This document shows positions 1 through 64,000 of a stretch of DNA of 64,000 nt, piece by piece. Both the position numbers and the translations under genes were made by a program. Within the stretch, counting starts at the first letter, position 1. Every line of letters starts with the position of its first letter. Source of the stretch: an uncultured Alistipes sp. (GTDB taxonomy: Bacteria > Bacteroidota > Bacteroidia > Bacteroidales > Rikenellaceae); assembly GCA_944323075.1 (NCBI GenBank), contig CALURC010000016.1, positions 711,446 to 775,445 on the forward strand. The letters run 5' to 3'. Below the pieces are notes generated by a model. It did not search any database and was not told the origin of the DNA. It worked only from the letters and a program-made list of their open reading frames with translations.

Positions 1-1
1 T

Positions 2-202
2 CAATTCGAAACATGGGGTGTAGGATGCATACGAAACCAGATCATCTATGAAACCTATCCGGAAGGAGGAACTTATACATGTTACACAACAGGATTCATA
101 GGCAGCATCAAGCCCATCGTAATAAATAGGCTCTTCACTTTGGATCTGGGAGAAACATATTGGAAACAATATTTTGAGTCAACTACAACAACTGAATTTT
201 AA
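2..202 (+). CDS. 3' end of an upstream CDS (partial), unknown product, probably part of the fimbrillin cluster
   Basis: Frame 2 is open from the window edge (QFETWGVGCIRNQIIYETYPEGG...STTTTEF) to TAA at 200-202, 20 nt before the next ATG. Not in the ORF track. Confidence 0.6.
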   Translation, partial: QFETWGVGCIRNQIIYETYPEGGTYTCYTTGFIGSIKPIVINRLFTLDLGETYWKQYFESTTTTEF

Positions 203-222
203 AAATATTAAAACCATAAAAA

Positions 223-1092
223 ATGAGAAACGCGTATTACATACTGGTGATTTCCACCATATTAACCACAAGCAGTTGCCAAAAAGAGAACGACGGCATA
301 TCAACCACTGCACCCAACAAAAAAATAGAGATCAACACTTCGATCGCTAATACGAGTTCCTTATCTAGCTCGGTAAAATCTCCACAGTTGAACGAAGACG
401 GTAGCGGCAATTTTGCCAATGGCGACGAAATAACACTACATGTTTTGTCTGAATCAGGGGAAGCTACCATTATCAAATACGGTGTAGGCACTACCAATTT
501 ATACTGGCGAGATATCAGTCTCAACCCCGAAGACAACAATGTCGATTTCTCGGCCTGCTTTCCCCACCAGACCCTGAGCGACGGAAAATTTACTTTTGAT
601 CTCGAGACAACACCTAATAAAGATCTTCTGTGGGCACAACGTAAAAGTATTCCTGCGGAATCGGAAGCTACTGTAGACCTGCTGTTTAAACATGTCATGC
701 ATCGACTCGTAATAAACTTTACGACACAATCCAACATTGAGATTGATCAAATAAATACAGTATGTACAGCAAAATCGACCTGCGAGGTGAATCTTCATAC
801 TCAGTCTTTAGACAACAGCTCTTCAAACTATGCCGATTTTTCAGCATCCGGTCCAAAGGCTGTTTTCATGATCATTCCTCAAAAGGTCTCGGATGTCTCC
901 TTATTCGTAACTGTAGGACAGATGTCAAAACAATTTGCCCTCAGTGACCTTGTCACAGAGCATGACAATCTGGGAAGCGGGATGCAATTAACCGTTAACC
1001 TCACGGTAAAAGATGGAAGTATCGTACTCGAAGGGAGCCCCATTGATCAATGGGGCGACCAAGGAACAATCGACGGAGAAATAATTCTATAG
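223..1092 (+). CDS. Fimbrillin-family (Mfa1-like, type V pilin) lipoprotein
   Basis: Lipobox LTTSS-C followed by QKEND. Pilin-like motifs F.NGDEI.L, FSACFP, DLLWA, LLFKHVMHRLVINF. C-terminal IDQWGDQGTIDGEI strand. Confidence 0.8.
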   Translation: MRNAYYILVISTILTTSSCQKENDGISTTAPNKKIEINTSIANTSSLSSSVKSPQLNEDGSGNFANGDEITLHVLSESGEATIIKYGVGTTNLYWRDISLNPEDNNVDFSACFPHQTLSDGKFTFDLETTPNKDLLWAQRKSIPAESEATVDLLFKHVMHRLVINFTTQSNIEIDQINTVCTAKSTCEVNLHTQSLDNSSSNYADFSASGPKAVFMIIPQKVSDVSLFVTVGQMSKQFALSDLVTEHDNLGSGMQLTVNLTVKDGSIVLEGSPIDQWGDQGTIDGEIIL

Positions 1093-1114
1093 AATTACCT
1101 ACATAATTAATAAT

Positions 1115-1144
1115 TTGCGGCATTCGGAAATTCGGATGCCGCAA
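1115..1144. terminator. Intrinsic terminator hairpin after the fimbrillin gene
   Basis: TTGCGGCATTCGG-AAATT-CGGATGCCGCAA inverted repeat, 23 nt after the stop codon. Confidence 0.7.
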
Positions 1145-1876
1145 TAATATAAACTAAACTGCATCAACTATTATTTTTCCAAAAACATCTTGTGAAAGTT
1201 TCAAAATTCCAGAATAGCTTCACTAAGTTCTCCATATCAGCCAAAAACTTCCCATCAAATCATGCTTATCCTCTACCTCTACACCAGAAATGTGTTTTTG
1301 ATCTCTTTGTGTCGCCAAAATTATGTCCTTGACAATATTTGATTTCATTAATATATTGTGAGCATTGAAAGCATACAGTCTGTTTGTACCGATCAGCTTG
1401 TAAATTTCTAATAATGAAATTATCTCAATGCTTCCTTTGACATCAAAGTTTTCAAGTATCACTCTTCAACCCACCTATTAACAGACTGACACACATATTT
1501 GGTTTGGCAGGCAACATTTTGAGAGAAATGCGTATCTAATAATAACACATACAGAGCAAGATGTAGTAACTATAGGACAAGCCTAAATAGCATCAAGAAA
1601 GTCTTTTAAACCACAACAATAGACAATAATAAATACTATACTCATAACTTCACACCCAAAATCACACCTTCGCTTTTCACTCATGACCATGTTAACACAT
1701 GGTTTTAAACTATACGAAACAAACAACTAATCAAAAAAAGTTGATCCTCACAACTCTGTATTGTGTCTTAATTGATATAACAATCACCCAATATGCATCA
1801 AAATGTAATCTTTTATCAACAAGCCTTTATGTATAAAAACAAAATACACTCAAAACTCATACACCTAATACGTTAT

Positions 1877-3049
1877 TCAAGACAGACAAGAATCATTTAC
1901 TCGAAGTTCCTCCACAATGCGTTTACAAGCTAAGCCATCGCCATAAGGATTCACTGCCTTACTCATATTTTCGTAATATATATCATCTTCCAACAATCGG
2001 GAAACTTCATGCACAATTTTATCGTAATCTGTACCAACTAATTTAACAGTTCCCGCTTCTAGCGCTTCCGGACGTTCCGTCGTATCACGCATAACTAACA
2101 CAGGCTTTCCCAATCCAGGAGCCTCCTCTTGAATTCCACCGCTATCAGTCAGTACCAGCGTTGATTTTTCCATTAGATAGACAAACGAAAGATACTCGAG
2201 TGGTTCGATAAAAAACATATTTCCCAAGTTTGATAAATCCTCTCCGAAAACTTCGTAAATCGGCTTCCGAACGTTTGGATTCAAGTGCATCGGATACACA
2301 AAATCCACATCAGGATACTTCTCGGTCAATGTTTTGATGGCTTTACACATTGAGATGAACCCATCGCCAAAATTTTCACGACGATGACCGGTAATCAAGA
2401 CCAGCTTTTTTCCCGCATCAAGCCGATGGATGTTATACCGGGCCTGATAGAGAATACCGACCAGTTCGGTTTGCAATTTTTTATCCTGTTGGATCTTATT
2501 GACAACCCAATACAGTGCGTCGATAACCGAATTCCCCGTTACGAAGATATGTTTTTCATCGACGCCCTCGGCAAGCAGGTTTTTTTTACTCAAGGGGGTG
2601 GGTGCAAAATGATAAGTGGCTATTCGTCCTGTCAATTGGCGGTTGATCTCTTCCGGCCACGGACTGTATATGTTGTGAGTTCTCAGTCCAGCTTCGACAT
2701 GTCCTACCGGGATCTGTTGGTAAAAAGCAGCCAATGCAGCAGCCATGGAAGTTGTCGTATCTCCATGTACCAAGACGATATCCGGGTGGCACTCTTTCAG
2801 AACGTCGCGCATTCCGATCAAAACTTTTGCGGTGACATCATACAAATCTTGCCCTTGTTTCATGATATTCAGATCATAATTGGGTTTGATATCAAAAATA
2901 TCCAACACCTGATCCAACATTTCACGATGTTGCCCCGTGACACATACTATTGTCTCGAAGTGCTCAGTATCCTTTTGCAAAGCTTTCACCAACGGTGCCA
3001 TTTTAATCGCTTCTGGACGTGTCCCAAATACAAGCATTATCTTTTTCAT
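1877..3049 (-). CDS. wecB: UDP-N-acetylglucosamine 2-epimerase (non-hydrolysing)
   Basis: [43 protein letters not shown] motifs. Confidence 0.97.
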
Positions 3050-3066
3050 AAACTTATTCGTTCAAT

Positions 3067-3918
3067 TTAATCAATCAACAATTTTTCGACTTTATTCCAC
3101 TCTATCATTTCTTCGGCAGTCATAAGATCAATAAATCTAAAATCCGTAAGCCACTTTCGCATTTTTTTCTCCGCATTTTGTAGACCATAATATGATTTAA
3201 AACGTCTTAACAGACTCAAATCTGGAATCTTCGGCTGGCAATAATCCAAATCCCGAGGATGAATGTAACTTAGTAAATATCCATCAGATTCGTTAGTCCA
3301 TTTTTTTATTAGACCATATGGGAAAAAACGAAAATATCCTCCTCCCGAAAAAATTATATGTTTTCCATATATCGTTTTATATGTTATCGGAAACTCTTTT
3401 ATTTCTATCCCACCTTTACATATAATAGACGGACCTTTTGCTGAATAGGTTGCCATTCCTCCATGAGCATGATGTGCAGGGAATATTGAACAGTCAATCG
3501 TTATTCCTAGTTCATGTAAAATTTCAAAAGCCCATACTTCTGATTCCCGGATAGAGAAACCCGGAGCCCGAAAAGCCTCAACCTTTTGGCCACTAATATC
3601 TTCTAACAATTTAATCGATGAGGATACATCTTCCTTAAATTCGGCGACGGACTGCTGCCAAACCAATTGATGATTCATCGTATGGCTTCCTATCTGATAT
3701 TTAGCAGCAATTTCCCTAACAACATCTGGATAATTTTTTGCAACCCACCCTATTATAAAAAAGGTCGCTTTTGTATTGGTATCCTCCAAAATACGGAAAA
3801 TACGTTCCATATTTTGATAGATACGCACTTCATAATTCCGCCATTGTGTTTCAGAACGTGTGGAATCATTATCCAAAAGATGGAACCACTCTTCTACATC
3901 AATTGTCAAAATATTCAT
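3067..3918 (-). CDS. Polysaccharide deacetylase (NodB/CE4-like, DUF3473-type)
   Basis: LTIDVEEW, ATFFIIG, IGSH, FRAPGFS, GGGYFR, YIHPRD motifs. Confidence 0.9.
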   Translation of the reverse strand: MNILTIDVEEWFHLLDNDSTRSETQWRNYEVRIYQNMERIFRILEDTNTKATFFIIGWVAKNYPDVVREIAAKYQIGSHTMNHQLVWQQSVAEFKEDVSSSIKLLEDISGQKVEAFRAPGFSIRESEVWAFEILHELGITIDCSIFPAHHAHGGMATYSAKGPSIICKGGIEIKEFPITYKTIYGKHIIFSGGGYFRFFPYGLIKKWTNESDGYLLSYIHPRDLDYCQPKIPDLSLLRRFKSYYGLQNAEKKMRKWLTDFRFIDLMTAEEMIEWNKVEKLLID

Positions 3919-4889
3919 TACCTTACATCATAATTAAGTAACCCAAAATCCCACTTATCAAAATCGAGCATATCTTTATGAATTTCATCATCTTTTATTA
4001 GCAAATCACAAGTTAAAGGTAATGATTTCGGTTCAAAGTTTTGTGGAATACAAAGGAAAAGTGTCTGGAATAATTTCAGCGGGCCCACATAGAGAATTAA
4101 ATCAACTTTATGTTCTTTTAAAATTGAAAATACGCCCTTATATAAGGATAAGAAACTCATCCTTTTTTTTTGCCTAGAATAAATCAAATATGCTGTCCTA
4201 ACGCCCTGTTCATCTACTATCCGAAAACAATTCATGCAATTTCTATGATGTATCTGCACATAATCATCATGTGAGAAACGGCCTTGGAGAAAGGATTCAT
4301 CATCTACTATCTCATACTGAAATTTTTTTTGGCTACTCCTACACAACGCACTAAGAACAAAAGATATACTCACAGCTATATATACGTATATCAAAGAACA
4401 CACATTGAGTAACTTACTTTTACGCATAATATTACCCACTCGGACTGGCATTCCCCAATATTTAATCATTCCAACATCTTGCCATTTTACAACATTCTTC
4501 CAATATGAATAAGCTGTTTCATTAGGTACCGCCATTACTGACACAATCCTTTTCTCAATCAATAGTGTCGTTAATCTTTTATACATTCTTCGAAGCGTAA
4601 AAGGATCGCTCCGATAATCTTCCAATATAAAAACATCTGCAGCCAAGCCTATTTTTATCAACTCATCTTCATTGTGTCTATACCAATATGGAATAACAGA
4701 TATATTCCCCACAACCTTATCTTCATGCAATAACAATGCATGATACGATTGCCTGTCGCAAACAGAAAGATATTTATTATTAAAATAATCCTTTGTGAAT
4801 CCTTTATGAAATATGGCTTCGAAACTTGAGACAAAACTTTCCCATTCACAATAGGACCATTCTTGTGTACTACAAATTTTTATTTCCAT
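3918..4889 (-). CDS. GNAT/FemAB-like acyltransferase
   Basis: GNAT-like segment KIGLAADVFILEDYR and MAVPNETAYSYW. Stop overlaps the deacetylase start (TAATG). Confidence 0.6.
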   Translation of the reverse strand: MEIKICSTQEWSYCEWESFVSSFEAIFHKGFTKDYFNNKYLSVCDRQSYHALLLHEDKVVGNISVIPYWYRHNEDELIKIGLAADVFILEDYRSDPFTLRRMYKRLTTLLIEKRIVSVMAVPNETAYSYWKNVVKWQDVGMIKYWGMPVRVGNIMRKSKLLNVCSLIYVYIAVSISFVLSALCRSSQKKFQYEIVDDESFLQGRFSHDDYVQIHHRNCMNCFRIVDEQGVRTAYLIYSRQKKRMSFLSLYKGVFSILKEHKVDLILYVGPLKLFQTLFLCIPQNFEPKSLPLTCDLLIKDDEIHKDMLDFDKWDFGLLNYDVR

Positions 4890-4891
4890 CT

Positions 4892-5620
4892 TTAAATCGT
4901 ACCTGAATCCACATATACATTCTGGCCTGTAATAGACCTTGAAAGATCCGATAACAAAAATCTAATTGTCGCTGCAACTGACTTCGTCGTTGTAGGGGTT
5001 TTCATAGATGTTCGTTTGTATATTCTATTTTTCTGATCCTCTGTCAAAGTTGCACTCATATCCGTCTCCATAAAACCTGCGACCAATATATTTGAACGAA
5101 TACCTTTTTCTCCCCATTCTCTAGCTGTATTTTTTGAAAATGCTTCTAATGCTCCTTTACTAGACGCATACATAGCCAAACCCTTATACCCCGTATGTAC
5201 ACTTATGGATGAGACATGCACTATACTCCCTTTTACTTGATGCAATAAAAAATGACGAATGACATATTTCGTCACAAACATCGGAGTAAAAACGTTTACT
5301 TTATACATATCTAACAAAGGTTCATAATTCAAGTTCGTTACAATATCATCATAAGCGACTGCTGCATTATTTACAAAACCATGTATTGGTGTTTGAATTC
5401 CAATGAAGTCTTTAAAAATTCTTGCACGTACATGATCCACATCATTTAAATCATACGACATCCATTTTAACCGAAATGGATACTGATCCATCAAATTTAC
5501 CAATCCTTGACTTTTAGATCGACTTATTCCATACACAACCGTATCCTCTTCTTCTAATATAGATTTTACAATCTCTAGTCCCAAACCTCTTGAAACACCC
5601 GTTATCAATATATTTCTCAT
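4892..5620 (-). CDS. SDR oxidoreductase, FabG-like
   Basis: TGVSRGLG, NNAAV, catalytic YASSK, GFMETDM. Confidence 0.9.
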   Translation of the reverse strand: MRNILITGVSRGLGLEIVKSILEEEDTVVYGISRSKSQGLVNLMDQYPFRLKWMSYDLNDVDHVRARIFKDFIGIQTPIHGFVNNAAVAYDDIVTNLNYEPLLDMYKVNVFTPMFVTKYVIRHFLLHQVKGSIVHVSSISVHTGYKGLAMYASSKGALEAFSKNTAREWGEKGIRSNILVAGFMETDMSATLTEDQKNRIYKRTSMKTPTTTKSVAATIRFLLSDLSRSITGQNVYVDSGTI

Positions 5621-6861
5621 AATCTATCCCTCGTAATTTTTCCAGTTCTGGTCACCTCTAATTTATCTACAAATTTAATAATTCTCGGAATTTTAAACTC
5701 CTGTAATCTTTGAGACAAATACAACCTAATATCTTTCTCTTTTAATAATACTGATTCCGATACTATATTACAACATATGATGTTACCTAATATGCTGTTT
5801 CTTTTCGCATAAACCACTACATCACTTACTCCTGGATAGCTTCTTATCATATCTTCGACTTCATGCGGATTTACTTTATATCCTCCAACATTAATCATTT
5901 CATTTTTCCGCGATATAAACTTAAATGTAAATGGACATTCCGAAACAACTGAAATTAAATCACCGGTCGGATACCAATCTCCCTGAAGTTTTATACTGTC
6001 AGAAAACCCCACTAAATCCCGATGAATATAGAGTTCACTACCAACTATCTTAAAAAGATTCTCCATTCCCTGTTTTATTTGGAACACATCTCCTTTCGCC
6101 GCAAATAATGTTCCTGCTTCCGTTGATGCATAGACATTTATCAACTTTGCATTTGGGAAAGCTGTCAACAAATTGTACTGTGTTCTGGCATCAAATTTTT
6201 CTCCACCAGACGTCAACCGCACAACACTACCATAAGATTTTTCAACAGGCAAAAGAAGCCTATAAAAAGTCGGAGTAGCAGAAATATTAGTAATACCATA
6301 CTCCTCAATTAATGTATATATCTCTTCTCTTGAGTATGAAAATATTCGGATAATCGTATTACAATTCAATAATGCCTGAAAAAAAACTTGTAGGCCAGCC
6401 ATATGGGTTGGATTATATGCAAACCCCCATATATCATTGATATGGTTTCCCGATTTTTTAACTTGTCGGGTTATTGATGCGAATGTATGGGAAATCCGTT
6501 TGGGCAAACCCGTTGTCCCTGATGTAAACAATGTTATTCTCCAATTATGTAGTTGTGTTCCCTTCAATATTCGTTCTAAATCAAAGGAATAATTGGATAA
6601 ATCAATCTTTTCTTCCGAACGTTCAATCAAAGAACTATCTTCAATCAATTTTTCCACCTCTGATATGGAAAAATCTGAATCCAATAATATAATTTCTTTA
6701 TCAAGAATTAAAGATAATACTATTCGTTTGAAGATTTCATAATAGGAATGTTCGAAGCAATATTTGTTATAAGAACGTGACTGCTTTATATCCGAATATA
6801 AATCCTCATATGATTTGTAGATGTTTTCTCTCTTATCTACAAAGAAAAGCTTTTGCACCAT
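5617..6861 (-). CDS. ANL-family adenylating enzyme (acyl-ACP/CoA ligase), short N-terminus
   Basis: FTSGTTGLPK AMP-binding loop, YASTEAG, TGDL, GGYKVNPHEVE, FKIP C-terminal motif. Confidence 0.9.
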   Translation of the reverse strand: MVQKLFFVDKRENIYKSYEDLYSDIKQSRSYNKYCFEHSYYEIFKRIVLSLILDKEIILLDSDFSISEVEKLIEDSSLIERSEEKIDLSNYSFDLERILKGTQLHNWRITLFTSGTTGLPKRISHTFASITRQVKKSGNHINDIWGFAYNPTHMAGLQVFFQALLNCNTIIRIFSYSREEIYTLIEEYGITNISATPTFYRLLLPVEKSYGSVVRLTSGGEKFDARTQYNLLTAFPNAKLINVYASTEAGTLFAAKGDVFQIKQGMENLFKIVGSELYIHRDLVGFSDSIKLQGDWYPTGDLISVVSECPFTFKFISRKNEMINVGGYKVNPHEVEDMIRSYPGVSDVVVYAKRNSILGNIICCNIVSESVLLKEKDIRLYLSQRLQEFKIPRIIKFVDKLEVTRTGKITRDRL

Positions 6862-7079
6862 TACATGATTTTTTTTGTTATATCTCCAATAGTCATAACC
6901 ACCCCATCTTCAAATATATCAACATCATATTCTGCTTCAATCCTTACTGTCAATTCTGCCAAATCCAAAGAATCAAACCCCAAATCATTTCTCAAATTTG
7001 TATCCGGATTGATATCATCCACAATGTTTTTACCACGATTTTCCAAAATCGTATTGACAATCTGTAACAAGCGCTCCAT
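6861..7079 (-). CDS. Acyl carrier protein
   Basis: 72 aa acidic protein with the GFDSLDLAEL phosphopantetheine motif. Confidence 0.9.
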   Translation of the reverse strand: MERLLQIVNTILENRGKNIVDDINPDTNLRNDLGFDSLDLAELTVRIEAEYDVDIFEDGVVMTIGDITKKIM

Positions 7080-7085
7080 AATCTT

Positions 7086-7784
7086 TTAATATTTATTTAA
7101 GTACAAATTAATCCAAAATGGCAATGCCTTAATGTAGCGTTTAATTTTATACGGCTGTTTGAATAGTCTATAAGCTCCTTCTAAGTTATGATCAATCCAC
7201 CATTGCGGAGCCCGTTTTACATGTCCTGTATACACATCAAAGCTTCCTCCTAACCCCTGGTATATAGCATTATGCCTACGTTGCATCTCCTCCATAAGAA
7301 GCTCTTGTTTCGGTGACCCCATTGCAACAAATATCACATCTGGTTTCTTCTTTTCAACATCCTCAATTAATTTCAACCTCTCCTCGTTCGTTCTAATATA
7401 ACCATCTCTATAACCAACTATTCGAATGCCTTTAAACTCTTGTCTCAATTTAGATACAGTTTCATTAATAACCTCCGGCCTAGCGCCTACCAAATAAAAG
7501 CTTTTCTTTTTGTGGTAAGCATCTACTATTTTCAGCCACAATTCACAACCTGGTATTTTACATGAATCTTTATATCCTTTTTTTCTTAGAGCCAACATCG
7601 CTCCGACTCCGTCACAATATCCGATATTTCTATTAATGATAGCTCTTGTCTGATCGGTTGCATGCAGAATCTTATCTGCATTTATTGCAACAAGAATACC
7701 CTTATGAACATCTATATATTTCAACAACTGTTGTGCTGAATTATAAGGATACACTTTTACTCCATTTAGTGATACCGCCTCCAT
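7086..7784 (-). CDS. WecG/TagA/CpsF-family glycosyltransferase (probable ManNAcA transferase)
   Basis: YCDGVG, KIPGCEL, GYRDGY, VAMGSPKQE, GLGGSFDV, RAPQW. ATG at 7784 preferred over the GTG at 7823. Confidence 0.9.
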   Translation of the reverse strand: MEAVSLNGVKVYPYNSAQQLLKYIDVHKGILVAINADKILHATDQTRAIINRNIGYCDGVGAMLALRKKGYKDSCKIPGCELWLKIVDAYHKKKSFYLVGARPEVINETVSKLRQEFKGIRIVGYRDGYIRTNEERLKLIEDVEKKKPDVIFVAMGSPKQELLMEEMQRRHNAIYQGLGGSFDVYTGHVKRAPQWWIDHNLEGAYRLFKQPYKIKRYIKALPFWINLYLNKY

Positions 7785-8173
7785 ATTTATCAAATGTTCG
7801 CCTCTTCTTTTTATAATACTCACAACTATTCTAATTTGTATATCCCTTTTCAGTTTTTATAACTCAACGATTACTTTTGTTCAAAAAATCTCCTTTACTC
7901 CAACTATCGAGACAAATACCATTATACAATGATACAAATATACATACTAATTTCATCTTGTTGGTTCCATGGCCAGCTTAGGTCCACACTCGTGTATCCA
8001 AACAATAAATATCTACCCATTTTTATACTATCAATACTTTATCCCTTATTTTAAATACTATACCACACAAAATTCACAGCATTCTCCCAATATACAATAA
8101 TAAATAGAACAATCAGAGCATCTACAAATAAATAATTATTTTTACGCACTCCTTTTTTTATTCAAAATATTCA

Positions 8174-8599
8174 TCACTCAACTAAATGACCATATTTACC
8201 AGTATGGATACCCACTCGAATTACTCGAGCTGGATTTCCTGCGACAATACAATTTGAAGGAACGGACTTAGTTACAACACTCCCTGCTCCAACCACAACT
8301 TCATTCCCAATCCGTACACCACACATAATAATTGCATTAACCCCAATAAAACAGTTATCTCCAATATATGTGTTTGTATGTATATGTCTAGCAAAATCAT
8401 GACTAAAAATAACGGCACCAGAAGCGATGTATGAACTTTTCCCAATATGAATTCCTCTTGGATTTGTTTTATCTAGCCTCGCCCCCAAAGAGATCCTTGC
8501 TGTACGCTCAATATCCATGTGATAGATTCTTCTATAAAACAAATGACAGAAGAAAAGTACTAACAAACGAATGGATTCACGAGCTTTAACAATAATCAT
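8174..8599 (-). CDS. Hexapeptide-repeat (LbH) O-acyltransferase
   Basis: IGDNCFIGVNAIIMCGVRIGNEVVVGAGSVVTKSVPSNCIVAGNPARVIR. Confidence 0.9.
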   Translation of the reverse strand: MIIVKARESIRLLVLFFCHLFYRRIYHMDIERTARISLGARLDKTNPRGIHIGKSSYIASGAVIFSHDFARHIHTNTYIGDNCFIGVNAIIMCGVRIGNEVVVGAGSVVTKSVPSNCIVAGNPARVIRVGIHTGKYGHLVE

Positions 8600-8743
8600 A
8601 ATTTAAAGAATTTGACAGATTGTATTAATATTTACATTCAAAAAAACTAAAAATCATTTTATTAATCAACCACTATCACCACATTAACACCTTAAACAAA
8701 TTCACTTTACAACCCCGATTATTCTTATAACACCAATTTTATA

Positions 8744-9823
8744 TTATAATGTTCGTAAATAATCATATAATTTATCCATAATATAATCTGTATCATATTT
8801 TAAAGATGATTTCCTTGCATTACCCGAAATAATATTTTTTTCACTATCTGTAAGATTATAATAACAATCTATCCTATCAATCAGACTAGAGATATCCCCT
8901 GTACTAAAAAAAAGACCATTTTTCCTATCCTCAATATAATCGGTAGGTCCATGAGAATCACTTGCTATAACAGGAATACCACAGGCCATTGCTTCAAGTC
9001 CGACCAGACCTAAAGATTCCTCTTTCCGAGTAGAAGGAAATATAAAACAATCCATCTGAGAAAATATAGAAGGAAGTTTATCATGTGGAATAGGTCCTAT
9101 ATAATCAACAATATTACTAAGATCCAATTGAGAAATCAGCTCTAACATCTCCTTGGTTTCTCCCCCTCTTCCTGCAATAATACCTCTAATATTTCCATAT
9201 CTTTGTCTCATATTATTTACTGCATTAAGAAATAAATCCCATCCTTTACCTTTATCTATTCTTGACACAAAACCCAGAACAAACATCTCTCGATCTTTTC
9301 GATTATTTAAAGGAGAAAACAAAGTTGTATTAACTCCTCCAGATGGAGAAACAAATATTTTTCCCGCAGGATAATCTGGCAAGAACTTAATTATTTCTTT
9401 TTTAAAATAATTTGAAGGAGAAACTATGGATATAGCCTGATTCAATATAGGTTTTGACAGTTTGCGAAGATACGACGCCTTTCCTCCTCCTAACAAATCT
9501 GCACCGTGTGTATTGAAAACCAATGGAAGTTTTTTAAAAATCGATACAAATTTTATCGGAATAATAGGATAAGTAATAGTATGAACATATATTAAATCAT
9601 ATCGGAAAAACAATAACACAAACAGACTCCTAAAATAAAAAATAAAATATTTATACACTTTCCCTATAACATTTTTACTTCTACCTTTAATAGCGATTAA
9701 TTCTGTTTTCCCTGATCGATTCTTCTTTACAATTGAATCCATAAACTCTTTAACAAAAGTTCCATAAACAGGATCTTTTGTTGAAGGATACATATTAGAG
9801 ATTACAAGTATCTTCATTATCAT
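8744..9823 (-). CDS. Glycosyltransferase family 4
   Basis: EESLGLVGLEAMACGIPVIAS (EX7E), FVSRIDKGKG. Confidence 0.92.
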   Translation of the reverse strand: MIMKILVISNMYPSTKDPVYGTFVKEFMDSIVKKNRSGKTELIAIKGRSKNVIGKVYKYFIFYFRSLFVLLFFRYDLIYVHTITYPIIPIKFVSIFKKLPLVFNTHGADLLGGGKASYLRKLSKPILNQAISIVSPSNYFKKEIIKFLPDYPAGKIFVSPSGGVNTTLFSPLNNRKDREMFVLGFVSRIDKGKGWDLFLNAVNNMRQRYGNIRGIIAGRGGETKEMLELISQLDLSNIVDYIGPIPHDKLPSIFSQMDCFIFPSTRKEESLGLVGLEAMACGIPVIASDSHGPTDYIEDRKNGLFFSTGDISSLIDRIDCYYNLTDSEKNIISGNARKSSLKYDTDYIMDKLYDYLRTL

Positions 9824-9830
9824 CTAAATA

Positions 9831-11000
9831 TTAAATTAATATCGGTAAATTTTTCCCAAAACAAAACTGATAACGAATACAATCTGTATGATTACCAGCA
9901 TCAGCATATATTTGTACGAGAAGATGCATTACAAATAAAAGAACAAACACAGCCCCCACCAAATCACCATTCTTTGTTTTATGTATTTTAAACAAATAGA
10001 AAAGAAAAAAAGAACCAACAATCACTCTAAATATATGAAAATAAGCAGTTACACGACTAAGCACCAAACTACTCATAAATAAAGGTTCAATAACAAAAAA
10101 AATAACATACATAATATATACAAAGCCAAATTTTTTTGACGGAAATACACTGTGTAATTTTTTTGACGAGAATATCAAACAAATATCAACAATAAGCATA
10201 AGGATCCTCCTTACTCCAAAATTCATTTCACGTCCTTCAAGACTATTTAAAGTATTTGCATCAAACCGATCATATCCAATAGCAGCGGAAATAATATCTA
10301 CATACTTTAATAAATATTCCCATATGGACATTTGAGACAAAAATAAGGCTGCAAAAAATAGGGACAATTGAAGCCAACGTGGAATAAAGAATTTTTCTAG
10401 ATTAAAAAAATACAACAAACAGAATGGCAGCAAAAACACAGCACTTGTATGTATAAATGATAATAATAATATCATACATATATACAATAGCACTCTACGT
10501 CTTTCTATTGTTAAAGAAACTACAAATAAGAAAGCTGTACATACCAAAGCTTGTCTCATTCCGTTCATCCAAAAGAAATAATCTCCGCCACACATTATCA
10601 AAACCAACAAATATGGTAAGATATATAATTCTTTACGAAATGAATTTACACAAAAGAATAATTGCATAAAGGCGACAAGTCCAAAATATATCGTAAAATG
10701 AGCACCTAATTCAGCCAAAAAAAGTTGCAAGTACACATACCCAATCTCCATATCCTCCCTATCGAGACTACCATACTTACATATTGATGAATAATCTTCG
10801 AGATAACTTAAATGATCTATACCGACATCCCATCTAACAGCGGAAAAAAAAGTAAACACTATTACCCCAATCCATATACTCCAATTATATAACGGGGTAA
10901 CATTGGCTGTAATTCTATTATTAATTGACAACACTCGTATTTGAAAGGTCTGATATAGTGTGACAATCATAAAACCATACACCAAGATGCTTTGTAACAT
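9831..11000 (-). CDS. EpsG-family O-antigen/capsule polymerase (Wzy)
   Basis: Multi-TM protein with RWDVGIDHLSY, MRQAL, HTSAVF motifs. Confidence 0.85.
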   Translation of the reverse strand: MLQSILVYGFMIVTLYQTFQIRVLSINNRITANVTPLYNWSIWIGVIVFTFFSAVRWDVGIDHLSYLEDYSSICKYGSLDREDMEIGYVYLQLFLAELGAHFTIYFGLVAFMQLFFCVNSFRKELYILPYLLVLIMCGGDYFFWMNGMRQALVCTAFLFVVSLTIERRRVLLYICMILLLSFIHTSAVFLLPFCLLYFFNLEKFFIPRWLQLSLFFAALFLSQMSIWEYLLKYVDIISAAIGYDRFDANTLNSLEGREMNFGVRRILMLIVDICLIFSSKKLHSVFPSKKFGFVYIMYVIFFVIEPLFMSSLVLSRVTAYFHIFRVIVGSFFLFYLFKIHKTKNGDLVGAVFVLLFVMHLLVQIYADAGNHTDCIRYQFCFGKNLPILI

Positions 11001-11004
11001 AGCC

Positions 11005-11973
11005 TCATTTCTTAATCTTATAATACAGAATACGCAACAATCTATAGATTTTATACTTAATATATATCACACTTGGTATTATAAAAAAAATCTCGCTATC
11101 AAAATTAGACATTTTACTCAAAGAATTGATTCTTTTGATTGTCTTTTGAGCGACATATGTAAAACTCTTATCTCGTTCATCACACATTGAATACATCATA
11201 AAAAAACTATCTACGAACAAGTTATACATATATTTAATCACACTATGCCGCACATTGATATTATTAATATTAATATATTCAATTATATTTTGAAATGCTA
11301 ACAAATCATCAATACAATGCTCTAACGAGCGTTTTGTATTCGTAGCTGAATTTTCGTTATATGTATATATATAACAAATATTATTCACTAGTTGTATATT
11401 ACTTTTTGTATGAAGTAGAACCTGTATTATAAATTGACGATCTTCTGAATACTTCAGGTTTTCATTGAAACGGATACTACCGACTAATGATTTCGCAAAA
11501 AAATATGAAACAGAACATGAACTGAAATATTCTTTTGTAAAAAATCGTTCAAGCGGAACTAATTTCGGCTGTTTAAATTCAAAGCAATTATATAGGCTTT
11601 TATCCGAAGTTTCTTTTTTAAACCCAAAATGAATAACCTCTGTACCTTGCTCCACAAAATTTAATGTCGCTAAATATCCATTTTCTATATAATCATCAGA
11701 GTCTACAAATGCAATCCATTCACCCCAAGCATTATCAAGACCAACGTTCCGAGCTGAGCTTACACCTCCATTCTTCTTATGAAATACTCTAATACGGCTA
11801 TCTTTTCTAGCATATCCGTCACAGATTTCTCCACTTTTATCTGGACTTCCATCATCTATCAAAAGAAGTTCAAAATCTTTGAATGTCTGAGCCAAAATGC
11901 TATCTACGCAGCGACATAGATACGCCTCAGCTTTATAAACAGGAACTATTACTGATATTTTTGGATTCAACAT
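11005..11973 (-). CDS. Glycosyltransferase family 2
   Basis: ISVIVPVYK, IDDGSPD, NGGVSSARNVG, FVDSDD. Confidence 0.95.
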   Translation of the reverse strand: MLNPKISVIVPVYKAEAYLCRCVDSILAQTFKDFELLLIDDGSPDKSGEICDGYARKDSRIRVFHKKNGGVSSARNVGLDNAWGEWIAFVDSDDYIENGYLATLNFVEQGTEVIHFGFKKETSDKSLYNCFEFKQPKLVPLERFFTKEYFSSCSVSYFFAKSLVGSIRFNENLKYSEDRQFIIQVLLHTKSNIQLVNNICYIYTYNENSATNTKRSLEHCIDDLLAFQNIIEYININNINVRHSVIKYMYNLFVDSFFMMYSMCDERDKSFTYVAQKTIKRINSLSKMSNFDSEIFFIIPSVIYIKYKIYRLLRILYYKIKK

Positions 11974-13093
11974 AATTATTCAACGCATTACTTAAAAAAT
12001 CATATGCTTTTTCTTTTGCTACTTTTCTACTTAAATTTATTCTTTCATAATCAATAGACGCTGTCACTAAAACATCAAGATCATCTTTGCTATCCGAAAA
12101 AATAAGCCTATTCTCCAGATTAAACATTTTCAATAAAGATGTAAAGCGGCTTAATCCTCTTTTTTGGTTGGCAATAGCAATAAATGGTTTGTTGAATATT
12201 ATCGAAAACACGGTCCCATGAAAAGAGTCTGTTATAATAAAATCAGCATCTTCAAAACCTTTCAACCATTCTGTAACAGATGGGAAAATACACTTTTTTA
12301 GTCCTTTCGATCCGACCTCTCTAAATTTACATTCTGGCATAACAGAGAAAGGCAGCAAATTCAACTTTGACGAAACATATTGCACAATCTGCTGTTTTTC
12401 AAAAGTCGTATCCAGAATATATATCATCAACTTCCCCTTATGTTTTTTTTCGTGCTCCTTACGAACTATCTTTAAATAATCTTCCTTATCAAGAAGCATT
12501 GTCGGATCAAGTAAATGTACAGAATTAACGCCTAAATAATCCTTACATAATATCACTCCAGAATCTTCCCTTACAGAAATTGCATCAAACATTTGAACCA
12601 ATCTAGAACATTCTCGTGTATCTTTCGGGGAGAACTCCCACTCATCTGTGCCAAATGATGCTGCATAAGCTAACCGTTTCACATCTTTTCCTTCCGTGAA
12701 ATCAAGAAAATAGTTCCTCAATCCATACGAATAACGGGGGCGCCACACTTGATCACTTCCTACAATATACGCTTCAAATCCATATTTTTCCAACACAATT
12801 TTTTGTTGTGAAAACACCGGCTCTGTTGTCGTAATATATTTCTTTATAAAAGAATCTGTATATTGTGATATTACTTTTCGTTCTTTTGAGTTTGGATAAT
12901 AAATATGACGTATTGGCCCCAGAACAATCTTTGTAAAATATTTTACATTCTGAAAAAGACTTTTCTTATTCTCTTTACGGTCTTCAGTCCACACCTCGTG
13001 GCCCATTCGTTTCAAAACAGTTTGCAAAGCATAAGCTTGAAGCAAGCCTCCATAATTATGACCTAGAGGTTGGGTCAATATACAAATCCGCAT
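11933..13093 (-). CDS. Polysaccharide pyruvyltransferase-family protein
   Basis: NYGGLLQAYAL, VGSDQVW, YAASFG, ISVRE, DPTML, TDSFHG. The 3' end overlaps the GT2 start by 41 nt. Confidence 0.9.
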   Translation of the reverse strand: MRICILTQPLGHNYGGLLQAYALQTVLKRMGHEVWTEDRKENKKSLFQNVKYFTKIVLGPIRHIYYPNSKERKVISQYTDSFIKKYITTTEPVFSQQKIVLEKYGFEAYIVGSDQVWRPRYSYGLRNYFLDFTEGKDVKRLAYAASFGTDEWEFSPKDTRECSRLVQMFDAISVREDSGVILCKDYLGVNSVHLLDPTMLLDKEDYLKIVRKEHEKKHKGKLMIYILDTTFEKQQIVQYVSSKLNLLPFSVMPECKFREVGSKGLKKCIFPSVTEWLKGFEDADFIITDSFHGTVFSIIFNKPFIAIANQKRGLSRFTSLLKMFNLENRLIFSDSKDDLDVLVTASIDYERINLSRKVAKEKAYDFLSNALNNYVESKNISNSSCL

Positions 13094-13101
13094 AACGATA
13101 C

Positions 13102-14847
13102 TTAATGGCTTTTCAATATCTTTTTGACAATCTTTTTTCCTGTTTCTCCCAATGCAGCTTTTGCCGTCTTCTTGAGTACTGAAACAACAGAATAATTTAT
13201 ATTATTCATTATTTTAATGGCTTCACTCTCATCATTGCTGTCAGTAAATACTTCGAAAATCATCGGACGATCTGTCAATTTCAACTCGACAAACCGATCT
13301 AACCCATGTAAATACTCATCTTTTGTACTCGCGGTCAAATATTCGAATCCCAAATCTTCTGCATAATGTTTAACTAAAGTAGGTGATTGATTTCCAAAAT
13401 GGCCGGCTGCTGCAATAAAACGATCTGCGTCATTCCCAAATGCAGCACCAGGATGCATATAATTCCGAAATTCGGTTCCCCTTCCATTGTTTACTAACAG
13501 AATTCGAACATTTCTTCCCACATGACGATTAGCAAGAACATTCATATCATAAAAGAATGCTAAATCTCCTACCACCCCAAAATAAAGACGATCAGAATGC
13601 GCCAATGATGCTCCAATAAGAGCAGAAACGCATCCATCTATTCCAAAACCTCCTGTATCGGAATAGCCATAAACATCATTCGGTATCTCAAAATAATTCC
13701 AACTTCGTAACGTATTAAGAATTCCTAAATGTAAAACGCTACCATGAGGCAAACGATGTGCGGTTTGAGATGCAATCCAAACATTCGAAAAGGGAAGCGA
13801 ATCGGGTATTTTTGCACGAATAGACAGTAACTCATCATTACACATCTTCCAATATGAATCTCTCGGCTCAGTAGATGGATCAATATAATGTTCAAAAAAA
13901 ACAGATTCTGACATCTCGAACACATAAGTTAGCTTCCGATATGTATCTCTTAACTCGCCATCAAGACTAACACGCCATACTGCATGTGGCCGCATTGAAA
14001 TATACCCTCCGGAAACCTCTCCTATATGAATCAACAGATCTATATCCAACAAGGAAGACATTGCTTTTTCTTGTGAAGACAAAATCGGAACAAGAACTTT
14101 ATATTTACCATTGTAACCACTCGTATGATCACACAAAACCACTGCATCATATGTCGCACAGAAATTATCCAGCAAGGAGGTATCACTCTTTGAAAATTTG
14201 ACGTGTGATCCTATAAAAATCGCAACTCTACCTTGCGGTATTTGAGGAAATTCGTCTTGAAGACACACCCTTTTTATCAACCGAGCTATAGGCAATTCTT
14301 TAACCGAATAATCCCTGCTATACGTCGTAGCCAGATTCAAATGTACAGGCCCCCCTCCCCTATGGCGCAATTCAAGCAGGGCTCGATTAATTTTTACAGT
14401 ATTACTCCATTCATCATTCTCATCTCGCGTCACAGGAACATATTCACTTAATAACGCTATATCATTCTGTATTGAACTACGGTCTATCACTTGAGGAATA
14501 TAATGCCCGACTTTACTTACATCCTGTGTACTAGTCACTGCCAGTACCGGCAATTTGCGATAGAAAGCTTCTGTCAATCCCGAAACATAATTTCGAGACG
14601 CCGTAGCCCCAGTACATGTCAGGACCACAGGCTCTCCGGATTCCGCAGCCAAACCACACGCCAAATATGCAGCACTACGCTCATCGACACTGGAATACAT
14701 TTCGAAAAAACCATCCTGCTGTAAACTTGCTACAAACGACAAATTTGTCGTTCCTGGCGATGCAATTATCTTCTTTATATTATATTGTTTAAGCAATGAG
14801 ATTAGCAATTGCACACTACGCTCATTAGTATAATATTTTCCTTCCAT
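13102..14847 (-). CDS. MenD-like thiamine-diphosphate-dependent enzyme (polysaccharide-locus type)
   Basis: SPGTTN, VDERSAAYLACGLA, TCTGATA, GGPVHLN, GFGIDG, ThDP motif GDLAFFYD...NN. Confidence 0.85.
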   Translation of the reverse strand: MEGKYYTNERSVQLLISLLKQYNIKKIIASPGTTNLSFVASLQQDGFFEMYSSVDERSAAYLACGLAAESGEPVVLTCTGATASRNYVSGLTEAFYRKLPVLAVTSTQDVSKVGHYIPQVIDRSSIQNDIALLSEYVPVTRDENDEWSNTVKINRALLELRHRGGGPVHLNLATTYSRDYSVKELPIARLIKRVCLQDEFPQIPQGRVAIFIGSHVKFSKSDTSLLDNFCATYDAVVLCDHTSGYNGKYKVLVPILSSQEKAMSSLLDIDLLIHIGEVSGGYISMRPHAVWRVSLDGELRDTYRKLTYVFEMSESVFFEHYIDPSTEPRDSYWKMCNDELLSIRAKIPDSLPFSNVWIASQTAHRLPHGSVLHLGILNTLRSWNYFEIPNDVYGYSDTGGFGIDGCVSALIGASLAHSDRLYFGVVGDLAFFYDMNVLANRHVGRNVRILLVNNGRGTEFRNYMHPGAAFGNDADRFIAAAGHFGNQSPTLVKHYAEDLGFEYLTASTKDEYLHGLDRFVELKLTDRPMIFEVFTDSNDESEAIKIMNNINYSVVSVLKKTAKAALGETGKKIVKKILKSH

Positions 14848-14858
14848 ATGTATTTATC

Positions 14859-15740
14859 TCAGAATGAATAATCCATATCTTCATATGTAATAAGCCCTGC
14901 ACCTCCTGTCATATAAACGATATCCCCAACAATAGTTTTCCCCATAGTACTTGTCAAAATCACAGCCATATTCGCAATCTCTTCAGGCAATGCATAACGT
15001 CCTATCGGATTTCCATTGTTCGTTATATTCTCCGTATCATCTCCCAACAACATTGGTGTAGCCGTTGGACCGGGTGCAAGTCCATTTACTGTAATTCCAT
15101 AAGGAGATAATGCCTTTGCCAACCCCAGAGTCAAACCACGTATTCCCCACTTAGACAATGTATAAGCAGAAATAGCCGGACGTAATGCAGAAGATGAAGC
15201 AATATTAAGAATATTTCCTTCAACATGGTTATCTTTCATATATCTTCCGACCAATTGAGATAAGAAGAAAGCTCCTTTTAAATTAGTATTTATAACCTTG
15301 TCAAAATCTTTTTCTTGTGCATTAGAAATATTTGCGCCTAAAATCCCCGCATTATTCACTAGAATATCAATACAATCCCGTTTCGCCGACTTCACTAAAT
15401 TTAGAGCCTGTTCAAAACAATTTTTAAATGAAGAAACAGAAGTGTTATCCATGGCAACACCAAACACCCGATTATCATACACGTGATCTTCATTCAGTCT
15501 ATCACACGTTTGTTGCACTTTTACATTATCTCTACCTGTAATAATAACTGTTGCTCCGCTCCGTAAAAACGCTTGAGCTATACAATACCCTATTCCACTA
15601 GTTCCTCCTGTTATAAATGCCGTACGATCTTTTAAAAGTTCATTTGGCGCAAGATTCACAATCTGTATCTTGAATTTTTTCGCAGGAATACTATTAAGAG
15701 TAAACTTAATCGCGGATTTGATTTTACTTTTAAATGACAT
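14859..15740 (-). CDS. SDR oxidoreductase
   Basis: TGGTSGIG, VNNAG, NIASS, YTLSK, PGPTATPM. Confidence 0.9.
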   Translation of the reverse strand: MSFKSKIKSAIKFTLNSIPAKKFKIQIVNLAPNELLKDRTAFITGGTSGIGYCIAQAFLRSGATVIITGRDNVKVQQTCDRLNEDHVYDNRVFGVAMDNTSVSSFKNCFEQALNLVKSAKRDCIDILVNNAGILGANISNAQEKDFDKVINTNLKGAFFLSQLVGRYMKDNHVEGNILNIASSSALRPAISAYTLSKWGIRGLTLGLAKALSPYGITVNGLAPGPTATPMLLGDDTENITNNGNPIGRYALPEEIANMAVILTSTMGKTIVGDIVYMTGGAGLITYEDMDYSF

Positions 15741-15767
15741 CTTTCAAGAATTTGGACTCCATATTTA

Positions 15768-17300
15768 TCAATTACGAGATATAACAGGTTTCAATACCTT
15801 TTTTAACGGTTCTACAAAAAGATTCCGCTCGTATTCATTCATTGAAAAAAACCATATACATGGCAAATAAACAACACAAAACAGCATTGCGACCATAATA
15901 AAATTTCTCATTCGCGACATATCTATATCAGTCAACGAAAGCAATAATCCACACAAAACACACAACAAAATAGGAGCAATACTCATTTTGCTAATTTCAA
16001 GCCAAAATAGTTTAATATCGATATGCTGTTTTTTCTGATAATATACATTCATAATAACATGCTGCACAATAATAGCAAACGATGTGGCTGCAGCACAACC
16101 GACTCCTCCCCATATCATCGCAGCAGGAATAGACAGAAATAAACTTCCCACCGACACCACCAAATATAATACTGACCGAAATTTCATCTCATTCCGTGCC
16201 ATAAGAATCGTTATACCCATATTTTGAATCAAAGCCACTAACGTAACAACAAAAAACATCAACGAAATTACGTATGTATCTTCATATCCTTCGCCTGCCC
16301 AAAATCGAATAAACTGACGACCAAATAGGATAAATGCACTTAATATGAACGCCATGATAATATATTGAATGCGCCCTATTTTAACAAAAAGATCCGATAT
16401 CTCCTTGTCAGACTTTTGTTTAGTAACCAATGTCGTAACACGAGGTAAGAAAACGCCTGTAATCGCTGATGAAAACGCCATATACATATGTTCCAATTGA
16501 ACAGCTAAAGCATATACTGCCACTGCCGTCGTTCCCACCACAGCACCCAAAACGAACTGTCCCGTACTCCAATATACACGATCCATTATCACATTTAGAA
16601 ATATCCATATCGAATAAACCGTCACTTCTTTTAAAAAATCCCATTTAAAACGTCTAAAACGAAGTTTTACATCAAGTTTCCGATAGCAATAAATACAATT
16701 TATAATAAGCGTCGCAACATTGAATAGCGTCGTAACTACAACCAAAGCTATTACTTTATAACCCATTAATAACAGTACAATCATCACTAATGGATTAAGT
16801 ATTGTCCGAACTATATTGACTAATTTCTGAAATACAAAATTTTCATAAGCTGTAATTATAGACCCCCAAATACTCATGGGGAACGTAAACGCCAAATTAA
16901 AAGCCATTAAAATGAGAATAATTCTCATTTTCAGAACTTCGTCCTCAGTCATTTTCGCTGAAAAAATAGCATCTGTATTGAATGCTAACACCATAGCAAG
17001 TATAAATGCAATTAGACTTATACCCAAATACAACAGAAAGAACATTCCGAACATCTCGTATTGTTCTTCTTTTCGATCTTCGGCCCGAAATTTAGCTGTA
17101 TAACGTATAATTGCATTTCCAAACCCTAAATCAAGTACAGTCAAATAAGCAATTACTGATGCAGCCAACGAATAAAGCCCATATTCAGACTGCCCTAACA
17201 TTCTAAGCAAAAACGGTGTATATAACAGCCCGATCAAAGTATTTAAACCGATCAGTACATACGATAAAACTGTTCCTGCTTTCAATTGATTAATTGCCAT
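15768..17300 (-). CDS. Wzx-type oligosaccharide flippase
   Basis: 510 aa multi-TM protein; LGQSEYGLYSL, LDLGFGNAIIRY. Confidence 0.9.
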   Translation of the reverse strand: MAINQLKAGTVLSYVLIGLNTLIGLLYTPFLLRMLGQSEYGLYSLAASVIAYLTVLDLGFGNAIIRYTAKFRAEDRKEEQYEMFGMFFLLYLGISLIAFILAMVLAFNTDAIFSAKMTEDEVLKMRIILILMAFNLAFTFPMSIWGSIITAYENFVFQKLVNIVRTILNPLVMIVLLLMGYKVIALVVVTTLFNVATLIINCIYCYRKLDVKLRFRRFKWDFLKEVTVYSIWIFLNVIMDRVYWSTGQFVLGAVVGTTAVAVYALAVQLEHMYMAFSSAITGVFLPRVTTLVTKQKSDKEISDLFVKIGRIQYIIMAFILSAFILFGRQFIRFWAGEGYEDTYVISLMFFVVTLVALIQNMGITILMARNEMKFRSVLYLVVSVGSLFLSIPAAMIWGGVGCAAATSFAIIVQHVIMNVYYQKKQHIDIKLFWLEISKMSIAPILLCVLCGLLLSLTDIDMSRMRNFIMVAMLFCVVYLPCIWFFSMNEYERNLFVEPLKKVLKPVISRN

Positions 17301-17367
17301 TATATTTCGAATTTTATATCAGTCGACCGAACATTTCTTCGAAATGCAATTTTTTTTTACAAAAAAC

Positions 17368-18360
17368 TCATCTGAATCCCAAATATTTTACAGAAACCAA
17401 TGGCATCATTTTTTTTACAATTAATATTCCTATAGACGTAATTACAATAACGCAAAGCCACTTAACACCCCATGACAATTCTACAGGTATAACATGTGAT
17501 ATAAAAATGATTACATAACAATGGATTAAATATATTCCGTACGAAATTCCGCCAATTTTTTGAAAAATTTGTAAGCATCTTGATTTTCGTTCATACCAAA
17601 GCTCTAATCGTTTAGAAAACAACAGAACTATGACTGCTGCCGAATATGGTAAAAATGAAATTTTGTTACCGTAACCCACACCATGGAAGCCTATCAAAAA
17701 TTTTGTTTCCAGATATTCCAACAACAATCCTATAATACAAAAGAACACGGGCCATACAAGACTATAATTCCGGTCCTTTTGCCCTAAATACATACCTAAT
17801 ATAAAATAAAAACACAATAATGGGAAAGGACCTGCATATACAGTCAATGGAATTGGATAGTTTTTAATCGCTAAAAGATATGTCGTCAATACGGCCGAAA
17901 CTAAAGAAATGACCAATGAGATTATCAACATATGCGATATATTACGTCTTTTTAAATAAGGTAAAAAAATATATAATTGAATAATTAATATAACAAAATA
18001 ATAAACACTGAAACCACAAAGAAACAATCTCACCACATTCGTAATAAGATTTTGCTCTTGATTAATCAACGCAAATAGAAATAATGGTAACGACCAAATA
18101 AAACAAGGTATATATATTGCAGGTATCTGTTTCTTCCAAAAAACTATTCTATCACTGTTGACATCAAACTGTTTCTGGCCTAAAAAAAAACCAGAGATTG
18201 CAAGAAATAAAGGGACTGCACAATTAATCATTTGACGAATTACAATCTCCATATTTCCACTTATACTGCCGAATGTACTTTGGGGAAAAGTATGTATTCC
18301 AACAACCATAAGCACTGCTACCCCCCTTAAAAAATCAAAATATGTTATCCTTTTTGTCAT
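17368..18360 (-). CDS. Acyltransferase-3 (OafA-like) membrane acyltransferase
   Basis: DFLRGVAVLMVVGIH, AVPLFLAISGF, SYGIYLIH. Confidence 0.88.
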   Translation of the reverse strand: MTKRITYFDFLRGVAVLMVVGIHTFPQSTFGSISGNMEIVIRQMINCAVPLFLAISGFFLGQKQFDVNSDRIVFWKKQIPAIYIPCFIWSLPLFLFALINQEQNLITNVVRLFLCGFSVYYFVILIIQLYIFLPYLKRRNISHMLIISLVISLVSAVLTTYLLAIKNYPIPLTVYAGPFPLLCFYFILGMYLGQKDRNYSLVWPVFFCIIGLLLEYLETKFLIGFHGVGYGNKISFLPYSAAVIVLLFSKRLELWYERKSRCLQIFQKIGGISYGIYLIHCYVIIFISHVIPVELSWGVKWLCVIVITSIGILIVKKMMPLVSVKYLGFR

Positions 18361-18368
18361 TTTTTATT

Positions 18369-19583
18369 TTACTGAACAACGTCTTTATAAATACCGCAAA
18401 AATCCAAAATTACTTTGCTTTCATCCAACGGCAATGTCTTAAAAGGATCATGTGCGACAAGGAAAACTACAATATCAGCTCGACTGTATGCCTCTTGATA
18501 ATCAGTTAATTTAAACACCTGATGTTCTTTAATATTTGGCTCCACGATTAAAATATCCGCATTGTTACAACCTTGCATCACTTTAGACACAATATATTTG
18601 GCAGGGCTTTCCCGCAAATCATCTATATTTGGTTTAAATGCCAATCCCATCATTGCCACTTTCGGTTTACGATGAGTCTTCAACTCAAACTGCAACATCG
18701 CATTCTTCACCTTTTCCACACACCAGAATGATTTGTAATTATTTATTCCTCTTGATGTTGCAATCAATTTTGATTCTGCAGGAAAATCCGCTGTAATAAA
18801 ATATGGATCGACCGCTATACAATGTCCTCCGACACCACATCCCGGTTGCAGTATATTTACACGTGGATGCTTGTTTGCAAGTCGAATAAGTTCCCAGACG
18901 TTTATACCTGCTTTATCACAAATAATAGAAAGTTCATTTGCAAAGGCAATCTGCACATCTCGACTCGAGTTCTCCGTCAATTTGCACATTTCTGCCGTAC
19001 GTGCATTGGTTTTATGTAATGTACCCTGCACAAACTGCGAATAAAATTCAATAGCCTTATCCGTAGACTCAGAGTTTATTCCTCCAATCACGCGATCATT
19101 ATGTACAAGTTCATAAATGACATTTCCCGGCAAGACTCGCTCTGGACAATAAGCAATATAGAGCTTATCTTTCAATTCTGGACGCTCTGCATAAATAATT
19201 TCGGTCATTGCCTCTGTTGTTCCGACCGGAGATGTAGACTCTATAACAAACAGATCTCCGGGCTTCAAATACGGTATTACTGAACGAGTTGCTGCTTCCA
19301 CATATGAAACATCAGGTTCATGATCGCCTTTAAATGGCGTCGGTACTACTATAAAATAAGCATCACTTTCTTCCGGTGTGGTTTTTGCATACAACATTCC
19401 GTTTTGCACAACCTCGCGCAACAGATCTTCCATGCCTGGCTCAATAATATGCAATTCCCCGGCATTTGTTTTTGCAACAACCTGCTCATTTATATCGACT
19501 CCTACAATCTGAATTCCATGTTTGGCGGCAATAATAGATGTGGGTAATCCGATGTACCCCAACCCCATAAAACAAGCTTTCAT
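18369..19583 (-). CDS. wecC: UDP-N-acetyl-D-mannosamine dehydrogenase
   Basis: GLGYIGLP, ESTSPVG, YCPERVLPG, KLTENSSRD, GVGGHCI, FKPNIDDLRESP. Confidence 0.96.
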   Translation of the reverse strand: MKACFMGLGYIGLPTSIIAAKHGIQIVGVDINEQVVAKTNAGELHIIEPGMEDLLREVVQNGMLYAKTTPEESDAYFIVVPTPFKGDHEPDVSYVEAATRSVIPYLKPGDLFVIESTSPVGTTEAMTEIIYAERPELKDKLYIAYCPERVLPGNVIYELVHNDRVIGGINSESTDKAIEFYSQFVQGTLHKTNARTAEMCKLTENSSRDVQIAFANELSIICDKAGINVWELIRLANKHPRVNILQPGCGVGGHCIAVDPYFITADFPAESKLIATSRGINNYKSFWCVEKVKNAMLQFELKTHRKPKVAMMGLAFKPNIDDLRESPAKYIVSKVMQGCNNADILIVEPNIKEHQVFKLTDYQEAYSRADIVVFLVAHDPFKTLPLDESKVILDFCGIYKDVVQ

Positions 19584-19709
19584 ATTTAGTTATTTGATTC
19601 TATTTATAATCTATCATAATATACCAGCTTTCTTCCATCTCTTCTATGTTAGGTATTGTTTTAAGGGACAATATCTAAACTTACTTTTCAACAAGCTGCT
19701 ATTAGACGG

Positions 19710-19742
19710 CAAAGTTACGTAATTATTTTCTTTTTCTACAAA
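19710..19742 (-). promoter_or_regulatory. Bacteroidota primary-sigma promoter of the polysaccharide locus
   Basis: On the minus strand, TTTG (19742-19739), 21-nt spacer, TAACTTTG (19717-19710); matches TTTG-N19-21-TAnnTTTG. Confidence 0.8.
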
Positions 19743-19817
19743 GGGCAAACTATCCACATATAAAATACTGCAAAGAAGAAATTAAACCTGTTGAATAACA
19801 TTACAAGAGCTTACCTA

Positions 19818-20444
19818 CTAAGAATTATGCTTCATTTTCAATTTGTATCCTTTTCCTGTCTTTTCAAGAACCCCTTGTCGCACCAGTTGAGCGATTGCGC
19901 GAGATAAGGACGGACGTGTGACCCCAAGAATAAATGCGGTCTGCTGAAGATTCTGAATCGAACCGTTATTTTCAAGATAGCCGATCAATCGAGAGGATAA
20001 CGTCTGCAGAGCAAATTGCTCCAGTTTACGGCTCAAAAAGAGGCTATGATCCGAAAGTACCGCCAAAAAATTGTGTAGAATCGCCCGATCCTGTTCAATA
20101 AGCGACAATACACAGGCTTTATTAATAATCCACAATTTACAGTCCGAATGGGCAATCATAGTGATAGGCAAAATATTCTCTGTACCAAAAAGAAATGCAG
20201 AAGCCAAAACATCCGGTGCCGATAGGGTATCGAGCGTGAACTCACGTCCTTCATCACTGATCATCCGAGCATAAACACTTCCTTCACACAAAACATACAG
20301 CGAACGGCAAACGCTGTTCTGCATGGCAATAAACTCCCCCTTACGATAGGAGCTGAAACGACTGGGATACTTTTCGAGTATACCGTCCACTACCGTCTGA
20401 TCACAACCCCGAAAAAGAAGCGTATCATAAATTCTTCTATCCAT
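19818..20444 (-). CDS. Crp/Fnr-family transcriptional regulator, HcpR-like
   Basis: cNMP-binding-like N-domain (LYVLCEGSV) and C-terminal HTH with GVTRPSLSRAI recognition helix. No FNR N-terminal Cys cluster. Confidence 0.88.
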   Translation of the reverse strand: MDRRIYDTLLFRGCDQTVVDGILEKYPSRFSSYRKGEFIAMQNSVCRSLYVLCEGSVYARMISDEGREFTLDTLSAPDVLASAFLFGTENILPITMIAHSDCKLWIINKACVLSLIEQDRAILHNFLAVLSDHSLFLSRKLEQFALQTLSSRLIGYLENNGSIQNLQQTAFILGVTRPSLSRAIAQLVRQGVLEKTGKGYKLKMKHNS

Positions 20445-20477
20445 AAAACACTATTTTACAACAAAATAGCGGAATAC

Positions 20478-20521
20478 GTAACAAATGTTACACCAAATCG
20501 TATTTCGCCTTTATACTTTTG
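20478..20521 (+). promoter_or_regulatory. Crp/Fnr-type operator plus activator-dependent promoter of the lipoprotein operon
   Basis: Perfect palindrome GTAAC-AAAT-GTTAC (20478-20491) and TACTTTTG -7 box (20514-20521); no TTTG -33 element. Confidence 0.7.
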
Positions 20522-20599
20522 CGCACAAATGAATAATAGACAAATTCCAATATGACTATTGGGAACCGACAAGTACAAATATACAAAACATCGAAACCA

Positions 20600-22459
20600 A
20601 TGAACAGAATTGTGTATGTTTTATCGCTCTGCCTCATTATCTTGAGCTCTTGTCGTTCGGACACATGGATGGAACCCGTTTCTCCGGACAGTGCAAGACA
20701 AGGTATCGCCTTCAAACTGCGATACGAAGAGTTCGAGGAGGCGAGCAACCGATCTGCTTCGCTTCTCGACACAGACTATGATCGTGTAGAGTTCTGCATC
20801 GTCGATGAAAGTGGAGACGTAGTAGACGGAATCAAAGGTCTTTATGATTCGTCCCGTTCCGAGATACGAATCGAAGGACTACGTGAAGGCAATTACCGAC
20901 TTTTGATCTTGGGAATCGTGGGAGACGAAACTGCCGATGGTGTCACAATCACGCCGATACGACACATCGACGAAACTTGGTTACAGTTTCCAGCCGACCT
21001 GCACAAACCGCTCGAAGCAGAATATTTCTACTCACAGACACCTTTTTCGGTTGTCCGGAGCTCCGGTCCCTCTGGAGACGAGCTGACCGCTCAGCTCGAA
21101 GAAGAGGTCGTACAACGCCGGATCATCGGACGCACGGATTTCTCGTTTACATTCAACAATCCGTATGTCGAGAGTGCCCTTTCGACCCGGAATGTCATCC
21201 TGCACGCGCCCCGTTTCCTGACCGATTTTTCCGGATCCGGATCATTTTCGGGAGAAACAGACGGAACGGATGTCTCGATGGATCTCCTCTCGACCTGCTC
21301 TTACCTGTTTCCTCCCACCACCGAAGGAAACCCTTTAGGCGGAGAGATCGAACTGACCACCCGCAACTATCGCGGAGAGACGGTACGCCGTACGTACGAC
21401 TTCACGTTGCGGGAGATCACACCGAACCGTATCGGAAAGATCCACACGACACTCATACATCCGGATGATCCCTCCGGCACGGCGTTCATTACCGAACAGG
21501 TGCTCAAAACGGCCGACTTGAGCTATATCCTGCAAGACGACGAGCCGCACTCCATCTACACGAACTCCTCGTTGCGCTCATTCAACACGTCTGCACCGCT
21601 TCAGGTATCCATCACGGAAGAGGGACAACTTCACGTCCGGTTCTACTCTCCGCGCGATCTGAGCGATGTGCTGATTCAGGCTCTGATTCCTTCGGTAAGC
21701 AGTGAGTATATCGATCTGGCCTATTTTGACCGTATTCCCGCATTTGCCGATTTTTACGGCGAGCTGCGCTCCGTGCAACACAAAACTTTTTTCCGCTCGG
21801 AGTCGGGACGCATCGTCGAGACCGGTCCGATTCTCCTCTCCGAGCTGACAGCTGCAACTTTCCGCATCACCTCGAACGATCCCTTCTGGAGTAAGCTCGA
21901 AGCCATCGAACATGGGTGGAACATAAGTTTCTCTCTTTACGGAGGGAATCCTGAACTTCCGGACGGAGGCCCGGTAGGCAACTGGATGGGAATCCGACCG
22001 GTACACTGTCGGGAAGCCGTAGCCCTGTTCCTGAACTTCACCTACATGATCGACATGCCCGAACATGAAGAGATTCTCCGTACGAACGTTGACCGTCTCT
22101 ACGGCAACGGAGGTCCAACAGACAAAGTTTCCGTCGAGACAGTCCTGCAACAGATGCGACAACGTCGGACTTTACAGGTCGGATTGGTCTATCCGGGTAA
22201 CGGTGTCATTGGACTCGGGGGTGGAAATGTATTCGGAGCCTACCAGCAGGCTTGGTTCCAACACTATTTCAACACCTACTCCTGCGAGATTCTTTTCCAT
22301 GAGTTGGGACACGTCATGGGATACAACCACAGCAGCTCATTCACCTATGGGCCGTGGGCACAGGAGCTGATGAATCGCTTCTATGTCGAACACATCACCG
22401 AAATGCCCATCGATTCGCCATCTTACCTGAAAAGCGAACAGAATCCTAATAAATACTAA
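20600..22459 (+). CDS. Lipoprotein with pilin-like N-terminus and C-terminal metzincin-type zinc metalloprotease motif
   Basis: Start at ATG 20600 gives MNRIVYVLSLCLIILSS-C. HELGHVMGYNH fits HExxHxxGxxH, followed by ...QELM. Confidence 0.75.
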   Translation: MNRIVYVLSLCLIILSSCRSDTWMEPVSPDSARQGIAFKLRYEEFEEASNRSASLLDTDYDRVEFCIVDESGDVVDGIKGLYDSSRSEIRIEGLREGNYRLLILGIVGDETADGVTITPIRHIDETWLQFPADLHKPLEAEYFYSQTPFSVVRSSGPSGDELTAQLEEEVVQRRIIGRTDFSFTFNNPYVESALSTRNVILHAPRFLTDFSGSGSFSGETDGTDVSMDLLSTCSYLFPPTTEGNPLGGEIELTTRNYRGETVRRTYDFTLREITPNRIGKIHTTLIHPDDPSGTAFITEQVLKTADLSYILQDDEPHSIYTNSSLRSFNTSAPLQVSITEEGQLHVRFYSPRDLSDVLIQALIPSVSSEYIDLAYFDRIPAFADFYGELRSVQHKTFFRSESGRIVETGPILLSELTAATFRITSNDPFWSKLEAIEHGWNISFSLYGGNPELPDGGPVGNWMGIRPVHCREAVALFLNFTYMIDMPEHEEILRTNVDRLYGNGGPTDKVSVETVLQQMRQRRTLQVGLVYPGNGVIGLGGGNVFGAYQQAWFQHYFNTYSCEILFHELGHVMGYNHSSSFTYGPWAQELMNRFYVEHITEMPIDSPSYLKSEQNPNKY

Positions 22460-22472
22460 AAAACCGACGACA

Positions 22473-24722
22473 ATGAACTATCTGAAATATTTGAATATCG
22501 TATTTTGCGGCATACTTCTCCTGTCGGGATGCCATAAATCTCCGGAGAGCGACCTGCCGACACCCGATGCGGGAACGATCTCTGTCCGCTTTATCCCTGA
22601 AGAACCGGCTACCAAATCCTTCACTCTATCCAAAACAGCACAGGGAGAGACGAATGATCAAGCAATCGGACAGGTCATCGGATACCGTTTTACACAAGGC
22701 TTATTCCGTGAATCGATTATTGGCGAACCGTCCGGAACGGATGGAGTCTACACGTTTCATCCGAGCTCACGTTTGGGAGAGATCTACTTTATTGCAAACG
22801 GACCTTCGGAGATGTCCAGCGAACTGCAACCGGATGTATCCACACAGGATGAATTTCTGGAACTTTACGCCACGGACGAAGAGATGACCGCATCGGGATT
22901 CACGATGACCGGGAAGGCCTCCTTGGACGAGCTCACCTCAACACCAGTGACCATTCGGCTTCGCCGTACGGTTGCCCGCATCGACCTTGTAGTACAAGAG
23001 CGAGGAGTAGCCGTCCACGAGGTAACCATACGGGGCATTGCGGATCGTGGATACCTCAACGAACGTAACAACGTGAGCAATCCGGCGGCATCGGAGAGAA
23101 CGGACTTCCTCAAAGAGTACGCCGACACTCCGTTGACAAACTCCCGGGAAACGCTGTTGTACCTCTGTGAACAGACGGGAGACGTCTTGAGCGTGGAGGT
23201 GATCGCCGACATCGATGGAGGCTTGCACCGGATGACCGCAACTTTCCCCTCGGAGATCCTTCGCAACCGGATATACACCATACAGGTGCATGGGAACGGA
23301 GCCTCCGCCTCTCTCTCCGTTGTCGCCGACAATTGGGAAGAGGGTGATTCAGTAGAGTCTTCTCCCGACCTCAAAGGAGTGATCGACGTCGAAGCTTCGG
23401 TCCTTCCCGAATCGGTTCGGATCAATTCATCCTGCGATTCGGTTTATATCTCTTCCCAAGTAGTAGAATTTCAGTTGGTACTGCGGGCTGAAGCCGAATC
23501 GGATGTAGCGATAGAGGGTACCGTACGGGGCGTAACGACACAGGTTGAGACACTGACCAAGTCCCTGCAACCGGTCGCTGCCGTTTCAGTAGCAAGCGAT
23601 CGACGGCTTCCCGGAGAGAAACAGGCCTACCTCTACCTGAACCTTCACCGCGACGGACTCTACTCCGGACGCATCGTGCTGGTCTTCGAACCGAATCCGG
23701 TTGTCATTACCGGAGCGATCACCTTCGATGAAAACGGCATCTGCGATTTTGGGAAATACGTCGACGGAGAACTGGGCCGGATGAAACTTCCGGAGGGGAA
23801 AACCGCCCGTTTAGAGTTCGACTCGGGAGAGGATGCATGGATGAAACTTGTCGACGATCAGGGCGAACTGCGCATCCTCGGAGGCTGGAAACCCAACGAT
23901 CCGAAAGCCGACGGACGAACCCAAGAGGGACGAATCATCATTGCGGATGCCGACGGATCGAACTCGGAAAGTTACTCTCTCCGTAGGCGTAACTGGGGTC
24001 TTCCGGTGGTCGAGATCGACGGTACATGGTGGTGTAAATACAACCTCCGGGGAAGCGTCAAAAAGTTCGAAGACCAGATTTCGATTCAGGCCGATCCTGC
24101 TTCGGACCGTGAACTGGCCGATTACCTGAACACGTGCGACGAGGACGAATTGCTTCGATTAATGGGAGATCAATATCAGGGAGGTACACAACAGGGACTA
24201 CCGTTAGGGTACGATGGAACCGCTTTTCTGTACGAAGGGATGCGCTCTTCAGGCGGAAACTTCGGCACTCTGGACCCCACCCTCATGGCTCCCGACGGGT
24301 ATCAGATTCCGGACTACAACGACTACGCCTTTTTCAGTGCCAACAACAATTTCAACCTCGGAGGAGTCGGTTCCCGAAGCTATAAGAATGCAGCGGGACA
24401 GGAGATTACCGTACGGATTATCGAACGGGATGTCACTTTCTTGGGACAACATTACGGGAACGTATCGTTTTATGAATTTCAAACCGAAACAGGATACTGG
24501 GTTCTATACGGTCTCGGACACCAGTGGAACACCACACCCGGCAACATTTCGACCAAGATGCTGTTGCTCGCGACCTACGGCAACAGTGCAAACTGCTGGG
24601 TGATGGAGGGCTATGCCCAGAGCGACCGTCCCAACCAAAACTGGTTGAAATTCATGAACCAGAACTCAACCAAAACCCGAACGATCCGCTGCATCAAGAG
24701 TCCGGTAGAGTATATTTATTAA
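22473..24722 (+). CDS. Type V pilin/adhesin-like lipoprotein (FimB/Mfa2-like N-terminus, Fib_succ_major-like C-terminus)
   Basis: LLLSG-C lipobox, PATKS, IYFIAN, LRRTVARIDL, ILRNRIYTI, APDGYQIPDYNDY, RTIRCIK. Confidence 0.65.
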   Translation: MNYLKYLNIVFCGILLLSGCHKSPESDLPTPDAGTISVRFIPEEPATKSFTLSKTAQGETNDQAIGQVIGYRFTQGLFRESIIGEPSGTDGVYTFHPSSRLGEIYFIANGPSEMSSELQPDVSTQDEFLELYATDEEMTASGFTMTGKASLDELTSTPVTIRLRRTVARIDLVVQERGVAVHEVTIRGIADRGYLNERNNVSNPAASERTDFLKEYADTPLTNSRETLLYLCEQTGDVLSVEVIADIDGGLHRMTATFPSEILRNRIYTIQVHGNGASASLSVVADNWEEGDSVESSPDLKGVIDVEASVLPESVRINSSCDSVYISSQVVEFQLVLRAEAESDVAIEGTVRGVTTQVETLTKSLQPVAAVSVASDRRLPGEKQAYLYLNLHRDGLYSGRIVLVFEPNPVVITGAITFDENGICDFGKYVDGELGRMKLPEGKTARLEFDSGEDAWMKLVDDQGELRILGGWKPNDPKADGRTQEGRIIIADADGSNSESYSLRRRNWGLPVVEIDGTWWCKYNLRGSVKKFEDQISIQADPASDRELADYLNTCDEDELLRLMGDQYQGGTQQGLPLGYDGTAFLYEGMRSSGGNFGTLDPTLMAPDGYQIPDYNDYAFFSANNNFNLGGVGSRSYKNAAGQEITVRIIERDVTFLGQHYGNVSFYEFQTETGYWVLYGLGHQWNTTPGNISTKMLLLATYGNSANCWVMEGYAQSDRPNQNWLKFMNQNSTKTRTIRCIKSPVEYIY

Positions 24723-24742
24723 CTAAGTCCGCTTTCTGAACC

Positions 24743-27052
24743 ATGAAAAAGATCAATAAAATGAGTATAAAGATTCGTGCAATAATAACCTGCGGAATAG
24801 TTCTCCTTGCAGGCATGAACTCCTGTTCGAAATCGGAGTCCACTACGGAACCGCCCCACATACCGCCCTCCGATTCAAGCACATTCGTCACCCTTCAGAC
24901 GACCGACTACGAGGTTGCCGGCGAGGAGATCGCCGGGGAGAACGAACTGCAAGAGCTCCGGGCCTACCGGTTCGAGAACGGACATCTGGTCCAAATTCTC
25001 GACCGTCCGACCACCGGCTCCGAGGGCTATGGGTTCCGACTCGATCGCCCGGTCGGCACGCTCTACGTCGTATCGAACACAAACGACATCTCCGCCCTCA
25101 ACAACCTGCAAGGCTCCGGGATTTCCGAGCAGGAGTGGCTTAAACTTACGACCGGCACGAAGGAGGGGCTACCGATCCGATTCTTCTCCGGCAGTACCTC
25201 CCTTTCGGGAAGCTTGTCCAAAGTGGTCAAAATGACCCGCGGATTTGCCCGCTTCGATCTACAGATCCGCACTTCGGGAGAGACAGCAATCGAATCTCTC
25301 ACTTTGGGAAACTGTACGCTCTCAACCCCTCTCTTTGCCGATACTGATTCGGGCTCCACGGCTCCCCAATCGGGTAATCTGACGATCCAGCCCGACAAGC
25401 CGTACACCCAGGACACTCCGGGCTTCGCGTACGTTTACGAACAGACGGACACCGAGGCAACGCTTTTTGCCGAAGCGATCATCGATGGAGAACGGACCCA
25501 CCTCGAAACAAAACTTCCGGAAATCATCCGAAGAAACTGCATATATGTCGTAAGCGTAACGAAAGAGGAGTCCGACGCGGCTGTTCAACTGACTGTCGAA
25601 GCATGGCAGGAGGGCGACCAGATCGGAATGCACCCCTGTTTGGACGGCACCATCACGGTGGATACCGACCGGTCGGAGCTCCCCGAAACCGTTACCGTTA
25701 CCGACAGCGGAACAAAGCTGATTCTACCGCACAACCTTACAGACTTTCTTTTGGCTTTAGATTGCGACGATGAGCTGGAGCTTCTTCCACCCGACAACGA
25801 CGATTTGACCATCGAGCCACTGGGCTCCGTACAGGAGACGTATGCCGTAAATCTGTTTCGGATCCAGAAGCCGCTGTTCGCACCCGGGATGCCCACCCGA
25901 ACGGTTGAGCTCAAATTCCGACGGAAAGGGTTAAACAACGTCTATCCCGAAGACCGAATTTTGGTCACCCTTTCGGCCAATCCTGTCGATCTCGAAGGGG
26001 AAATCTCCTTCGACACGAAGAGCTACTCTTTCGACTTCGATCGCTACGTCGACAATGAGCTGGGACGTTTCACCGTGCCGTCCAACAAAAAACTCACGGT
26101 AGAGTTCGAGGCCGGTGAAGATCCGTGGATCAAACTCGCTCCCAGTGACGAAGACAGTCACACACTCCGCGTACTGGGCGGATGGAAGCCGAACGATCCG
26201 ACAGCCGACGGCCGGATTCAACGGGCCACACTCGTCATCTGCAATGCAACCGACGGTTCTGAACGGGAAGAGTATCAGATCTCTCGACGCAATTACGGTC
26301 TGCCGGTCACATGGTTCCATGGTGTCTGGTGGTGCAAATACAACGCTCGGGGCAACTCCAAAAGTTTCGACGATCAGATTCTCTGCGCCTCCGATCCAGC
26401 AGTTGCTGCGGGTAAAAGCGTTCTCGACTACCTCCGGGACTGCTCGCCCGAGGAGTTCTACGATCTGTGGGGTTGGGCCTACCAAGGCGATAGCGGAATC
26501 GGCCTGCGGGTGGTCGAACAGAACGACACAGTCGTGATGGAGGGCTTCTCATCATCCGTTTCTGCCCACATCAACAAGCTTCCGGCCGACGCCTTGGCTC
26601 CCGACGGATATGAACTTCCCTCGATGGAGGAGTTCAACCGGATGTTCGACGCAACCGACTATGTCTGGATGATGTGGAGTGGCTCTCACCTGCTGCGAAA
26701 CCCGTGGGAAGGGCACAGCAAGGTCATCCGGGAGCAACGTCGCCGCAACGACCTAAGTGTTGGCACAGTACAGACTCCCGACCTGATCTACATCGGCATG
26801 TCGAGTCCCGACTTTCCGGACTTCGAACCGGTCACTTGGTACGGTCCCGGAGCCCAATGGAATGCGGACGGCATAAAACACGCCAACCACTACAACAACA
26901 TCTTGTTTGCAGTACATTCACCGGAAGGCACGGGATGGTACATGGCCGGCAACATGTCTGCTCTCCACCTGCAGAAAAACGGTGCGGGAAATAAAGATAC
27001 CCGTATCCTTCGTTTCAAAAAATCGCCAGTAGAGTATATATATGGAGAATAA
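24743..27052 (+). CDS. Type V pilin/adhesin-like lipoprotein, paralog of 22473..24722
   Basis: AGMNS-C lipobox, LYVVSN, MTRGFARFDL, IRRNCIYVV, APDGYELPSMEEF, RILRFKK. Several blocks shared with the upstream gene. Confidence 0.65.
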   Translation: MKKINKMSIKIRAIITCGIVLLAGMNSCSKSESTTEPPHIPPSDSSTFVTLQTTDYEVAGEEIAGENELQELRAYRFENGHLVQILDRPTTGSEGYGFRLDRPVGTLYVVSNTNDISALNNLQGSGISEQEWLKLTTGTKEGLPIRFFSGSTSLSGSLSKVVKMTRGFARFDLQIRTSGETAIESLTLGNCTLSTPLFADTDSGSTAPQSGNLTIQPDKPYTQDTPGFAYVYEQTDTEATLFAEAIIDGERTHLETKLPEIIRRNCIYVVSVTKEESDAAVQLTVEAWQEGDQIGMHPCLDGTITVDTDRSELPETVTVTDSGTKLILPHNLTDFLLALDCDDELELLPPDNDDLTIEPLGSVQETYAVNLFRIQKPLFAPGMPTRTVELKFRRKGLNNVYPEDRILVTLSANPVDLEGEISFDTKSYSFDFDRYVDNELGRFTVPSNKKLTVEFEAGEDPWIKLAPSDEDSHTLRVLGGWKPNDPTADGRIQRATLVICNATDGSEREEYQISRRNYGLPVTWFHGVWWCKYNARGNSKSFDDQILCASDPAVAAGKSVLDYLRDCSPEEFYDLWGWAYQGDSGIGLRVVEQNDTVVMEGFSSSVSAHINKLPADALAPDGYELPSMEEFNRMFDATDYVWMMWSGSHLLRNPWEGHSKVIREQRRRNDLSVGTVQTPDLIYIGMSSPDFPDFEPVTWYGPGAQWNADGIKHANHYNNILFAVHSPEGTGWYMAGNMSALHLQKNGAGNKDTRILRFKKSPVEYIYGE

Positions 27053-27074
27053 AACTCCCTTGATCTTTAGCTAT

Positions 27075-27111
27075 AAGGGCGAACCATTCGACACCGGACA
27101 GGTTCGCCCTT
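27075..27111. terminator. Hairpin between the convergent lipoprotein operon and araC-like gene
   Basis: AAGGGCGAACC...GGTTCGCCCTT, 11-bp perfect stem. Confidence 0.75.
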
Positions 27112-27153
27112 CATTTCACTTCCTGTGAAACAACCATTAAAACCAGAAAAGAT

Positions 27154-28044
27154 TCACGTCCGATCTGGATGTCGATATCTTACGACATATACATTACGAT
27201 ATGTACAGGGCGTTTGCTGCGTACACTTTTTGAACACCGAGTTAAAATGCGACAAATTGCGAAATCCGCATTCGTAAGCTATTTCTGAAATCGGTTTATT
27301 CGTATTAGCCATCAATGTACAGGCATAGGCTACACGCAACTCGTTCAAAAACGTCACAATGGTTTTTCCCGTAATACTTTTAAAACGACGGCAAAGAGCG
27401 GATCGATTCATGCATACGTTTTGAGCCAAGATATCAAGCGATATCGGCTGTTGATAATGAGTATTCAAATAAGAAATAACCTTCGAACATACCGGATGTA
27501 AATTTTCTGAATGATGCTGAAATCGGGATGATGCCAAAAACATATATTTGGATCGTCCCAAAAGGTCCAAAATCCGATATAACGTCAGAACCTTTTCAAT
27601 GCCTTCTGCTTCCGCCATCGATCGAATCAATCCGATTATTTCATCGCGATCCTGAATCTGAAAACCGATTCCTCGATCGGCATCCTTCAACACTTTGTTA
27701 ACCGTCCGAAACTCGGGCATCCGTTCATACTGTTCCGGTAAAATATGCTCGCCAAATTGGACGTATATCGATCTGCATCTCTCCCGACAAGTAGCCTTAT
27801 AGAAGCGGTCTTCACTCAAATAAAAGTGTGGTAATCCTTTTCCAAAGAGAGCAAGATGCCCCTGCGAAAATTTACCATTGTAATCTCCGCAAAAACAGAT
27901 CCCGTCACCCTCTTCAATCAAAACAAGCTCATACTCCGGATGGAAATGAAGCGGAGCCGTAAAGTGTGCCGCCTCGAAAACAGCGACCTTAAATGAGCTG
28001 TCACGATCAGGAACGACCTGCTCGAATTCCATTTGAGTCATCAC
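27154..28044 (-). CDS. AraC-family regulator with cupin-like sensor domain
   Basis: PLHFHPEYEL, RVAYACTLM, IAYECGFRNLSHFNSVFKK. Confidence 0.92.
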   Translation of the reverse strand: MMTQMEFEQVVPDRDSSFKVAVFEAAHFTAPLHFHPEYELVLIEEGDGICFCGDYNGKFSQGHLALFGKGLPHFYLSEDRFYKATCRERCRSIYVQFGEHILPEQYERMPEFRTVNKVLKDADRGIGFQIQDRDEIIGLIRSMAEAEGIEKVLTLYRILDLLGRSKYMFLASSRFQHHSENLHPVCSKVISYLNTHYQQPISLDILAQNVCMNRSALCRRFKSITGKTIVTFLNELRVAYACTLMANTNKPISEIAYECGFRNLSHFNSVFKKCTQQTPCTYRNVYVVRYRHPDRT

Positions 28045-28245
28045 TACACTGCTTATACATGCAAATATACCACAAGAATTGGCAATTATAGCAAAAATAT
28101 CATATTCTTCAACACATTACCTTTGCAAACAGAGAGACACGTATCTGCGACAAATCAGGAACAATCGTCTTTTAGCCATACACGATACGGAGTCTTGTCG
28201 AGCTGTATTGAATTGAACAAAACCGAATCACAAACTACTACCGAA

Positions 28246-29304
28246 ATGTTGAAAAAAATAATTCTAATCGGAATCTTCTTTTGGGCATACGGATCTCTGC
28301 TCGCACAGGGACAACAATGGAGTGCAGAAAAGGCAAAAGAGTGGTACGAAAAACAGAACTGGATCTGCGGAGTAAATTACATCCCCGCCAACGCGATCAA
28401 TTACACCGAGATGTGGGACAAAACCGGATTCTCGCCCAAAGTCATCGACCGGGAACTGGCTCTTGCGCAAGGTATCGGTATCAACAGTGTCCGCGTCGTA
28501 TTGCAATATGCCGTCTACGAAGACGACCCAAGCTATTTCCGCAAAACATTCGAACGCTTTTTGTCGATTTGCGACAAACACGGAATCAGGGTCATTCCCT
28601 GTTTTTTCGATGACTGCGTTTTTGGTGTCAATACAGACCCGACCATAGGAAAACAGCCCGAACCGCTCGAAGGATGGTACGCTTGGGCATGGTCGCCCTC
28701 TCCGGGATACACGAAAGTAGCCGACGAACGGGAACACGACAAACTGGAACGTTACGTCAAAGATATCATGCAACGACACAAAGACGATCCCCGCATTTTG
28801 TTCTGGGACCTCTACAACGAACCTGCCAATACATTATTCCAGAAAGAGTACCATTTCAAACTCCTGAAAAAGGTGTTCGCATGGGCACGGACGATCGATC
28901 CGTCACAACCCATTACCACAGGAATCTATCTACCCGACATGGAGATCAATCCATTTCTGATCGAAAACTCCGACATCATCACATTCCATTGCTATGCCGA
29001 TCCGGAATACACCGAGCAGCAAACGTTAAAAATGTTACAATACGGCCGACCGGTAATCTGTACCGAATGGATGCTCCGCACGCAAAATTCAACCATCAAA
29101 GCAATAATGCCCCGATTCAAGGAGTTACATGTCGGCAGCATCATTTGGGGTCTGGTCAACGGAAAGACACAAACCCACTTACCGTGGGGGCACCGGCCGG
29201 AGGATCTGCCATACACCGGAGTTTGGCAATGCGACATTTTCCACGGAGATTTCACCCCATACGACCCAACCGAAATCGATCTGATCCGACAACTGACCAG
29301 ATAA
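28246..29304 (+). CDS. Secreted clan GH-A glycoside hydrolase (GH5-like)
   Basis: Signal peptide from ATG 28246 (MLKKIILIGIFFWAYGSLLAQ). WDLYNEP acid/base and ICTEW nucleophile motifs. Confidence 0.8.
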   Translation: MLKKIILIGIFFWAYGSLLAQGQQWSAEKAKEWYEKQNWICGVNYIPANAINYTEMWDKTGFSPKVIDRELALAQGIGINSVRVVLQYAVYEDDPSYFRKTFERFLSICDKHGIRVIPCFFDDCVFGVNTDPTIGKQPEPLEGWYAWAWSPSPGYTKVADEREHDKLERYVKDIMQRHKDDPRILFWDLYNEPANTLFQKEYHFKLLKKVFAWARTIDPSQPITTGIYLPDMEINPFLIENSDIITFHCYADPEYTEQQTLKMLQYGRPVICTEWMLRTQNSTIKAIMPRFKELHVGSIIWGLVNGKTQTHLPWGHRPEDLPYTGVWQCDIFHGDFTPYDPTEIDLIRQLTR

Positions 29305-29382
29305 ACTTATCAGATCGATCCTCCAAACTTTTCCCGACTTGAATGAATGCTACATTCACTTCGACCAGGAAGTCTCCGAACA

Positions 29383-29417
29383 GTAGGGCCGTCTTCGTTA
29401 AATGAAGACGGCCCTAC
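29383..29417. terminator. Bidirectional terminator hairpin
   Basis: GTAGGGCCGTCTTC-GTTAAAT-GAAGACGGCCCTAC, 14-bp perfect stem between convergent genes. Confidence 0.8.
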
Positions 29418-29498
29418 CCTATTTTCCTCCCGATTTACCATCGGATCGGATTCTTCGCTTTCGACTCCGATCCCTATCTGGAAATCACGGATACTCTC

Positions 29499-30011
29499 TT
29501 ATCTCCGAATCAGCCGATTAATAAAGAACCATCCACCGACAATCTGCAGCGCCATTCCGGGCAACCCGATCCGGAAATCCTGTACGGCAAGGGCAAAATC
29601 ACCTACAATCGCCCATTCGCCCAAAGTTCCGAGAATCTGGTAAGCCAAAACGACGGCAACCAACAATCCGAACGATGCCCGTTTGAAATGCGAAGCCGCA
29701 TATCCTGCAACCAGTGCCAACAGAACCGATTTCAACAAGATAGCCGGAAGTCCTGCCACCGGAGGCATTCCGAACCACATCGAGTTCAACAACGGCGAAA
29801 AGACTGCGGTCAACAGTCCGACACGCCATCCATATTTATAGGCCCCGATCAGCGTAAAGAAGTAGATCGGCAGCCATCTCACCCCTCCTTGCGGGACAAG
29901 GTGGCACAACTGCGGCAGAACGATATTCCCCACAACAAACAATGCGGCAACCCAATAGGTCTTCACCCGGTTGTATTTCAGCGAATAGAATTTTACTGTT
30001 GTTGCTTCCAT
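29499..30011 (-). CDS. ECF transporter S-component-like membrane protein
   Basis: 170 aa, ~6 TM; LPQLCH, LPIYFFTL, GLLTAVFSPL, FGMPP. Confidence 0.7.
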   Translation of the reverse strand: MEATTVKFYSLKYNRVKTYWVAALFVVGNIVLPQLCHLVPQGGVRWLPIYFFTLIGAYKYGWRVGLLTAVFSPLLNSMWFGMPPVAGLPAILLKSVLLALVAGYAASHFKRASFGLLVAVVLAYQILGTLGEWAIVGDFALAVQDFRIGLPGMALQIVGGWFFINRLIRR

Positions 30012-30035
30012 CTTACATAAAACGTTTAAATTTCA

Positions 30036-31442
30036 CTACTCATTTTCCGACACACCAAACTCCTTACCTTGCTTCAGCGTCTCCACAAACGCATTGATAC
30101 GATGCATCTCATGGGGAATATTGATGCTCTGCGGACAATGCTCGATACACTGCCCACAACCGATACAATGATCTGCCTGACGGAGACGGGGCACACTGCG
30201 GTCGTACCCGACAAGGAAAGCCCGTCGTGCCCGCCGATAGTTCTCGTCCTGCGACGAAGCCGGTAGATTTCCCTCGTTGACACACTTGTTATAGTGCAGC
30301 AAAACGGCAGGTATGTCGATGCCGTATGGACACGGCATACAATATTTGCAGTCGTTACACGGAATCGTCGGATACTGCATCATCAGATCCGCCACATGTT
30401 GCAAAAACTCCTGCTCATCCTCGTCCAATGGAACCAACGGAGAGTAGGTACGGATGTTATCCTGCAGATGCTCCATATAGGTCATGCCGCTGAGTACCGT
30501 CAGCACCTTTTCGGGCGTACCGGCAAAACGGAAAGCCCATGACGCCACACTGGTCTCCGGATTCCGCTGTTTCAACTCCGACACGACATGGTCCGGCACA
30601 TTCGACAGCCGTCCGCCGAGCAGGGGTTCCATGATAACGGCCGGAATATTGCGTTTTTCCAGTTGATCGTACAGATACACGGCATCCACATTATTATTCG
30701 ATGCATGCTCCCAGTCAACATAATTGAGCTGAATCTGCACGAAGTCCCAGTGCACCGTATCGTGCATCGCCAACACCTCGTCGAAGACATCGACCGTACC
30801 GTGGAACGAAAAGCCCAAGTTCCGGATACGTCCTGCTTCACGCTCTTTCAACAAGAAATCCAAAATCCCGTTATCGATATACCGAGCCCGGAACGTCTTG
30901 ATCCCGCCATTACCGATCGAATGCAGCAGATAGTAGTCGATGTAATCCACCTGAAGCTCCTCGAACGATTTTTTGTACATGGCGATCGAGTTCTCCCGAG
31001 TATAGTTAGAGAAGTTAGAGAGTTTGGTCGCAATCTGGAATTTTTCGCGCGGATGACGCTTCAGGGCAATACCCGTCGACTTCTCTGACCAGCCCTGTAC
31101 GTACACGGGAGACGTATCGAAATAGGTCACCCCGTGTGCAATGGCATAATCGACTAACTCGTTGACCGCATCCTGATCGATCACATTACCATCCCCGTCA
31201 GGCGAAGGCAGTGTCGGCCATCGCATACACCCATAGCCCAACAACGACACCTGCTCCCCGTTTTTTGGATTGGTCCGGTAGGTCATCTGATCAGTAGGAA
31301 CCTCACCCTGTGCCGTCCGATCACCCGAGATCGGGTTTTTCTTCGAATCGCATCCCACGAGGGCAGCCGTCGTCGTTGCCGTACTGATCCCTACGATCTT
31401 CAAAAAATCACGACGCGATATATTTTTTTGTTTAGGATTCAT
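30036..31442 (-). CDS. Aldo/keto reductase with C-terminal 4Fe-4S dicluster and Tat (lipo)signal
   Basis: From ATG 31442: SRRDFLK, ALVG-C, SLLGYGCMR, FDTSPVY, IATK, CNDCKYCMPCP, CIGCGQCIEHCP. Confidence 0.9.
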   Translation of the reverse strand: MNPKQKNISRRDFLKIVGISTATTTAALVGCDSKKNPISGDRTAQGEVPTDQMTYRTNPKNGEQVSLLGYGCMRWPTLPSPDGDGNVIDQDAVNELVDYAIAHGVTYFDTSPVYVQGWSEKSTGIALKRHPREKFQIATKLSNFSNYTRENSIAMYKKSFEELQVDYIDYYLLHSIGNGGIKTFRARYIDNGILDFLLKEREAGRIRNLGFSFHGTVDVFDEVLAMHDTVHWDFVQIQLNYVDWEHASNNNVDAVYLYDQLEKRNIPAVIMEPLLGGRLSNVPDHVVSELKQRNPETSVASWAFRFAGTPEKVLTVLSGMTYMEHLQDNIRTYSPLVPLDEDEQEFLQHVADLMMQYPTIPCNDCKYCMPCPYGIDIPAVLLHYNKCVNEGNLPASSQDENYRRARRAFLVGYDRSVPRLRQADHCIGCGQCIEHCPQSINIPHEMHRINAFVETLKQGKEFGVSENE

Positions 31443-31468
31443 ATCCGTAAATTTTTCTTTTAAACATT

Positions 31469-32986
31469 CTATATCATCCGGTGTCTCTCGTGCCCTTCGA
31501 CATAAATCGCACTGAACGGACGGGACGGACAGAGATTTTCGCAGGCTCCGCAGCCGATACACTTCTCCTCATTTACAACTGGAATCTTCGGAGAATCGGG
31601 ATTCGCCGGATCGGAAGGGACCATCGAAATAGCCCCCGTCGGGCAGTGACGTGCACAGTTTCCGCACTCCACGCCATCGGTCAACGGAATACAGTTCTCC
31701 TTCACCCACACCGCATGACCGACCTGTATGGCCGACTTGTCCGCCGGTGTAATCTTCAGAATGGCTCCTGTCGGACACACCTCCGAACACTTCACACATT
31801 CGGGTCGGCAGTACCCTTTTTCATAAGAGGCTTCGGGTTGCATCAATACGGTCCATCCTGTCGAAGGTCGCAATACGCCCGTCGGACACACTGACACACA
31901 AAGTTGACAACCCGTACAATGAGCCGCCATATTCCGCAAGCTCTGGGCACCGGGCGGCACGATTGGCGTAGCACGGTTCGGAATCTTTTTATCCAGAATC
32001 ACGGCCAACCCGCCATCGACTTTCTTTTCTTGTGCCCGAACCGCTGCCGTCGCAGTCAGAAGCCCTACACCCGAAAGAAACATTCGACGGGCTGTATCAA
32101 CTTTTTCCTTATTATCGGAATGGGGCTCAGTTTTTGCCGAATCGGGCTTCTCGACACTCCGCATCGGCCGCAATCGATAACTGATCGCCCCTTGCCGACA
32201 CGACTCGATACAATCCATACATGCCACACATCGGCTGTAATCAATCCGATGAGCCTTCGAGTCGATACAAGAAGCCTTACAACGCCGCGAGCAAAGCGTA
32301 CACCCGTTACATTTCTCCGTATCGATTACCGGACGGAAAAGAGAGAAACGCGAGATGAAGCCCAAAACCGTCCCGACAGGGCAAATCGTATTACAATAGG
32401 TCCGTCCATTGCGCCACGCCAGAATGACAACAACAACAAAGGTTACGACCGCAACGATAAAGGTCGGCAGACTCTTGATCCACACCTCTTTTTCGTAGAA
32501 GGCATAACTATCCATACGCTCGGCTGCATAGGCTAACAGGTTGTTACCCCAACCCCATAGCGGAGCAAAAAGGTTTTGTGCGATTCTTCCGTACGCGCCA
32601 TAGGGATCCAACAAAGCCACAAACGAACCGACACCGGCGATCAGTGCAATGACCAACAACACTAGCATCGTATAACGTAACCACGAAATAGCAGGAGAAA
32701 AAGAAAACCGGTTATGTTTCTTTTTACGTCGACCGCTCAACCACGACACAATATCCTGCATCACCCCCAACGGACAGATCACCGAACAATAGACACGACC
32801 AAACAGCCACGTAACCAGAATCAGAGCGATAATCACTCCCACATTCAACGCCAAAACGGCAGGCAAGAACTGCACCTTCGCCAGCCACCTGAACCACGAG
32901 TGCAACGTTCCCGTAAAATCAAGAAACAGCAACGTTATCAGCACAAAACAGATCGCTGCCAGCAAAATTCTTATTTTCCTTAACAT
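31469..32986 (-). CDS. Membrane polyferredoxin (NapH/MauN-like plus NapF/G-like domains)
   Basis: N-terminal TMs, GRVYCSVICP, GRTYCNTICP, multiple CxxCxxCxxxCP motifs. Likely start ATG 32986. Confidence 0.88.
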   Translation of the reverse strand: MLRKIRILLAAICFVLITLLFLDFTGTLHSWFRWLAKVQFLPAVLALNVGVIIALILVTWLFGRVYCSVICPLGVMQDIVSWLSGRRKKKHNRFSFSPAISWLRYTMLVLLVIALIAGVGSFVALLDPYGAYGRIAQNLFAPLWGWGNNLLAYAAERMDSYAFYEKEVWIKSLPTFIVAVVTFVVVVILAWRNGRTYCNTICPVGTVLGFISRFSLFRPVIDTEKCNGCTLCSRRCKASCIDSKAHRIDYSRCVACMDCIESCRQGAISYRLRPMRSVEKPDSAKTEPHSDNKEKVDTARRMFLSGVGLLTATAAVRAQEKKVDGGLAVILDKKIPNRATPIVPPGAQSLRNMAAHCTGCQLCVSVCPTGVLRPSTGWTVLMQPEASYEKGYCRPECVKCSEVCPTGAILKITPADKSAIQVGHAVWVKENCIPLTDGVECGNCARHCPTGAISMVPSDPANPDSPKIPVVNEEKCIGCGACENLCPSRPFSAIYVEGHERHRMI

Positions 32987-33213
32987 AGATTTATTATAGC
33001 TAAATATTTTTTGTAAGCTCACCTCGGCAAAATTACTGATTCTCCGTCGTAATCGATAACCTCTATTCCAGATTTTTCAACCGATATCACAGATTACACA
33101 GACTTTTTTTCAAAAGCTTTCCTCTATTTGAGATTGTTTTTAAAAGCAGATCATCATTCCATTTTGAATCTCCGTTCGTACATTTCACTTCACTCAGCAC
33201 ACCCCAATAAATT

Positions 33214-33660
33214 TCATATCTTCTGCATTACCGTATGTTGAGATAGCTCCTGCATAAACTGGTCGATGATGACACGACACTCTTCGACCGTAGCCGCATG
33301 TATACACCGCTTCTCTAACGGACACCAATCCGATCCTTGTCGATTGATGATATGAGGAACCTCAACAGCATACTCCACCTCGATCCCATATGTCCGAAAA
33401 AATTCCAATGCAGGAGTACTGATCACGCGTGCAAACACCGCGCTCACTCCCCCCAAAATCATTAAGGTTGCAGCACCTCGGCCCACGACTTTATCTGCAA
33501 TGAACGCCCCGGTCAGAAATTCAGGCTCTTCTGTCAGCAAACGGTATAGATCTGAAACGCCTCGACCATAGAATGATCTGACTTCAACACCATTATCTAC
33601 CACACATGAGCTATTCTCCTCTACAAGACGATCGATCAACTTCTTTCTATCCCTATTCAT
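33214..33660 (-). CDS. DUF1893 (TM1506-like) protein
   Basis: GRGVSDL, ADKVVGRGAA, IINRQGSDWCPLE. Confidence 0.85.
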   Translation of the reverse strand: MNRDRKKLIDRLVEENSSCVVDNGVEVRSFYGRGVSDLYRLLTEEPEFLTGAFIADKVVGRGAATLMILGGVSAVFARVISTPALEFFRTYGIEVEYAVEVPHIINRQGSDWCPLEKRCIHAATVEECRVIIDQFMQELSQHTVMQKI

Positions 33661-33848
33661 TATTTCCCTTTAAATCCAATTTTCAAAAATACATTTAATT
33701 TCTCAAAGATCTATCGCTATCGCGAATCTCCATAATACTCTCTTTCATTCTAAAGTAATCCTCAAAAACCAACTGTCGACAGCTTTTATATGAACCGCCC
33801 TACAAACGTCGTTTACCTCTAAAAAAAATCCGGAGTGACATAAAAATA

Positions 33849-33891
33849 TATACTTTGCATTGCATAGTATAAAAATAAATTTATATATTTG
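33849..33891 (+). promoter_or_regulatory. Promoter of the pspC-padR module with overlapping palindromic operator
   Basis: TATACT-T-TGCA-T-TGCA-T-AGTATA (33849-33871, 10/11 symmetric pairs) and TATATTTG -7 box (33884-33891). Confidence 0.6.
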
Positions 33892-34062
33892 CAAAAACAA
33901 ATAATATAACAATCCAAATATCCGGGTATGAAGAAGTCTAAAAATGTCAATATCCCGATTTCTGGAAGTTCTAAATCGTAATCATGATTATAACAACAAA
34001 GTGACAACTAACAAAAGGTACGAAAGAGTTTTTCGACCCGATCATTAAAAAAATCTACCGCT

Positions 34063-34575
34063 ATGAAAAAGACAGTAAACGTGAATATCGGCGGAATCGC
34101 ATTCATTTTAGACGAGGATGCCTATTTGTCGTTAAAAAGATATCTCGCCGAGATCGAAATCCGACTGGACGGCACTGACGACAAAGAGACCATGCAGGAC
34201 ATAGAGACTCGCATTGCCGACATCTTCAACGAAACACTCACCTCACGCAATCAAGTAGTCGACCTCTCACTGGTCCATCGAGCCATAGCCATTATCGGAA
34301 ACGCCCAGGAGTTCGGGGAACCCCGCCGCAGTTTGACACCGGAAGAACCGACAAACACCCCAAGTTACCGCAAACTTTATCGTAGCCGCAACGACCAGAT
34401 TGTCGGAGGCGTCTGCGGAGGTATCGCAGCATACTTCGAGATCGACCCTACGCTGATTCGTATTCTGATGGCCCTGTTCATCATCTTCGGAATCGGACTG
34501 ATCGTCTACATTGTACTGTGGATCATCATCCCGAAGGCTCCAGAAACCCGCTATCCCAATACATCGAACTTTTAA
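34063..34575 (+). CDS. PspC-domain protein (short)
   Basis: VNIGGIAFILDEDAY, KLYRSRNDQIVGGVCGGIAAYF, YIVLWIIIP. Confidence 0.9.
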   Translation: MKKTVNVNIGGIAFILDEDAYLSLKRYLAEIEIRLDGTDDKETMQDIETRIADIFNETLTSRNQVVDLSLVHRAIAIIGNAQEFGEPRRSLTPEEPTNTPSYRKLYRSRNDQIVGGVCGGIAAYFEIDPTLIRILMALFIIFGIGLIVYIVLWIIIPKAPETRYPNTSNF

Positions 34576-34593
34576 GGCAAGGAGGTTCACGTT

Positions 34594-34932
34594 ATGACAG
34601 AACTGAATATCGACAACATCAAAGCCCAGATGCGGAAAGGAATCCTGGAGTACTGCATTCTTTCGATCATCTCGCGTCAGGACGCCTACGCCTCATCGAT
34701 CATCGCCGAGCTGAAGAAAGCCGAAATGATCGTGGTCGAAGGAACGCTCTATCCACTGCTCACCCGCCAGAAGAATCAGGGTTTGCTCACGTACCGCTGG
34801 GAGGAGTCGCCACAGGGGCCTCCGCGAAAATACTATTCGATCACACCGAAAGGCAGGGAGTGTCTGGCTCAACTCGATCTGGCATGGAGCGAACTTGTTT
34901 CGCAGATCGCGGTTATCCGTAATGAACAATAA
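34594..34932 (+). CDS. PadR-family transcriptional regulator
   Basis: MRKGILEYCIL, EGTLYPLLTR, GPPRKYYSIT. Confidence 0.95.
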   Translation: MTELNIDNIKAQMRKGILEYCILSIISRQDAYASSIIAELKKAEMIVVEGTLYPLLTRQKNQGLLTYRWEESPQGPPRKYYSITPKGRECLAQLDLAWSELVSQIAVIRNEQ

Positions 34933-34945
34933 CAGATTTACGAAC

Positions 34946-36199
34946 ATGAATACTATCCACGTCAATATCGGAGGCATCGGATTTTCTCTAGAAGAGGAGG
35001 GGTATCGTCTTTTAAAGGAGTATCTGGTTCAGCTCGAAGTCCGGCTTCACGAAAATCCGGACAGAAAAGAAATTATATCTGATATAGAAGCTCGCATCTG
35101 CGAGCTGATTCTCGACGAACAGAGCCCCGAAAACATTGTCTCGGCCCCACGAATCAAAGAGATCATCAGACAACTCGGGCTTCCGGACGGTGCGGCAGGT
35201 TTTTCGGACGACAAGTGTGCTCCTCAACAAACCGAATATTCCAAAGAGACGCTCACCAAACGCCTCTACCGCAATCCGGACGGTGCCAAAATCGGTGGCG
35301 TGTGTAGCGGTCTTGCAACCTACTTTCAAATAGAACCGACGATCATCCGTCTTCTATTTTGTTCCCCGTTACTGCTGCTGATCTGCGTCAGCGTCATTCC
35401 GGTCATCAACATGCTTTGCCCCTTCTTTGGTGTTATGATTTCAGTAAGTATCTTGCTCTACCTGATTCTTTGGTTCGCAGTTCCTAAAGCATGCACCCCC
35501 CGGCAAAAACTCGAAATGACCGGATCTCCAATCACGGTTGCCTCCATCAGCCAAACACTCAGCAGCGATTTGTACGACAGTGGCGACTCTTCTTCAAAGA
35601 GTCGCCGCAGCGCTCCGATCATAGCCGAACTTCTCTACACGACCGGACGTATCGTATTGTTCTGCCTTAAAGCGTTCATGTTAGTCATTGCGATCGTCTT
35701 AAGTTTGATCGTCCTATTCGCTGGCATAGCATTTATCGCATTCATAATCGGTCTGTTGGTTTTCAACGTATCGTGGGAGCATCCTCTGGTATTGCCTCTG
35801 TTGTTGCCTTTGATCGTACTGCTCCCTACCGCCACGATCGTTTATCTGATTTTGAGATGGTTGTTCAAGGCACCGAAACGAGACAAAACCTTTTCCATAT
35901 TGACGGGCATCTGGATTCTGATTTTGATCTATTTCGGTATAGCTCTTCTGAAAGAGTATCCAAGAATCGAGAACTGGCTCGAGAATGACGGAATAGAGGA
36001 ATGGTATTTCGAACGGCTCCAACAACAGAATTCATCCGTAATCGATCTACCGGCAAACACGACGGGAAGCACTCCGATTGTTACACCGACGGCCATCGAA
36101 GATTCAATAACATCCGGTTCCCCGGTTGTCACAACAGCAGCTCCAACAGCAAGCGACACAATAAAGCCGGAAACAAATACAGAACTTTTAACCAACTAA
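34946..36199 (+). CDS. PspC-domain protein (long, multi-TM)
   Basis: VNIGGIGFSLEEEGY, LYRNPDGAKIGGVCSGLATYF, YLILWFAVP, QKLEMTG. Start ATG 34946 (or 34922). Confidence 0.85.
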   Translation: MNTIHVNIGGIGFSLEEEGYRLLKEYLVQLEVRLHENPDRKEIISDIEARICELILDEQSPENIVSAPRIKEIIRQLGLPDGAAGFSDDKCAPQQTEYSKETLTKRLYRNPDGAKIGGVCSGLATYFQIEPTIIRLLFCSPLLLLICVSVIPVINMLCPFFGVMISVSILLYLILWFAVPKACTPRQKLEMTGSPITVASISQTLSSDLYDSGDSSSKSRRSAPIIAELLYTTGRIVLFCLKAFMLVIAIVLSLIVLFAGIAFIAFIIGLLVFNVSWEHPLVLPLLLPLIVLLPTATIVYLILRWLFKAPKRDKTFSILTGIWILILIYFGIALLKEYPRIENWLENDGIEEWYFERLQQQNSSVIDLPANTTGSTPIVTPTAIEDSITSGSPVVTTAAPTASDTIKPETNTELLTN

Positions 36200-36206
36200 T
36201 CGAATT

Positions 36207-36572
36207 ATGGAAATCATCTCAGATAAATCTTCTCGCAAGAGCAAAAAAATCTCATTCAACCGTGCTCGGAATACATACATCGGCTCCGTACTGATCCTTG
36301 CCAGCATCATTTGGCTACTGCGTAATTTCGACATACTTCCTCCCGACATATTCGATGCGATCTTCTCTTGGCCGATGTTGGTCGTTCTGGTCGGAGGTTA
36401 CCTGCTGACAATGCGGCAATACATAACAGGAGGTATAGTCACATTCGTAGGATCTCTTCTCCTTCTGATTCGAACGATGCATCTACACTTCCCCTTGGAC
36501 AAGATTTTCGTTCCACTACTACTCTTTTGTACCGGAATCGCTTTCCTTTCTTCCATTCGGAACAAAGAGTAA
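36207..36572 (+). CDS. LiaF-like/DUF5668-type small membrane protein
   Basis: 4 TM; IWLLRNFDI, IFSWPMLVVLVG. Follows the PspC module. Confidence 0.6.
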   Translation: MEIISDKSSRKSKKISFNRARNTYIGSVLILASIIWLLRNFDILPPDIFDAIFSWPMLVVLVGGYLLTMRQYITGGIVTFVGSLLLLIRTMHLHFPLDKIFVPLLLFCTGIAFLSSIRNKE

Positions 36573-36674
36573 ACCTTTCGCAAGATAAAAAAACCAGACC
36601 TCATGAAATCCGCTTCACAATAATTACTACTTTTGTGGCGAAGAAAAAACGATAAAATCAGAGGAGGTTGATTT

Positions 36675-37655
36675 ATGGAAGGAAAACAATGCATAGGAAT
36701 TTTGACCTCGGGAGGAGACGCTCCGGGAATGAATGCAGCAATCCGTGCCGTAACCCGTACCGCAATCTACAACGGATTCGAGGTAAGAGGAATCATGAGA
36801 GGCTACAAAGGACTGATCACTGATGAGATCATTCCGTTTCAGACCGAAAACGTCAGCAACATTATCCAACAGGGCGGAACGATACTGAAGACTGCGCGAA
36901 GTGAGGAGTTCCGTACAGCAGAGGGCCGAAAAACAGCATACGAAAATATCTTAAAACACGGGATTACGGCTCTTGTCGTAATCGGAGGAGACGGATCGCT
37001 TACCGGAGCCCGTATTTTCGCCACCGAATATAACTTTCCGATCGTCGGACTGCCGGGTACTATTGACAACGATCTGTTCGGTACCGATACAACTATTGGA
37101 TACGATACCGCTCTGAACACAATCGTACAGTCGGTCGATAAGATCCGCGACACGGCGACCTCTCACGAACGAATCTTCTTCATCGAAGTCATGGGACGTG
37201 AAGCCGGATTCTTGGCACTGAACGGAGCCATTGCATCGGGAGCCGAGGCTGCAATCATCCCTGAAATCGCAACTGAAGTAGACCAGCTGGGGGAATTCAT
37301 CCAACACGGTTTCCGTAAATCAAAAAACAGCAGTATTGTCTTAGTGGCTGAAAGCGAGCTGACCGGTGGAGCCATGGGATTGGCCGAACGGGTCAAAAAT
37401 GAGTTCCCGCAATACGATGTCCGAGTTACGATTCTCGGACACATCCAACGGGGTGGTTCCCCAACTGCAACTGACCGTATTCTTGCCAGTCGAATGGGAG
37501 AAGCTGCTATATACGCACTGCTCGAAGACCAACGGAATGTCATGATTGGCATACAGAACGACGAGTTGGTTTACATTCCATTTAGCAAGGCGATCAAAAA
37601 CCAAAAACCCATCAAACACGAACTTCTAAATACACTGAAAACGCTGTCGATTTAA
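36675..37655 (+). CDS. pfkA: ATP-dependent 6-phosphofructokinase
   Basis: [36 protein letters not shown]. Confidence 0.97.
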
Positions 37656-37679
37656 TAACACAACAGGTCTTCTCATAAG

Positions 37680-37712
37680 AACCGGATGATTTCAAAAAAC
37701 CATCCGGTTTTT
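37680..37712 (+). terminator. Intrinsic terminator after pfkA
   Basis: AACCGGATG...CATCCGGTT followed by a T-run. Confidence 0.7.
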
Positions 37713-37773
37713 TTATTACTTTTACGTGCATCAATACAACAAATCGGCATTAACAACTCTTCTATTATTACAT

Positions 37774-38697
37774 ATGGGACACCACGATCATCACAATCAC
37801 CACCACATTCACTCGATCGACCATTTGAACCGGGCCTTTCTGATCGGCATACTGCTGAATCTGATATTCGTTATCGTCGAACTTACGGCAGGATTATTTT
37901 TGGACTCGATCGCCCTGATCTCCGACGCGGGACACAATCTGAGCGATGTGATCAGCCTCGTTGTCTCGCTATTTGCATTCCGTCTGGCACGATTAAAACC
38001 AACTCCTCACTACACGTACGGATACAAAAAGAGTACGGTTCTGGCCTCGCTGTTCAATGCCTGTATCCTATTGGTCGCGGTCGGTGCCATTTTAATGGAA
38101 AGCTTTGATAAACTGCGGAATCCACAACCCATTGCAGGAAACAGCATCGCATGGGTGGCAGGAGTAGGCATCCTCGTCAACGCTTTCACGGCTTGGCTCT
38201 TCCTCAAGGACAGGAAACATGACCTGAATGTCAAAGGAGCCTTCCTGCACATGGCGGCCGACACGTTAGTTTCGGTCGGAGTGGTCATCTCCGGAATCAT
38301 CATCTCCCATACGGGATGGTACATTATCGACCCGCTGATCGGTATCATCATTTCAGTCGTCATTCTGATTTCGAGCATCCGTCTGTTGCATGACAGTCTT
38401 CGACTCTCTTTGGATGGAGTTCCTGCAGGTATCGACATCGAACAACTTCGTCTACGGTTACAGAAAAGTGATCCCCGCATTCAGGAAATTCATCACCTGC
38501 ACGTCTGGGCCATCAGCACCACCGAAAACTCTCTGACCGCACATATCGTTACGGAGGATATACAACACACTGCCGAGATCAAACATACCCTGCACGAGCG
38601 ACTGAAACAGGAGGGCATTCTTCATGCAACGCTGGAATTCGAACGTCCGGAGGAGACCTGTGACGCTCCGGAATGCGACTGCGGAAGAGAGCATTAG
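37774..38697 (+). CDS. Cation diffusion facilitator (CzcD-like) metal efflux protein
   Basis: His-rich N-terminus from ATG 37774; SDAGHNLSD, FLHMAAD, HHLHVW, HATLEFE. Confidence 0.93.
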   Translation: MGHHDHHNHHHIHSIDHLNRAFLIGILLNLIFVIVELTAGLFLDSIALISDAGHNLSDVISLVVSLFAFRLARLKPTPHYTYGYKKSTVLASLFNACILLVAVGAILMESFDKLRNPQPIAGNSIAWVAGVGILVNAFTAWLFLKDRKHDLNVKGAFLHMAADTLVSVGVVISGIIISHTGWYIIDPLIGIIISVVILISSIRLLHDSLRLSLDGVPAGIDIEQLRLRLQKSDPRIQEIHHLHVWAISTTENSLTAHIVTEDIQHTAEIKHTLHERLKQEGILHATLEFERPEETCDAPECDCGREH

Positions 38698-38764
38698 CCC
38701 ATATTTTTCGTTTGGTTATCCGCATACCGAGGGGTCATTTCGGTTTTTTGTAACCAAAAAAATT

Positions 38765-38794
38765 TTTGCTTTATCGTTTTTTTGATTATCTTTG
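38765..38794 (+). promoter_or_regulatory. Promoter of tRNA-fMet
   Basis: TTTG (38765-38768), 18-nt spacer, TATCTTTG (38787-38794). Confidence 0.6.
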
Positions 38795-38804
38795 CACTGC
38801 AAAT

Positions 38805-38877
38805 CGCGGGGTGGAGCAGTTGGCAGCTCGTTGGGCTCATAACCCAAAGGTCGGAGGTTCGAGTCCTCCCCCCGCTA
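38805..38877 (+). tRNA. tRNA-Met(CAT), initiator type; CCA not encoded
   Basis: Full cloverleaf, CAT anticodon, GGG/CCC anticodon-stem pairs, unpaired C1:T72, TTCGAGT T-loop. Confidence 0.97.
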
Positions 38878-38888
38878 CTAAGAAAGAG

Positions 38889-38922
38889 AGCAATGTATTC
38901 GGTGAGAGTACATTGCTTTTTT
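38889..38922 (+). terminator. Terminator after the tRNA
   Basis: AGCAATGTA...TACATTGCT followed by a T-run. Confidence 0.75.
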
Positions 38923-39170
38923 GTTTTATGACGCTGAAGCCTTCTCAAAAAAGGTCGATTCCGACTGTCGAGTGACAAATCGGCCGCAAGATACATCTCT
39001 CACCCCGCTCCGCCTCTACTCCATCTTCTACTTTCACCTTCACAACTTTATCCGGCAAACAACCGTACCGAGCAACTGCTCCGACAACCCACCTCACACA
39101 CCTACCCTTCCTGCGACCACTGCTACCACTCTTTTCACTCCACCCCGCCTGCTATCTACCCTCTCTCCGC

Positions 39171-40232
39171 CTATCGGTTGTGATACATACTTTCATAATA
39201 CTGACGATAGGCCCCCGAAGTAACATCGTCTAACCACTCCTGATTTTCGAGATACCACGAGACTGTCTTTTCGATACCCTCCTCGAAACAGAGTTGCGGT
39301 TTCCATCCCAATTCGCGCTGAAGTTTGCTGCTGTCTATGGCATACCGCAAATCGTGACCGGCTCGATCCGTAACATAGGTAATCAACCGCTCGCTCGTAC
39401 CTTCGGGTCTGCCCAACTGCCGATCGACCTCCTTGATAAGGACACGGATCAGATCGATGTTCTTCCATTCGTTGTTACCCCCGATGTTGTAGGTCTCGGC
39501 AATCCTGCCCCGGTGGAAAATCAGATCGATCGCCCGCGCATGATCCTCCACGTAGAGCCAGTCGCGGACATTTTCGCCCTTTCCGTAGACAGGCAGCGGA
39601 CGACCATGCCGAATATTATTGATAAACAGGGGGATCAGCTTTTCCGGAAACTGATACGGCCCGTAATTGTTCGAACAGTTCGTCACGATCGTAGGCATAC
39701 CGTACGTATCATGAAAGGCCCGGACAAAGTGGTCCGAAGATGCTTTGCTCGCCGAATAGGGGCTGTGCGGATCGTATTTGGTCGTCTCCTGAAAAAGCGT
39801 TCCGTCGAAATCCAATGCCCCGTACACCTCATCGGTAGAGATGTGATAGAACCGTTTCCCTTCGTAATCGCCGTTCCAATACTCTTTGGCCACTTGCAAC
39901 AGCGTGAGTGTTCCCAACACATTGGTCCGCGCAAACACAAACGGATCCTTGATCGAACGATCGACATGACTCTCCGCCGCAAGATGGATCACCCCGTCGA
40001 TCTTGTAGGTTGCAAACACCTCCTGCATCTTGTCGTAGTCGCAAATATCCGCCCGCACGAACCGATAATTGGGCTTGTGCTCAATATCGCGCAGATTTGC
40101 CAGATTACCGGCATAAGTCAATTTATCGAGATTAATGATACAGTAGTCCGGATACTTGTTCACCAACAACCGCACCACATGCGAACCGATAAAACCCGCA
40201 CCTCCGGTCACCAACAGATTCCTTTTTCCCAT
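39171..40232 (-). CDS. rfbB: dTDP-glucose 4,6-dehydratase
   Basis: TGGAGFIG, HLAAESHVDRSI, STDEVYG, YSASK, NNYGP, DRAGHDLRY. Confidence 0.97.
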   Translation of the reverse strand: MGKRNLLVTGGAGFIGSHVVRLLVNKYPDYCIINLDKLTYAGNLANLRDIEHKPNYRFVRADICDYDKMQEVFATYKIDGVIHLAAESHVDRSIKDPFVFARTNVLGTLTLLQVAKEYWNGDYEGKRFYHISTDEVYGALDFDGTLFQETTKYDPHSPYSASKASSDHFVRAFHDTYGMPTIVTNCSNNYGPYQFPEKLIPLFINNIRHGRPLPVYGKGENVRDWLYVEDHARAIDLIFHRGRIAETYNIGGNNEWKNIDLIRVLIKEVDRQLGRPEGTSERLITYVTDRAGHDLRYAIDSSKLQRELGWKPQLCFEEGIEKTVSWYLENQEWLDDVTSGAYRQYYESMYHNR

Positions 40233-40282
40233 AATTTTTCCTATTCGTAATCAAACAACAGGGTACCTTGCGCTTCCTCTCT

Positions 40283-41146
40283 CTATTTCTTCAACACGCC
40301 AAGACGATCGAGACAGATCCGGAGCGAATCCCGCCAATAGGGAATCTTCTGCCGGAACGTACGCTTGAACTTCGTTTTGTCGAGCACCGAATAGGCTGGA
40401 CGCTCCACATCAGAAGGATACTCCTCGCTGCGGCACGGTGAGACCTCACAGGAAGCACCACTCATCCGGGCAATCTCGCACGCAAAATCGAACCACGAGC
40501 AGACCCCTTCGTTACTGAAATGATAGGTGCCCTCTTCGCCGTCACACGCCTCACTCTCGACAAGCGACCGGATTGCCCGAGCCAAATCACCTGCATAGGT
40601 AGGAGTCCCGACCTGATCAAAAACCACCTTCACCTGTTTCTGCTCCAACATCAGCCGCAACATCGTCTTCACGAAATTATTTCCATACTCCGAATAGAGC
40701 CACGCCGTACGAAGAATCAGATAGCGACATCCGCTTTGGATAACCGCCCGCTCTCCTGCCCGTTTTGTCCGACCGTAGGCCCCCAACGGAGCAACCGGAT
40801 CCTCCTCCCGATAGGGAAGGTTTCCCGATCCGCCGAAAACATAATCGGTCGATATATGCACCAACAAAGCTCCGCATCTCTGTGCCGCCCGGGCAAGATA
40901 CCCTACCGCTTCCCGATTGATACGGTCCGCCGCAGGCTCTTCCTTCTCTGCCCGATTGACCTGCGTGTATGCCGCACAATTGATCACCACATCGACACGA
41001 TGCTCATCCACAAACCGATCGACTGCCGCCCGGTCGGTAATATCCACCTCGGCAACATCCGTAAAGAGGTAACAGCAATCCGAATCCCCCACAACCCGAC
41101 GCAGACTACGGCCCAACTGTCCATTGGCTCCGGTCACCCAGATCAT
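40283..41146 (-). CDS. rfbD: dTDP-4-dehydrorhamnose reductase
   Basis: TGANGQLG, NCAAYT, HISTDYVF, YGRTK, DQVGTPT. An alternative start at 41167 overlaps the rfbC stop. Confidence 0.95.
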   Translation of the reverse strand: MIWVTGANGQLGRSLRRVVGDSDCCYLFTDVAEVDITDRAAVDRFVDEHRVDVVINCAAYTQVNRAEKEEPAADRINREAVGYLARAAQRCGALLVHISTDYVFGGSGNLPYREEDPVAPLGAYGRTKRAGERAVIQSGCRYLILRTAWLYSEYGNNFVKTMLRLMLEQKQVKVVFDQVGTPTYAGDLARAIRSLVESEACDGEEGTYHFSNEGVCSWFDFACEIARMSGASCEVSPCRSEEYPSDVERPAYSVLDKTKFKRTFRQKIPYWRDSLRICLDRLGVLKK

Positions 41147-41156
41147 TTTCGTATCG

Positions 41157-41732
41157 TTACTCCGCATAATAATCCCTCCCGTAATCGAACAACTCCGAAA
41201 CTTCGGCCAATAACGGATGCTTTTTATCTTTTTCGGAAAGAATCATGTCTTCCGGTTTCAATCGCCAATCGATTCCAAGCGCAGGGTCGTCCCATGCAAT
41301 AGCCCCTTCACGCTGCGGGGCATAGAAGTTATCGCACTTATACTGAAATAGGGCCTCTTCGCTCAGCACCGAGAATCCGTGTGCGAAGCCTCTCGGGATG
41401 AAGAGTTGCCGTTTGTTCTCACCCGTAAGCTCCACGGCAACGCTACGTCCGAAAGTCGGAGATCCGCGACGAATATCTACCGCCACATCCAAAACCCAAC
41501 CGCTGACGACCCGGACCAACTTACTCTGTGCGAATGGGGGCAACTGGAAGTGCAACCCGCGCAAAACGCCGTAGCGGGACTTCGACTCATTATCCTGTAC
41601 GAACCGAACCGGACGCACCGCCGCATCGAAATCGCGTTGCGAAAAGCTCTCGAAAAAATAGCCCCGCTCATCTCCGAAAACCTTCGGTTCCAAAATCACC
41701 ACACCCTCTATTTCGGTCTTTATCACATTCAT
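41157..41732 (-). CDS. rfbC: dTDP-4-dehydrorhamnose 3,5-epimerase
   Basis: DERGYFFESF, QDNES, LRGLHFQ, GFAHGF, YKCDN. Confidence 0.97.
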   Translation of the reverse strand: MNVIKTEIEGVVILEPKVFGDERGYFFESFSQRDFDAAVRPVRFVQDNESKSRYGVLRGLHFQLPPFAQSKLVRVVSGWVLDVAVDIRRGSPTFGRSVAVELTGENKRQLFIPRGFAHGFSVLSEEALFQYKCDNFYAPQREGAIAWDDPALGIDWRLKPEDMILSEKDKKHPLLAEVSELFDYGRDYYAE

Positions 41733-41799
41733 TTTTCTTCTACTCTAATCTGTCCCTCTATTCTCTTTCTCAAAATAGATTGTCTACGCTGTCTTTTCA

Positions 41800-42678
41800 T
41801 CAGCCCTTCTCAACCAACCGCAGCAGATACTGCCCGTAGGGATTGTTGCTCATCGTCCGGGCAACTGATCGTAACGTGTCCTCCGTGATCCACCCTTTAC
41901 GAAAAGCTATCTCCTCGAGACAGGCGATTTTCAGGCCCTGCCGTTTCTCCAAAACTTCGACATAGATCGAGGCCTCGGAGAGCGAATCGTGCGTTCCCGT
42001 ATCCAACCATGCAAAACCCTGTCCAAGCACCCCCACTTTCAAATCGCCATCTTGCAAAAACTGCTGATTAACCGCCGTAATCTCCAACTCCCCACGCGCC
42101 GAAGGACGTATCGTCTTCGCGATCTCGACTACACGATTCGGATAGAAGTAGAGCCCGACGACCGCATAGTTTGATTTCGGATGTTCGGGTTTCTCCTCGA
42201 TTGAAAGGCAATTTCCCTCCCGATCGAACTCCGCTACGCCATAACGTCCGGGATCATCGACCCGATAACCGAAAACCGTTGCCTTTTGTTGCTCAGTCGC
42301 GGTTCGGACAGCCTCATGCAACAATTCGTCGAATCCAACTCCCTGAAAAATATTATCTCCGAGTACCAGACAGACCGCATCCGATCCAATGAAATCGGCA
42401 CCGATCAGGAAGGCCTGCGCCAATCCATCCGGCGAAGGCTGCTCCGCATAGGTGAACTGCACGCCGTAATCCGAGCCATCGCCCAACAAACGACGGAAAG
42501 CAGGCAAATCCTGCGGGGTAGAGATCACGAGAATCTCCCGAATCCCCGCACGCATCAATACCGAAATCGGATAGTAGATCATCGGCTTGTCGTAAACGGG
42601 CAACAACTGTTTGCTCACCCCTTTAGTCACCGGATACAGCCGTGTACCCGATCCTCCTGCAAGAACAATTCCTTTCAT
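41800..42678 (-). CDS. rfbA: Glucose-1-phosphate thymidylyltransferase
   Basis: [41 protein letters not shown] at 42678. Confidence 0.97.
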
Positions 42679-42960
42679 AATTCGATCCTTCCAAACGAAA
42701 AACAGCAACCGTTTTCAATCCAATGTCGAAAGTACTCCGTTTTTTCGGTCTTTCCAAACATCTGCCGCCATAATCGACCTCTTTTCAGACCATCAAATTT
42801 TCTTACCATACCAACAATCTTCTGCCTATTACCTTCCTCAACTTAATCCACCAAATGATTCTTCAAAATTTCAGGCACTATCCACCAGACGATCCTCACT
42901 CCGAATTTGAAAAATCACGTCAATCATCTATTTTTGTCTACACATAAAACTACTCATTCC

Positions 42961-44079
42961 ATGAACTTATTCGACATGAAACCAATTTTCAGAGTCGCAT
43001 CGACGCTTCTGTTCGGATTCACAGTCCATTTGACGGTTCAAGCCCAAAAAGCTGTTTCGCCGGAGATCATGCAAAAAACCTACGAAACCGTCCAAACCCC
43101 CTACAAATACGGACTGGTTCTCACTCCGGAAAACGATAATTGCAAATTAGACTCCCCTACTGTTTTCCGGATGGAAGGCAAATGGTATATGACCTATGTC
43201 CGATACGACGGTAAAACCGCTACGGACGGAACCGGATACGAAACGTGGTTGGCAGAGAGTGACAACCTGCTGGAGTGGCGGGTGCTCGGCCCCATTCTTT
43301 CGTTCAAATCCGACGGATGGGATGCGGCCCAGCGAGGTGGATACCTTGCCCTGACAGACTATCGTTGGAACGGAAACCACCGCCCGAAAAAATACGACGG
43401 TTATTACTGGCTCTCCTACATCGGAGGTGCGACCCAAGGATACGAGGCCGGACAACTGAACATCGGCTTGGCCCGGACGAAACAGTCTGCAAACCAAGTC
43501 CACGAATGGGAAAGCTTCGATGGTCCCATCCTGACTCCTAAAGACCCCGATGCACAGCCATGGGAGGATTACACCCTATACAAGAGTTCGGTTTTTCGGG
43601 TTCCGACCCATCTGTTCGGATCACCTTTCGTCATGTTCTACAATGCCAAGGGCGATGCAGCAGGACGCGAAAGTATCGGCATCGCGGTCTCCGACGACAT
43701 GATGCACTGGAAACGCTATCCGGAGAGTCCGGTTCTGGACCACCCCCAAGGACGGATCACCGGTGACGCCCAAATTGTCAAAATGGGAAAACTTTATGTC
43801 ATGTTCTATTTCGGAGCGTTCTGGGAAGGCAAACAGGCTCAGGCGTTCAACCGTTTTGCCTGCTCTTACGATCTGAAGCACTGGACCGACTGGACGGGCG
43901 ATGACCTGATCGCACCCTCCGAACCATACGACAACCTGTTCGCCCACAAATCGTTCGTTCTTCACTACAAAGGAGTCGTCTATCACTTCTACTGCGCCGT
44001 TAACGATCGGGATCAACGCGGCATCGCCGTAGCCACCTCTCGCGACATGGGAAGTAGTTCGCTGCAATTCGACCGATAG
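42961..44079 (+). CDS. Secreted five-bladed beta-propeller glycosidase-like protein
   Basis: Signal peptide; repeated blades (DSPTVF, W..GPIL, SIGIAVSDD..HWKR, IAVATS). Start ATG 42961 or 42976. Confidence 0.65.
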   Translation: MNLFDMKPIFRVASTLLFGFTVHLTVQAQKAVSPEIMQKTYETVQTPYKYGLVLTPENDNCKLDSPTVFRMEGKWYMTYVRYDGKTATDGTGYETWLAESDNLLEWRVLGPILSFKSDGWDAAQRGGYLALTDYRWNGNHRPKKYDGYYWLSYIGGATQGYEAGQLNIGLARTKQSANQVHEWESFDGPILTPKDPDAQPWEDYTLYKSSVFRVPTHLFGSPFVMFYNAKGDAAGRESIGIAVSDDMMHWKRYPESPVLDHPQGRITGDAQIVKMGKLYVMFYFGAFWEGKQAQAFNRFACSYDLKHWTDWTGDDLIAPSEPYDNLFAHKSFVLHYKGVVYHFYCAVNDRDQRGIAVATSRDMGSSSLQFDR

Positions 44080-44149
44080 TCTACCACGGTTCGATCTTAC
44101 CGCGACTGCCGATTCGCAGCCCCCTTTCCCGGCCCCTTTGAAGCATCGG

Positions 44150-45169
44150 TTAACGAATTTTCAGCCGATTCAAGGCCGCGGCATAGGCCCGTGCATTGCG
44201 GTTGTGTTCGGCAAGGGTACGGGCAAAGTTGTGCGCGCCGGAGAGATCCTCCTTTGCACAGAAATAGAGATAGTCGTGCTCCTGATAATTCAGCACGGCA
44301 TCGATCGCCGCTATCGACGGCATACAGATCGGTCCGGGAGGCAATCCGACAACCCGATAGGTATTATATGGGGAATCCACCTCCAAATGTTTATGCAGAA
44401 TCCGCCGCAACGAAAAGTCACCCAAAGCGAACTTGACCGTCGGATCGGCCTGAAGCGGCATGCCCCGTCTGAGTCGATTGATGTAGACCCCCGCTACGGC
44501 AGGCATTTCCGACTGGCGTTTGGTCTCTTCGTAAACGATCGAAGCCAACGTGATCGCCTCGTTTCGAGTCAATCCACAGCGGGCAAGTTTCGCATCCCGG
44601 GAAGCCCAGAAACGGTCGGATTCCCGTTTCATCCGCTGCAACAGATCATTGACCGAACAATTCCAATAGACCTCATAGGTATTCGGGATGAACATCGCCA
44701 TGAAGGTCTGAGGAGTATAGCCGTATGCCGCAACAATCGAATCGTTTATAAAAGCCTCCATCAGCGTCATTGAATCGAGCTCGATCTGACGGGAAAGCAC
44801 TGCAGCCAGCCGATCCATCGTTCGGATATTATGGAACGTAATCCGCATCGGCGACTGTAACCCCGACTGGATCCGGTTGATCACGTCGGAGTAACCCATC
44901 CCTTGTTTCAGTTCATAACGTCCTGGGGACACCCTCTTATCGAGTCCCTTCGCCCGAGCCATTGTCCGAAAGAGCGTTTCGTTCCGCAGCAGATCACCGG
45001 CACGTAACGAATCCATCAACCGATTAAAATCGCTTCCCGTAGGGATCAACACCACCGCATCCCGTTTCACCGCACTTGCCCCATAATATTGCCACACGCC
45101 TACTCCCAAGACAATGCAACAAAACAGTCCCGCCGCAATCGTCCAGACAGTCCATTTTTTTACCTTCAT
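44150..45169 (-). CDS. mltG: Endolytic transglycosylase
   Basis: N-terminal TM; LASIVYEET, GVYINRL, LQADPT, SPYNTY, GLPPGPI, HNFA. Confidence 0.95.
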   Translation of the reverse strand: MKVKKWTVWTIAAGLFCCIVLGVGVWQYYGASAVKRDAVVLIPTGSDFNRLMDSLRAGDLLRNETLFRTMARAKGLDKRVSPGRYELKQGMGYSDVINRIQSGLQSPMRITFHNIRTMDRLAAVLSRQIELDSMTLMEAFINDSIVAAYGYTPQTFMAMFIPNTYEVYWNCSVNDLLQRMKRESDRFWASRDAKLARCGLTRNEAITLASIVYEETKRQSEMPAVAGVYINRLRRGMPLQADPTVKFALGDFSLRRILHKHLEVDSPYNTYRVVGLPPGPICMPSIAAIDAVLNYQEHDYLYFCAKEDLSGAHNFARTLAEHNRNARAYAAALNRLKIR

Positions 45170-45182
45170 TCGAAAAATTATT

Positions 45183-45213
45183 TTTGCAAATATACGAAAG
45201 TTGTTTAATTTTG
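45183..45213. promoter_or_regulatory. Overlapping divergent promoters (ffs on +, mltG on -)
   Basis: + strand TTTG (45183-45186), 19-nt spacer, TAATTTTG (45206-45213). - strand TATATTTG at 45194-45187. Confidence 0.65.
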
Positions 45214-45217
45214 TGGC

Positions 45218-45313
45218 GGGTAAGTCTTATACGACCAGCTCCTGCTGAATCCCCCAGGGTCGGAAGACAGCAAGGGTAGGTGGTTGTAGCGGTGCGATAT
45301 AAGTAGCTTACCC
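45218..45313 (+). ncRNA. ffs: SRP RNA (4.5S)
   Basis: Terminal pairing GGGTAAG/CTTACCC and domain-IV signature CAGG-gtc-GGAA-gac-AGCA. Starts 5 nt after a consensus promoter and is followed by a T-run. Confidence 0.88.
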
Positions 45314-45356
45314 CTTTTTATTTTCTGCCAGAATACGGCATAATCTCTTCACGGGC

Positions 45357-45959
45357 ATGATCATCAAAATCTATCCGCAGAATCCGAACGAAAAGGCTGT
45401 CGCTCAAGTTGTCGAGATCCTTGCACACGATGGAGTGATCATCTATCCGACCGACAGCGTCTATGCATTCGGCTGTTCGCTTAAAAGCAATAAAGCCATC
45501 GAACGACTCCGTTCGCTCACCGGAAAAACAGGATCGAACTTTTCAATTATTTGTCCCGATCTCAGCACAATCGCCACCTACGCGAAAGTCGACAACGACA
45601 CCTTCAAAATGCTGAAACGCAATCTACCCGGGCCTTTTACCTTTTTACTCAACGCCTCGGGCAAGATCCCCGATAAGTTTTTAGAGAAAAAGAAGACCGT
45701 CGGTGTGCGGATTCCGGACAACGCCATTCCGATGGCGTTGGTTGAGGAATTGGGACACCCGATGGTTACGGCATCCGTAAAAGACTCCGACGAGGAGGAG
45801 TATACGACCGATCCGTCGCTTATCGCCGAACGATACGGTAATGCAGTCGACGCCATCATCGACGGAGGGTATGGGAACAACATACCCACTACCATTGTGG
45901 ACTGCACGGATCCTGAAGAAACAGTCATTGCTCGTGAGGGGATCGGAATATTACAATAG
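45357..45959 (+). CDS. Sua5/YciO/YrdC-family protein
   Basis: IYPTDSVYA, LPGPFTF, VGVRIP, IDGG, PTTIVD. Confidence 0.9.
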   Translation: MIIKIYPQNPNEKAVAQVVEILAHDGVIIYPTDSVYAFGCSLKSNKAIERLRSLTGKTGSNFSIICPDLSTIATYAKVDNDTFKMLKRNLPGPFTFLLNASGKIPDKFLEKKKTVGVRIPDNAIPMALVEELGHPMVTASVKDSDEEEYTTDPSLIAERYGNAVDAIIDGGYGNNIPTTIVDCTDPEETVIAREGIGILQ

Positions 45960-45964
45960 CTACT

Positions 45965-46519
45965 ATGGACGATTCTAAAAAAATATTGAACAAAATCGAG
46001 TGGAGAGAGGCTGCTACGGGCGGTCTCTATATGGGCGTGGTCTACGCCGCACTATCAATCGCCACTCGATATCTGCAGGCGAACCAACAGATCGTTTCGG
46101 TAATCAGCGCGATCAGTTTTTTTTCTGTGGCCGGATTTTTGTTCGCCTATGCAAGCCGAATGTCCCGACAATACGGAGTACAGGGGTACACATTCTTTCA
46201 GAGTATGAGGTTTATTCTGAAAATGTCGATGTTTGCCGGAGTGATTGCCGGGATCGGCATGTTCATCCAGAACCGAATCGCTCCGGAGATCATCCAACAA
46301 CAGCTCGAAGTCATGCGCGATTTCTATATCGACAAAGGTTGGGACGCACAACTAATCGATCAAAGCGTCTCTATGACCGAACGACTGATGCTTAATCCAC
46401 TGTTCGTTGTTTTTGGAGGTATCGGTTCGATGATCCTTTATGGAGGACTGATGGGCATTATCGTTTCGCTGTTTGTCCGCCGAAGAAGCCCGGGATCGCA
46501 AACGCCCTTCAATAACTAA
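45965..46519 (+). CDS. DUF4199-type membrane protein
   Basis: 4 TM with a helical loop; typical Bacteroidota position upstream of a GT2. Confidence 0.65.
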   Translation: MDDSKKILNKIEWREAATGGLYMGVVYAALSIATRYLQANQQIVSVISAISFFSVAGFLFAYASRMSRQYGVQGYTFFQSMRFILKMSMFAGVIAGIGMFIQNRIAPEIIQQQLEVMRDFYIDKGWDAQLIDQSVSMTERLMLNPLFVVFGGIGSMILYGGLMGIIVSLFVRRRSPGSQTPFNN

Positions 46520-46545
46520 ATCGGCATTAATACTAAAATTTACCC

Positions 46546-47508
46546 ATGGATACCAACAATCCTAATATCTCCGTTGTCGTTCCGCTATACAATGAAGAAG
46601 AATCCTTGCCCGAATTAGAGGCATGGATCGAACGCGTCATGACGGAGAATCACTTTACATACGAAATCATCTTCGTCGACGACGGGAGCAACGACCGTTC
46701 ATGGGAAGTCATCCGTTCGTTAAAAGAGAAAAATTCGGCCGTACGAGCCATTCGTTTCCAACGCAACTACGGCAAATCGGCCGGACTCTACTGCGGATTC
46801 GAAGCGGCACAAGGCGATGTTGTAATCACGATGGACGCCGATCTGCAGGACTCGCCGGATGAGATTCCGGAACTCTACCGGATGATCACCGAAGAGGGTT
46901 ACGATCTGGTGAGCGGATGGAAAAAACGACGCTACGATCCGATAGGGAAAACTTTACCCAGCAAATTTTTCAACGCAACAGCACGGTTGGCTTCAGGAAT
47001 CAAGCTGCACGACTTCAACTGTGGTCTCAAGGCCTACCGCAAAAAGGTGGTCAAAAGCATCGAGGTCTACGGAGAGATGCACCGGTTCATTCCGGTTCTG
47101 GCCAAAAATGCCGGGTTCAAAAGAATCGGAGAGAAAGTCGTCCACCATCGGGCACGGAAATACGGAGTCTCGAAATTCGGATGGGAACGGATGATCAAAG
47201 GCTATCTGGACCTGATAACCGTGATGTTCATGACCCGTTTCGGGAAAAGTCCGATGTACTTTTTCGGAGGCCTCGGCACGCTGATGTTTCTTATCGGAGG
47301 CGCCACTGCAATCTACCTGATTATCGAAAAACTCTACAAACAGGCCAATCTGCTTCCGATACGTGCTGTCACCGATCAACCCTTGTTCTTCATTGCTATG
47401 GGAGCTGCAATTATCGGAGTCCAGCTGTTTCTGGCAGGCTTCATCGGAGAGTTGATCGGACGTAATTCGAGCGACCGCAACCGCTACCTGATCGATGACA
47501 AATTTTAA
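46546..47508 (+). CDS. GT2 polyprenol-phosphate glycosyltransferase (ArnC/GtrB-like)
   Basis: VVPLYNEEE, VDDGS, RNYGK, MDADLQD, HDFNCG; two C-terminal TMs. Confidence 0.92.
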   Translation: MDTNNPNISVVVPLYNEEESLPELEAWIERVMTENHFTYEIIFVDDGSNDRSWEVIRSLKEKNSAVRAIRFQRNYGKSAGLYCGFEAAQGDVVITMDADLQDSPDEIPELYRMITEEGYDLVSGWKKRRYDPIGKTLPSKFFNATARLASGIKLHDFNCGLKAYRKKVVKSIEVYGEMHRFIPVLAKNAGFKRIGEKVVHHRARKYGVSKFGWERMIKGYLDLITVMFMTRFGKSPMYFFGGLGTLMFLIGGATAIYLIIEKLYKQANLLPIRAVTDQPLFFIAMGAAIIGVQLFLAGFIGELIGRNSSDRNRYLIDDKF

Positions 47509-47524
47509 TAGAATACCTTTTGTT

Positions 47525-48871
47525 ATGAGAACACTTCAACTGCTTCTGTTTTCTTTCGTTTTGCTGATCGCCGGATGCGATAAAAACGAATCGACCTCCG
47601 ATTCAATTACAGATTTTGATTCAGAACAGCTGGATCAGACAATCTACGCAGATCAAACGACAACCTCCAATGGAGGGTTTGCTTTCACGGCAAAAGAGTC
47701 ATGGTACACCCAAATTCGAGACATATCCACCAAATCCGCATCTAAAGCTCCCAATTCCACCCCCACATGGGTTAAGGTCGATCCCTCTTCAGGAGGTGCC
47801 GGCTCGGTACAAATGACCATTTCGATCGATGAAAATAACACAGGAATGGATCGTGTAGCCGAAATATGGATCGTTAGTGGTGAGACGACACTCAGTCTTA
47901 GGATCGAGCAAAAAGCCCAAACCCGCGAAGAGGCAGGTGTCGACGACGGAGATACGCCAAGCGAAAATCCCAACATAGACAAACGGACAGTCCGTTACCT
48001 GAGCTCGATGGACTACACGTACCAATCTGGGGATGATGACAATACAAATCGAGGAACAATCAGATACACCTACGACGAAGATCACTTTGTCTCCCAAATT
48101 ACCGATGGGGAGGATACCTTCTCATACACGATCGACCGGGGCGGCCATTACACGAACCTGATCGTCAGTGGAAACGGAGACGGAGAGCTATCCAACGAAC
48201 CGTGGGAAATGACCATCAACTATTGGAACGACACAGAACGTTATGGCTCTTCGGGTATCCTTTTCTATGAAAGCCACAAGGAGGAAGAGGGCTATAGATT
48301 TGACTACTCATTCGATATTCAGGCAAATAACCACACAGGGTTGGACCGGTTGACCATTACTCCCAAAAGAACCGATGAACAGATCATCTACGAGACCGGC
48401 GTATGGGACTACACGTGGGGAACAACTGATCCGACCGATCCCTCTTCTGACGATAAAGAACTCGGCCGGAGAGGATTCAACATATTGGGAATCAGTTATT
48501 ATGGATACCTAAGCGACCAAGTCGGCATGACTTCGAGCGAGATTTCCCTGTCATACAGCGATATATTCAACTGCAACACAGAGAACGACTCTCCGCTATG
48601 CAACATCGACCCGAACAGTATTGTGCTCGGTTGTGTCGAAACTTTCTCTCCCCAATGCCCCTTATCCTCACTTTTCTTAGCCGGTTACATGCGCCAATGG
48701 GGGGATAATCTGATCAACAAAATAGAAGCATCGATCTATGAAGAACATATTGGTGAAAGACAGTTAACATACCAAGTCAACTATACTTTCGATGCCGATG
48801 AATACGTTACCGGTATCGAAATCAGCAACAATGAAAACGAACGCTGGACCTTTACGTTCAACTATGAGTAG
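47525..48871 (+). CDS. BACON-domain lipoprotein with beta-rich (DUF4595-like) C-terminus
   Basis: LLIAG-C lipobox from ATG 47525; WVKVDPSSG...NNTGMDRVAEI...RIEQ BACON pattern; YTYDED and YTFDAD strands. Confidence 0.7.
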   Translation: MRTLQLLLFSFVLLIAGCDKNESTSDSITDFDSEQLDQTIYADQTTTSNGGFAFTAKESWYTQIRDISTKSASKAPNSTPTWVKVDPSSGGAGSVQMTISIDENNTGMDRVAEIWIVSGETTLSLRIEQKAQTREEAGVDDGDTPSENPNIDKRTVRYLSSMDYTYQSGDDDNTNRGTIRYTYDEDHFVSQITDGEDTFSYTIDRGGHYTNLIVSGNGDGELSNEPWEMTINYWNDTERYGSSGILFYESHKEEEGYRFDYSFDIQANNHTGLDRLTITPKRTDEQIIYETGVWDYTWGTTDPTDPSSDDKELGRRGFNILGISYYGYLSDQVGMTSSEISLSYSDIFNCNTENDSPLCNIDPNSIVLGCVETFSPQCPLSSLFLAGYMRQWGDNLINKIEASIYEEHIGERQLTYQVNYTFDADEYVTGIEISNNENERWTFTFNYE

Positions 48872-48907
48872 TCCTGCGCAGAGAAAATCCATCACACATA
48901 AAACCAC

Positions 48908-49375
48908 ATGATACAACGTATTCAGACCGTATATTTATTAATAACCGCCATACTTGTCGGCACACTTTGTATCGTACCGCTTGCACACGGCATAGCTTCA
49001 GATGCTATCTCTTACCCCGTGTCGATCTGGGGTTTCGTCAATCGGACACCGAGTCCCGACTCTTATTCGGGAAGCTGGCTGAACCTTGCTGCAGGTTTCG
49101 TATCGATCATCACAGCTTTACTGGCCATAGTAACGATTTTTCTATACAAAAAACGAATATTGCAAAAAAAGTTGTGTCACATTTTGCTGGTTCTGCTGAT
49201 CCTGCTGTGTGTCACACTGGTCGCGTATCTGGTGCAGACCTCCGCTCTTTTCGAAGGATTCAAACTCTCGGTGATCTGTGCATTTCCGATCATTGCTTTC
49301 ATTATGATAATTCTTGCCCGAAAAGGAATTATCCACGACGAAAAACTGGTACGTTCGTTGGATAGAATTCGATAA
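48908..49375 (+). CDS. DUF4293-family membrane protein
   Basis: MIQRIQTVYL start, IFLYKKR, DEKLVRSLDRIR end. Confidence 0.88.
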   Translation: MIQRIQTVYLLITAILVGTLCIVPLAHGIASDAISYPVSIWGFVNRTPSPDSYSGSWLNLAAGFVSIITALLAIVTIFLYKKRILQKKLCHILLVLLILLCVTLVAYLVQTSALFEGFKLSVICAFPIIAFIMIILARKGIIHDEKLVRSLDRIR

Positions 49376-49397
49376 GCAATATTCTCAATTACAGAAA

Positions 49398-49450
49398 GAA
49401 ACAAAGAAAGAGCGAAGAGATTCTTGATCTCTTCGCTCTTTCTTTGTTTC
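49398..49450. terminator. Long perfect hairpin, probable bidirectional terminator
   Basis: 24-bp perfect arms GAAACAAAGAAAGAGCGAAGAGAT, 5-nt loop, between convergent genes. Confidence 0.8.
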
Positions 49451-49465
49451 GATTGTATCTTTTTC

Positions 49466-51775
49466 CTATCGAACTTCGATCACATATTCCTTTCCATTCT
49501 CCAGACCTTCGATCGTCACCCATGCCCAACGAGCATCGCCAACCTGTTCCGTCTGGATCTCCTTACCATTCACTTGTACTGTCTCTGTATCCATACTGAA
49601 CGGTCCTGCCCGGAACTTCAAACGATCCATATCCGCCCGGTCCTCAATACAAAATACAGCTGTCTGTTTTCTGTTTTTCGGATAGTTTACCCGATAAGAG
49701 ATCTTAGCATCACTTCCATTCACCGTCATACCAGACACATCGACCGTCCAATCTTTCGGCAGACGAGGCATTATCGTAATCTCATTATCACGGGCTTTCG
49801 ATGTTCCGGCTACCATCAAAATCGTTCTCACGGTCTCATTTTGCTGAACAAAATTTCCGAGATCACCCTGACGTCGATACATACCCTTTTCCCGACTATA
49901 CGAAGCACCCTCCGGCACAATAAAAGGTTTCGGCAATCGCGGGGCATAGCACAATTTGGCCAAATTAGTAATGAACTTATCGTAGTCCGCACATTTATCT
50001 AACAACAGAGCTGTCTGAGAAATGATGTTATGGTCATACCCCAGTCCCCGTACTCCCATATACGTATCACCAATATACCGATTCAAATCATCCTCATATG
50101 TATTTTGACTCAATTCGAACCATTTCTTCGGAACATCCCGTACGACATCGTATCCGACATAATCCGCATACATCGACAGTGTAGGATCATGGAAAAACCC
50201 GAATTTATCCATCCGCCACTTACCTCCTTTTATGAAATAGTTTTCGATCGATCGCTCCATCTCATCGGCCAAACGGGTCCACTCTGCTACTTCTTTCTTT
50301 TTCCCTGCCCGACGTGCCATCTCCGTATACATACGCACTCCGAGATAACACGGCATATTGTTAAACATCGTAAACTCCATCATTCCGCCTTCGGTCTCCC
50401 CATACATCAATCCATGTTCATTAAAAGAGAGTTCGGGGTTCTTCATCGCCCAATCGATATAATGGACTGCCTCATCAATATACTTCCAGTTATCAAGAAT
50501 CCACTGGGTAGAATATCCTCCATTCGCCCAAACATTGGCTATGCTCATCATGGTCAATCCATGCCCGTCGGGTTCGGCATTCCCGAAATTCTGATAATCC
50601 TCCCCGAAACGCTCTTTCGTATAACGAGTCGGCCATCCGGCTATAACCGTCAACTCTTTGGAGTAAATAAACGGTTTGTTGGGGATAACACTCCAATGGC
50701 CCGGAATACGATGTCCCAACAGGGTCAATCCATGTTCCGGATAGTACATCAAACACCGATTCAGAAAATCAACCGACCGCTGTGACTCTTTCAGCAAACC
50801 GATATACGATAAAATTCCCAACGGCCGATTTCTCGAATACATCGATCCATAATAGCTGCCCGCTTCGGGAACCCATGTTCCAAAACCATCATATCTCCAC
50901 GAGGGAGCTCCGGGTGACGACTCGTTAATCATTCCGTCATCCTGCATTTTCGTACGGATATCTTCGAGATTTTCGTAATATACCCGAGTCAGAATATCTG
51001 CATAATTATTTCCGGTAAAAGTGATCCGGGTCAATCCGAAATCTGATGGATAGCTCCATGATTCAATCCGTTTAAAATCCGACTCAAATGTATAAAGCCG
51101 TTCACACAGCTTATCTAAAGCAGCATAGGGTGTTCGATCACGACGGCTATCTACCGTATGCGTTTCAAAAAAAGTATCGTCAGATTTTACTGAGACAGGG
51201 CCTCCCGTAAGTTCATCCTCTTGAGTCGACCCGCCAACAACATAACCTCCCAAAAACTGAGGTTCACCCCGTTTATCGGGATTGTCTACCAGACGAATTT
51301 CACGGATCGGTTTCTGCTGAACTTTGACCCTCAACACAGGGTGCTCGTTCCCTTCGTATCCGCCACACAGGTGCAGCGTTTCACGCAAACACTCGGCCAT
51401 TTCCGGTTCTGCTTCAGACGTTTTGAACGGAGCTCCGCCATCCATCCAATGCGCCCTGAACCAAAGTGTATATCCAAAGACCAATGGCACGGCATCACAA
51501 CTACCATCCTCATAAACAATCTCGATCGTTCCTCCCTTATCCCCGACATACAAATTTTCCGACTCTACGATACTTCCCCAAGGAGGCGTTCCGGCATCGA
51601 TCGAATTGTATCCTCCAATGAAATAGATATATTCACCCGAAACACCCGCTCCGTCTGCACGGAATGGCATTTCAAACCAACGGCTGTCAGATGCTCCACA
51701 TGCTGTCGATATGCCCATAATTCCGGAAAGCAAAAGCAACGCTCCTCTTTTCCGGATCGATTCTCTCTTACTCAT
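49466..51775 (-). CDS. Exported 769-aa hypothetical protein, possibly a six-hairpin glycosidase-like enzyme
   Basis: Signal/lipobox-like ISTA-C; W/Y-rich; EPDGHG, LMYGETEGG, LPKDW C-terminal sandwich. Family not firmly recognised. Confidence 0.45.
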   Translation of the reverse strand: MSKRESIRKRGALLLLSGIMGISTACGASDSRWFEMPFRADGAGVSGEYIYFIGGYNSIDAGTPPWGSIVESENLYVGDKGGTIEIVYEDGSCDAVPLVFGYTLWFRAHWMDGGAPFKTSEAEPEMAECLRETLHLCGGYEGNEHPVLRVKVQQKPIREIRLVDNPDKRGEPQFLGGYVVGGSTQEDELTGGPVSVKSDDTFFETHTVDSRRDRTPYAALDKLCERLYTFESDFKRIESWSYPSDFGLTRITFTGNNYADILTRVYYENLEDIRTKMQDDGMINESSPGAPSWRYDGFGTWVPEAGSYYGSMYSRNRPLGILSYIGLLKESQRSVDFLNRCLMYYPEHGLTLLGHRIPGHWSVIPNKPFIYSKELTVIAGWPTRYTKERFGEDYQNFGNAEPDGHGLTMMSIANVWANGGYSTQWILDNWKYIDEAVHYIDWAMKNPELSFNEHGLMYGETEGGMMEFTMFNNMPCYLGVRMYTEMARRAGKKKEVAEWTRLADEMERSIENYFIKGGKWRMDKFGFFHDPTLSMYADYVGYDVVRDVPKKWFELSQNTYEDDLNRYIGDTYMGVRGLGYDHNIISQTALLLDKCADYDKFITNLAKLCYAPRLPKPFIVPEGASYSREKGMYRRQGDLGNFVQQNETVRTILMVAGTSKARDNEITIMPRLPKDWTVDVSGMTVNGSDAKISYRVNYPKNRKQTAVFCIEDRADMDRLKFRAGPFSMDTETVQVNGKEIQTEQVGDARWAWVTIEGLENGKEYVIEVR

Positions 51776-51945
51776 AAAATAAACCGATTATTCTATATGT
51801 CTGACAATATCGCCAGACAATATAAAATTACTCCGAAAAAACGAAGCCCACAATTCCACTGAACTATATTGTCAAGAAAAGGAACTAAATTATCAGAAAC
51901 CAGACATTTTTAGAACTAAAACACACAACCCATGAACTTTTCCCC

Positions 51946-53010
51946 TTATTCTTCGGTTCTGCCAGCGATATAGTTTCGCCAACGCGCAAGCACCGTTTTC
52001 ATATCATTGGGTTCATCGCTCTCGAAAAATACATACTTGCCGGTCGTCGGATGTATGAAGCCCAGACTGCGGGCATGTAGTGCATGACGAGGCATAATCC
52101 GGAAGCAGTTCTCGACAAACTGTTTGTATTTGGAAAAAGTCGTTCCTTTCAGAATACGATCGCCCCCATAACGTTCATCGTTAAACAACGGGTGACCGAT
52201 ATACTCCATATGGACCCGAATCTGATGGGTACGCCCGGTCTCCAATCGACATTCGATCAGATTGACATATCCCAACCGCTCGAGTACCCGATAGTGCGTT
52301 ACCGCATGTCGACCGCTCTCTCCGTCGGGAAATACAGCCATTTTCAACCGGTCCCTTGTACTGCGTCCTATATTGCCCGTGATCGTGCCCTCGTCCTGCT
52401 CCATGTTTCCCCACACCAACGCATGGTACACCCGATCGATCGTGTGATCGAAAAATTGTTTGGCCAGACGGGCATGCGCACGCTCGTTTTTTGCTACCAC
52501 CAATATACCTGAAGTATTTTTATCGATCCGATGGACCAGACCGGCCCGCATATCCCCCTCCTGAAACAGGGGTTCATCCTTCAAATGATAGGTCAAGGCA
52601 TTAACCAACGTACCCGAGTAGTTGCCGTGTCCGGGATGGACAACCATTCCAGCAGCCTTATTGACAATGATCAGATCGTCGTCCTCGTAACGAATATCCA
52701 ACGGAATGTTTTCCGGAATGATCTCGATCTCACGTACCGGATAGGGCATCACGATCGAAATCCGGTCCTGTGGTTTTACCTTGTAGCTCGATTTAACCGC
52801 CGTCCCATTCACCAAAATATTACCGGCATCGGCAGCTGTCTGGATCCGGTTTCGGGAAACCTGCTCCATTCGGTTGGTCAGGAACTTATCGATCCGCAAC
52901 GGACTCTGCCCCTTGTCGACCGTCACGCTGTAATGCTCATAGAGCTCCTCCTGCTGTTCGTCCTCGTCCAGCACGACATCCTCGTCTGTCCACACTTCGT
53001 TCTCCGTCAT
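51946..53010 (-). CDS. RluA/RluD-family 23S rRNA pseudouridine synthase
   Basis: S4 domain RIDKFL, NKAAGMVVHP, HRIDKNTSG, TGRTHQIRVH, ALHARSL. Start ATG 53010 (53040 possible). Confidence 0.93.
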   Translation of the reverse strand: MTENEVWTDEDVVLDEDEQQEELYEHYSVTVDKGQSPLRIDKFLTNRMEQVSRNRIQTAADAGNILVNGTAVKSSYKVKPQDRISIVMPYPVREIEIIPENIPLDIRYEDDDLIIVNKAAGMVVHPGHGNYSGTLVNALTYHLKDEPLFQEGDMRAGLVHRIDKNTSGILVVAKNERAHARLAKQFFDHTIDRVYHALVWGNMEQDEGTITGNIGRSTRDRLKMAVFPDGESGRHAVTHYRVLERLGYVNLIECRLETGRTHQIRVHMEYIGHPLFNDERYGGDRILKGTTFSKYKQFVENCFRIMPRHALHARSLGFIHPTTGKYVFFESDEPNDMKTVLARWRNYIAGRTEE

Positions 53011-53020
53011 CGATCTTTTC

Positions 53021-53929
53021 TCAGTCAACTCGTTTCTCATCGGCAGCTCGCTCTTCTGCTGCGGCAAGACTGTCGGCCATCGCTTTTGCTGCTGCCCGCA
53101 TACTCTTCTCCGACTGAGCAGCCCCCTGCTCAATTTTCTTGGAATCAAGTGTCAGGGCAAAATCAACCTTCGTACCGAGACGTCGCGGACTTCCAGCTCC
53201 GGGAGTCTGCATATAAACTCTTGCCTTATGTTCGTCTTTCGATGTGATTCCTTCGTCACGTGTTATTTTTCCCACGTTGAATCCGGCCTCCCACAATCGA
53301 CTTTTGGCCTCCCGCAGCGGGAATCCGACCAATTTCGGCACCTGCTGTACCGAAGCATCCTCGCTCACTCCAACCACAAGCGTCACACCCGATCCGATCT
53401 CCGCCTGAACTTTACTGCCCGAACGGATCGTCTTACCTCCGCAACGCTCCTCCAACACATAGTTGGTCGCCATATCCGGTTTGTAGATCAGCTCTTCAAT
53501 CTCCAGTCCGGCCATCTCGATGTTGTTCTTCGCCTGCCGCAGCGAGAATCCCGTAACATAAGGCACATCCACCATTTTCTGATGGAACGAATTGATCGTC
53601 ACAAAGATATGCCGTCCTGACTTGACGCGTGCTCCGGGGGCAGGAGACTGTTCAAGAATTACTCCACCCTCACAATCAGGAACATACAACGAATCATTAA
53701 CCTCAATCTTGAGCGAAGCCCCTTTACCTGCCTTTAAGGCCTGTTCAACAGTCAGTCCGCTGAAATCGGGCACCTCGCGAATCTGCCCGTGCCGGGTGAA
53801 AAGATTGAGCAGCAAATTAACCACGCACACGAAAACGATGATTCCGCATGCAGCCAACACCAAATTCTTATATATGACATTCCCGTTGATCTTTCGGGCC
53901 AGTTTTATTAAAAAATCCATAAATTCCAC
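53021..53929 (-). CDS. PASTA-domain membrane protein
   Basis: One TM then three PASTA repeats (VPDFSGL, VPYVTGFS, VPKLVGFP). Confidence 0.9.
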   Translation of the reverse strand: MEFMDFLIKLARKINGNVIYKNLVLAACGIIVFVCVVNLLLNLFTRHGQIREVPDFSGLTVEQALKAGKGASLKIEVNDSLYVPDCEGGVILEQSPAPGARVKSGRHIFVTINSFHQKMVDVPYVTGFSLRQAKNNIEMAGLEIEELIYKPDMATNYVLEERCGGKTIRSGSKVQAEIGSGVTLVVGVSEDASVQQVPKLVGFPLREAKSRLWEAGFNVGKITRDEGITSKDEHKARVYMQTPGAGSPRRLGTKVDFALTLDSKKIEQGAAQSEKSMRAAAKAMADSLAAAEERAADEKRVD

Positions 53930-53971
53930 ATTATTGGATCAACGCAGTCGATCAATTCGGGGATAAATATA

Positions 53972-55060
53972 CTATTTTTTCACCGGATGGTAAAACGTAT
54001 CCCGTTCAACGGGCTCATAACCGGCATCCCGAATCATCCGCTCCATTTCGGAGGCACTCATCGAAGGCTTCCGGTCTTCGGCTCCCGCCATCGAATAGAT
54101 CTTCGTCGAGTCGTCGATCGTTCCATCCATATCATCGGCTCCGAAAGCCAACGCCAGCTGCGCCGTTGTCTTCCCGAACATCGGCCAATAGGCCTTGATG
54201 TGAGGAAAATTATCCAGATAGATACGTGCCATGGCCATCATCCGCATATCCTCCACGACGCTTACTTCGCCCAACTCCGACATCGAGTTGTGCAGATTGC
54301 GGTACTTCAACGGAATAAAGGCATCGAAACCTCCCGTTTCATCCTGCAGACTCCGCAGCCGATCGAGATGGTCTATCCGATCCGCCCACTGCTCGATATG
54401 ACCGTACAGGATCGTCGCATTGCTCTTCAGTCCGATCCGATGAGCCTCGCGATGCACGGCCAACCACGTCTCGGCCGACCCCTTTTCAGGACAAATCTGC
54501 TTCCGGATCTTTTCGTCGAAAATCTCTGCACCGCCTCCGGGGATCGCCTGCATGCCGGCCTCCTTTAAAATCACAAGTCCATCATGATAGCTCAGTCCCG
54601 CCTTATCAATCATGTAAGCCAATTCGATTGCTGTAAATGCCTTCACCGCCACCGAAGGTATCCGCTCCCGGATCTTTCGGATCAGGTCGGCGTAATAATA
54701 TAGGTCCTTACGCGGATGCACCCCACCGACAATATGGATCTCGGTCGCCCCACTCCGACAATGTGCCTCAATCTGCTCCATAATCTCTTCGACCGAATAG
54801 TCCCATGCATCGGGAGCTCCGGCCGGCCGACGGTAGGAACAGAACCGACAATTAAACACACACAGATTCGTAGGCTCTACGTGAAAATTGCGGTTATAGA
54901 ATACACTTTTCCCGCTCTTACGCTCCTTGGCCGACGTAGCCAGTACAGACAGCAACGACAGCGGAGCCGAAGCCAGATATTGGGCTTCACTTCGTGAGAT
55001 ACGCTCCTGCCGAAGCACCTTTTCGGCCGGTTCTCGATACGCCCCAAACAGATCGATCAT
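53972..55060 (-). CDS. mqnE: Radical SAM aminodeoxyfutalosine synthase (CofH/MqnE family)
   Basis: CVFNCRFC, HIVGG, PGGGAEIF, SNATILYGH, HIKAYW, GADDMDGT. Confidence 0.75.
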   Translation of the reverse strand: MIDLFGAYREPAEKVLRQERISRSEAQYLASAPLSLLSVLATSAKERKSGKSVFYNRNFHVEPTNLCVFNCRFCSYRRPAGAPDAWDYSVEEIMEQIEAHCRSGATEIHIVGGVHPRKDLYYYADLIRKIRERIPSVAVKAFTAIELAYMIDKAGLSYHDGLVILKEAGMQAIPGGGAEIFDEKIRKQICPEKGSAETWLAVHREAHRIGLKSNATILYGHIEQWADRIDHLDRLRSLQDETGGFDAFIPLKYRNLHNSMSELGEVSVVEDMRMMAMARIYLDNFPHIKAYWPMFGKTTAQLALAFGADDMDGTIDDSTKIYSMAGAEDRKPSMSASEMERMIRDAGYEPVERDTFYHPVKK

Positions 55061-55092
55061 AGCAGATACTCCTCCTTTTCAATTATCAAATC

Positions 55093-55123
55093 AAAAAAGG
55101 CTGCCGTTATACCCCAGCAGCCT
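55093..55123 (-). terminator. Terminator after rpmH
   Basis: On the minus strand, AGGCTGC...GCAGCCT followed by TTTTT. Confidence 0.65.
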
Positions 55124-55146
55124 ATCGATCTCTATTCGTCAGAGAA

Positions 55147-55302
55147 TTATTTCCAACGGGTTTCGTCCGAAACCGTCAATCTTTTACGTCCTTTAGCACG
55201 ACGGGCAGCAAGCACTTTGCGGCCGTTAGCCGTAGACATTCTTTCACGGAAACCGTGTTTATTGATCTTCTTTCTCTGAGAGGGTTGAAAAGTCCTTTTC
55301 AT
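55147..55302 (-). CDS. rpmH: 50S ribosomal protein L34 (missing from the ORF track)
   Basis: Translates to [51 protein letters not shown]. Confidence 0.97.
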
Positions 55303-55372
55303 TGCATTCCTATATTTTTATTTTTGCTATCGAATCTTTGCCGCGCCGACATGTTCCACACGCAACGGAGTG

Positions 55373-55403
55373 CAAAGGTAAAACATTTTTGATTTTACAC
55401 AAA
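55373..55403 (-). promoter_or_regulatory. Promoter of rpmH
   Basis: Minus strand TTTG (55403-55400), 19-nt spacer, TACCTTTG (55380-55373). Confidence 0.75.
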
Positions 55404-55431
55404 ATCTTTTACGTAAAATTAATTCAATCTG

Positions 55432-56073
55432 TTACAAAACCACCTTTTGATTCCGCGGAAAATAGACGACCCGTTTGGTTTCAAAGAAGGAATCCTCGAA
55501 AAATGTGGCTATATCGAACACTTTGTATCGCTTGCCGGTCACCGAAAGTTCTGTCTGCAAATCCCCTCCCTTCAGGTAGAGAATCCCGTTAGGCATGGTT
55601 CCTGCTCCATCTCCACTGTCCAGTTTATTCCATACCCAAGCTATAAACGGTGTCATCTCCGTCACCGCCCGGCTGACCACATAATCGAAACGAGCGTCGA
55701 CCTGTTCCGCCCGACCATGTACCGTCTCGATCTGCGTGAGGCCCAAGGAACGGACGACCTCATCCACGACCCGAATCTTCTTGCCAATCGAATCGACCAG
55801 CGTGAACTGCACCTCGGGGAAAAGAATGGCCAACGGAATACCGGGAAACCCACCGCCACACCCTACATCCATCACCCGGGCTCCGGGACCAAATCTGCAC
55901 ACCTTGGCAATCGCCAACGAATGCAGCACATGATGCAGATAGAACTGGTCCATATCTTTCCGGGAAATAACGTTGATCCGGCTGTTCCACATCCGATACA
56001 ACGGCCCCAACGCCTCGAAACGTTCACGCTGAAGTGTGGTCAACTCCGGAAAATATTTCAGGATCGAGTCCAT
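55432..56073 (-). CDS. rsmG: 16S rRNA m7G527 methyltransferase
   Basis: WNSRINVISR, HVLHSL, DVGCGGGFPGIPLAI, DSIGKK, SRAV. Confidence 0.95.
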   Translation of the reverse strand: MDSILKYFPELTTLQRERFEALGPLYRMWNSRINVISRKDMDQFYLHHVLHSLAIAKVCRFGPGARVMDVGCGGGFPGIPLAILFPEVQFTLVDSIGKKIRVVDEVVRSLGLTQIETVHGRAEQVDARFDYVVSRAVTEMTPFIAWVWNKLDSGDGAGTMPNGILYLKGGDLQTELSVTGKRYKVFDIATFFEDSFFETKRVVYFPRNQKVVL

Positions 56074-56122
56074 AATTATCTATGCATAAGATTTAGATTC
56101 TCGACAACAGAAAAGCCGTTCG

Positions 56123-57112
56123 CTATTTATTGCGCGACAAGACAAACTCGGCAAACAAATGCAACGACCGCAGAATATCTGACTCGGGATAACCTTCCAG
56201 ATAGGTCAATGCCTTATCCTTATATTCGGTCATGCATTTACGGGCATACTCAATTCCCCCACCCTCGATGGCGGCACGACAGAGATAATCCACATTTTCG
56301 GGAGCCTGTCGCACATTACTCAGTTTTGCAATCAGTTTTTCCCGCTCCCGCACCGAACTATGATCCAATACATAGAGCAATGGAAGGGTAATCTTCCGCT
56401 CTCGCATATCGCCACCCGACGGTTTACCGGTCTCGGACATGGGCGAATAGTCCAAAATATCGTCCTTAATCTGAAAAGCGATTCCCAGATGATCTCCAAA
56501 TTGCCGAAGTCTATCGACATGTTCCGGATCGGCACCGACCGAAATCGCACCGGTCGCCGCACACGCTCCTAACAATGCTGCGGTCTTTTTATAGATGATA
56601 TCGTAATAGATCGCTTCGGTCATCTCCAACTTTTCGCTCTGCTCGGTCTGGATCAACTCTCCTTCGCTCACTTCGTGAATCGAACGGGTCACCTCCGTCA
56701 ACATATCCCACCCCTGACGTTGTAAACAGGTATGGTAGGAACGGGCAAAAATAAAGTCACCGATCAGTACGGCAGTGCGGGAACGCCACAAAGCATTAAC
56801 CGACGGCGCATTCCGCCGCACATAGGCCTCATCCACCACATCGTCATGAATCAACGACGCAGTATGAATCATCTCAACCAGCGATGCCCCTACATAACTC
56901 CTTTCACTGATCGGACCAAAAAGTCCGGCAGACAACAGAACCAGCAATGGGCGCAACTGCTTACCCCGATGGCTCAGAATATAGTCGGTTATGGAGGATA
57001 CATATCGATTCGGACTTTGGAGTATGGATGCAATATAGGCCTCATAGCTACGCACATAGGCAGCAATGGGGTATTGAATCTCTTCGAGAGTAATTTTGCC
57101 TGAATCTTCCAT
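56123..57112 (-). CDS. Long-chain polyprenyl diphosphate synthase (IspB-like)
   Basis: GKQLRP, HDDVVD, GDFIF, KKTA, FQIKDDILD. Confidence 0.92.
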   Translation of the reverse strand: MEDSGKITLEEIQYPIAAYVRSYEAYIASILQSPNRYVSSITDYILSHRGKQLRPLLVLLSAGLFGPISERSYVGASLVEMIHTASLIHDDVVDEAYVRRNAPSVNALWRSRTAVLIGDFIFARSYHTCLQRQGWDMLTEVTRSIHEVSEGELIQTEQSEKLEMTEAIYYDIIYKKTAALLGACAATGAISVGADPEHVDRLRQFGDHLGIAFQIKDDILDYSPMSETGKPSGGDMRERKITLPLLYVLDHSSVREREKLIAKLSNVRQAPENVDYLCRAAIEGGGIEYARKCMTEYKDKALTYLEGYPESDILRSLHLFAEFVLSRNK

Positions 57113-57316
57113 TAAGACACAAATATCTGAGAAATTTTTGAATCCTCAAAATTTACATTTCGTTTTCACCCCCATTTTTCAACAAACACCCCACAACAGA
57201 CCGCTCTTGCACAGGTTAATTATGATTAATTGTTGATAAATGGTCGACAAAAACAATCGACAAAAACGAAAATTCATGTTACTTTTGTGGAGCACGCCAT
57301 TGTGCTTGAACCAGGA

Positions 57317-58054
57317 ATGATCATTATGGCTACAATACTATATTATATACTCTTATCGATATTTACGATAGTGAGTTTTATACCCTTCTCATTGCTGTTT
57401 TTCGCAACCGTAGCGTTCGACAAAGAGCGAGTCATATTACATGCAGCTTCCCGTTTTTGGTCTTACGGAATTTTCAGGATTTGCCCTTTTTGGCACATTC
57501 GTATCGAAGGTAAAGAAAAGATAGACCGTAAAAAACCCTTCATCATCATCACTAACCACCAGTCAATGCTCGACATTCCACTAATGTACGTCCTTCCGAC
57601 AACCTTCAAATGGGTCTCAAAAAAAGAGGTACAAAAGATGCCGATTTTCGGCTGGGTTTTGCGCATGCACGGCGATATCGCCATCGAAAGAGGTTCTCGC
57701 GACAGTGCAAAACAGATGATCGAGAAGTGCAGCGAACGGATTGCACGCGGCACATCGGTCATCATCTTTCCCGAAGGGACTCGCACCAAAACAGGAGAAA
57801 TCGGCCGATTCAAAGATGGAGCCTTTTTTGCAGCTCAGCATGCAGGTACGGGAATACAACCCGTCGTGATCGACGGTACATGGAGCCTGATCAACGGATG
57901 GAAACTGCGTATGCCACACACGTTCCGGGTCCGGATTCTCGACCCGCTCTCTTCGGAGTATGTGGCCTCGAAACAAGCAAGAGAACTTGCAACAGAGATG
58001 GAGACACTGATGCGGAGCGAACTCGCTGCCATGCGGAACGAAACGAAAAAATAA
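57317..58054 (+). CDS. Lysophospholipid acyltransferase (PlsC family)
   Basis: NHQSMLD, FPEGTR. Start ATG 57317 or 57326. Confidence 0.9.
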   Translation: MIIMATILYYILLSIFTIVSFIPFSLLFFATVAFDKERVILHAASRFWSYGIFRICPFWHIRIEGKEKIDRKKPFIIITNHQSMLDIPLMYVLPTTFKWVSKKEVQKMPIFGWVLRMHGDIAIERGSRDSAKQMIEKCSERIARGTSVIIFPEGTRTKTGEIGRFKDGAFFAAQHAGTGIQPVVIDGTWSLINGWKLRMPHTFRVRILDPLSSEYVASKQARELATEMETLMRSELAAMRNETKK

Positions 58055-58065
58055 ACTAAAAATAT

Positions 58066-59913
58066 ATGGTCGCAGATTACGGAGACGAACACATTCAAAC
58101 ACTGGACTGGAAAGAGCATATCAGGCGCCGACCGGGTATGTATATCGGGAAATTGGGTGACGGTACTTCTGCCGACGACGGAATTTACATTCTGATCAAG
58201 GAGGTGCTGGACAACTCAGTCGATGAATACATGATGGGGTTCGGCAAAAACATCGACATTACCATTGATGAAGACAAAACAGTTACCGTCAGGGATTACG
58301 GACGGGGCGTTCCGTTGGGTAAACTGGCCGACGTTGCCTCGAAAATGAATACGGGAGCCAAGTACGATTCAAAGGCCTTCAAAAAATCGGTCGGGCTGAA
58401 CGGCGTCGGTATCAAAGCCGTCAATGCCTTGTCGGACAGCTTTCTGATTCGCAGTGTACGAGACGGGGAGGCCCGCAGTGTTCGCTTCGAGCGGGGCGAA
58501 GAGATCGACGAGAGCTCCGAGAGCGGCATTTCCGAGAAAAATGGAACTTTAGTAAGATTTCATGCAGACGAAACTATTTTCGGGCCTTACAACTACCATA
58601 TGGAGTATGTGGAAGCCATGATCCGAAACTACACCTACCTGAATGCAGGATTGGTCATACGGATCAACGGACAGGCTTTCGTCTCGAAAAACGGTTTGCT
58701 CGACCTGCTGCAAGAGAATTTGAACGAAGATCCGTTATACCCTCCGATCCACTTGAAGGGGGAAGACATTGAAGCCGTTGTTACACACGGACACGGATAC
58801 GGCGAAACTTACTTTTCATTCGTCAACGGTCAACATACGACACAAGGCGGAACACATCAGGCCGCTTTTCGCGAAGGGATTGCCAAAACGCTGAAAGAGT
58901 TTTACAAAAAAGACTATGATCCGGCCGATGTACGCACATCGGTGATCGCTGCCATCAGTATCAAGGTGGAAGAGCCGTTATTCGAATCGCAGACCAAAAC
59001 GAAGCTTGGATCAAAGGAGATGGGTCCTGAAGGTCCTACCGTCCGGAACTTCATACTCGATTTTTTGAAGACGGAATTGGATAACTACCTCCACAAACAT
59101 CCTGAAACGGCCGATATACTTCAAAAGAAGATACAGGAGAACGAAAAGGAGCGGAAAGCCATATCGGGCATTCAAAAAAAGGCGCGCGAAATGGCAAAAA
59201 AAGTGAGCCTGAACAATAAAAAGTTACGCGACTGCCGCATTCACTTGACCGACAAAAACGATCGTGCCGAGGAGTCGATGATCTTCATCACGGAGGGAAA
59301 CTCGGCCAGCGGATCGATTACCAAGTCGAGGGATGTCAACACGCAGGCGGTCTTCAGCCTACGGGGTAAACCGCTTAACAGCTACGGACTGACCAAAAAG
59401 ATCGTCTATGAAAACGAGGAGTTCAACCTGCTGCAGGCGGCCCTCAACATCGAGGAGGACATGGATAACCTCCGCTACAACAAGATCATCATTGCAACCG
59501 ATGCCGATGTGGACGGGATGCACATCCGTCTGCTAATGATGACCTTTTTTCTCCAATTTTTCCCGGAAGTTATCCGGTCGGGGCACCTATACATCCTACA
59601 AACTCCCCTGTTTCGTGTCCGCAACAAAAAAGAGACCCGCTACTGCTACAGCGATGAGGAGCGGCAAAAGGCCATCGAAAAATTGGGTCCCAACCCGGAG
59701 ATCACCCGATTCAAAGGTCTCGGAGAGATCTCGGCCGACGAATTCAAGGAGTTTATCGGAGAGAATATGCGACTGGACAAAGTCCGCTTGACCAAAGAGG
59801 ATCCCATATCCGACCTGCTGGAGTTCTACATGGGCAAGAACAGCAGCGAACGGCAGGGATTCATCATCGGCAACCTGCGGGTCGAGGCCGATTATGTAGA
59901 AGATTTAATATAG
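58066..59913 (+). CDS. parE: DNA topoisomerase IV subunit B
   Basis: [49 protein letters not shown]; short Bacteroidota type. Confidence 0.93.
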
Positions 59914-59933
59914 GAAAGTAACAACCATCTATA

Positions 59934-62744
59934 ATGAACGACAAAGAGCTGGATCGTAATGATCCGACCGATTCGAACAAAGAGTTTATCAACGACACAA
60001 CACAACCGAGAAATATTGAAGGACAAACTTCAATCCCGGTAAAAACCAACGATAAATACGATCGGTTGACGGGTGAGAAATCCGACCGGAAAAAGCTGAC
60101 CGGCATGTATAAGGACTGGTTTCTGGACTACGCTTCGTATGTCATTCTGGAACGAGCCGTTCCGCACATCGAAGACGGATTGAAACCGGTACAGCGCCGT
60201 ATCCTGCACGCCATGCGCCGGATGGACGACGGTCGCTACAACAAAGTGGCCAACATCATCGGATCGACCATGCAATACCACCCGCACGGTGACGCCTCGA
60301 TCGGAGACGCCTTGGTGCAACTCGGACAAAAGGAGCTGCTGATCGACTGCCAGGGAAACTGGGGAAATATCCTTACTGGAGACGGGGCTGCCGCACCGCG
60401 TTATATAGAGGCAAGGTTATCAAAATTTGCGTTAGAGGTGGTCTTCAACCCGAAAACCACCGAATGGATGCTCTCCTACGACGGACGGAATCAGGAACCG
60501 GTTACACTGCCGGTCAAATTCCCGTTACTGCTGGCTCAGGGCGTAGAGGGCATCGCGGTCGGTCTGGCCTCGAAGATTCTGCCCCACAACTTCAATGAAC
60601 TGATCGACGCAAGTATCGCTTGTCTGCGCGACGAACCATTCGAGCTCTACCCCGACTTCCCTACCGGAGGTATGGCCGACGTCAGCCGCTACAACGACGG
60701 TTTGAGAGGCGGCAGCATCAGAGTGCGGGCCAAAATCAACAAGATCGACAAACGGACGCTCTCCATCACCGAGATTCCGTTCGGTACGACAACCGAGTCG
60801 ATCAAGGATTCGATCATCCGGGCAAATGACAAAGGGAAGATCAAGATCAAAAAGGTCGACGACAATACGGCCGACAAGGTGGAAATCATCATCCACGTCA
60901 GCAACGACGAATCCTCCGACCGGACCATCGATGCCCTGTACGCATTCACGGATTGCGAAGTTTCGATCTCGCCAAACGCCTGCGTGATCATCGACGACAA
61001 ACCTCATTTTATTGGCGTCTGCGAAATTCTGCGACGTTGCACCTACCATACCAAAGAATTGCTGAAGCGTGAACTGGAGATCCGAATGGAGGAGTTGGAA
61101 CAGGACTGGCACCTCTCCTCGCTTGAAAAAATCTTCATCGAGAACAAGATCTATCAACTGATGGAGGAGTGCGATTCACGAGAGGCAGCTTATATAGCGG
61201 TAGAAAACGGATTACAACCGTTCCGCCCTCTATTGCGTCGCGACATCACGCGCGAAGATGTCATCAAGCTGACCGAGCTGAAGATGATCCGTATTTCACG
61301 TTACGACTCATTCCGGGCTGAAGAGCACATCAAAAACGTCGAATCGGAGATCGAACAGGTGCGACACGATTTGGCCCACTTGACCGAATATGCCATTGCC
61401 TATTTCGAACGGATTAAAGCCAAATATGGAGAAGGTTATGACCGGAAAACCGAACTGAGGGCCTTTGATTCGATCGAAGCGACCAAAGTGGTTGTAGCCA
61501 ACGCAAAACTGTATGTCAATCGAGAGGAAGGCTTTTTCGGTATAGGCTCTTCGATGAAAAAAGACGAGTTCGTTTGCGACTGTTCCGATATCGACGACGT
61601 AATCGTCTTTACCAAAGAGGGTAAATACATCATTACCAAGGTTACGGACAAAGCCTTTTTTGCGAAAAACATCTATTATATAGGGGTTTTCAAGAAGAAC
61701 GACGAAAGAACCATCTACAACATCCTTTATCGCGACGGTCGAAACGGACCGATTATGATGAAACGGTGTGCAATCAAGAGCATTACCCGTGATCGGGAGT
61801 ACGACATCACCCGTGGAACGCCCCGCAGCGAAATTCTCTACATGAGCGTCAATTCGAACGGGGAGGCAGAAGTGCTGAAGATCTACTTCAAACCGAGACC
61901 CCGCCTGAAAAAACTCATTGTCGACCTGAATTTCAGCGACCTTGCTATCAAGGGAAGGCAGTCACAAGGAAATCTGTTCTCGCGGTATGCCATTCACAAA
62001 ATCGTACTTAAGGAGCGGGGAACTTCGACACTTGGCGGAGTAAATGCATGGTACGACGACGAAATCCGCAGGCTCAACACCGACGGACGCGGAATCCTGT
62101 TAGGCGAATTTATCGGAGATGACCGACTGATCATCTTCTCGAGTAAGGGAACCTACTACACGATTGGTTTCGATCTCGGGCTTCACTTTGCGGAAGATAC
62201 GATGCAGGTCGAAAAATATGATTGTCAACGGATCTATTCGGTAGTATATTTCGACAGTACACAAAACTATTACTATCTGAAACGTTTCACCGCCGAACAA
62301 AGCGATCGCATACAGAGTTTCGTTGACGAAGCGTCTGGGTCAAAACTGATTGCGATCAGTGAAGACCGGTATCCTCAACTCGCCATATCTTATGGAGGCG
62401 TTCATGCCAATCGTCCAGAGGATCGAATCGATGTGGAGAGTTTTATCGGAGTAAAGAGCCATAGAGCAAAAGGGAAACGACTTTCTACTTTTGAAATCGC
62501 GCATATTGCCTTTATCGAACCGCTCGAAAAAGAAGACGATTCGGTTTCGGAAGAAGAAACAGCCGATGATGCACCTCTATCGGAAAATTTCACAGAAATG
62601 GAATCCGAAGCTCCGAATGATGATAAAACACCGATAAAACAAAGTTATGCGACTGGAAACAATATCGAATTCCGAGCAGACGATGAAGAGTCCGAATCGA
62701 AACAAATGGATCTTTTCGGAGAAGAAGATATAAATAAACAGTAA
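59934..62744 (+). CDS. parC: DNA topoisomerase IV subunit A
   Basis: RAVPHIEDGLKPVQRR, YHPHGD, AAPRYIEARL. Follows parE. Confidence 0.92.
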   Translation: MNDKELDRNDPTDSNKEFINDTTQPRNIEGQTSIPVKTNDKYDRLTGEKSDRKKLTGMYKDWFLDYASYVILERAVPHIEDGLKPVQRRILHAMRRMDDGRYNKVANIIGSTMQYHPHGDASIGDALVQLGQKELLIDCQGNWGNILTGDGAAAPRYIEARLSKFALEVVFNPKTTEWMLSYDGRNQEPVTLPVKFPLLLAQGVEGIAVGLASKILPHNFNELIDASIACLRDEPFELYPDFPTGGMADVSRYNDGLRGGSIRVRAKINKIDKRTLSITEIPFGTTTESIKDSIIRANDKGKIKIKKVDDNTADKVEIIIHVSNDESSDRTIDALYAFTDCEVSISPNACVIIDDKPHFIGVCEILRRCTYHTKELLKRELEIRMEELEQDWHLSSLEKIFIENKIYQLMEECDSREAAYIAVENGLQPFRPLLRRDITREDVIKLTELKMIRISRYDSFRAEEHIKNVESEIEQVRHDLAHLTEYAIAYFERIKAKYGEGYDRKTELRAFDSIEATKVVVANAKLYVNREEGFFGIGSSMKKDEFVCDCSDIDDVIVFTKEGKYIITKVTDKAFFAKNIYYIGVFKKNDERTIYNILYRDGRNGPIMMKRCAIKSITRDREYDITRGTPRSEILYMSVNSNGEAEVLKIYFKPRPRLKKLIVDLNFSDLAIKGRQSQGNLFSRYAIHKIVLKERGTSTLGGVNAWYDDEIRRLNTDGRGILLGEFIGDDRLIIFSSKGTYYTIGFDLGLHFAEDTMQVEKYDCQRIYSVVYFDSTQNYYYLKRFTAEQSDRIQSFVDEASGSKLIAISEDRYPQLAISYGGVHANRPEDRIDVESFIGVKSHRAKGKRLSTFEIAHIAFIEPLEKEDDSVSEEETADDAPLSENFTEMESEAPNDDKTPIKQSYATGNNIEFRADDEESESKQMDLFGEEDINKQ

Positions 62745-62767
62745 AACATAGACGCAAAAGAGTAACC

Positions 62768-63304
62768 ATGATCATATTTTTAGTCGGATATATGGGATGC
62801 GGGAAAAGTACCATCGGACGAGCACTTGCACGTCGTCTGAAGATGGACTTCTTGGATATGGATCCGCTAATCGAACAGCATTGTGGAAAAAGTATTCGTG
62901 AGATCTTTGCGACAGAAGGAGAAGAGGGGTTTCGTCTTCATGAGAAAGAGGTATTGGCAGAGATCGTAACAGAACAGCAGGATTGTATCGTGGCTACAGG
63001 AGGAGGTGCCCCTTGCTTTTTCGACAATATGGAAGTCATGAACCGAGCCGGAATAACCGTTTATTTCCAAATGAGCCCGGAAAAACTTGCCGGACGGCTC
63101 GAACACGGGAAAGCCAAACGACCTTTATTGCAAGACAAAACTCAAGAAGAGTTGATAAGTTTTATCCGCATTAATGTAGAAAAGAGAGAAACATACTATC
63201 TTCGTTCCAAGTTAATTATTCAGTGTGACGGAGTATCTGATGAGTATATCGCCGAGCACATCGTCCACTACGTACAACATCTACTTAATTCTTCGAACTC
63301 ATGA
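62768..63304 (+). CDS. aroK: Shikimate kinase
   Basis: GYMGCGKST, DMD, FRLHE, ATGGG, RPLL. Confidence 0.95.
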   Translation: MIIFLVGYMGCGKSTIGRALARRLKMDFLDMDPLIEQHCGKSIREIFATEGEEGFRLHEKEVLAEIVTEQQDCIVATGGGAPCFFDNMEVMNRAGITVYFQMSPEKLAGRLEHGKAKRPLLQDKTQEELISFIRINVEKRETYYLRSKLIIQCDGVSDEYIAEHIVHYVQHLLNSSNS

Positions 63305-64000
63305 AAAATTTTCTATCCATACTTTTCTCATTAACCCTTTTTGCAGGATGCTCCTCTCCGGATCCACTAATTTGGCACCAGAACTATTTCATAATAAATG
63401 ACACGGCCAAAGAAAAAAATTATGCCGAAATTATTTATCCTCTATACACGGAGGGTCCGAATTACGATCTGATCAATATCCGTATCGACTCCTTAATCCG
63501 TAAACACCTTGTCGGGGATGACCCCCGATTTGCCAACATAACCATGAAACAGGTTATCGATTCGTTCTTCTCTTGGAAAAATCGGGACTCCATACTGAAT
63601 CAAATTCCATATGATCTTCGCTCTCACTGTATCACCAAAGAGTGTGGCAACGTCATCGCTTTACGGGGAATGGTTTACCGCAAAACCAACGACAGCAGCA
63701 CAAATATCGATTCATACGTCTATAACATAGATCGTCGGAATGGCCGTATACTCACAAGAGATGAAATCATCTCGGACACAATCCGTCTCAAAGAATTGAA
63801 TCAAATATATTTTTCCTATTATCTGATCGACAGAGTGATCTCGGAAGAGACTTTGTTTGTTCCGATAGATGAATTACCTTTGCCCCAGAAGATCAGTGTC
63901 GACAGTACGGGTATCAACATGCAATACGATCCTAATGAGATCGCCCCCCTGTTTATCGGAGAAATGCAATATTACATCCCGTATGACGATGCAAAACCCG
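63301..64000 (+). CDS. RsiV/DUF3298-like lipoprotein (partial, runs off the window)
   Basis: ATG at 63301 overlaps the aroK stop. MKNFLSILFSLTLFAG-C; ends ...YDPNEIAPLFIGEMQYYIPY. Confidence 0.7.
   Translation, partial: MKNFLSILFSLTLFAGCSSPDPLIWHQNYFIINDTAKEKNYAEIIYPLYTEGPNYDLINIRIDSLIRKHLVGDDPRFANITMKQVIDSFFSWKNRDSILNQIPYDLRSHCITKECGNVIALRGMVYRKTNDSSTNIDSYVYNIDRRNGRILTRDEIISDTIRLKELNQIYFSYYLIDRVISEETLFVPIDELPLPQKISVDSTGINMQYDPNEIAPLFIGEMQYYIPYDDAKP

Follow-up and report, generated by a model that had tools for sequence, protein, structure and literature searches.

A conserved cassette with a MenD-like ThDP enzyme, a ketoreductase and a PF04230 transferase in an Alistipes capsule locus, and its possible role in building an acidic side group

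The capsule island and its three-gene core

The window, a stretch of 64,000 nucleotides from the genome of an uncultured Alistipes sp., contains a co-directional polysaccharide locus at about 1877-19583. This capsule island is characterized by a GC content of 30–39%, compared with ∼50% in the flanks, and is of the Wzx/Wzy type. The genes typed by Pfam/NCBIfam include a UDP-sugar dehydrogenase, Acyl_transf_3, Wzx, GT2, an EpsG-like polymerase, GT4, WecG and WecB. The initial annotation had described a triad of adjoining genes lying inside a polysaccharide locus; the gene typing and the open reading frame coordinates agree with both points. The triad and the genes on either side of it are as follows.

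15768-17300, minus strand: Wzx-type flippase, 510 aa, immediately upstream of the triad (Pfam Polysacc_synt, E 5e-19)
14859-15740, minus strand: classical SDR, P0002, 293 aa (Pfam adh_short, E 5e-45)
13102-14847, minus strand: MenD-like ThDP enzyme, P0001, 581 aa (Pfam TPP_enzyme_N/C; NCBIfam menD TIGR00173, 138.4 bits)
11933-13093, minus strand: PF04230 pyruvyltransferase-family enzyme (PT), P0003, 386 aa (PS_pyruv_trans, E 3e-34)
11005-11973, minus strand: GT2 glycosyltransferase, 322 aa (Glycos_transf_2, E 6e-32)

The SDR and ThDP genes are separated by 11 nt (14848-14858) and the ThDP and PF04230 genes by 8 nt (13094-13101), whereas the GT2 gene overlaps the end of the PT gene by 41 nt. 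This GT2 may add the sugar that is decorated.

P0002 displays the SDR motifs TGGTSGIG (44-51), NNAG and YTLSK, as read from the sequence, and in NCBIfam and the PDB it comes closest to FabG-like ketoreductases, in every case under the equivalog cut-off; it is presumed to be the NADPH ketoreductase of the cassette. P0003 scores 119.6 bits for PS_pyruv_trans against a gathering cut-off of 25.3. The AF2 model (pLDDT 92.5) adopts a GT-B-like fold with two Rossmann domains and aligns with yeast Pvg1p (5ax7) with a TM score of 0.51 by query length and 0.58 by target length. This structural placement comes from fold comparison only, as a PDB sequence search with P0003 matched no chain.

The ThDP enzyme compared with MenD

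By every comparison made, P0001 falls closest to MenD (SEPHCHC synthase; PDB 2X7J, 5EJ4, 9E9B). The best NCBIfam match is menD, at a score of 138.4 bits that lies below the cut-off of 244.2; the best matches in a PDB sequence search are MenD; and the AF2 model (pLDDT 88.4) has the three-domain fold of MenD, the top 50 Foldseek matches in the PDB all being MenD. Acetolactate synthase (ALS) models, by comparison, match the N-terminal domain only (residues about 12-136, at most 44 bits), and P0001 is 20% identical to IlvB of the same genome.

The catalytic apparatus that binds ThDP and Mg is shared with MenD. Glu55, Gln118, Arg395, Ile418, Asp442, Asn469 and Phe475 (Escherichia coli, Ec, numbering) are kept in the P0001 clade, and P0001 itself harbours E56, the GDLAFFYD...NNG signature (GDL...NN in MenD), I403 and F460. 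The substrate pocket has diverged. In MenD four basic substrate residues are strictly conserved (R32, R106, R409 and R428 in Bs, equivalent to R33, R107, R395 and R413 in Ec): R33 and R107 serve isochorismate, R413 and S391 the distal carboxylate of 2-oxoglutarate, and R395 contacts both substrates (PMC2914249). In the alignment of 76 P0001 homologues, R33 is replaced by Thr in 71 and R107 by Gln in 59; R413 has become Val or Thr in all 76 and S391 has become Leu. R395 is retained in 75. The position of I474 is occupied by an invariant Glu, and further invariant residues particular to the family include R85, D122, R123 and E459. A basic amphipathic C-terminal tail of 26 aa, with a charge of +6, is absent from canonical MenD. 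The P0001 clade is monophyletic and stands apart from canonical MenD in the tree.

The retention of the ThDP/Mg residues and R395, together with the changes at R413, S391, R33 and R107 and the Glu in place of I474, would suit a donor that is small and uncharged and a Michael acceptor with a single carboxylate. Read from the lost residues, the donor would most likely be pyruvate.

A role as the MenD of menaquinone synthesis is rejected on the basis of the score below cut-off, the loss of R33, R107 and R413, and the genomic setting. The whole 2.5-Mb genome (95.8% complete) yields no MenB match and no isochorismate synthase (MenF) above cut-off. The only other TIGR00173 match in the genome is IlvB, located beside IlvD and IlvN, and the ANL ligase of the locus reaches 99.5 bits against a menE cut-off of 330. 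The initial annotation had set P0001 apart from canonical MenD and had seen no other men genes in the window; the first point is borne out, and the second extends to the whole genome for MenB, isochorismate synthase and a second MenD. Other genomes contain a canonical MenD (370–406 bits) plus the cassette paralogue (145–173 bits). In databases the ThDP gene is labelled 'MenD' or 'thiamine pyrophosphate-binding protein', and the former label can falsely imply a capacity for menaquinone synthesis. A phosphonate pathway, based on PEP mutase and phosphonopyruvate decarboxylase, was also considered and rejected: the locus has no PEP mutase, and that decarboxylase belongs to another, shorter ThDP family.

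Distribution of the cassette and its partners

The surroundings of P0001 homologues were surveyed in 54 species-representative loci with flanks of 4 kb or more to either side of the ThDP gene. A PF04230 gene is found within 4 kb in 50 of these and within 10 kb in 52. The 4-kb surroundings include a flippase in 47 loci and a GT2 of cluster c2 in 22, the latter usually straight after the PT gene. Wzx cluster c3 occupies position -2 in 45 of 83 loci, and in 31 loci a member of SDR cluster c4, the one to which P0002 belongs, is immediately upstream of the ThDP gene. Bacteroidota typically show the order Wzx-SDR-ThDP-PT-GT2 and Firmicutes the order PT-Wzx-ThDP-SDR; the latter arrangement is also present in the one match from a plasmid collection, the annotated megaplasmid of Ruminococcus albus 7. 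As the arrangement recurs in dozens of unrelated genomes, the adjacency of the triad goes far beyond chance. The link to PT is not absolute, since 2–4 of the 54 loci have no PT within reach of the ThDP gene and, in an independent sample of the order, at least one and possibly two of the four Bacteroidales genomes with a ThDP gene also have none.

The cassette is widespread, with relatives in at least 154 species representatives, and is present in Bacteroidota, Bacillota, Verrucomicrobiota, Pseudomonadota, Spirochaetota, Synergistota and Chloroflexota. The P0001 clade is tightly conserved, identity averaging about 61% across at least eight phyla. A protein search with P0001 returned at least 8000 clusters (90% identity) at E ≤ 0.001, a set that probably also includes canonical MenD and other ThDP relatives; the best 120 matches are 67–100% identical. 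Cassette hosts include gut commensals as well as Vibrio, Aeromonas, Photobacterium and Shewanella, and the best 120 matches of a gammaproteobacterial profile search comprise these four genera together with Pseudoalteromonas, Marinobacter and Halomonas. Providencia is not among these best 120, which does not imply that the genus lacks a homologue. A full-text literature search retrieved no publication on the cassette and no biochemical or structural datum on any member.

The reductase slot is filled in different ways. Among the 54 loci, 24 contain a classical SDR and 23 an extended SDR, whereas seven have no free-standing SDR nearby. One of these seven, locus L076, encodes a single protein of 916 aa in which the ThDP enzyme is fused to an aldo-keto reductase that carries a 4Fe-4S domain. 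As three unrelated reductase families occupy the partner slot, the natural reading is that a carboligation forms a ketone which is then reduced, in line with what the initial annotation had proposed, and the swappable reductases point to a generic reduction of the ketone from the ThDP step. The fusion and the recurrence of PF04230 in 50–52 of the 54 loci also substantiate its treatment of the triad as a functional unit. These patterns are best explained if the triad in Alistipes is a single copy of a glycan-tailoring cassette that moves horizontally and is composed of Wzx, a ketoreductase, the ThDP enzyme, a PF04230 enzyme and often a GT2.

Basic amphipathic appendages are a shared trait of the enzymes around the ThDP step. 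P0002 has an N-terminal extension of ∼35 aa of this kind; across 34 classical SDRs its median charge is +4.5 and its hydrophobic moment 0.58. The extended SDR partners bear theirs at the C-terminus, as does the ThDP enzyme. Judged from sequence, these appendages fit work on a lipid-linked substrate.

The relationship between the transferase and its partners is asymmetric. When PT homologues were sampled irrespective of the ThDP gene, the latter was present in only one of 18 Bacteroidales genomes. The ThDP-free PTs stand alone beside Wzx or next to an FrhB-like Fe-S flavoprotein, which is adjacent in six cases; four further, non-adjacent matches are only putative, the HMM having been built from two sequences and including a ferredoxin domain. 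In these Bacteroidales loci of Wzx, flavoprotein, PT and GT2, the flavoprotein sits where SDR and ThDP enzyme sit in the cassette, and FrhB-like genes occur in just two of 81 ThDP-anchored loci. The pairing of PT with GT2 and the adjacency of Wzx and PT are likewise found in ThDP-free loci. The ThDP/reductase pair depends on a PF04230 partner, and not vice versa. On this pattern, the PT product looks to be processed in alternative ways, by the ThDP/SDR pair in some loci and by the flavoprotein in others. Neither would be required for a finished ketal, and the context argues that the transferred group is processed further.

The PTs themselves do not form a specialized cassette clade, a possibility ruled out by homologues 51–59% identical that occur without a ThDP gene. 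Cassette PTs share their clade with PTs that stand alone and presumably make ordinary ketals, and their sequence gives no sign of stopping at an enol ether. Partner PTs average 29% identity and fall into at least three clusters. Such a contrast with the 61% of the ThDP enzyme would be expected were the PTs to recognize different sugars and the ThDP enzyme one and the same small group.

A possible route to a C5 acid ether and its alternatives

Like CsaB, WcaK, WcfO and Pvg1p, P0003 clearly belongs to PF04230; it has a GT-B-like fold and, as in ordinary pyruvylated capsules, lies beside Wzx and a glycosyltransferase. Known members make cyclic pyruvate ketals and need no partner, whereas P0003 comes with a ThDP enzyme and a reductase as partners, a link that is chemically sensible only if the group transferred remains a reactive enol ether. 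PEP-dependent (enol)pyruvyl transfer to a lipid-linked sugar is proposed for P0003. MenD and PigD are natural Stetterases. The former adds an acyl anion to an α,β-unsaturated carboxylate that bears an enolpyruvyl ether (PMC2914249). From the MenD descent of P0001, the kept R395 and a PF04230 partner able to supply an acrylate-type enol ether, we infer a Stetter 1,4-addition for P0001. The order of steps, the donor and the product set out below are likewise inferred.

In a first step, the PF04230 enzyme, at the cytoplasmic face of the membrane, would use PEP to furnish a hydroxyl of the undecaprenyl-PP-linked repeat unit with an enolpyruvyl ether, and would halt at that stage, leaving the usual pyruvate ketal unclosed. 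The MenD-like enzyme would then decarboxylate a small 2-oxoacid, most likely pyruvate, and the ThDP-bound acyl anion, probably acetyl, would attack the CH2= carbon of the acrylate-type acceptor by 1,4-addition, giving a 2-O-glycosyl-4-oxopentanoate. Thereafter the SDR would reduce the 4-keto group with NAD(P)H to yield a 2,4-dihydroxypentanoic acid 2-ether (+116 Da), a role that an extended SDR or the fused aldo-keto reductase would take elsewhere. Finally, the dedicated Wzx would flip the decorated unit. Ethers of this kind are known: 2,4-dihydroxypentanoic acid 2-ethers occur in the O-antigen that Providencia alcalifaciens O31 carries (PMC10609480).

The sequence of enolpyruvyl ether, Stetter-type acyl addition and reduction to a 2,4-dihydroxypentanoate-type ether, which the initial annotation had put forward in outline and which is partly supported, stands, in our estimation, at about an even chance of being correct. 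It fits the one-way dependence on PT, the remodelled MenD site, the unequal conservation of ThDP enzyme and PT, and a precedent in Klebsiella. Capsules K22 and K37 carry a lactyl ether, 4-O-[(S)-1-carboxyethyl]-GlcA (Parolis 1988), and, going by the annotation names in PMC4616057, the genes specific to these types encode WclZ, a 'pyruvyl transferase', together with a 'nitroreductase'. The obvious route to this lactyl ether would run through a PEP-derived enol ether and its reduction, and the functions ascribed to the Klebsiella and FrhB-like proteins are putative. In MurA/MurB logic, and presumably in the K22/K37 (and K66) loci with their 'pyruvyl transferase' and flavin reductase, an enolpyruvyl ether is formed and a second enzyme acts on its C=C bond, as proposed here; those systems would reduce the enol ether to a C3 lactyl group, whereas the cassette would form a C–C bond first and arrive at a C5 acid.

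A broader, tentative proposal, in which we place rather less confidence, is that PF04230 enzymes are a general source of enolpyruvyl ethers feeding two branches: a flavoprotein (FrhB-like or nitroreductase-like) that would lead to a lactyl (1-carboxyethyl) ether, and the MenD-derived Stetter enzyme with its ketoreductase that would lead to a 2,4-dihydroxypentanoic acid ether.

An alternative, also raised in the initial annotation as a branched-chain sugar, is a branched or chain-extended sugar: the acyl anion would undergo 1,2-addition to a sugar's keto or aldehyde group, the acyl branch would be turned into a hydroxyalkyl group by the reductase, and PT would ketalize the new diol or another residue. 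ThDP carboligase followed by ketoreductase is the recognized logic of yersiniose synthesis by YerE/YerF, also encoded in a surface-glycan cluster; enzymes of the MenD family are capable of 1,2-additions in vitro, and extended SDRs, which are of the sugar-nucleotide type, account for half of the partner reductases. YerE, however, is a flavoenzyme resembling acetolactate synthase whose substrate is a CDP-4-ketosugar, whereas P0001 is MenD-like in sequence and fold, meets ALS models solely in its N-terminal part, is linked to PF04230 and has no conserved gene for making a keto-sugar in its cassette. Classical SDR or aldo-keto reductase partners are ill-suited to sugar-nucleotide chemistry, and the membrane-type appendages favour a lipid-linked substrate over an NDP-sugar. 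The 93–96% linkage to PF04230 and the flavoprotein in the same slot elsewhere would be left unexplained. This pathway is unlikely and is rated below the enolpyruvyl/Stetter route.

More improbable still is that the ThDP enzyme and reductase produce a free small molecule, such as an acyloin, a diol or a hydroxy-acid, that another enzyme attaches or that serves PF04230 as an alternative donor or acceptor. One-way dependence would also arise if one enzyme supplies a special substrate to the other, acyltransferases (Acyl_transf_3, MBOAT) are common neighbours, and a few loci have the ThDP enzyme and reductase with no PT nearby. These acyltransferases are not conserved as PT is, though, and the cassette has no kinase or enolase for another enol-phosphate, while all characterized PF04230 enzymes use PEP (PMC6801904 and general knowledge). 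Basic amphipathic tails on enzymes of soluble type argue for an interfacial, lipid-linked substrate.

That the genes are unrelated neighbours, with PT making an ordinary ketal and the ThDP enzyme and SDR being passengers or part of general metabolism including menaquinone synthesis, is scarcely credible: the PT clade does function elsewhere without them and menD is the best family match, but gene order is kept across at least eight phyla, one fusion protein exists, score, lost arginines and missing MenB/MenF speak against a menaquinone role, and genomes with a true MenD hold the cassette gene as an extra paralogue.

Side groups of capsules and O-antigens determine how susceptible gut Bacteroidales and many other bacteria are to phages, how they are recognized by the immune system and how they compete for niches. 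It is probable that the cassette equips surface sugars with an unusual acidic side group. If the route proposed here is true, it would supply the missing biosynthetic pathway to C5 hydroxy-acid ethers, extend ThDP Stetter chemistry to glycans and provide a compact enzyme set for putting new acidic groups on polysaccharides. Should PF04230 enzymes indeed feed both branches, genes would be assigned to two long-known orphan polysaccharide decorations, and the cassette would provide the first Stetter reaction known to act on a glycan, along with a third family of natural Stetterases, active at the membrane and using lipid-linked substrates.

A glycan locus enclosing a MenD-like enzyme

The polysaccharide locus of the window is a co-directional run of minus-strand genes extending from ~19583 down to 1877, with a G+C content of 30–39% as against ~50% in both flanks. 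Fimbrillin-like genes neighbour the locus and, with the homologue matches, assign the organism to Bacteroidales.

Genes of the run, in order from the ~19583 side (families assigned with Pfam)
First in the run, minus strand: UDP-sugar dehydrogenase
Following the dehydrogenase, minus strand: Acyl_transf_3 O-acyltransferase
15768–17300, minus strand: Wzx flippase
14859–15740, minus strand: classical SDR (293 aa)
13102–14847, minus strand: MenD-like ThDP enzyme (P0001, 581 aa)
11933–13093, minus strand: PF04230 polysaccharide pyruvyltransferase-family protein, hereafter PT (P0003, 386 aa)
Following the PT gene, minus strand: GT2, then EpsG-like polymerase, then GT4
Following GT4, minus strand: hexapeptide acetyltransferase, then WecG/TagA-family transferase
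3067–7079, minus strand: second tailoring set of the locus, the ANL ligase/FabG/CE4 deacetylase set between the WecG-family gene and WecB (small ORF, possibly ACP; ANL ligase, 414 aa; FabG-like SDR, 242 aa; 323-aa protein without family match; CE4 deacetylase with DUF3473)
End of the run, minus strand: WecB

The SDR, ThDP and PT genes are separated by 11 and 8 nt, the gaps reported in the initial annotation. A set resembling the second one, of ACP/KR/KAS III type, comes after WecG in Parabacteroides distasonis (L001).

The ThDP enzyme is publicly annotated as 'MenD' or 'thiamine pyrophosphate-binding protein'. Among NCBIfam models it matches menD (TIGR00173) best, but its 138 bits fall short of the curated cut-off of 244; its top PDB sequence matches are MenD proteins (E ~5e-24, roughly 20% identity). 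An AlphaFold model built from a 50-sequence alignment (pLDDT 88.4) predicts the same fold, as MenD accounts for every one of its 50 best PDB fold matches. The initial annotation had noted that the window holds no other men genes, and for MenD, MenB and isochorismate synthase this extends to the whole genome (2.5 Mb, completeness 95.8%): MenB is absent, no isochorismate synthase scores above cut-off, and the only other TIGR00173 match is an IlvB adjoining IlvD and IlvN. The classical route to menaquinone is probably closed to the organism, which may take naphthoquinone precursors from outside like some oral and gut Bacteroidales. In two other genomes with such a locus, a canonical MenD (370–406 bits) coexists with the paralogue (145–173 bits).

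In a tree rooted on IlvB, all 81 of 81 ThDP proteins from such loci form one clade apart from canonical MenD. The active site was compared in an alignment of 76 proteins of the family, E. coli MenD and a pair of canonical MenDs from Bacteroidota. In E. coli numbering, the cofactor machinery is kept (Glu55, Gln118, Ile418, Asp442, Asn469 and Phe475), as is Arg395, which in MenD contacts both substrates (PMC2914249). Arg33 is replaced by Thr in 71 of the 76 proteins, Arg107 by Gln in 59 and Arg413 by Val or Thr in all; Ser391 becomes Leu, and the position of Ile474 is an invariant Glu. Invariant residues peculiar to the family, by its own numbering, include R85, D122, R123 and E459. Mutagenesis of B. 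subtilis MenD assigned recognition of isochorismate to Arg32 and Arg106, and that of 2-oxoglutarate to Arg428 (PMC2914249). Because it is the arginines with these roles that have changed, the determinants of both MenD substrates appear to be lost and catalysis retained: fold and cofactor residues are those of MenD, whereas the arginines for isochorismate and 2-oxoglutarate are replaced. A menaquinone role for the enzyme is effectively excluded by its score, its active-site residues and the lack of MenB or isochorismate synthase.

Spread and composition of the cassette

A protein search with P0001 returned at least 8000 clusters with E ≤ 0.001, a number that probably takes in canonical MenD and other ThDP relatives; the best 120 of these matches are 67–100% identical. 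At least 154 species-representative genomes carry a relative with 52–71% identity, in phyla that include Bacteroidota, Bacillota, Verrucomicrobiota, Pseudomonadota, Spirochaetota, Synergistota and Chloroflexota; a gammaproteobacterial profile search adds, among its 120 best matches, Vibrio, Aeromonas, Photobacterium, Shewanella, Pseudoalteromonas and Marinobacter. Of 300 Bacteroidales species sampled evenly, four carry the family, and it is absent from the two same-family relatives. This sparse occurrence and absence in relatives fit a mobile, strain-variable island.

ORFs were called and clustered in 80 loci, and counts were taken from the 54 in which the ThDP gene has 4 kb or more of sequence to either side. 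A PF04230 gene lies within 4 kb in 50 of these and within 10 kb in 52, and the PTs fall into three sequence clusters, each Pfam-confirmed. A same-strand SDR within 4 kb is found in 47 loci, either classical as in the window (24) or of the extended 'Epimerase' type (23); a flippase is likewise present in 47. The usual order of this cassette is Wzx-SDR-ThDP-PT-GT2 in Bacteroidota and PT-Wzx-ThDP-SDR in Firmicutes, among them the annotated R. albus 7 megaplasmid. A free-standing SDR is absent nearby in seven loci. One of the seven, from an Eubacteriales MAG (L076:8918–11668), encodes a 916-aa polypeptide that joins an aldo-keto reductase and a 4Fe-4S dicluster domain to the MenD-like ThDP enzyme, with PT and GT2 directly upstream. 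That three unrelated reductase families can fill one role, in one case as part of the ThDP protein itself, is an argument for a ketone as the product of the ThDP step, which the reductase would then reduce.

The PT is out of reach of the ThDP gene in two to four of the 54 loci. In one of the four sample genomes (G282; L123:4230–8752, at the locus edge), Wzx, a divergent extended SDR (408 aa, its gene sharing 100 nt with that of the flippase) and the ThDP gene occur as a minimal variant with no PT found nearby, and a P0003-like PT lies in another polysaccharide locus on a different contig (C1:47283–48377). In a second (G221), the absence of a PT is ambiguous, the contig being short. In Parabacteroides distasonis (L009/L001:9767–10459), the PT after the ThDP gene is only 230 aa long and is followed by IS66-family fragments; the cassette looks partly decayed in this lineage. 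A 400–450-aa protein lies between Wzx and SDR in some cassettes (L006:7716–9062, L014:276–1475; also L007, L044, L063 and L082), whether or not a PT is close by. It has no match in Pfam or NCBIfam, carries an SGGVD(A/S)-like PP-loop and C-terminal CxxC pairs, and may adenylate or amidate the new carboxylate.

The pyruvyltransferase and a proposed pathway

A complementary view comes from loci anchored on the PT, namely three database homologues (53–59% identical to P0003) and 18 genomes of Bacteroidales that encode a homologue of P0003. The ThDP/SDR pair is present in only one of this set. In about half, the PT follows Wzx with nothing between, and in six an FrhB/FdhB-like Fe-S flavoprotein of ~390–460 aa lies directly upstream of the PT (Wzx-FrhB-PT-GT2; L100:4755–5987, L102:4790–6004, L106, L108, L109 and L115, all Bacteroidales), in the place held by SDR and ThDP enzyme in the window. 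FrhB-like genes occur in only two of 81 ThDP-anchored loci, so that flavoprotein and ThDP/SDR pair are almost mutually exclusive. The dependence is one-way: the PT can do without the ThDP enzyme, and the ThDP enzyme is almost always accompanied by a PT. The simplest reading is therefore that the ThDP enzyme and SDR, or the flavoprotein, process what the PT installs. That product would be an enolpyruvyl ether, since a closed pyruvate ketal offers a ThDP enzyme or reductase nothing to act on. The FrhB-like flavoprotein is a candidate enolpyruvyl-ether reductase which, by a MurB-like logic, would make lactyl ethers. Cassette PTs do not form a clade separate from stand-alone PTs, and no feature that shows arrest at the enol ether was found in their sequences.

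A possible precedent is provided by Klebsiella capsules. The K22 and K37 capsules are reported to differ solely by an acetyl group, and the title of Parolis 1988 (cited in PMC3857182 and PMC7246685) gives K22 a 4-O-[(S)-1-carboxyethyl]-glucuronic acid, a lactyl ether. By the annotation names in the supplement of PMC4616057, only K22/K37 (AB819893/AB819894) carry a 'pyruvyl transferase' (WclZ), a 'nitroreductase' and a GT, and K66 uniquely has a pyruvyltransferase, WcqF, adjoining a 'coenzyme F420 hydrogenase'. Both arrangements, PT with nitroreductase (lactyl-GlcA) and PT with an F420-hydrogenase-like protein, look analogous to the Bacteroidales FrhB-PT loci. The K22/K37 pairing of genotype and structure, read through annotation names, supports processing of the PT product.

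We infer each step of the following mechanism. The PF04230 enzyme would use PEP to place an enolpyruvyl group on a hydroxyl of a sugar in the undecaprenyl-PP-linked repeat unit. The MenD-like enzyme would decarboxylate a small 2-oxoacid and add the resulting acyl anion to the terminal carbon of CH2=C(OR)COO-, a 1,4-addition of the Stetter type, similar to the one that MenD itself catalyses; the reductase would convert the 4-oxo group to a hydroxyl, and Wzx would flip the completed repeat unit. If pyruvate is the donor, the product would be the 2-ether of 2,4-dihydroxypentanoic acid, although the donor could be another small 2-oxoacid. This ether decorates the Providencia alcalifaciens O31 O-antigen (PMC10609480), and no description of its biosynthesis was found in the literature.

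In the alignment, the donor pocket lacks the residues holding the distal carboxylate of 2-oxoglutarate, and on the acceptor side one arginine out of three remains, so a mono-carboxylate acceptor would fit. Mean identity is 61% among the ThDP enzymes versus 29% among their partner PTs, a contrast that would follow if sugar recognition differed from PT to PT and the ThDP enzyme met a constant small group. The ThDP enzyme also carries a conserved C-terminal tail of 26 residues (net charge +6; a helix in the model) that is absent from canonical MenD; cassette classical SDRs have a basic amphipathic N-terminal extension of ~35 residues, and extended SDRs have basic hydrophobic C-termini. Such appendages would suit enzymes working at the membrane on lipid-linked substrates.

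The main alternative is a branched sugar made in the manner of YerE/YerF. It would also engage a ThDP enzyme and a reductase, but leaves unexplained the linkage to the PT, an ancestry in MenD rather than ALS, the exchange of one reductase family for another and the presence of a flavoprotein in the equivalent slot. The cassette is very probably a genuine functional unit with no part in menaquinone synthesis. That it processes the PEP-derived group has an even chance or slightly better, and the specific C5 hydroxy-acid ether can be proposed only tentatively as its product. No publication on the cassette was found. On this reading, a MenD-type ThDP enzyme and a PF04230 transferase, both of known kinds, would have been recruited into a new glycan-tailoring pathway.

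What the first reader, a model, noticed from the sequence alone, without database searches (positions are those of the whole stretch)
19818..27111. Candidate undescribed system: HcpR-like regulator controlling a protease-bearing type V pilus operon
Seen: a Crp/Fnr gene divergent from three tightly spaced lipoprotein genes (13 and 20 nt gaps), a perfect operator-like palindrome between them, and a terminator closing the unit. Gene 1 has a metzincin zinc motif; genes 2 and 3 are pilin/adhesin-like paralogs. Known: HcpR-type regulators usually control hcp and nitrosative-stress genes, and type V pili assemble from lipoprotein precursors. No hcp is present in this window. Inference: a stress-, redox- or gas-inducible surface appendage carrying a protease plus adhesins.
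Basis: partly seen in the sequence, partly recalled or inferred. Interest (0 to 1): 0.85.

Follow-up and report, generated by a model that had tools for sequence, protein, structure and literature searches.

The report
Sensor-switched pilin-scaffold protease and lectin operon
A gut Alistipes carries an unannotated but widely conserved operon for three surface lipoproteins built on the pilus-subunit fold, one bearing a zinc protease and two bearing lectin-like heads; it appears to be switched on by its own relative of the nitric-oxide sensor HcpR, in a genome that lacks HcpR's usual target gene.

Summary
A Crp/Fnr gene (19818-20444, minus) lies divergent from three lipoprotein genes separated by 13- and 20-nt gaps. 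A perfect palindrome, GTAACAAATGTTAC (20478-20491), lies between them, and a strong hairpin (27075-27111) closes the unit.

The regulator link is the best-supported part. The palindrome is the published HcpR2 box. In 51 of 51 related loci it sits exactly 22 nt upstream of a TAnnTTTG -7 element on the operon strand, which is class II activator geometry. Regulator orthologues form one clade and are found only next to this operon, and 38 of 41 such genomes lack hcp.

Gene 1 is a pilin-fold N-terminal half (Mfa2/FimB-like by Foldseek) fused to an intact metzincin related to PDB 9tpb. Genes 2 and 3 are paralogues with the same scaffold, Ig-like domains and a distant FISUMP (lectin-like) head.

A true type V pilus is not shown: the operon has no stalk or anchor gene, and genes 2 and 3 have no conserved Arg cleavage site. 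A nitric oxide/heme signal is inferred from homology and a conserved Met.

I found no paper describing the system. I class it as a new variant of known kinds, of moderately high interest.

The parts
19818..20444 (-). Crp/Fnr-family regulator of the HcpR2 type (208 aa), belonging to an operon-dedicated clade. Met61 corresponds to HcpR Met68, and the recognition helix is R177-P178-S179..R182.
   Evidence: Pfam cNMP_binding and HTH_Crp_2. Best PDB hits are P. gingivalis HcpR 9day (E 1.5e-22) and 5v30. The clade has SH-aLRT 100. Residue conservation: Met61 in 51/52, helix residues in 52/52.
20478..20491 (.). Operator: perfect palindrome GTAACAAATGTTAC, matching the HcpR2 consensus GTAACnnnnGTTAC. 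Its centre is at 20484.5.
   Evidence: Sequence. Consensus from PMC1274295. It is the only intergenic exact copy in the genome. Conserved in 51 loci.
20514..20521 (+). Bacteroidota-type -7 promoter element TACTTTTG (TAnnTTTG) of the operon. It lies 22 nt after the box, which puts the box centre at about -41.5 to -43.5.
   Evidence: The 22-nt spacing is exact in 51/51 loci while the spacer sequence varies. The start site itself is inferred, not mapped.
20576..20583 (-). Candidate -7 element of the regulator's own promoter (TATATTTG on the minus strand). The regulator's leader would then run antisense across the operon promoter and box.
   Evidence: A minus-strand TAnnTTTG is present between the operon's -7 element and the g1 ATG in 42/51 loci, and almost never left of the box. 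Inference only.
20600..22459 (+). g1: 619-aa lipoprotein. Residues about 35-300 form a type-V-pilin-like (Mfa2/FimB-like) scaffold and residues about 310-619 form a metzincin unit (HELGHVMGYNH, Met591). An Arg (R51) is conserved in the loop after the first strand.
   Evidence: AF2 pLDDT 84. The 14 best Foldseek hits, and 17 of the best 19, are type V pilin-family structures: 3gf8, 5nfi Mfa2, 4qdg, 3pay, 6kmf FimA. PDB 9tpb 'metzincin' matches at E 3e-12, and 4.6e-15 with a profile. Invariant residues. R51.
22473..24722 (+). g2: 749-aa lipoprotein. It has the pilin-like scaffold (about 35-290), two Ig-like beta domains (about 300-510) and a FISUMP-like (lectin-like) C-terminal domain (about 512-749). 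The C-terminus ...RCIKSPVEYIY is invariant.
   Evidence: AF2 pLDDT 81. 3pay matches at probability 1.0. hhalign to the g1 N-terminus gives 91.8%, E 7e-7. FimD_tip_adhes E 3e-4. PF09603 is matched by 20/35 family members, best E 4e-5. C-terminal tails.
24743..27052 (+). g3: 769-aa paralogue of g2 with the same architecture.
   Evidence: BLASTP gives 30% identity over the full length, E 8e-89. It is conserved as the last gene of the module in related loci.
27075..27111 (+). Terminator-like hairpin (11-bp G+C-rich stem) between the convergent g3 and AraC genes.
   Evidence: -22.3 kcal/mol, z = -4.72, 0 of 200 shuffles as stable. The U-tract is weak.

Best explanation
This is a four-gene unit in an Alistipes (Rikenellaceae) genome.

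**Regulator.** It is a dedicated paralogue of the heme/nitric-oxide sensor HcpR. It binds the palindrome GTAACAAATGTTAC, centred about 42 bp upstream of the operon's start site, and activates transcription as a class II Crp/Fnr activator. The promoter has a -7 element, and the box sits where a -33 element would otherwise be.

**Operon.** It encodes three lipoproteins that share a roughly 290-aa scaffold with the type V pilin (Mfa2/FimB-like) fold.
- g1 carries an intact metzincin zinc protease.
- g2 and g3 carry Ig-like spacers and a FISUMP-type lectin-like head.

**Likely function.** The products are exported to the cell surface (or vesicles) as a protease-plus-adhesin set. They are produced when the regulator's sensor domain is triggered, most likely by nitric oxide or nitrosative stress through heme, that is, by host inflammation.

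**Shown versus inferred.**
- Shown: gene layout, folds, catalytic residues, box identity, and conserved box-promoter geometry and co-occurrence.
- Inferred: activation rather than repression, the start site, the signal, surface exposure and substrates.

**My odds.**
- The regulator controls the operon through the box: about 0.85.
- The signal is nitric oxide via heme: about 0.5.
- The proteins are surface lipoproteins: about 0.7.
- They polymerise into a real pilus: about 0.15-0.2.
For: **Box and promoter**
- The box equals the HcpR2 consensus (PMC1274295).
- The regulator has the R-P-S..R helix in 52/52 orthologues. These match the Pro/Ser/Arg residues that AlphaFold3 modelling predicts B. 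thetaiotaomicron HcpR uses to contact DNA (PMC13370916).
- hcp-linked HcpRs of relatives with the same helix carry the same box or a one-mismatch version.
- Box, 22 nt, then TAnnTTTG is found in 51/51 loci despite an unconserved spacer.

**Co-occurrence**
- Orthologues at 55% identity or more occur only beside the operon: in 5 of 61 relatives, in 48 of 80 genome loci, and in 3 of 3 regulators picked blind.
- The regulator clade has SH-aLRT 100.
- Met61, equivalent to HcpR Met68 (needed for heme binding and activation, PMC12750200), is kept in 51/52.
- hcp is absent from the genome and from 38 of 41 regulator-plus-operon genomes.

**Proteins**
- Folds and domains.
- Lipoboxes and acidic residues after the Cys.
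Against: - The start site and the direction of regulation are therefore unproven.
- The box also lies about 40 nt upstream of the regulator's own ATG, so it could serve autoregulation as well.
- About 30 of 80 related operons lack the regulator and box, so the operon does not need it.
- The regulator is only about 30% identical to proven HcpRs, and the second heme-side residue (His149) is not conserved. The ligand could differ.
- Pfam and NCBIfam matches for the pilin and FISUMP parts are below curated cut-offs for the window's own proteins.
- The fold evidence comes from predicted models searched as whole chains.
Confidence: 0.62

Rival explanations
1. It is a genuine, minimal type V pilus, or a tip module for one. 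After the lipidated N-terminal strand is removed, subunits would join by donor-strand exchange, displaying a protease and lectins on a fibre. That fibre might be built on stalk and anchor pilins encoded elsewhere.
For: - All three proteins have the pilin fold.
- g1 has a conserved Arg (R51) in the loop after the first strand, where FimA, Mfa1 and BfrT are cut (BfrT R43 in 10.1101/2024.11.15.621889).
- Both families have strikingly invariant C-terminal tails that could be donor strands.
- Four-gene versions add a bare roughly 295-aa scaffold protein.
- The genome has canonical FimA and Mfa2 loci elsewhere.
Against: - The operon has no stalk or anchor gene.
- g2 and g3 have no conserved Arg/Lys in the loop.
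- g1's best fold matches are anchor-type (Mfa2, DUF1812), which do not polymerise.
- No multimer model could be run.
Confidence: 0.18
2. The box serves mainly the regulator's own leftward promoter, as autoregulation or a roadblock. The operon would then be constitutive or controlled otherwise, and the adjacency would reflect co-transfer only.
For: - The box centre is only about 40 nt from the regulator's ATG.
- A candidate minus-strand -7 element lies to the right of the box in 42/51 loci, so the regulator's transcript would cross the box.
- Operons without the regulator exist.
Against: - The invariant 22-nt spacing is to the operon-strand -7 element, not to any minus-strand element; those lie at distances of 42-123 nt.
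- Class II geometry is typical of HcpR/Fnr activation.
- The regulator clade is never found without the operon.
Confidence: 0.1
3. The regulator senses something other than nitric oxide, for example O2, CO, heme availability or a small metabolite. The operon would then be a nutrient- or niche-responsive surface programme rather than a nitrosative-stress one.
For: - The regulator is only about 30% identical to hcp-linked HcpRs and sits in a separate clade.
- The His149 position is variable (N/E/H/K).
- The host genomes mostly lack hcp.
- Crp/Fnr sensor domains change ligand readily (established knowledge).
Against: - Met61, equivalent to the functionally critical Met68, is kept in 51/52.
- The closest solved relatives are HcpR itself.
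Confidence: 0.35
4. The g1 metzincin is a dedicated maturation protease for its partner proteins. It would cut the acidic loop after strand 1 of g2 and g3, in place of the Arg-protease of Porphyromonas, rather than act on host or food proteins.
For: - g1 is always encoded first and is always followed by g2/g3-type genes.
- g2 and g3 lack the Arg site but have a long, low-confidence acidic loop at 46-59.
Against: - There is no direct evidence.
- The loop sequence is not conserved.
- A lipid-anchored, pilin-scaffolded protease looks more like a displayed enzyme.
- The 9tpb relative is a stand-alone 356-aa enzyme.
Confidence: 0.12

Closest known systems
HcpR (HcpR2 branch of Crp/Fnr), as in Porphyromonas gingivalis, Bacteroides thetaiotaomicron and Thermotoga TM1171
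   Same: - Two-domain Crp/Fnr architecture.
- The best solved relatives are HcpR 9day/5v30 and 1o5l.
- The R-P-S..R recognition helix and the GTAAC-N4-GTTAC box.
- The heme-linked Met is conserved.
- The gene is divergent from its target.
   Different: - The target is not hcp, and the genome has no hcp. [quoted passage not shown]
- It forms a separate clade at about 30% identity.
- The ligand is untested.
Type V pilins and tip adhesins (FimA/Mfa1-5 of P. gingivalis; BfrT/BthT lectin-tipped pilins of Bacteroides)
   Same: - Lipoprotein precursors.
- A two-domain pilin fold at the N-terminus.
- BfrT-type tip pilins also carry a C-terminal lectin-fold head (10.1101/2024.11.15.621889).
- g1 has an Arg at the usual cleavage loop.
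   Different: - No stalk or anchor genes in the operon.
- No conserved Arg in g2 or g3.
- A protease head is not described for pilins in the papers I could search.
- No diversity-generating retroelement.
- Polymerisation is unproven.
PDB 9tpb/9tpc, 'Metallopeptidase | metzincin' (356 aa)
   Same: It is homologous to g1 residues about 310-583, including the HExxHxxGxxH site and the preceding beta domain (E 3e-12; 4.6e-15 with a profile).
   Different: - It is a stand-alone enzyme without the pilin scaffold.
- Its organism and function are not given by the tool.
- No paper was found.
FISUMP / Fib_succ_major domain proteins (PF09603)
   Same: The C-terminal approximately 240 aa of g2 align end to end with the model (1-187 of 187). 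20 of 35 family members match, best E 4e-5.
   Different: - The match is below Pfam's gathering score for the window's own proteins.
- It is a distant branch.
- Ligand binding is untested.

Membership tests
HcpR (HcpR2-type Crp/Fnr regulator) | cNMP-binding-like sensor domain plus a Crp-type helix-turn-helix; closest relatives are HcpR proteins | tested here: met
   Pfam PF00027 and PF13545. PDB HcpR 9day E 1.5e-22, 5v30 E 6.7e-17.
HcpR (HcpR2-type Crp/Fnr regulator) | Recognition helix with Arg-Pro (Pro in place of CRP Glu181) and a cognate GTAACnnnnGTTAC box upstream of the target | tested here: met
   RPSLSR is invariant in 52/52. The box is at 20478-20491 and in 51 loci. Consensus from PMC1274295.
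HcpR (HcpR2-type Crp/Fnr regulator) | Regulates and co-occurs with hcp (hybrid cluster protein) | tested here: not met
   No PF03063 match in the own genome. hcp is present in 0 of 5 and 3 of 36 regulator-plus-operon genomes.
HcpR (HcpR2-type Crp/Fnr regulator) | Heme binding through Met68 and activation by nitric oxide | not testable with these tools
   Met61 aligns with Met68 and is kept in 51/52. This is consistent with heme binding but is not proof.
Type V pilus (FimA/Mfa superfamily system) | Subunits made as lipoprotein precursors (signal peptide plus lipobox Cys) | tested here: met
   C18 (g1) and C20 (g2) are invariant. g3 has MNSC.
Type V pilus (FimA/Mfa superfamily system) | Two-domain pilin fold | tested here: met
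   - g1: the 14 best Foldseek hits, and 17 of the best 19, are type V pilin-family structures, probability 1.0, TM(target) 0.36-0.50.
- g2: 3pay at probability 1.0.
- g1 and g2 N-termini are homologous.
- The bare paralogue matches Mfa_like_1 at E 2.8e-5.
Type V pilus (FimA/Mfa superfamily system) | Conserved Arg/Lys cleavage site after the first strand, whose removal opens the groove | tested here: inconclusive
   g1 has R51 in about 80% of homologues, with a shifted Arg in the rest. g2 and g3 have no conserved basic residue. Cleavage itself was not tested.
Type V pilus (FimA/Mfa superfamily system) | Operon encodes anchor and stalk subunits with tip or accessory subunits | tested here: not met
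   The operon has only g1-g3. Canonical Mfa2 (E 1.4e-57) and FimA-like genes lie on other contigs.
Type V pilus (FimA/Mfa superfamily system) | Polymerisation by C-terminal donor-strand exchange | not testable with these tools
   Invariant C-terminal tails were noted. No multimer prediction was available.
Metzincin metallopeptidases | HExxHxxGxxH zinc site | tested here: met
   HELGHVMGYNH, with H567, E568, H571, G574 and H577 invariant in 33 sequences.
Metzincin metallopeptidases | Conserved Met-turn below the zinc site | tested here: inconclusive
   Invariant M591 lies 14 residues after the third His. Its structural position was not inspected because no coordinates were accessible.
Metzincin metallopeptidases | Homology to a solved metzincin | tested here: met
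   9tpb/9tpc 'metzincin', E 3e-12 and 4.6e-15.
FISUMP (Fib_succ_major, PF09603) | Match to the family model above its curated cut-off | tested here: inconclusive
   Window g2 scores E 0.33 but aligns end to end. 20 of 35 homologues match at E<=1, best 4.1e-5.

The most novel reading that the evidence does not exclude
An inflammation-sensing switch deploys a self-contained, gingipain-independent mini-pilus. A heme/nitric-oxide-sensing HcpR paralogue would turn on three or four pilin-fold lipoproteins that assemble by donor-strand exchange through their invariant C-terminal tails. The resulting short surface fibre would carry a zinc protease and lectins. The pilin-fused metzincin might itself mature its partners.
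Probability: 0.12. Interest if true: 0.85.

Novelty: new variant of a known kind. Interest (0 to 1): 0.62.

Why it matters
HcpR-type regulators are regarded as dedicated to hcp and nitrosative-stress detoxification. Here a whole clade of them has been rewired to a surface protease-plus-lectin operon. The clade occurs in Alistipes, Barnesiella, Odoribacter, Cryptobacteroides and other Bacteroidales, mostly from MAGs whose names indicate poultry-gut sources, and most of these genomes have no hcp.

If the signal is nitric oxide, this would be a direct route by which commensal Bacteroidales change their surface, and attack or bind host or dietary glycoproteins, when the gut is inflamed.

The operon is unannotated: it has no Pfam domains and its products are labelled 'hypothetical protein'. 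It is nevertheless present in hundreds of protein clusters. Fusion of a protease to the type V pilin fold is not described in the papers I could search.

Cultured carriers make the hypothesis directly testable: Barnesiella viscericola DSM 18177 has the regulator, and Phocaeicola plebeius DSM 17135 lacks it.

Tried and rejected
- **Whole-chain Foldseek of g2:** swamped by Ig and cadherin arrays (TM 0.1-0.2). Only 3pay was informative.
- **PDB searches for g2:** sequence and profile searches found nothing.
- **Literature:** no paper was found for 9tpb or for pilin-protease fusions.
- **Empty-site comparison within the genus:** failed because the flanking AraC gene exists only in the two closest genomes.
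- **Rfam:** no known RNA in 19500-27400.
- **Second regulon member:** the other exact box (contig C1:184766) lies about 400 nt inside a 966-aa ORF and is probably chance.
- **'Degenerate remnant of an hcp locus':** rejected, because the regulators form an old, separate clade at about 30% identity.
- **Leftward polysaccharide genes as the conserved target:** rejected, because the genes on that side of the regulator differ between loci.


Full report
**1. Observation**

The ORF map shows a 208-aa Crp/Fnr gene at 19818-20444 on the minus strand. Three plus-strand genes follow:
- g1, 20600-22459. An upstream ATG at 20552 is not supported by homologues.
- g2, 22473-24722.
- g3, 24743-27052.

The gaps are 13 and 20 nt. 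A convergent AraC gene follows at 27154-28044. Each of g1-g3 starts with a signal peptide and lipobox Cys, and the Cys is invariant in homologues. g2 and g3 are full-length paralogues (30% identity, E 8e-89).

The 155-nt divergent gap holds the perfect palindrome GTAACAAATGTTAC at 20478-20491. An 11-bp G+C stem at 27075-27111 folds at -22.3 kcal/mol (z = -4.7).

**2. The organism and the spread of the module**

The nearest records are Candidatus Alistipes pullicola and A. merdigallinarum (96% identity), so the window is from an Alistipes (Rikenellaceae) of the chicken-gut type. The genome is 2.54 Mb, 47.3% G+C and 95.8% complete.

The metzincin gene, followed by two g2/g3-type genes, recurs in all 80 genome loci fetched, wherever the contig is long enough. 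Carriers include Alistipes, Rikenella, Tidjanibacter, Barnesiella, Odoribacter, Cryptobacteroides, Phocaeicola plebeius DSM 17135, Mediterranea massiliensis, Bacteroides ilei, B. gallinaceum, Caecibacteroides and a Prevotella MAG.

Within the genus the module is patchy: 3 of 17 genomes including the window's own, and 7 of 61 relatives in all. Hundreds of protein clusters exist in metagenomes. None has a Pfam domain, and where a source names the protein it is 'hypothetical protein'.

Many loci are four-gene versions. They have an extra 295-300-aa protein that is a bare copy of the g2/g3 N-terminal scaffold (hhalign 99.9%, E 1e-36; Mfa_like_1 E 2.8e-5).

**3. The regulator**

It has cNMP_binding and HTH_Crp_2 domains. 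Its best solved relatives are P. gingivalis HcpR (9day E 1.5e-22, 5v30) and Thermotoga TM1171 (1o5l).

Rodionov et al. (PMC1274295) defined the HcpR2 branch by two features:
- the box GTAACnnnnGTTAC;
- Pro in place of CRP Glu181.

The window's regulator reads ...TRPSLSR..., and the box is an exact match. A 2026 preprint on B. thetaiotaomicron HcpR reports heme binding and nitrite-induced, HcpR-dependent hcp expression. Its AlphaFold3 models predict DNA contact through Pro187, Ser188 and Arg191 (PMC13370916). The same three residues are invariant in 52 of 52 orthologues here.

Met61 aligns with HcpR Met68, the residue needed for heme coordination and activation (PMC12750200). It is kept in 51 of 52 orthologues. 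The His149 position is variable, as it is among HcpRs.

**4. Is the regulator tied to the operon?**

Yes, by four independent lines.

(a) Among 61 relatives, a copy with at least 56% identity exists only in the five genomes that have the operon. It is always divergent from the operon and always has the box. All other Crp/Fnr hits are 35% identical or less, including the true hcp-adjacent HcpRs at about 30%.

(b) Of 80 loci found through g1, 48 have the regulator upstream and divergent.

(c) Three regulator orthologues were chosen by regulator similarity alone (61-71% identity, including Barnesiella viscericola DSM 18177). All three sit divergent to a 616-635 / about 750 / (about 300) / about 760-aa module. 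The genes on their other side differ.

(d) The 53 operon-linked regulators form one clade (SH-aLRT 100), apart from the hcp-linked and other Crp/Fnr proteins of the same order.

**5. Promoter geometry**

In all 51 loci that have the box (the window plus 50), a Bacteroidota -7 element TAnnTTTG lies exactly 22 nt downstream of it on the operon strand. The 22 intervening bases are not conserved.

With a start site 5-7 nt after the -7 element (inferred, not mapped), the box centre falls at -41.5 to -43.5. This is the class II activation position of Crp/Fnr proteins, where a -33 element would otherwise sit. It is the strongest evidence that the regulator activates the operon.

hcp-linked HcpRs of relatives that share the RPSL helix carry the same box or a one-mismatch version next to hcp. 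Those with RQAL, as in P. gingivalis, do not. This validates the helix-box pairing within this order.

In the window's genome the only other exact box lies inside a coding region. The predicted regulon is therefore this operon alone.

**6. hcp**

The genome has no Prismane/hcp gene. hcp is present in 0 of 5 and 3 of 36 regulator-plus-operon genomes. By comparison it is present in:
- 7 of 14 genomes with the operon but no regulator;
- 22 of 61 relatives overall.

The contrast with all other genomes is significant (Fisher p = 8e-5). Against same-family genomes it is not (p = 0.09), so the safe statement is only that this regulator does not need hcp. That breaks the rule that HcpR2 members always co-occur with hcp.

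**7. The proteins**

*g1.* The AF2 model has pLDDT 84. The 14 best Foldseek hits, and 17 of the best 19, are type V pilin-family structures. They cover about 270-320 residues, the N-terminal half, and include:
- 3gf8 (DUF1812);
- 5nfi (Mfa2 anchor);
- 4qdg, 3pay, 3liu, 4h40, 3t2l and 3up6;
- 6kmf (FimA pilus).

The C-terminal half matches PDB 9tpb/9tpc 'metzincin' (E 3e-12; 4.6e-15 with a profile). H567, E568, H571, G574, H577 and M591 are invariant, so the enzyme should be active.

*g2.* The model has pLDDT 81. Its parts are:
- a pilin-like N-terminal module, supported by 3pay at probability 1.0, FimD_tip_adhes E 3e-4, Mfa2/FimA/Mfa_like_1 hits in several homologues, and hhalign to the g1 N-terminus at 91.8%, E 7e-7 over 273 columns;
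- two beta-sandwich domains;
- a C-terminal domain that aligns end to end with Fib_succ_major (20 of 35 homologues, best E 4e-5).

From memory, and unchecked, FISUMP belongs with the C-type-lectin-like folds. That would parallel the lectin-tipped pilins BfrT and BthT.

*Surface export.* Acidic residues follow the lipid Cys in 31 of 33 (g1 family) and 34 of 35 (g2 family) sequences. This is consistent with the Bacteroidota surface-export signal as I know it, but was not tested.

**8. Pilus or not?**

For a pilus:
- the pilin fold;
- a conserved Arg (R51) in g1's post-strand-1 loop;
- invariant C-terminal tails..SPSYLNSxxNPNxY in g1 and ..RC[IV]K[ST]PVEY[IM]Y in g2/g3;
- the bare scaffold protein in four-gene loci.

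Against a pilus:
- no stalk or anchor gene in the operon, while canonical Mfa2 (E 1.4e-57) and FimA-like genes sit elsewhere;
- no conserved basic residue in the g2/g3 loop;
- g1's best fold matches are of the non-polymerising anchor type.

I rate a true polymer at 0.15-0.2. 'Pilin-scaffolded surface lipoproteins' is the safer description.

**9. Comparison with earlier notes of this scan**

First-reader notes on this genome, and follow-up reports on three other genomes, describe the same module and reach similar conclusions. I treated them as leads. I re-derived the box position, folds, FISUMP link and four-gene variant independently here.

**10. Verdict**

The finding is real and the regulatory reading is well supported by comparative genomics. 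The 'type V pilus' and 'nitric oxide/redox-inducible' readings remain inferences.

The components are of known kinds: a class II Crp/Fnr activator, the type V pilin fold, a metzincin and a FISUMP domain. I found no description of three things:
- an HcpR-clade regulator dedicated to a surface operon in hcp-less genomes;
- a pilin-protease fusion;
- the operon as a conserved unit.

I class it as a new variant of a known kind, interest about 0.6.

Noticed in passing
window 20576-20583 (minus strand); 42 of 51 related loci: A conserved minus-strand TAnnTTTG (TACAAATATAC on the plus strand) lies just upstream of the g1 ATG. If it is the regulator's promoter, the regulator's roughly 125-nt leader is antisense to the operon's -7 element and box. 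This resembles the SnoA RNA, which lies antisense to the hcp promoter in B. thetaiotaomicron (PMC13370916).
   Followed up: partly
window 22400-22459 and 24680-24722 / 27010-27052 (C-termini of g1, g2, g3): The extreme C-terminal tails are almost invariant across families at 50-60% overall identity: g1 ..SPSYLNSxxNPNxY and g2/g3 ..RC[IV]K[ST]PVEY[IM]Y. They could be donor strands or sorting or recognition signals. Unexplained.
   Followed up: partly
L133:3599-4501, L135:3755-4642 and about half of the 80 loci: Many related operons are four-gene versions with an extra bare 295-300-aa scaffold protein between the two lectin-headed genes. The window has the three-gene version.
   Followed up: yes
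window 19818-27052: G+C differs sharply within the unit: 52-55% for g1-g3, 43% for the regulator, 32% for the intergenic gap, 47.3% for the genome and 32-40% for the polysaccharide island to the left. This was not examined further.
   Followed up: no
L133/L134 (Barnesiella viscericola-type contigs), positions 1-795: A tyrosine integrase gene (Arm-DNA-bind_5, Phage_integrase) lies directly beyond the last gene of the module. Together with the patchy distribution within genera, this hints that the cassette moves horizontally.
   Followed up: no
L081, L085, L088, L091-L098, L102, L105-L108, L111, L113-L116, L119-L125, L128-L130: In Bacteroides, Phocaeicola, Mediterranea and Caecibacteroides the same module has no HcpR-like regulator and no box, and the upstream neighbours vary. 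Half of these genomes (7 of 14) have hcp.
   Followed up: partly
genome contig C1:184766 (outside the window): The only other exact GTAAC-N4-GTTAC in the genome lies about 400 nt inside a 966-aa lipoprotein ORF (184369-187269). It is probably chance.
   Followed up: partly
L126 (uncultured Prevotella sp.), L089, L117: There are three exceptions to the pairing. L126 has the regulator (55% identity) but no exact box. L089 and L117 have the box and -7 arrangement, but no regulator was detected at my thresholds.
   Followed up: no
PDB 9tpb/9tpc: A solved 356-aa 'metzincin' is the only structure related to g1's protease half. No paper mentioning it is in the searchable library, and its source organism is not given.
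   Followed up: partly

Follow-up and report, generated by a model that had tools for sequence, protein, structure and literature searches.

What does a Crp/Fnr-family regulator control when it carries the recognition helix of an HcpR and lies beside an HcpR-type operator, in a genome that contains no hcp gene? This question is raised by a divergent intergenic region (20445-20599) in a stretch of 64,000 nucleotides from an uncultured Alistipes species, here called the window, in which a regulator gene (19818-20444, minus strand, 208 aa) lies on one side and the first lipoprotein gene of a three-gene operon starts at 20600 on the other. A first-pass annotation of the sequence had interpreted the region as a class II operator for a Crp/Fnr protein, with a motif and a helix of the HcpR type, and this reading is supported by the analysis described here. 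The observation that underlies it is confirmed as real, and is far beyond chance once the context and the conservation of the operator are counted.

The operator and its promoter

The predicted site of the regulator, GTAACAAATGTTAC, occupies 20478-20491 (with no strand assigned, centre at 20484.5) and is separated from the regulator ATG (20444) by the 33 nt of 20445-20477. The first-pass annotation was correct as to the position and the centre of the site and its closeness to the regulator gene, and less so in two details: it described the palindrome as perfect over 14 bp, whereas 12 of the 14 bases are palindromic, with two arms of six (GTAACA/TGTTAC) flanking a non-symmetric central AA, and it counted 34 nt to the start codon where there are 33. 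The consensus of the operators in the family is cGTAACAwwTGTTAC. An A/T-rich inverted repeat (CTATTTT...AAAATAG, then TTTT; 20446-20472, minus strand) lies immediately 5' of the regulator ATG. It was considered as a conserved element and discarded, as no conservation in the other lineages is apparent by eye.

On its own, the bare motif is not significant, while its context and conservation are. The exact box is expected by chance 0.04 times per 64-kb window and occurs in two copies in the genome of 2.5 Mb, about as many as chance would produce; the second exact copy of GTAACnnnnGTTAC (contig C1:184766-184779) falls within a gene that codes for a lipoprotein of 1186 aa and is probably a chance occurrence. 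The composite pattern, in which the box is followed after 22 nt by TAnnTTTG, has an expectation of 0.03 per window when up to two mismatches are allowed. A genome-wide scan for the motif, which the first-pass annotation had proposed as a way to define the regulon, returned 824 sites with up to two mismatches, and the operator at 20478-20491 is the only one of them with a TAnnTTTG element 20-24 nt away, so that the composite is found once in the genome, before the operon at 20600-27052.

The element in question is a perfect Bacteroidota -7 box on the plus strand (TACTTTTG, 20514-20521), which lies 22 nt downstream of the operator, ends at 20521 as had been annotated, and marks the candidate promoter P1. 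In two transcriptome studies of Bacteroidota, TAnnTTTG was placed at -12 to -5 (PMC9723704, PMC6847099). When this published register is applied to the -7 box, the start of P1 is predicted at ~20526 and the centre of the operator, given the 22-nt gap, falls at -41.5. The first-pass annotation had arrived at a position near -42, and hence at class II, by calibration on the SRP RNA of the same window; the position holds in the published register, while the calibration itself is ambiguous. Rfam places the Bacteroidales small SRP RNA at 45211-45317, and its start could be assigned to either of two candidate -7 boxes, one upstream of it (TATTTTTG, 45179-45186) and one that overlaps it (TAATTTTG, 45206-45213); for this reason the SRP RNA was rejected as a calibrator and the published registers were used. 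The earlier statement that TTTG is missing at -33 is confirmed by the sequence around this position of P1, where 20486-20498 reads TGTTACACCAAAT. Since the -33 element is poorly conserved across Bacteroidota (PMC6847099), its absence is weak evidence in this phylum. A scanner for sigma-70 promoters and terminators gave counts at or below chance and is not applicable to Bacteroidota.

The regulator and the missing hcp

The regulator matches the Pfam domains cNMP_binding (PF00027, E 1e-12) and HTH_Crp_2 (PF13545, E 1e-5), and its best solved relatives are HcpR of P. gingivalis (9day, E 1.5e-22) and TM1171 of Thermotoga (1o5l). Its recognition helix, TRPSLSRAIAQL, reads R177-P178-S-L-S-R182, so that it has both the Arg-Pro pair of CRP positions 180-181 and the Arg of position 185, and these residues are invariant in 116 family members. 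Rodionov et al. (2005, PMC1274295) linked the HcpR2 consensus, GTAACnnnnGTTAC, to a Pro at CRP position 181, and exactly the helix of the regulator is also found in an hcp-adjacent regulator that has GTAACATTTGTTAC as its box; the proposal that motif and RPSLSR helix match HcpR-type regulators was thus borne out. In a sample of 21 hcp loci of related Bacteroidales, hcp-adjacent regulators with an RPSL[AS]R helix adjoin GTAAC-N4-G[T/A]TAC boxes, and those with RQALER adjoin GCAAC-N4-GTGTC. The frdX-hcp promoters of 10 other Bacteroidales genomes have 22-23 nt between the box and TAnnTTTG, and the gap of 22 nt between the operator and P1 matches that of these genuine frdX-hcp promoters. By genetics, HcpR is an activator, as loss of the haem ligand Met68 reduces hcp expression to <10% in P. 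gingivalis (PMC12750200) and hcp is no longer transcribed in B. thetaiotaomicron once hcpR is deleted (PMC13370916).

Outside the helix, the relationship is more distant. The regulator is ~30% identical to characterised HcpRs and forms, with its orthologs, a clade of its own (100/100 support, with a stem of 1.86 changes/site in a tree that carries a long-branch warning), which stands apart from the hcp-adjacent regulators as well as from a second Crp/Fnr clade that is common in Alistipes and to which the paralog encoded on contig C8 belongs. Because of the ~30% identity and the long branch, it is only the helix that serves to transfer DNA specificity from HcpR to this protein. No hcp (hybrid cluster protein, PF03063) was found in the genome of the window, and the other ortholog-bearing genomes (G005, G012, G019 and G042) lack PF03063 as well, whereas 22 of 61 relatives have it, so that the co-occurrence with hcp by which HcpR2 is recognised is found in none of the five regulator-bearing genomes that were searched. 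The question posed by the first-pass annotation of whether hcp elsewhere in the genome has the palindrome is void, because the genome lacks hcp. To judge from its sequence, the regulator appears to be HcpR-like in DNA recognition and not an HcpR by function, and it is best treated as an uncharacterised subfamily of its own, HcpR2-like at the DNA level and without a link to hcp.

Some residues hint at the nature of the signal. M61, H133, C46, C53 and C102 are conserved to 97-100% in the 116 family members, and M61, which is 99% conserved in the family, aligns with Met68 of P. gingivalis HcpR; the His149 of the latter is replaced by Glu in the regulator, and flap residues differ too. A haem- or thiol-based sensor is plausible from this pattern, with a gas or redox signal perceived through haem as the first guess, given that the regulator retains the Met that ligates haem in the P. 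gingivalis protein. The genome also harbors a second Crp/Fnr gene (contig C8:71209-71784; L002 1477-2139), which encodes a protein of 220 aa with the helix TRSALQTV and 28% identity to the regulator. It sits between YraN-like and KdtA-like genes, and its clade is common in Alistipes genomes that have no box.

The conserved cassette and its target operon

Orthologs of the regulator, 56-96% identical, were identified in two other Alistipes species, two uncultured Rikenellaceae, Candidatus Alistipes avistercoris, a genome of another family (G042), a Barnesiella-like contig, whose encoded protein is named by one source for Barnesiella viscericola DSM 18177, and one further metagenomic lineage, and the comparison of upstream regions covers the lineages with readable upstream DNA. 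The box, the 22-nt gap and the -7 box are invariant in eight diverged lineages from Alistipes, other Rikenellaceae and Barnesiella, in which the layout is that of regulator, box, 22 nt, -7 box and genes of ~620, ~750 and 550-770 aa. When seven lineages are aligned on the box, the top base has a mean frequency of 0.97 over the box and of 0.91 over the -7 box, as against 0.52-0.53 in the spacer and the upstream flank, and the spacer of P1 has no -33 or AT-rich feature that is conserved across the lineages. A palindrome that failed to recur upstream of orthologous operons had been named in advance as an argument against the operator; it is conserved in every lineage that could be read. The genes that flank the regulator, the box and genes 1-3 differ from lineage to lineage, which suggests that these elements travel together as a cassette. 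In the Barnesiella-like contig (L068), whose regulator is identical to the protein named for DSM 18177, the box reads GTAACATTTGTTAC and is followed after 22 nt by TACTTTTG. An extra gene of ~300 aa, without a Pfam match, lies between genes 2 and 3 in the Barnesiella-like contig (L068 2595-3497) and in one other lineage (L070 2755-3642).

Two lineages serve as natural controls. In G026, a homolog of gene 1 with 55% identity has neither the regulator nor a box upstream, and on a Phocaeicola plebeius-like contig (L077, 2906-10562) the three-gene operon is located behind an AraC-family gene, and both a Crp/Fnr gene and the box are likewise missing. The region upstream of the operon is a different sequence in these regulator-less lineages, and in G026 (L076, G026:C1:1-700) it is AT-rich and unrelated. 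As the operon is present without the regulator and without the box in both lineages, the box follows the regulator and not the operon. The expected position of the box reads ATGACAAATTCGAC in G026, which is possibly a decayed remnant. The AraC gene that comes after the operon in the window (27154-28044) was considered as the ortholog of the AraC gene of P. plebeius and rejected, as only the HTH domain matches, with 33%.

The co-occurrence of regulator, box, operon and hcp was surveyed in 61 genomes, over which the composite pattern has 12 matches versus 2 for a reversed control. The 12 matches comprise one each in the five ortholog-bearing genomes, three at hcp promoters and two each in the genomes G020 and G054. 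The regulon of the regulator appears to be one operon.

Both G020 and G054 are hcp-less. G020, from the Rikenellaceae, encodes a Crp/Fnr regulator of 219 aa with the same RPSLSR helix, and in this genome the box, the 22 nt and the -7 box precede genes for an alkylsulfatase-like lipoprotein, which has a metallo-beta-lactamase fold, and a MATE exporter (L073, C30:5600-10000, box locus 3504-3547), while a second site (L072, C28, locus 3358-3401) precedes a small membrane protein. In G054, which belongs to another Bacteroidales family, one composite (L075, C72:71-114) precedes nrfH-nrfA, encoding cytochrome c nitrite reductase, and the other (L074, C11, locus 3545-3588) lies before the gene of a small membrane protein, with a GH20-like gene downstream of it.

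The operon in the window is compact and read from the plus strand. Gene 1 (20600-22459) encodes a lipoprotein with a C-terminal metzincin domain that contains the motif HELGHVMGYNH, and its residues 317-583 match an entry designated "metzincin" (PDB 9tpb, E 3e-12). Gene 2 (22473-24722) encodes a lipoprotein with the lipobox LLSGC, in which an AlphaFold2 model (mean pLDDT 85.4) predicts an N-terminal type V pilin fold followed by a conserved C-terminal domain. The best fold matches of this model are BDI_3519, the tip fimbrial protein Mfa3, FimA and BF1861 (E 3e-10 to 5e-5, target TM-score ~0.5), so that gene 2 combines the lipoprotein signal and, in the model, the two-domain pilin fold by which type V (FimA/Mfa) pilus proteins are recognised. 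Gene 3 (24743-27052) is a paralog of gene 2 by sequence comparison (29% identity). The genes are separated by gaps of 13 nt (genes 1-2) and 20 nt (genes 2-3), and gene 3 is followed on the plus strand by a terminator-like hairpin (GGGCGAACC...GGTTCGCCC, 27077-27109), which was read from the sequence and had been missed by a simple scanner. None of the operon proteins belongs to a Pfam or NCBIfam family above threshold, and sub-threshold matches to Mfa2, Mfa_like_1 and Fib_succ_major recur among their homologs. The regulon thus looks like a set of surface pilus or adhesin proteins with a protease, and not like a detoxification system.

Proposed mechanism and relation to known systems

We infer that the regulator probably binds the operator and brings about class II activation of the three-gene operon. 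A dimer of the regulator would contact the operator through the HcpR2-type helix RPSLSR and, once bound at -41.5, would recruit RNA polymerase to P1 in a signal-dependent manner, leading to the expression of the metzincin lipoprotein and two adhesin-like lipoproteins with a type V pilin fold. The regulator would then be an offshoot of the HcpR2 group that kept the DNA specificity and promoter geometry of frdX-hcp and had its target rewired in genomes without hcp.

The same protein could act from the same site in the opposite direction, with the upstream half of the promoter occluded until a signal releases the regulator, and we regard such repression of P1 as unlikely. With its centre at -41.5, a bound dimer would extend into the -33 region and might repress from there, and Crp/Fnr proteins are able to repress from positions that overlap this region; moreover, the operon occurs without the regulator in G026 and P. 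plebeius, so that its promoter can work unaided there. However, these regulator-less lineages have a different sequence upstream of the operon, and the spacer of P1 lacks conserved -33 or AT-rich features. Steric repression has no need of phasing, whereas the lineages keep exactly 22 nt, the same gap as in the activator-dependent frdX-hcp promoters. It is because of this conserved helical phasing and identical geometry that activation is favoured over repression.

The regulator itself is encoded in the opposite direction, and its transcript may start within the leader of the operon. A candidate -7-like box for a second promoter, P2, is found on the minus strand at 20576-20583 (TATATTTG); it is conserved, and transcription from it would run leftward from a predicted start at ~20571. 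The corresponding motif, CAAA[T/G/C]ATA (TAnnTTTG on the minus strand), is present in all eight lineages, where it follows the P1 -7 box at a distance of 10-66 nt, but in only one of 12 hcp promoters, and the alignment of the lineages shows no -7 box conserved on the minus strand in the interval from the operator to the regulator ATG. The antisense box is a candidate promoter from which either the regulator mRNA or a SnoA-like antisense RNA could be transcribed, and it could also have a role other than that of a promoter. If P2 is the promoter of the regulator, its transcript would overlap the leader of the operon by ~46 nt and provide the regulator with a leader of 127 nt, and the centre of the operator would lie at ~+87.5 of this transcript. 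The regulator mRNA would probably start at this antisense promoter downstream of P1 and read back across P1 and the operator, so that the bound regulator or an active P1 would lower the synthesis of the regulator, constituting negative feedback.

With such a transcript, the functional form of the palindrome may be RNA: the leftward transcript would carry it as a hairpin, along with the complement of the P1 -7 box, and act in the manner of SnoA, together with or instead of simple DNA binding. There is a precedent at an hcp promoter, since SnoA is described as antisense to that of B. thetaiotaomicron hcp, with a 3' hairpin that aligns with the HcpR site (PMC13370916), and the antisense -7 box is, as described, conserved in all eight lineages. 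Against this, the hairpin comprises only 5-6 A/U-rich pairs, the fold of the putative 127-nt leader is not unusual (z -1.5), Rfam has nothing in 20380-20680, and the antisense box is found at anything between 10 and 66 nt from the P1 box. The simplest reading of the antisense box is that of the regulator's promoter, and we consider an RNA-based function to be quite improbable. That the palindrome is instead bound by the paralog encoded on contig C8, or is a chance or structural palindrome without a regulatory role, is very hard to credit: the genome does have this second Crp/Fnr gene, and the bare motif does occur at chance frequency, yet the helix of the paralog differs (TRSALQTV), its clade is found in most Alistipes genomes without the box, and the box, besides being strictly conserved, accompanies the adjacent regulator.

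The preferred reading of activation by the regulator can be extended into a physiological one, which is speculative and rather unlikely. In Alistipes and Barnesiella, a haem- or thiol-based gas or redox sensor of HcpR ancestry might respond to host NO, or to a related inflammatory cue, with the display of a protease-tipped, type V pilus-like structure and not with detoxification, by means of two face-to-face promoters from which the regulator mRNA or a SnoA-like RNA runs back through the operator.

The type of operator is known, and its wiring to a pilin/metzincin operon is the new part; a literature search found no description of this pairing of regulator and operon. The locus also shows that DNA specificity of the HcpR2 type is an unreliable marker of nitrosative-stress genes, which matters for the automated annotation of regulons. 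Along with the cases of G020 and G054, it suggests that Bacteroidales have employed this module of regulator and box repeatedly, for several targets that are unrelated to each other. Alistipes and Barnesiella are abundant gut commensals, and to our knowledge almost nothing is known about the regulation of type V pilus-like structures, or of most genes, in either of them. As a compact switch whose operator is defined, whose promoter geometry is fixed and whose regulon appears to be one operon, the locus lends itself to testing, and a cultured carrier of the same protein is at hand in Barnesiella viscericola DSM 18177, as named by a database source.

Among known systems, NtcA of cyanobacteria binds GTA-N8-TAC at -41.5 with 2-oxoglutarate as its effector. 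The sequence GTAACnnnnGTTAC is a subset of this motif and is predicted to occupy the same class II position, while the phylum, the effector and the regulon differ. Class II CRP- and FNR-dependent promoters of E. coli have the site centred at -41.5 and a gap of 22 nt to the -10 hexamer, and the arrangement described here has the same 14-bp dyad, whose 3' edge is 22 nt from the TA of the downstream element, the same centre, predicted at -41.5, and likewise no good upstream promoter element. In contrast, the sigma-A of Bacteroidota recognises TAnnTTTG at -12 to -5 and not TATAAT, and we know of no study of the contacts between activators and RNA polymerase in this phylum.

The SnoA locus (PMC13370916, bioRxiv 2026) has, like the layout proposed here, an antisense promoter downstream of the target promoter, the RNA of which would cross the -7 element and the HcpR box, and hcpR lies beyond, as the regulator gene lies beyond the operator here; the difference is that the putative antisense promoter here is a conserved -7-like motif and may simply be that of the regulator. 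The closest counterpart is HcpR2 with frdX-hcp (PMC1274295; PDB 9day/6np6, PMC12750200), with which the locus shares the Crp/Fnr architecture, the R-P...R helix, the GTAACnnnnGTTAC box, the divergent regulator gene, the gap of 22-23 nt to the -7 box, a local regulon of one operon and the equivalent of Met68. It differs in that the regulator is ~30% identical and groups in the tree as a separate clade on a long stem, that none of the five searched genomes which carry it has hcp, that H133, C46 and C102 are invariant specifically in this family, and that the target is an operon of pilin and metzincin lipoproteins.

Follow-up and report, generated by a model that had tools for sequence, protein, structure and literature searches.

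A type V pilin-fold lipoprotein of gut Bacteroidales joined to a putative metzincin-type zinc protease module

Introduction

Among the fibers by which gut and oral Bacteroidales adhere, type V pili are the principal ones, and the tips known to date only bind. What, then, is the likely role of a lipoprotein that resembles a type V pilin over its N-terminal half and carries a zinc-protease consensus near its C-terminus? We addressed this question for a gene located in a 64,000-nucleotide stretch of DNA (the window) from an uncultured Alistipes sp. A preliminary description of the locus, made from the sequence, had proposed a pilin-like lipoprotein fused to a metzincin-type protease domain. The source bacterium is Alistipes-like and belongs to the gut.

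Results

The gene is conserved and under purifying selection

The gene spans positions 20600..22459 on the plus strand, stop codon included, and lies within a longer open reading frame (20552-22459, plus strand). Because orthologues align from the methionine encoded at 20600, we take this conserved residue as the start, giving a protein of 619 amino acids. A word-index search retrieved 453 homologues, and a further search yielded 296 cluster representatives. Measured against two 96%-identical orthologues, the dN/dS ratio is 0.11-0.12 for the gene overall and 0.04-0.08 for the protease module, the part under the strongest constraint. The gene is thus under purifying selection, and on the basis of the homologues and the dN/dS values its sequence features are not due to chance. 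Residue conservation was counted in two sets of relatives, namely, 58 diverse homologues and 82 close orthologues. The lipobox, the ASNRS site, the EGLREGNYRLLILG segment, and the HELGHVMGYNH motif, to which the preliminary description had drawn attention, are all present where it had placed them.

The N-terminal half has the fold and sequence signals of a tip-type pilin

The N-terminus is a predicted lipoprotein signal peptide (20600..20653, plus strand) ending in the lipobox LSSC, whose Cys18 is invariant in the diverse homologues (58/58), so that the protein is predicted to be lipidated like other members of the type V pilin superfamily (FimA/Mfa). This protein carries only a weak acidic signal for lipoprotein export (CRSDTWME, starting at Cys18); among homologues, position +3 after the cysteine is D or E in 43 of 58.

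Type V pilin subunits follow a set of rules concerning the anchor strand, the cleavage site, and the donor strands, according to which donor strands are needed by stalk, adaptor, and anchor subunits, whereas tip subunits are without them (PMC13655056). We compared the protein with these rules using an AlphaFold2 model (pLDDT 92.5). The first beta-strand assigned by DSSP on the model (residues 36-43; 20705..20728, plus strand) occupies the position of the anchor strand, and its F38 and L40 are conserved among homologues. It is followed by ASNRS (residues 48-52; 20741..20755, plus strand), in which R51 sits in the modeled β1-β2 loop and constitutes a candidate propeptide cleavage site. Position 51 is basic (R/K) in 53/58 diverse homologues and 68/82 close orthologues (83-91%), with T/S before it and S/A after it. 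Cleavage at an arginine, R43, has been reported for the Bacteroides tip pilin BfrT (bioRxiv 10.1101/2024.11.15.621889).

In the model, residues 36-297 (20705..21490, plus strand) form the double beta-sandwich characteristic of type V pilins (Mfa2, DUF1812, FimA), an assignment to which both Foldseek and hhalign point. The EGLREGNYRLLILG strand (residues 92-105; 20873-20914, plus strand) is part of the N-terminal sandwich in the model; in the homologue alignment its G97 is invariant and L94 and Y99 are nearly so. Foldseek searches of the PDB with the N-terminal half returned 3gf8 (E 4.1e-7), Mfa2 (5nfi, E 5.2e-7), and the FimA pilus (6kmf, E 1.3e-4), each with probability 1.00, together with about 15 further JCSG "cell adhesion" pilins; the whole set, some 19 solved type V pilin chains, spans E values of 4e-7 to 4e-4 and probabilities of 0.99-1.00, with moderate TM scores of 0.31-0.48 on the target. 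The Pfam Mfa2 model gave no match to the 619-amino-acid protein.

The best structural matches are thus Mfa2/DUF1812 anchor pilins (5nfi and 3gf8, E 4-5e-7, TM about 0.47-0.48 on the target). However, anchor pilins have donor strands and lack a protease cleavage site (PMC13655056), whereas the 619-amino-acid protein has a conserved arginine and no free donor strand: its pilin body does not end in a C-terminal donor strand and instead continues into 320 more residues, which in the model make up the protease module. By the published rules (PMC13655056), only a tip-type role is therefore open to such a pilin body, and the combination of anchor strand, Arg site, and absent C-terminal donor strand is the grammar of a tip pilin. 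Indeed, the protein shares with the tip and accessory pilins that we compared (P. gingivalis Mfa4/Mfa5 and FimC-E; Bacteroides BfrT/BthT/BunT and BovFim1C) its lipoprotein status, an anchor strand, an arginine in the β1-β2 loop, a double beta-sandwich body, an additional head at the C-terminus, and the lack of any free donor strand. It differs from them in the nature of the head, which in known tip pilins is adhesive (C-type-lectin-like or vWA) and here is a zinc-protease module. It also differs in genetic setting: tip and accessory pilin genes stand last in operons for stalk and anchor pilins, whereas the protease gene comes first in an operon that in this genome has neither.

The C-terminal half is homologous to a 9tpb-type metallopeptidase module

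The C-terminal half (residues ~305-619; 21512..22456, plus strand) comprises a beta-sandwich (residues ~330-445; 21587-21934, plus strand) and a predicted catalytic subdomain (residues ~460-619; 21977-22456, plus strand). Near its start is a conserved acidic segment, DDEP (residues 313-316), a candidate latency switch that might reach the zinc site. Its relationship to the PDB entry 9tpb is evident from a single sequence (phmmer against 9tpb_A, E 3e-12 over residues 317-583) and extends over the full length of the ~310-amino-acid module when a profile is used (E 1.5e-60, profile positions 69-358 aligned to chain residues 54-354). The entries 9tpb and 9tpc, deposited as "Metallopeptidase | metzincin", contain a 356-amino-acid chain that is 99% identical to a 365-amino-acid hypothetical protein of Capnocytophaga canimorsus. 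With residues ~317-619, 9tpb has in common a beta-sandwich plus catalytic domain, the HExxHxxGxxH motif, a GLGGG loop, and lipoprotein status; in contrast to our protein, it is a stand-alone lipoprotein of ~360 amino acids without a pilin body. Among family representatives the module occurs both alone and within other architectures, and the closest stand-alone representatives are 23-35% identical to the protease module. A far more distant relative is HomA (PDB 9tpy/9tp2, 487-amino-acid chains), which the module profile matches with E 1.3e-16 over ~330 residues, including HEFSHTKGYTH and NMTY; HomA has large insertions and is not a pilin-fused lipoprotein.

Modeled alone, the module has a pLDDT of 96.5 and a pTM of 0.94. 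In the model with pLDDT 92.5, the order of its secondary structure elements (helix 467-484, strands 524-547, helix 559-572, helix 585-597) fits the metzincin catalytic fold, in which a beta-sheet with a backing helix is combined with an active-site helix that stops at Gly and a C-terminal helix. A domain-by-domain structural search, as proposed in the preliminary description, succeeded for the N-terminal half and gave no significant neighbor for the C-terminal module, either in the PDB to April 2026 (a library without 9tpb) or in BFVD. Weak Foldseek matches to ZmpA, BT_4244, and OgpA (E 0.03-0.14, probability ≤0.15) were set aside. The "metzincin" label therefore derives from the name given by the depositors of 9tpb together with sequence, and in this sense the proposed fusion of a pilin-like lipoprotein to a metzincin-type domain is borne out by the fold match of one half and the homology of the other to 9tpb.

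Searches of Pfam and NCBIfam with the whole protein and with each half yielded only sub-threshold matches (Peptidase_M10/Reprolysin, E 0.03-0.3), and in the PDB profile search serralysins, MMPs, and reprolysins follow 9tpb at the level of the motif only. The comparison with fragilysin (BFT) and MPII of Bacteroides fragilis made in the preliminary description should accordingly be narrowed. The extended motif HExxHxxGxxH is common to the 619-amino-acid protein, fragilysin/MPII, matrixins, serralysins, and reprolysins, and the fragilysin/MPII proteins share with it a secreted or lipoprotein context in Bacteroidales, but the sequence similarity goes no further than the motif (BFT-3, E 0.06; Peptidase_M10, E 0.03-0.07, below the cut-off; serralysin, E 1.4e-4 over ~50 residues). 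The protein has no prodomain of the fragilysin/metzincin kind, and the module differs overall.

The zinc motif is invariant, and the Met-turn position is occupied by phenylalanine

The consensus HELGHVMGYNH (residues 567-577; 22298..22330, plus strand) ends 42 residues short of the C-terminus and conforms to the extended metzincin pattern HExxHxxGxxH/D. H567, E568, H571, G574, and H577 are unchanged in 82/82 orthologues, and the H/E/H/H residues are present in 58/58 diverse homologues; the third zinc ligand is also nearly invariant, at 90% or more, in other architectures of the module. In the model, H567 and H571 lie within helix 559-572, which stops ahead of G574.

The preliminary description had also noted a methionine after the motif. 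Two are present, M591 and M602, but neither is at the Met-turn position of the family (SNMTYG, four residues after the third histidine), which here is Phe581 and is Phe in all 82 orthologues. Distant family members, 9tpb, and HomA have Met at this position, so that GNMTY in 9tpb contrasts with SSFTY in the 619-amino-acid protein. F581 (22340-22342) and M591 (22370-22372), which delimit 22340..22372 on the plus strand, appear to form a coupled pair: M591 is kept in 81/82 orthologues, and in distant members a methionine at 581 goes with A/S/T/C/G at 591. From this covariation we infer that M591, in the following helix, may stand in for the Met-turn methionine, and the swap looks compensatory rather than degenerative.

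The protease gene heads a conserved operon with two pilin-fold partners

The gene is followed, after 13 nucleotides, by partner 1 (22473..24722, plus strand), a predicted pilin-fold lipoprotein of 749 amino acids that has a globular head at its C-terminus and weak matches to FimD_tip_adhes and Mfa2, and, after another 20 nucleotides, by its 769-amino-acid paralogue, partner 2 (24743..27052, plus strand; 30% identity, E 8e-89). No plus-strand terminator was found. Two such paralogous ~750-amino-acid lipoproteins stand behind the protease gene in ~80 Bacteroidales genomes, and in nearly all of the ~80 loci, in which a partner 1 orthologue follows the protease gene, the order is protease, partner 1, an optional ~300-amino-acid pilin, and partner 2. 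The order is found in Alistipes, Phocaeicola, Mediterranea, Barnesiella, Bacteroides, Cryptobacteroides, Odoribacter, and Prevotella, while the outer flanks of the operon vary; the ~300-amino-acid pilin-only gene is present at about half of the loci. Carriers that can be cultivated include Phocaeicola plebeius DSM 17135, Mediterranea massiliensis, and Bacteroides ilei. In the annotation sources examined, the products are "hypothetical" or unnamed.

The N-terminal half of the protease resembles the N-domain of the partners by profile-profile comparison only (hhalign probability 89%, E 2.3e-6, 248 columns); BLASTP of this half against the partners gave no match. The partner heads weakly match Fib_succ_major in 7 of 16 members (best E 0.0022, Pfam) and had no match in the PDB profile search, and a lectin-like nature is weakly suggested. 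A conserved basic site is present in the protease itself and absent from partner 2 and from the loop of partner 1. The operon in this genome contains no stalk or anchor gene, and no donor strand is evident in any of its subunits. Recognizable type V pilin genes of the Mfa/FimA type are found at several other loci of the same genome.

Upstream and divergent lies a gene for a Crp/Fnr-family regulator (19818..20444, minus strand; cNMP_binding E 9.9e-13, HTH_Crp_2 E 1.2e-5), which is present at about half of the ~80 related loci. The promoter region (20478..20521, plus strand) contains the palindrome GTAACAAATGTTAC (20478-20491) and a Bacteroidetes -7 box, TACTTTTG (20514-20521); the operator GTAAC-N4-GTTAC and the -7 box are kept in all three loci aligned (this locus, L002, and L003). 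The palindrome is the sole intergenic copy in the genome. Since the only further copy lies inside a 1186-amino-acid open reading frame, we treat the regulator as local and reject a global regulator of the HcpR type.

Discussion

We consider it moderately probable that the 619-amino-acid protein is a zinc protease displayed at the cell surface by a pilin scaffold that follows the rules for a tip pilin. Both of its parts, a type V pilin body and a 9tpb-type protease head, are known; in our literature searches we found no description of their combination, no paper on the 9tpb/HomA metzincin family, and no protease head on a type V pilin. The protein would be secreted through Sec, receive its lipid at Cys18, and reach the external side of the outer membrane, where the pilin body would serve as a stalk keeping the protease head clear of the cell. 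In the head, H567, H571, and H577 would bind zinc and E568 would act as the general base, with F581 and M591 forming a hydrophobic floor as the Met-turn methionine does in relatives. The gene is presumably cotranscribed with those of partners 1 and 2, which have heads distantly akin to Fib_succ_major domains, and the protease and its partners probably act jointly on an extracellular, possibly glycosylated target. The Crp/Fnr-type regulator probably activates expression through the operator, which is in a class II position.

The protein could remain tethered by its lipid. Alternatively, once cut at R51, it might be complemented by the donor strand of a stalk or adaptor pilin from another locus or, in other genomes, by that of the ~300-amino-acid pilin encoded in the operon. 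This alternative leads to a bolder proposal, which we regard as rather doubtful, in which the protease would be placed at the distal end of a type V pilus fiber. The donor could be the optional ~300-amino-acid pilin in other genomes or a pilin of another locus in this genome, and the protease would adjoin, or alternate with, the two partners with lectin-like heads.

Other readings are less likely. The lipoprotein could face the periplasm from the outer membrane and serve in quality control or processing of envelope proteins, as the weak acidic export signal after Cys18 (RSDTWME) might suggest; the pilin-like proteins BovT and BfiT have also been reported in the periplasm (bioRxiv 10.1101/2024.11.15.621889). 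We find this unlikely, given the D/E at +3 in most homologues, the complete tip-pilin grammar with its conserved Arg site, and the resemblance of the operon partners to tip adhesins. It is also quite improbable, in our estimate, that the head is a pseudo-protease retained on the pilin stalk as a noncatalytic binding module. The phenylalanine that replaces the Met-turn methionine throughout the orthologue clade would fit such an adhesin, as would the lack of a significant fold neighbor among known peptidases in a library without 9tpb. The module is, moreover, common to a protein deposited as HomA; in Helicobacter pylori, HomA is an outer membrane protein that is not known to have a peptidase role. 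However, zinc-motif residues are normally lost in pseudoenzymes and here are invariant in both sets of relatives, the module is the most tightly constrained part of the gene, the F581/M591 swap appears compensatory, and 9tpb was deposited as a metallopeptidase.

The preliminary description had further suggested that the enzyme might mature its neighboring pilins. In this case it would cut the β1-β2 loops of its partners, or of type V pilins generally, and the head would take the place of the Arg-gingipain that most Bacteroidales lack. The shared operon with pilin-fold lipoproteins speaks for such a role, as does the Arg-site cleavage in Bacteroides, which in the accessible part of the source has no protease assigned to it (bioRxiv 10.1101/2024.11.15.621889). 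Yet the module is found in just 8 of 301 Bacteroidales genomes and in 3 of 17 species of its own genus, and this genome has pilin loci elsewhere. The Arg/Lys site is conserved on the protease and not on its partners, and the protein therefore fits better as a substrate of a maturation system than as its enzyme. Metzincins are, in addition, usually selective at P1' rather than for arginine at P1. We therefore think a maturation role very unlikely: the protein looks like a new mode of protease display and not like the long-sought pilin-maturation enzyme.

If the displayed protease is active, the type V pilin scaffold would gain an enzymatic function through a zinc-protease head that is conserved and under strong constraint. 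Should the head be carried at the end of a fiber, the type V class would have its first enzymatic tip, and the pilus would be a "reach-out-and-cut" organelle controlled by a dedicated Crp/Fnr-type sensor. The locus would also provide a context and a testable role for a protease family that extends from Capnocytophaga to a protein named "HomA" and is represented by unpublished structures only, with no Pfam or NCBIfam model. Although unannotated, the operon is conserved in many genera from the chicken and human gut and has a regulator and an operator of its own, and its function is therefore directly testable in cultivable commensals.

The protease gene and its product

The protein of interest joins a type V pilin body to a zinc-peptidase module from a family that has barely been described; the fusion is genuine and conserved. 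Its gene lies on the + strand (20600-22459), where the ORF ending at 22459 is the sole long frame. Ortholog alignments begin at the ATG at 20600, not at the upstream ATG at 20552, and the product is therefore 619 amino acids long, with the N-terminus MNRIVYVLSLCLIILSSC. Cys18 is invariant in an alignment of 58 sequences that extends down to 21% identity. The strings quoted in the preliminary description, ASNRS (residues 48-52), EGLREGNYRLLILG (residues 92-105), and HELGHVMGYNH (residues 567-577), are each present in this protein. A word-indexed search gave 453 homologs and an exhaustive one 296 cluster representatives, and none of these carries a functional name. Measured against two 96%-identical orthologs, dN/dS is 0.11-0.12 for the whole gene, 0.04-0.08 for the C-terminal module, and 0.18-0.27 for the N-terminal half. 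The gene is real and under constraint.

The N-terminal half is a type V pilin body

An AlphaFold2 model of the full protein, built from the 58-sequence alignment, has a pLDDT of 92.5 and a pTM of 0.78, with disorder limited to the linker after the lipobox (residues 18-32). Foldseek placed the N-terminal half among type V pilins, which make up 19 of the 20 best rows against the PDB (the exception is at rank 14). These include 3gf8 (DUF1812/Mfa2-like; E 4.1e-7), the Mfa2 anchor 5nfi (E 5.2e-7), several JCSG "cell adhesion" proteins, and the polymerized FimA pilus 6kmf (E 1.3e-4); the pilin matches have probabilities of 0.99-1.00 and TM scores of 0.31-0.48 on the target.

In type V pilus subunits, a lipidated Cys is followed by the anchor strand beta1, and the protease site lies in the beta1-beta2 loop; C-terminal donor strands are present in base and stalk subunits and absent from tip subunits, and the anchor subunit has no cleavage site (PMC13655056). 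The model of the 619-aa protein has a strand at residues 36-43 and then a loop, in which position 51 is R/K in 53 of 58 diverse and 68 of 82 close homologs, flanked by T/S and S/A. Because the pilin body continues directly into 320 more residues, no donor strand is free. Formally, this is the grammar of a tip pilin. By profile-profile comparison, the N-terminal half is related to the N-domain of the partner encoded downstream (probability 89%, E 2.3e-6, 248 columns), a pair for which BLASTP gave no match.

An accessory operon with two adhesin-like partners

The protease gene is the first of an accessory operon that includes two adhesin-like pilin-fold partners and has a local Crp/Fnr regulator. 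A 749-aa lipoprotein gene (partner 1, 22473-24722, +) starts 13 nt after the protease gene and a 769-aa one (partner 2, 24743-27052, +) 20 nt further on, and no terminator-like site was found on the + strand between the operon genes. The partners are paralogs (30% identity, E 8e-89). Over their first 300 residues they resemble pilins and match FimD_tip_adhes and Mfa2 weakly. In 7 of 16 members the C-terminal head shows a weak resemblance to Fib_succ_major (best E 0.0022); no relative of the heads turned up when the PDB was searched by sequence. In their last 260 residues (within 22473-27052), both partners have the invariant blocks RRNxGLPV, WWCKYN, APDGY, and KSPVEYIY.

Scanning one genome from each species gave 273 related stretches, the best 80 of which were examined. 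These 80 come from Alistipes, other Rikenellaceae, Phocaeicola, Mediterranea, Barnesiella, Bacteroides, Cryptobacteroides, Odoribacter, Parabacteroides, and Prevotella-labelled genomes, many of them chicken-gut MAGs; the closest among them are Candidatus Alistipes pullicola and A. merdigallinarum (96%). Nearly every locus with enough sequence has the order protease, partner 1, an optional pilin-only paralog of ~300 aa, and partner 2, while the outer flanks vary. The ~300-aa gene is absent from the window and present in about half of the related loci, between the partner genes (for example, at 12220-13119 of related locus L003, with equivalent positions in about half of L005-L084). It is homologous solely to the partners' pilin-like N-terminal 300 residues (hhalign E 1e-59 to 3e-89), 72% of its copies have K/R at position 44, and its product is a candidate adaptor or stalk subunit.

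A divergent Crp/Fnr-family gene stands beside about half of the loci, including that in the window. The stretch that separates it from the protease gene contains a perfect palindrome, GTAACAAATGTTAC (20478-20491), placed at about -42 from the inferred start, and, 22 nt past the palindrome, the Bacteroidetes -7 box TACTTTTG (20514-20521). Both elements are kept in two distant orthologous loci (proteins 70% and 58% identical). Since the single other copy of the palindrome in the 2.5-Mb genome falls within a 1186-aa ORF, the regulator looks dedicated to the protease operon.

Two Mfa_like_1 (PF13149) genes occur at the left edge of the window, one at 406-1053 (+) and one just upstream on the same contig (710082-710765 of CALURC010000016.1; E 7e-23 and 6e-19). 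They are separated from the protease operon by a low-GC polysaccharide-biosynthesis island (~1900-19600; GC 30-39% versus 43-53% in the remaining window), which stops just before the Crp/Fnr gene.

The C-terminal half is a probable metallopeptidase module

No Pfam or NCBIfam model scored above its cut-off in the C-terminal half. A sequence search of the PDB matched residues 317-583 to one entry pair, 9tpb/9tpc ("Metallopeptidase, metzincin"; E 3e-12), a match that strengthened to E 1.5e-60 when a module profile (profile A3) served as the query. "HomA" (9tpy, 9tp2) came next in the profile search (E 1.3e-16), followed by serralysins, reprolysins, and MMPs, which matched at the motif level only. 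A 365-aa hypothetical protein of Capnocytophaga canimorsus is 99% identical to the 9tpb chain; literature searches found no paper on the 9tpb protein. Modelled alone (pLDDT 96.5, pTM 0.94), the module consists of a beta-sandwich (residues ~330-445) and a helical/sheet catalytic part (~460-619). Foldseek found no significant structural neighbor for it in the PDB (entries to April 2026) or BFVD, and the assignment therefore rests on sequence and the 9tpb depositors' label. Together, the pilin matches and the 9tpb homology bear out the earlier description of a pilin-like body fused to a metzincin-type module.

H567, E568, H571, G574, and H577 are invariant in 82 of 82 orthologs, as are the H/E/H/H of the zinc motif in all 58 sequences of the diverse alignment. 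In the AlphaFold2 model, H567 and H571 are one turn apart in a helix (559-572) that ends just before G574. The zinc motif had also been described as followed by a Met, and methionines are indeed present at residues 591 and 602; the Met-turn position of the family, however, holds a different residue. In 9tpb, HomA, and distant family members, the fourth residue past the third histidine is methionine (S/G-N-M-T-Y); our protein and 82 of 82 orthologs have Phe581 at that position (F581-M591, 22340-22372). Met591, in the next helix and ten residues further on, is kept in 81 of 82 orthologs. The two positions covary in diverse alignments: F581 is paired with M591 in 23 of 25 cases, and M581 of distant members with A, S, T, C, or G at 591. 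We read this as a methionine that was relocated in one lineage. The swap may be a single inherited event, and the covariation is therefore an observation and no proof of contact.

Possible roles of the fusion protein

We consider it probable that the protein has protease activity and is presented at the cell surface by its pilin scaffold. It could stay lipid-tethered there or become a pilus tip; the tip reading is possible though rather unlikely. That it acts as a lipoprotein protease in the periplasm is improbable, and a non-catalytic head that serves in binding is a still more doubtful reading.

The proposal that the enzyme matures its neighboring pilins fared worst, and we regard it as very improbable. 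Of 301 genomes sampled evenly from the order, only 8 carry the module, and within the window's own genus it occurs in 3 of 17 species. Recognizable Mfa/FimA-type genes sit at several other loci of this genome. The basic residue conserved in the loop belongs to the protease protein itself; partner 2 lacks one, and partner 1 lacks one in its loop. Either a general or an operon-specific maturation role is therefore unlikely. The protease protein looks like a client of whichever Arg-specific activity processes Bacteroides tip pilins, among which BfrT is reported to be cleaved at R43 (bioRxiv 10.1101/2024.11.15.621889).

Other architectures of the module

The module occurs alone (~360-aa lipoproteins), N-terminally (~700 aa), C-terminally (~800 aa), and fused to a pilin as here. 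In three ~700-aa lipoproteins (P0189, P0194, P0214) it precedes a repeat-rich region of ~330 residues, and in two proteins of ~810-870 aa (P0196, P0265) it stands behind unrelated N-terminal domains. The 487-aa HomA chains share the module with the protease protein and have an intact HEFSHTKGYTH and NMTY. If this HomA is the Hom protein of the Helicobacter pylori outer membrane, the Hom surface domain would belong to the same family as the protease module.
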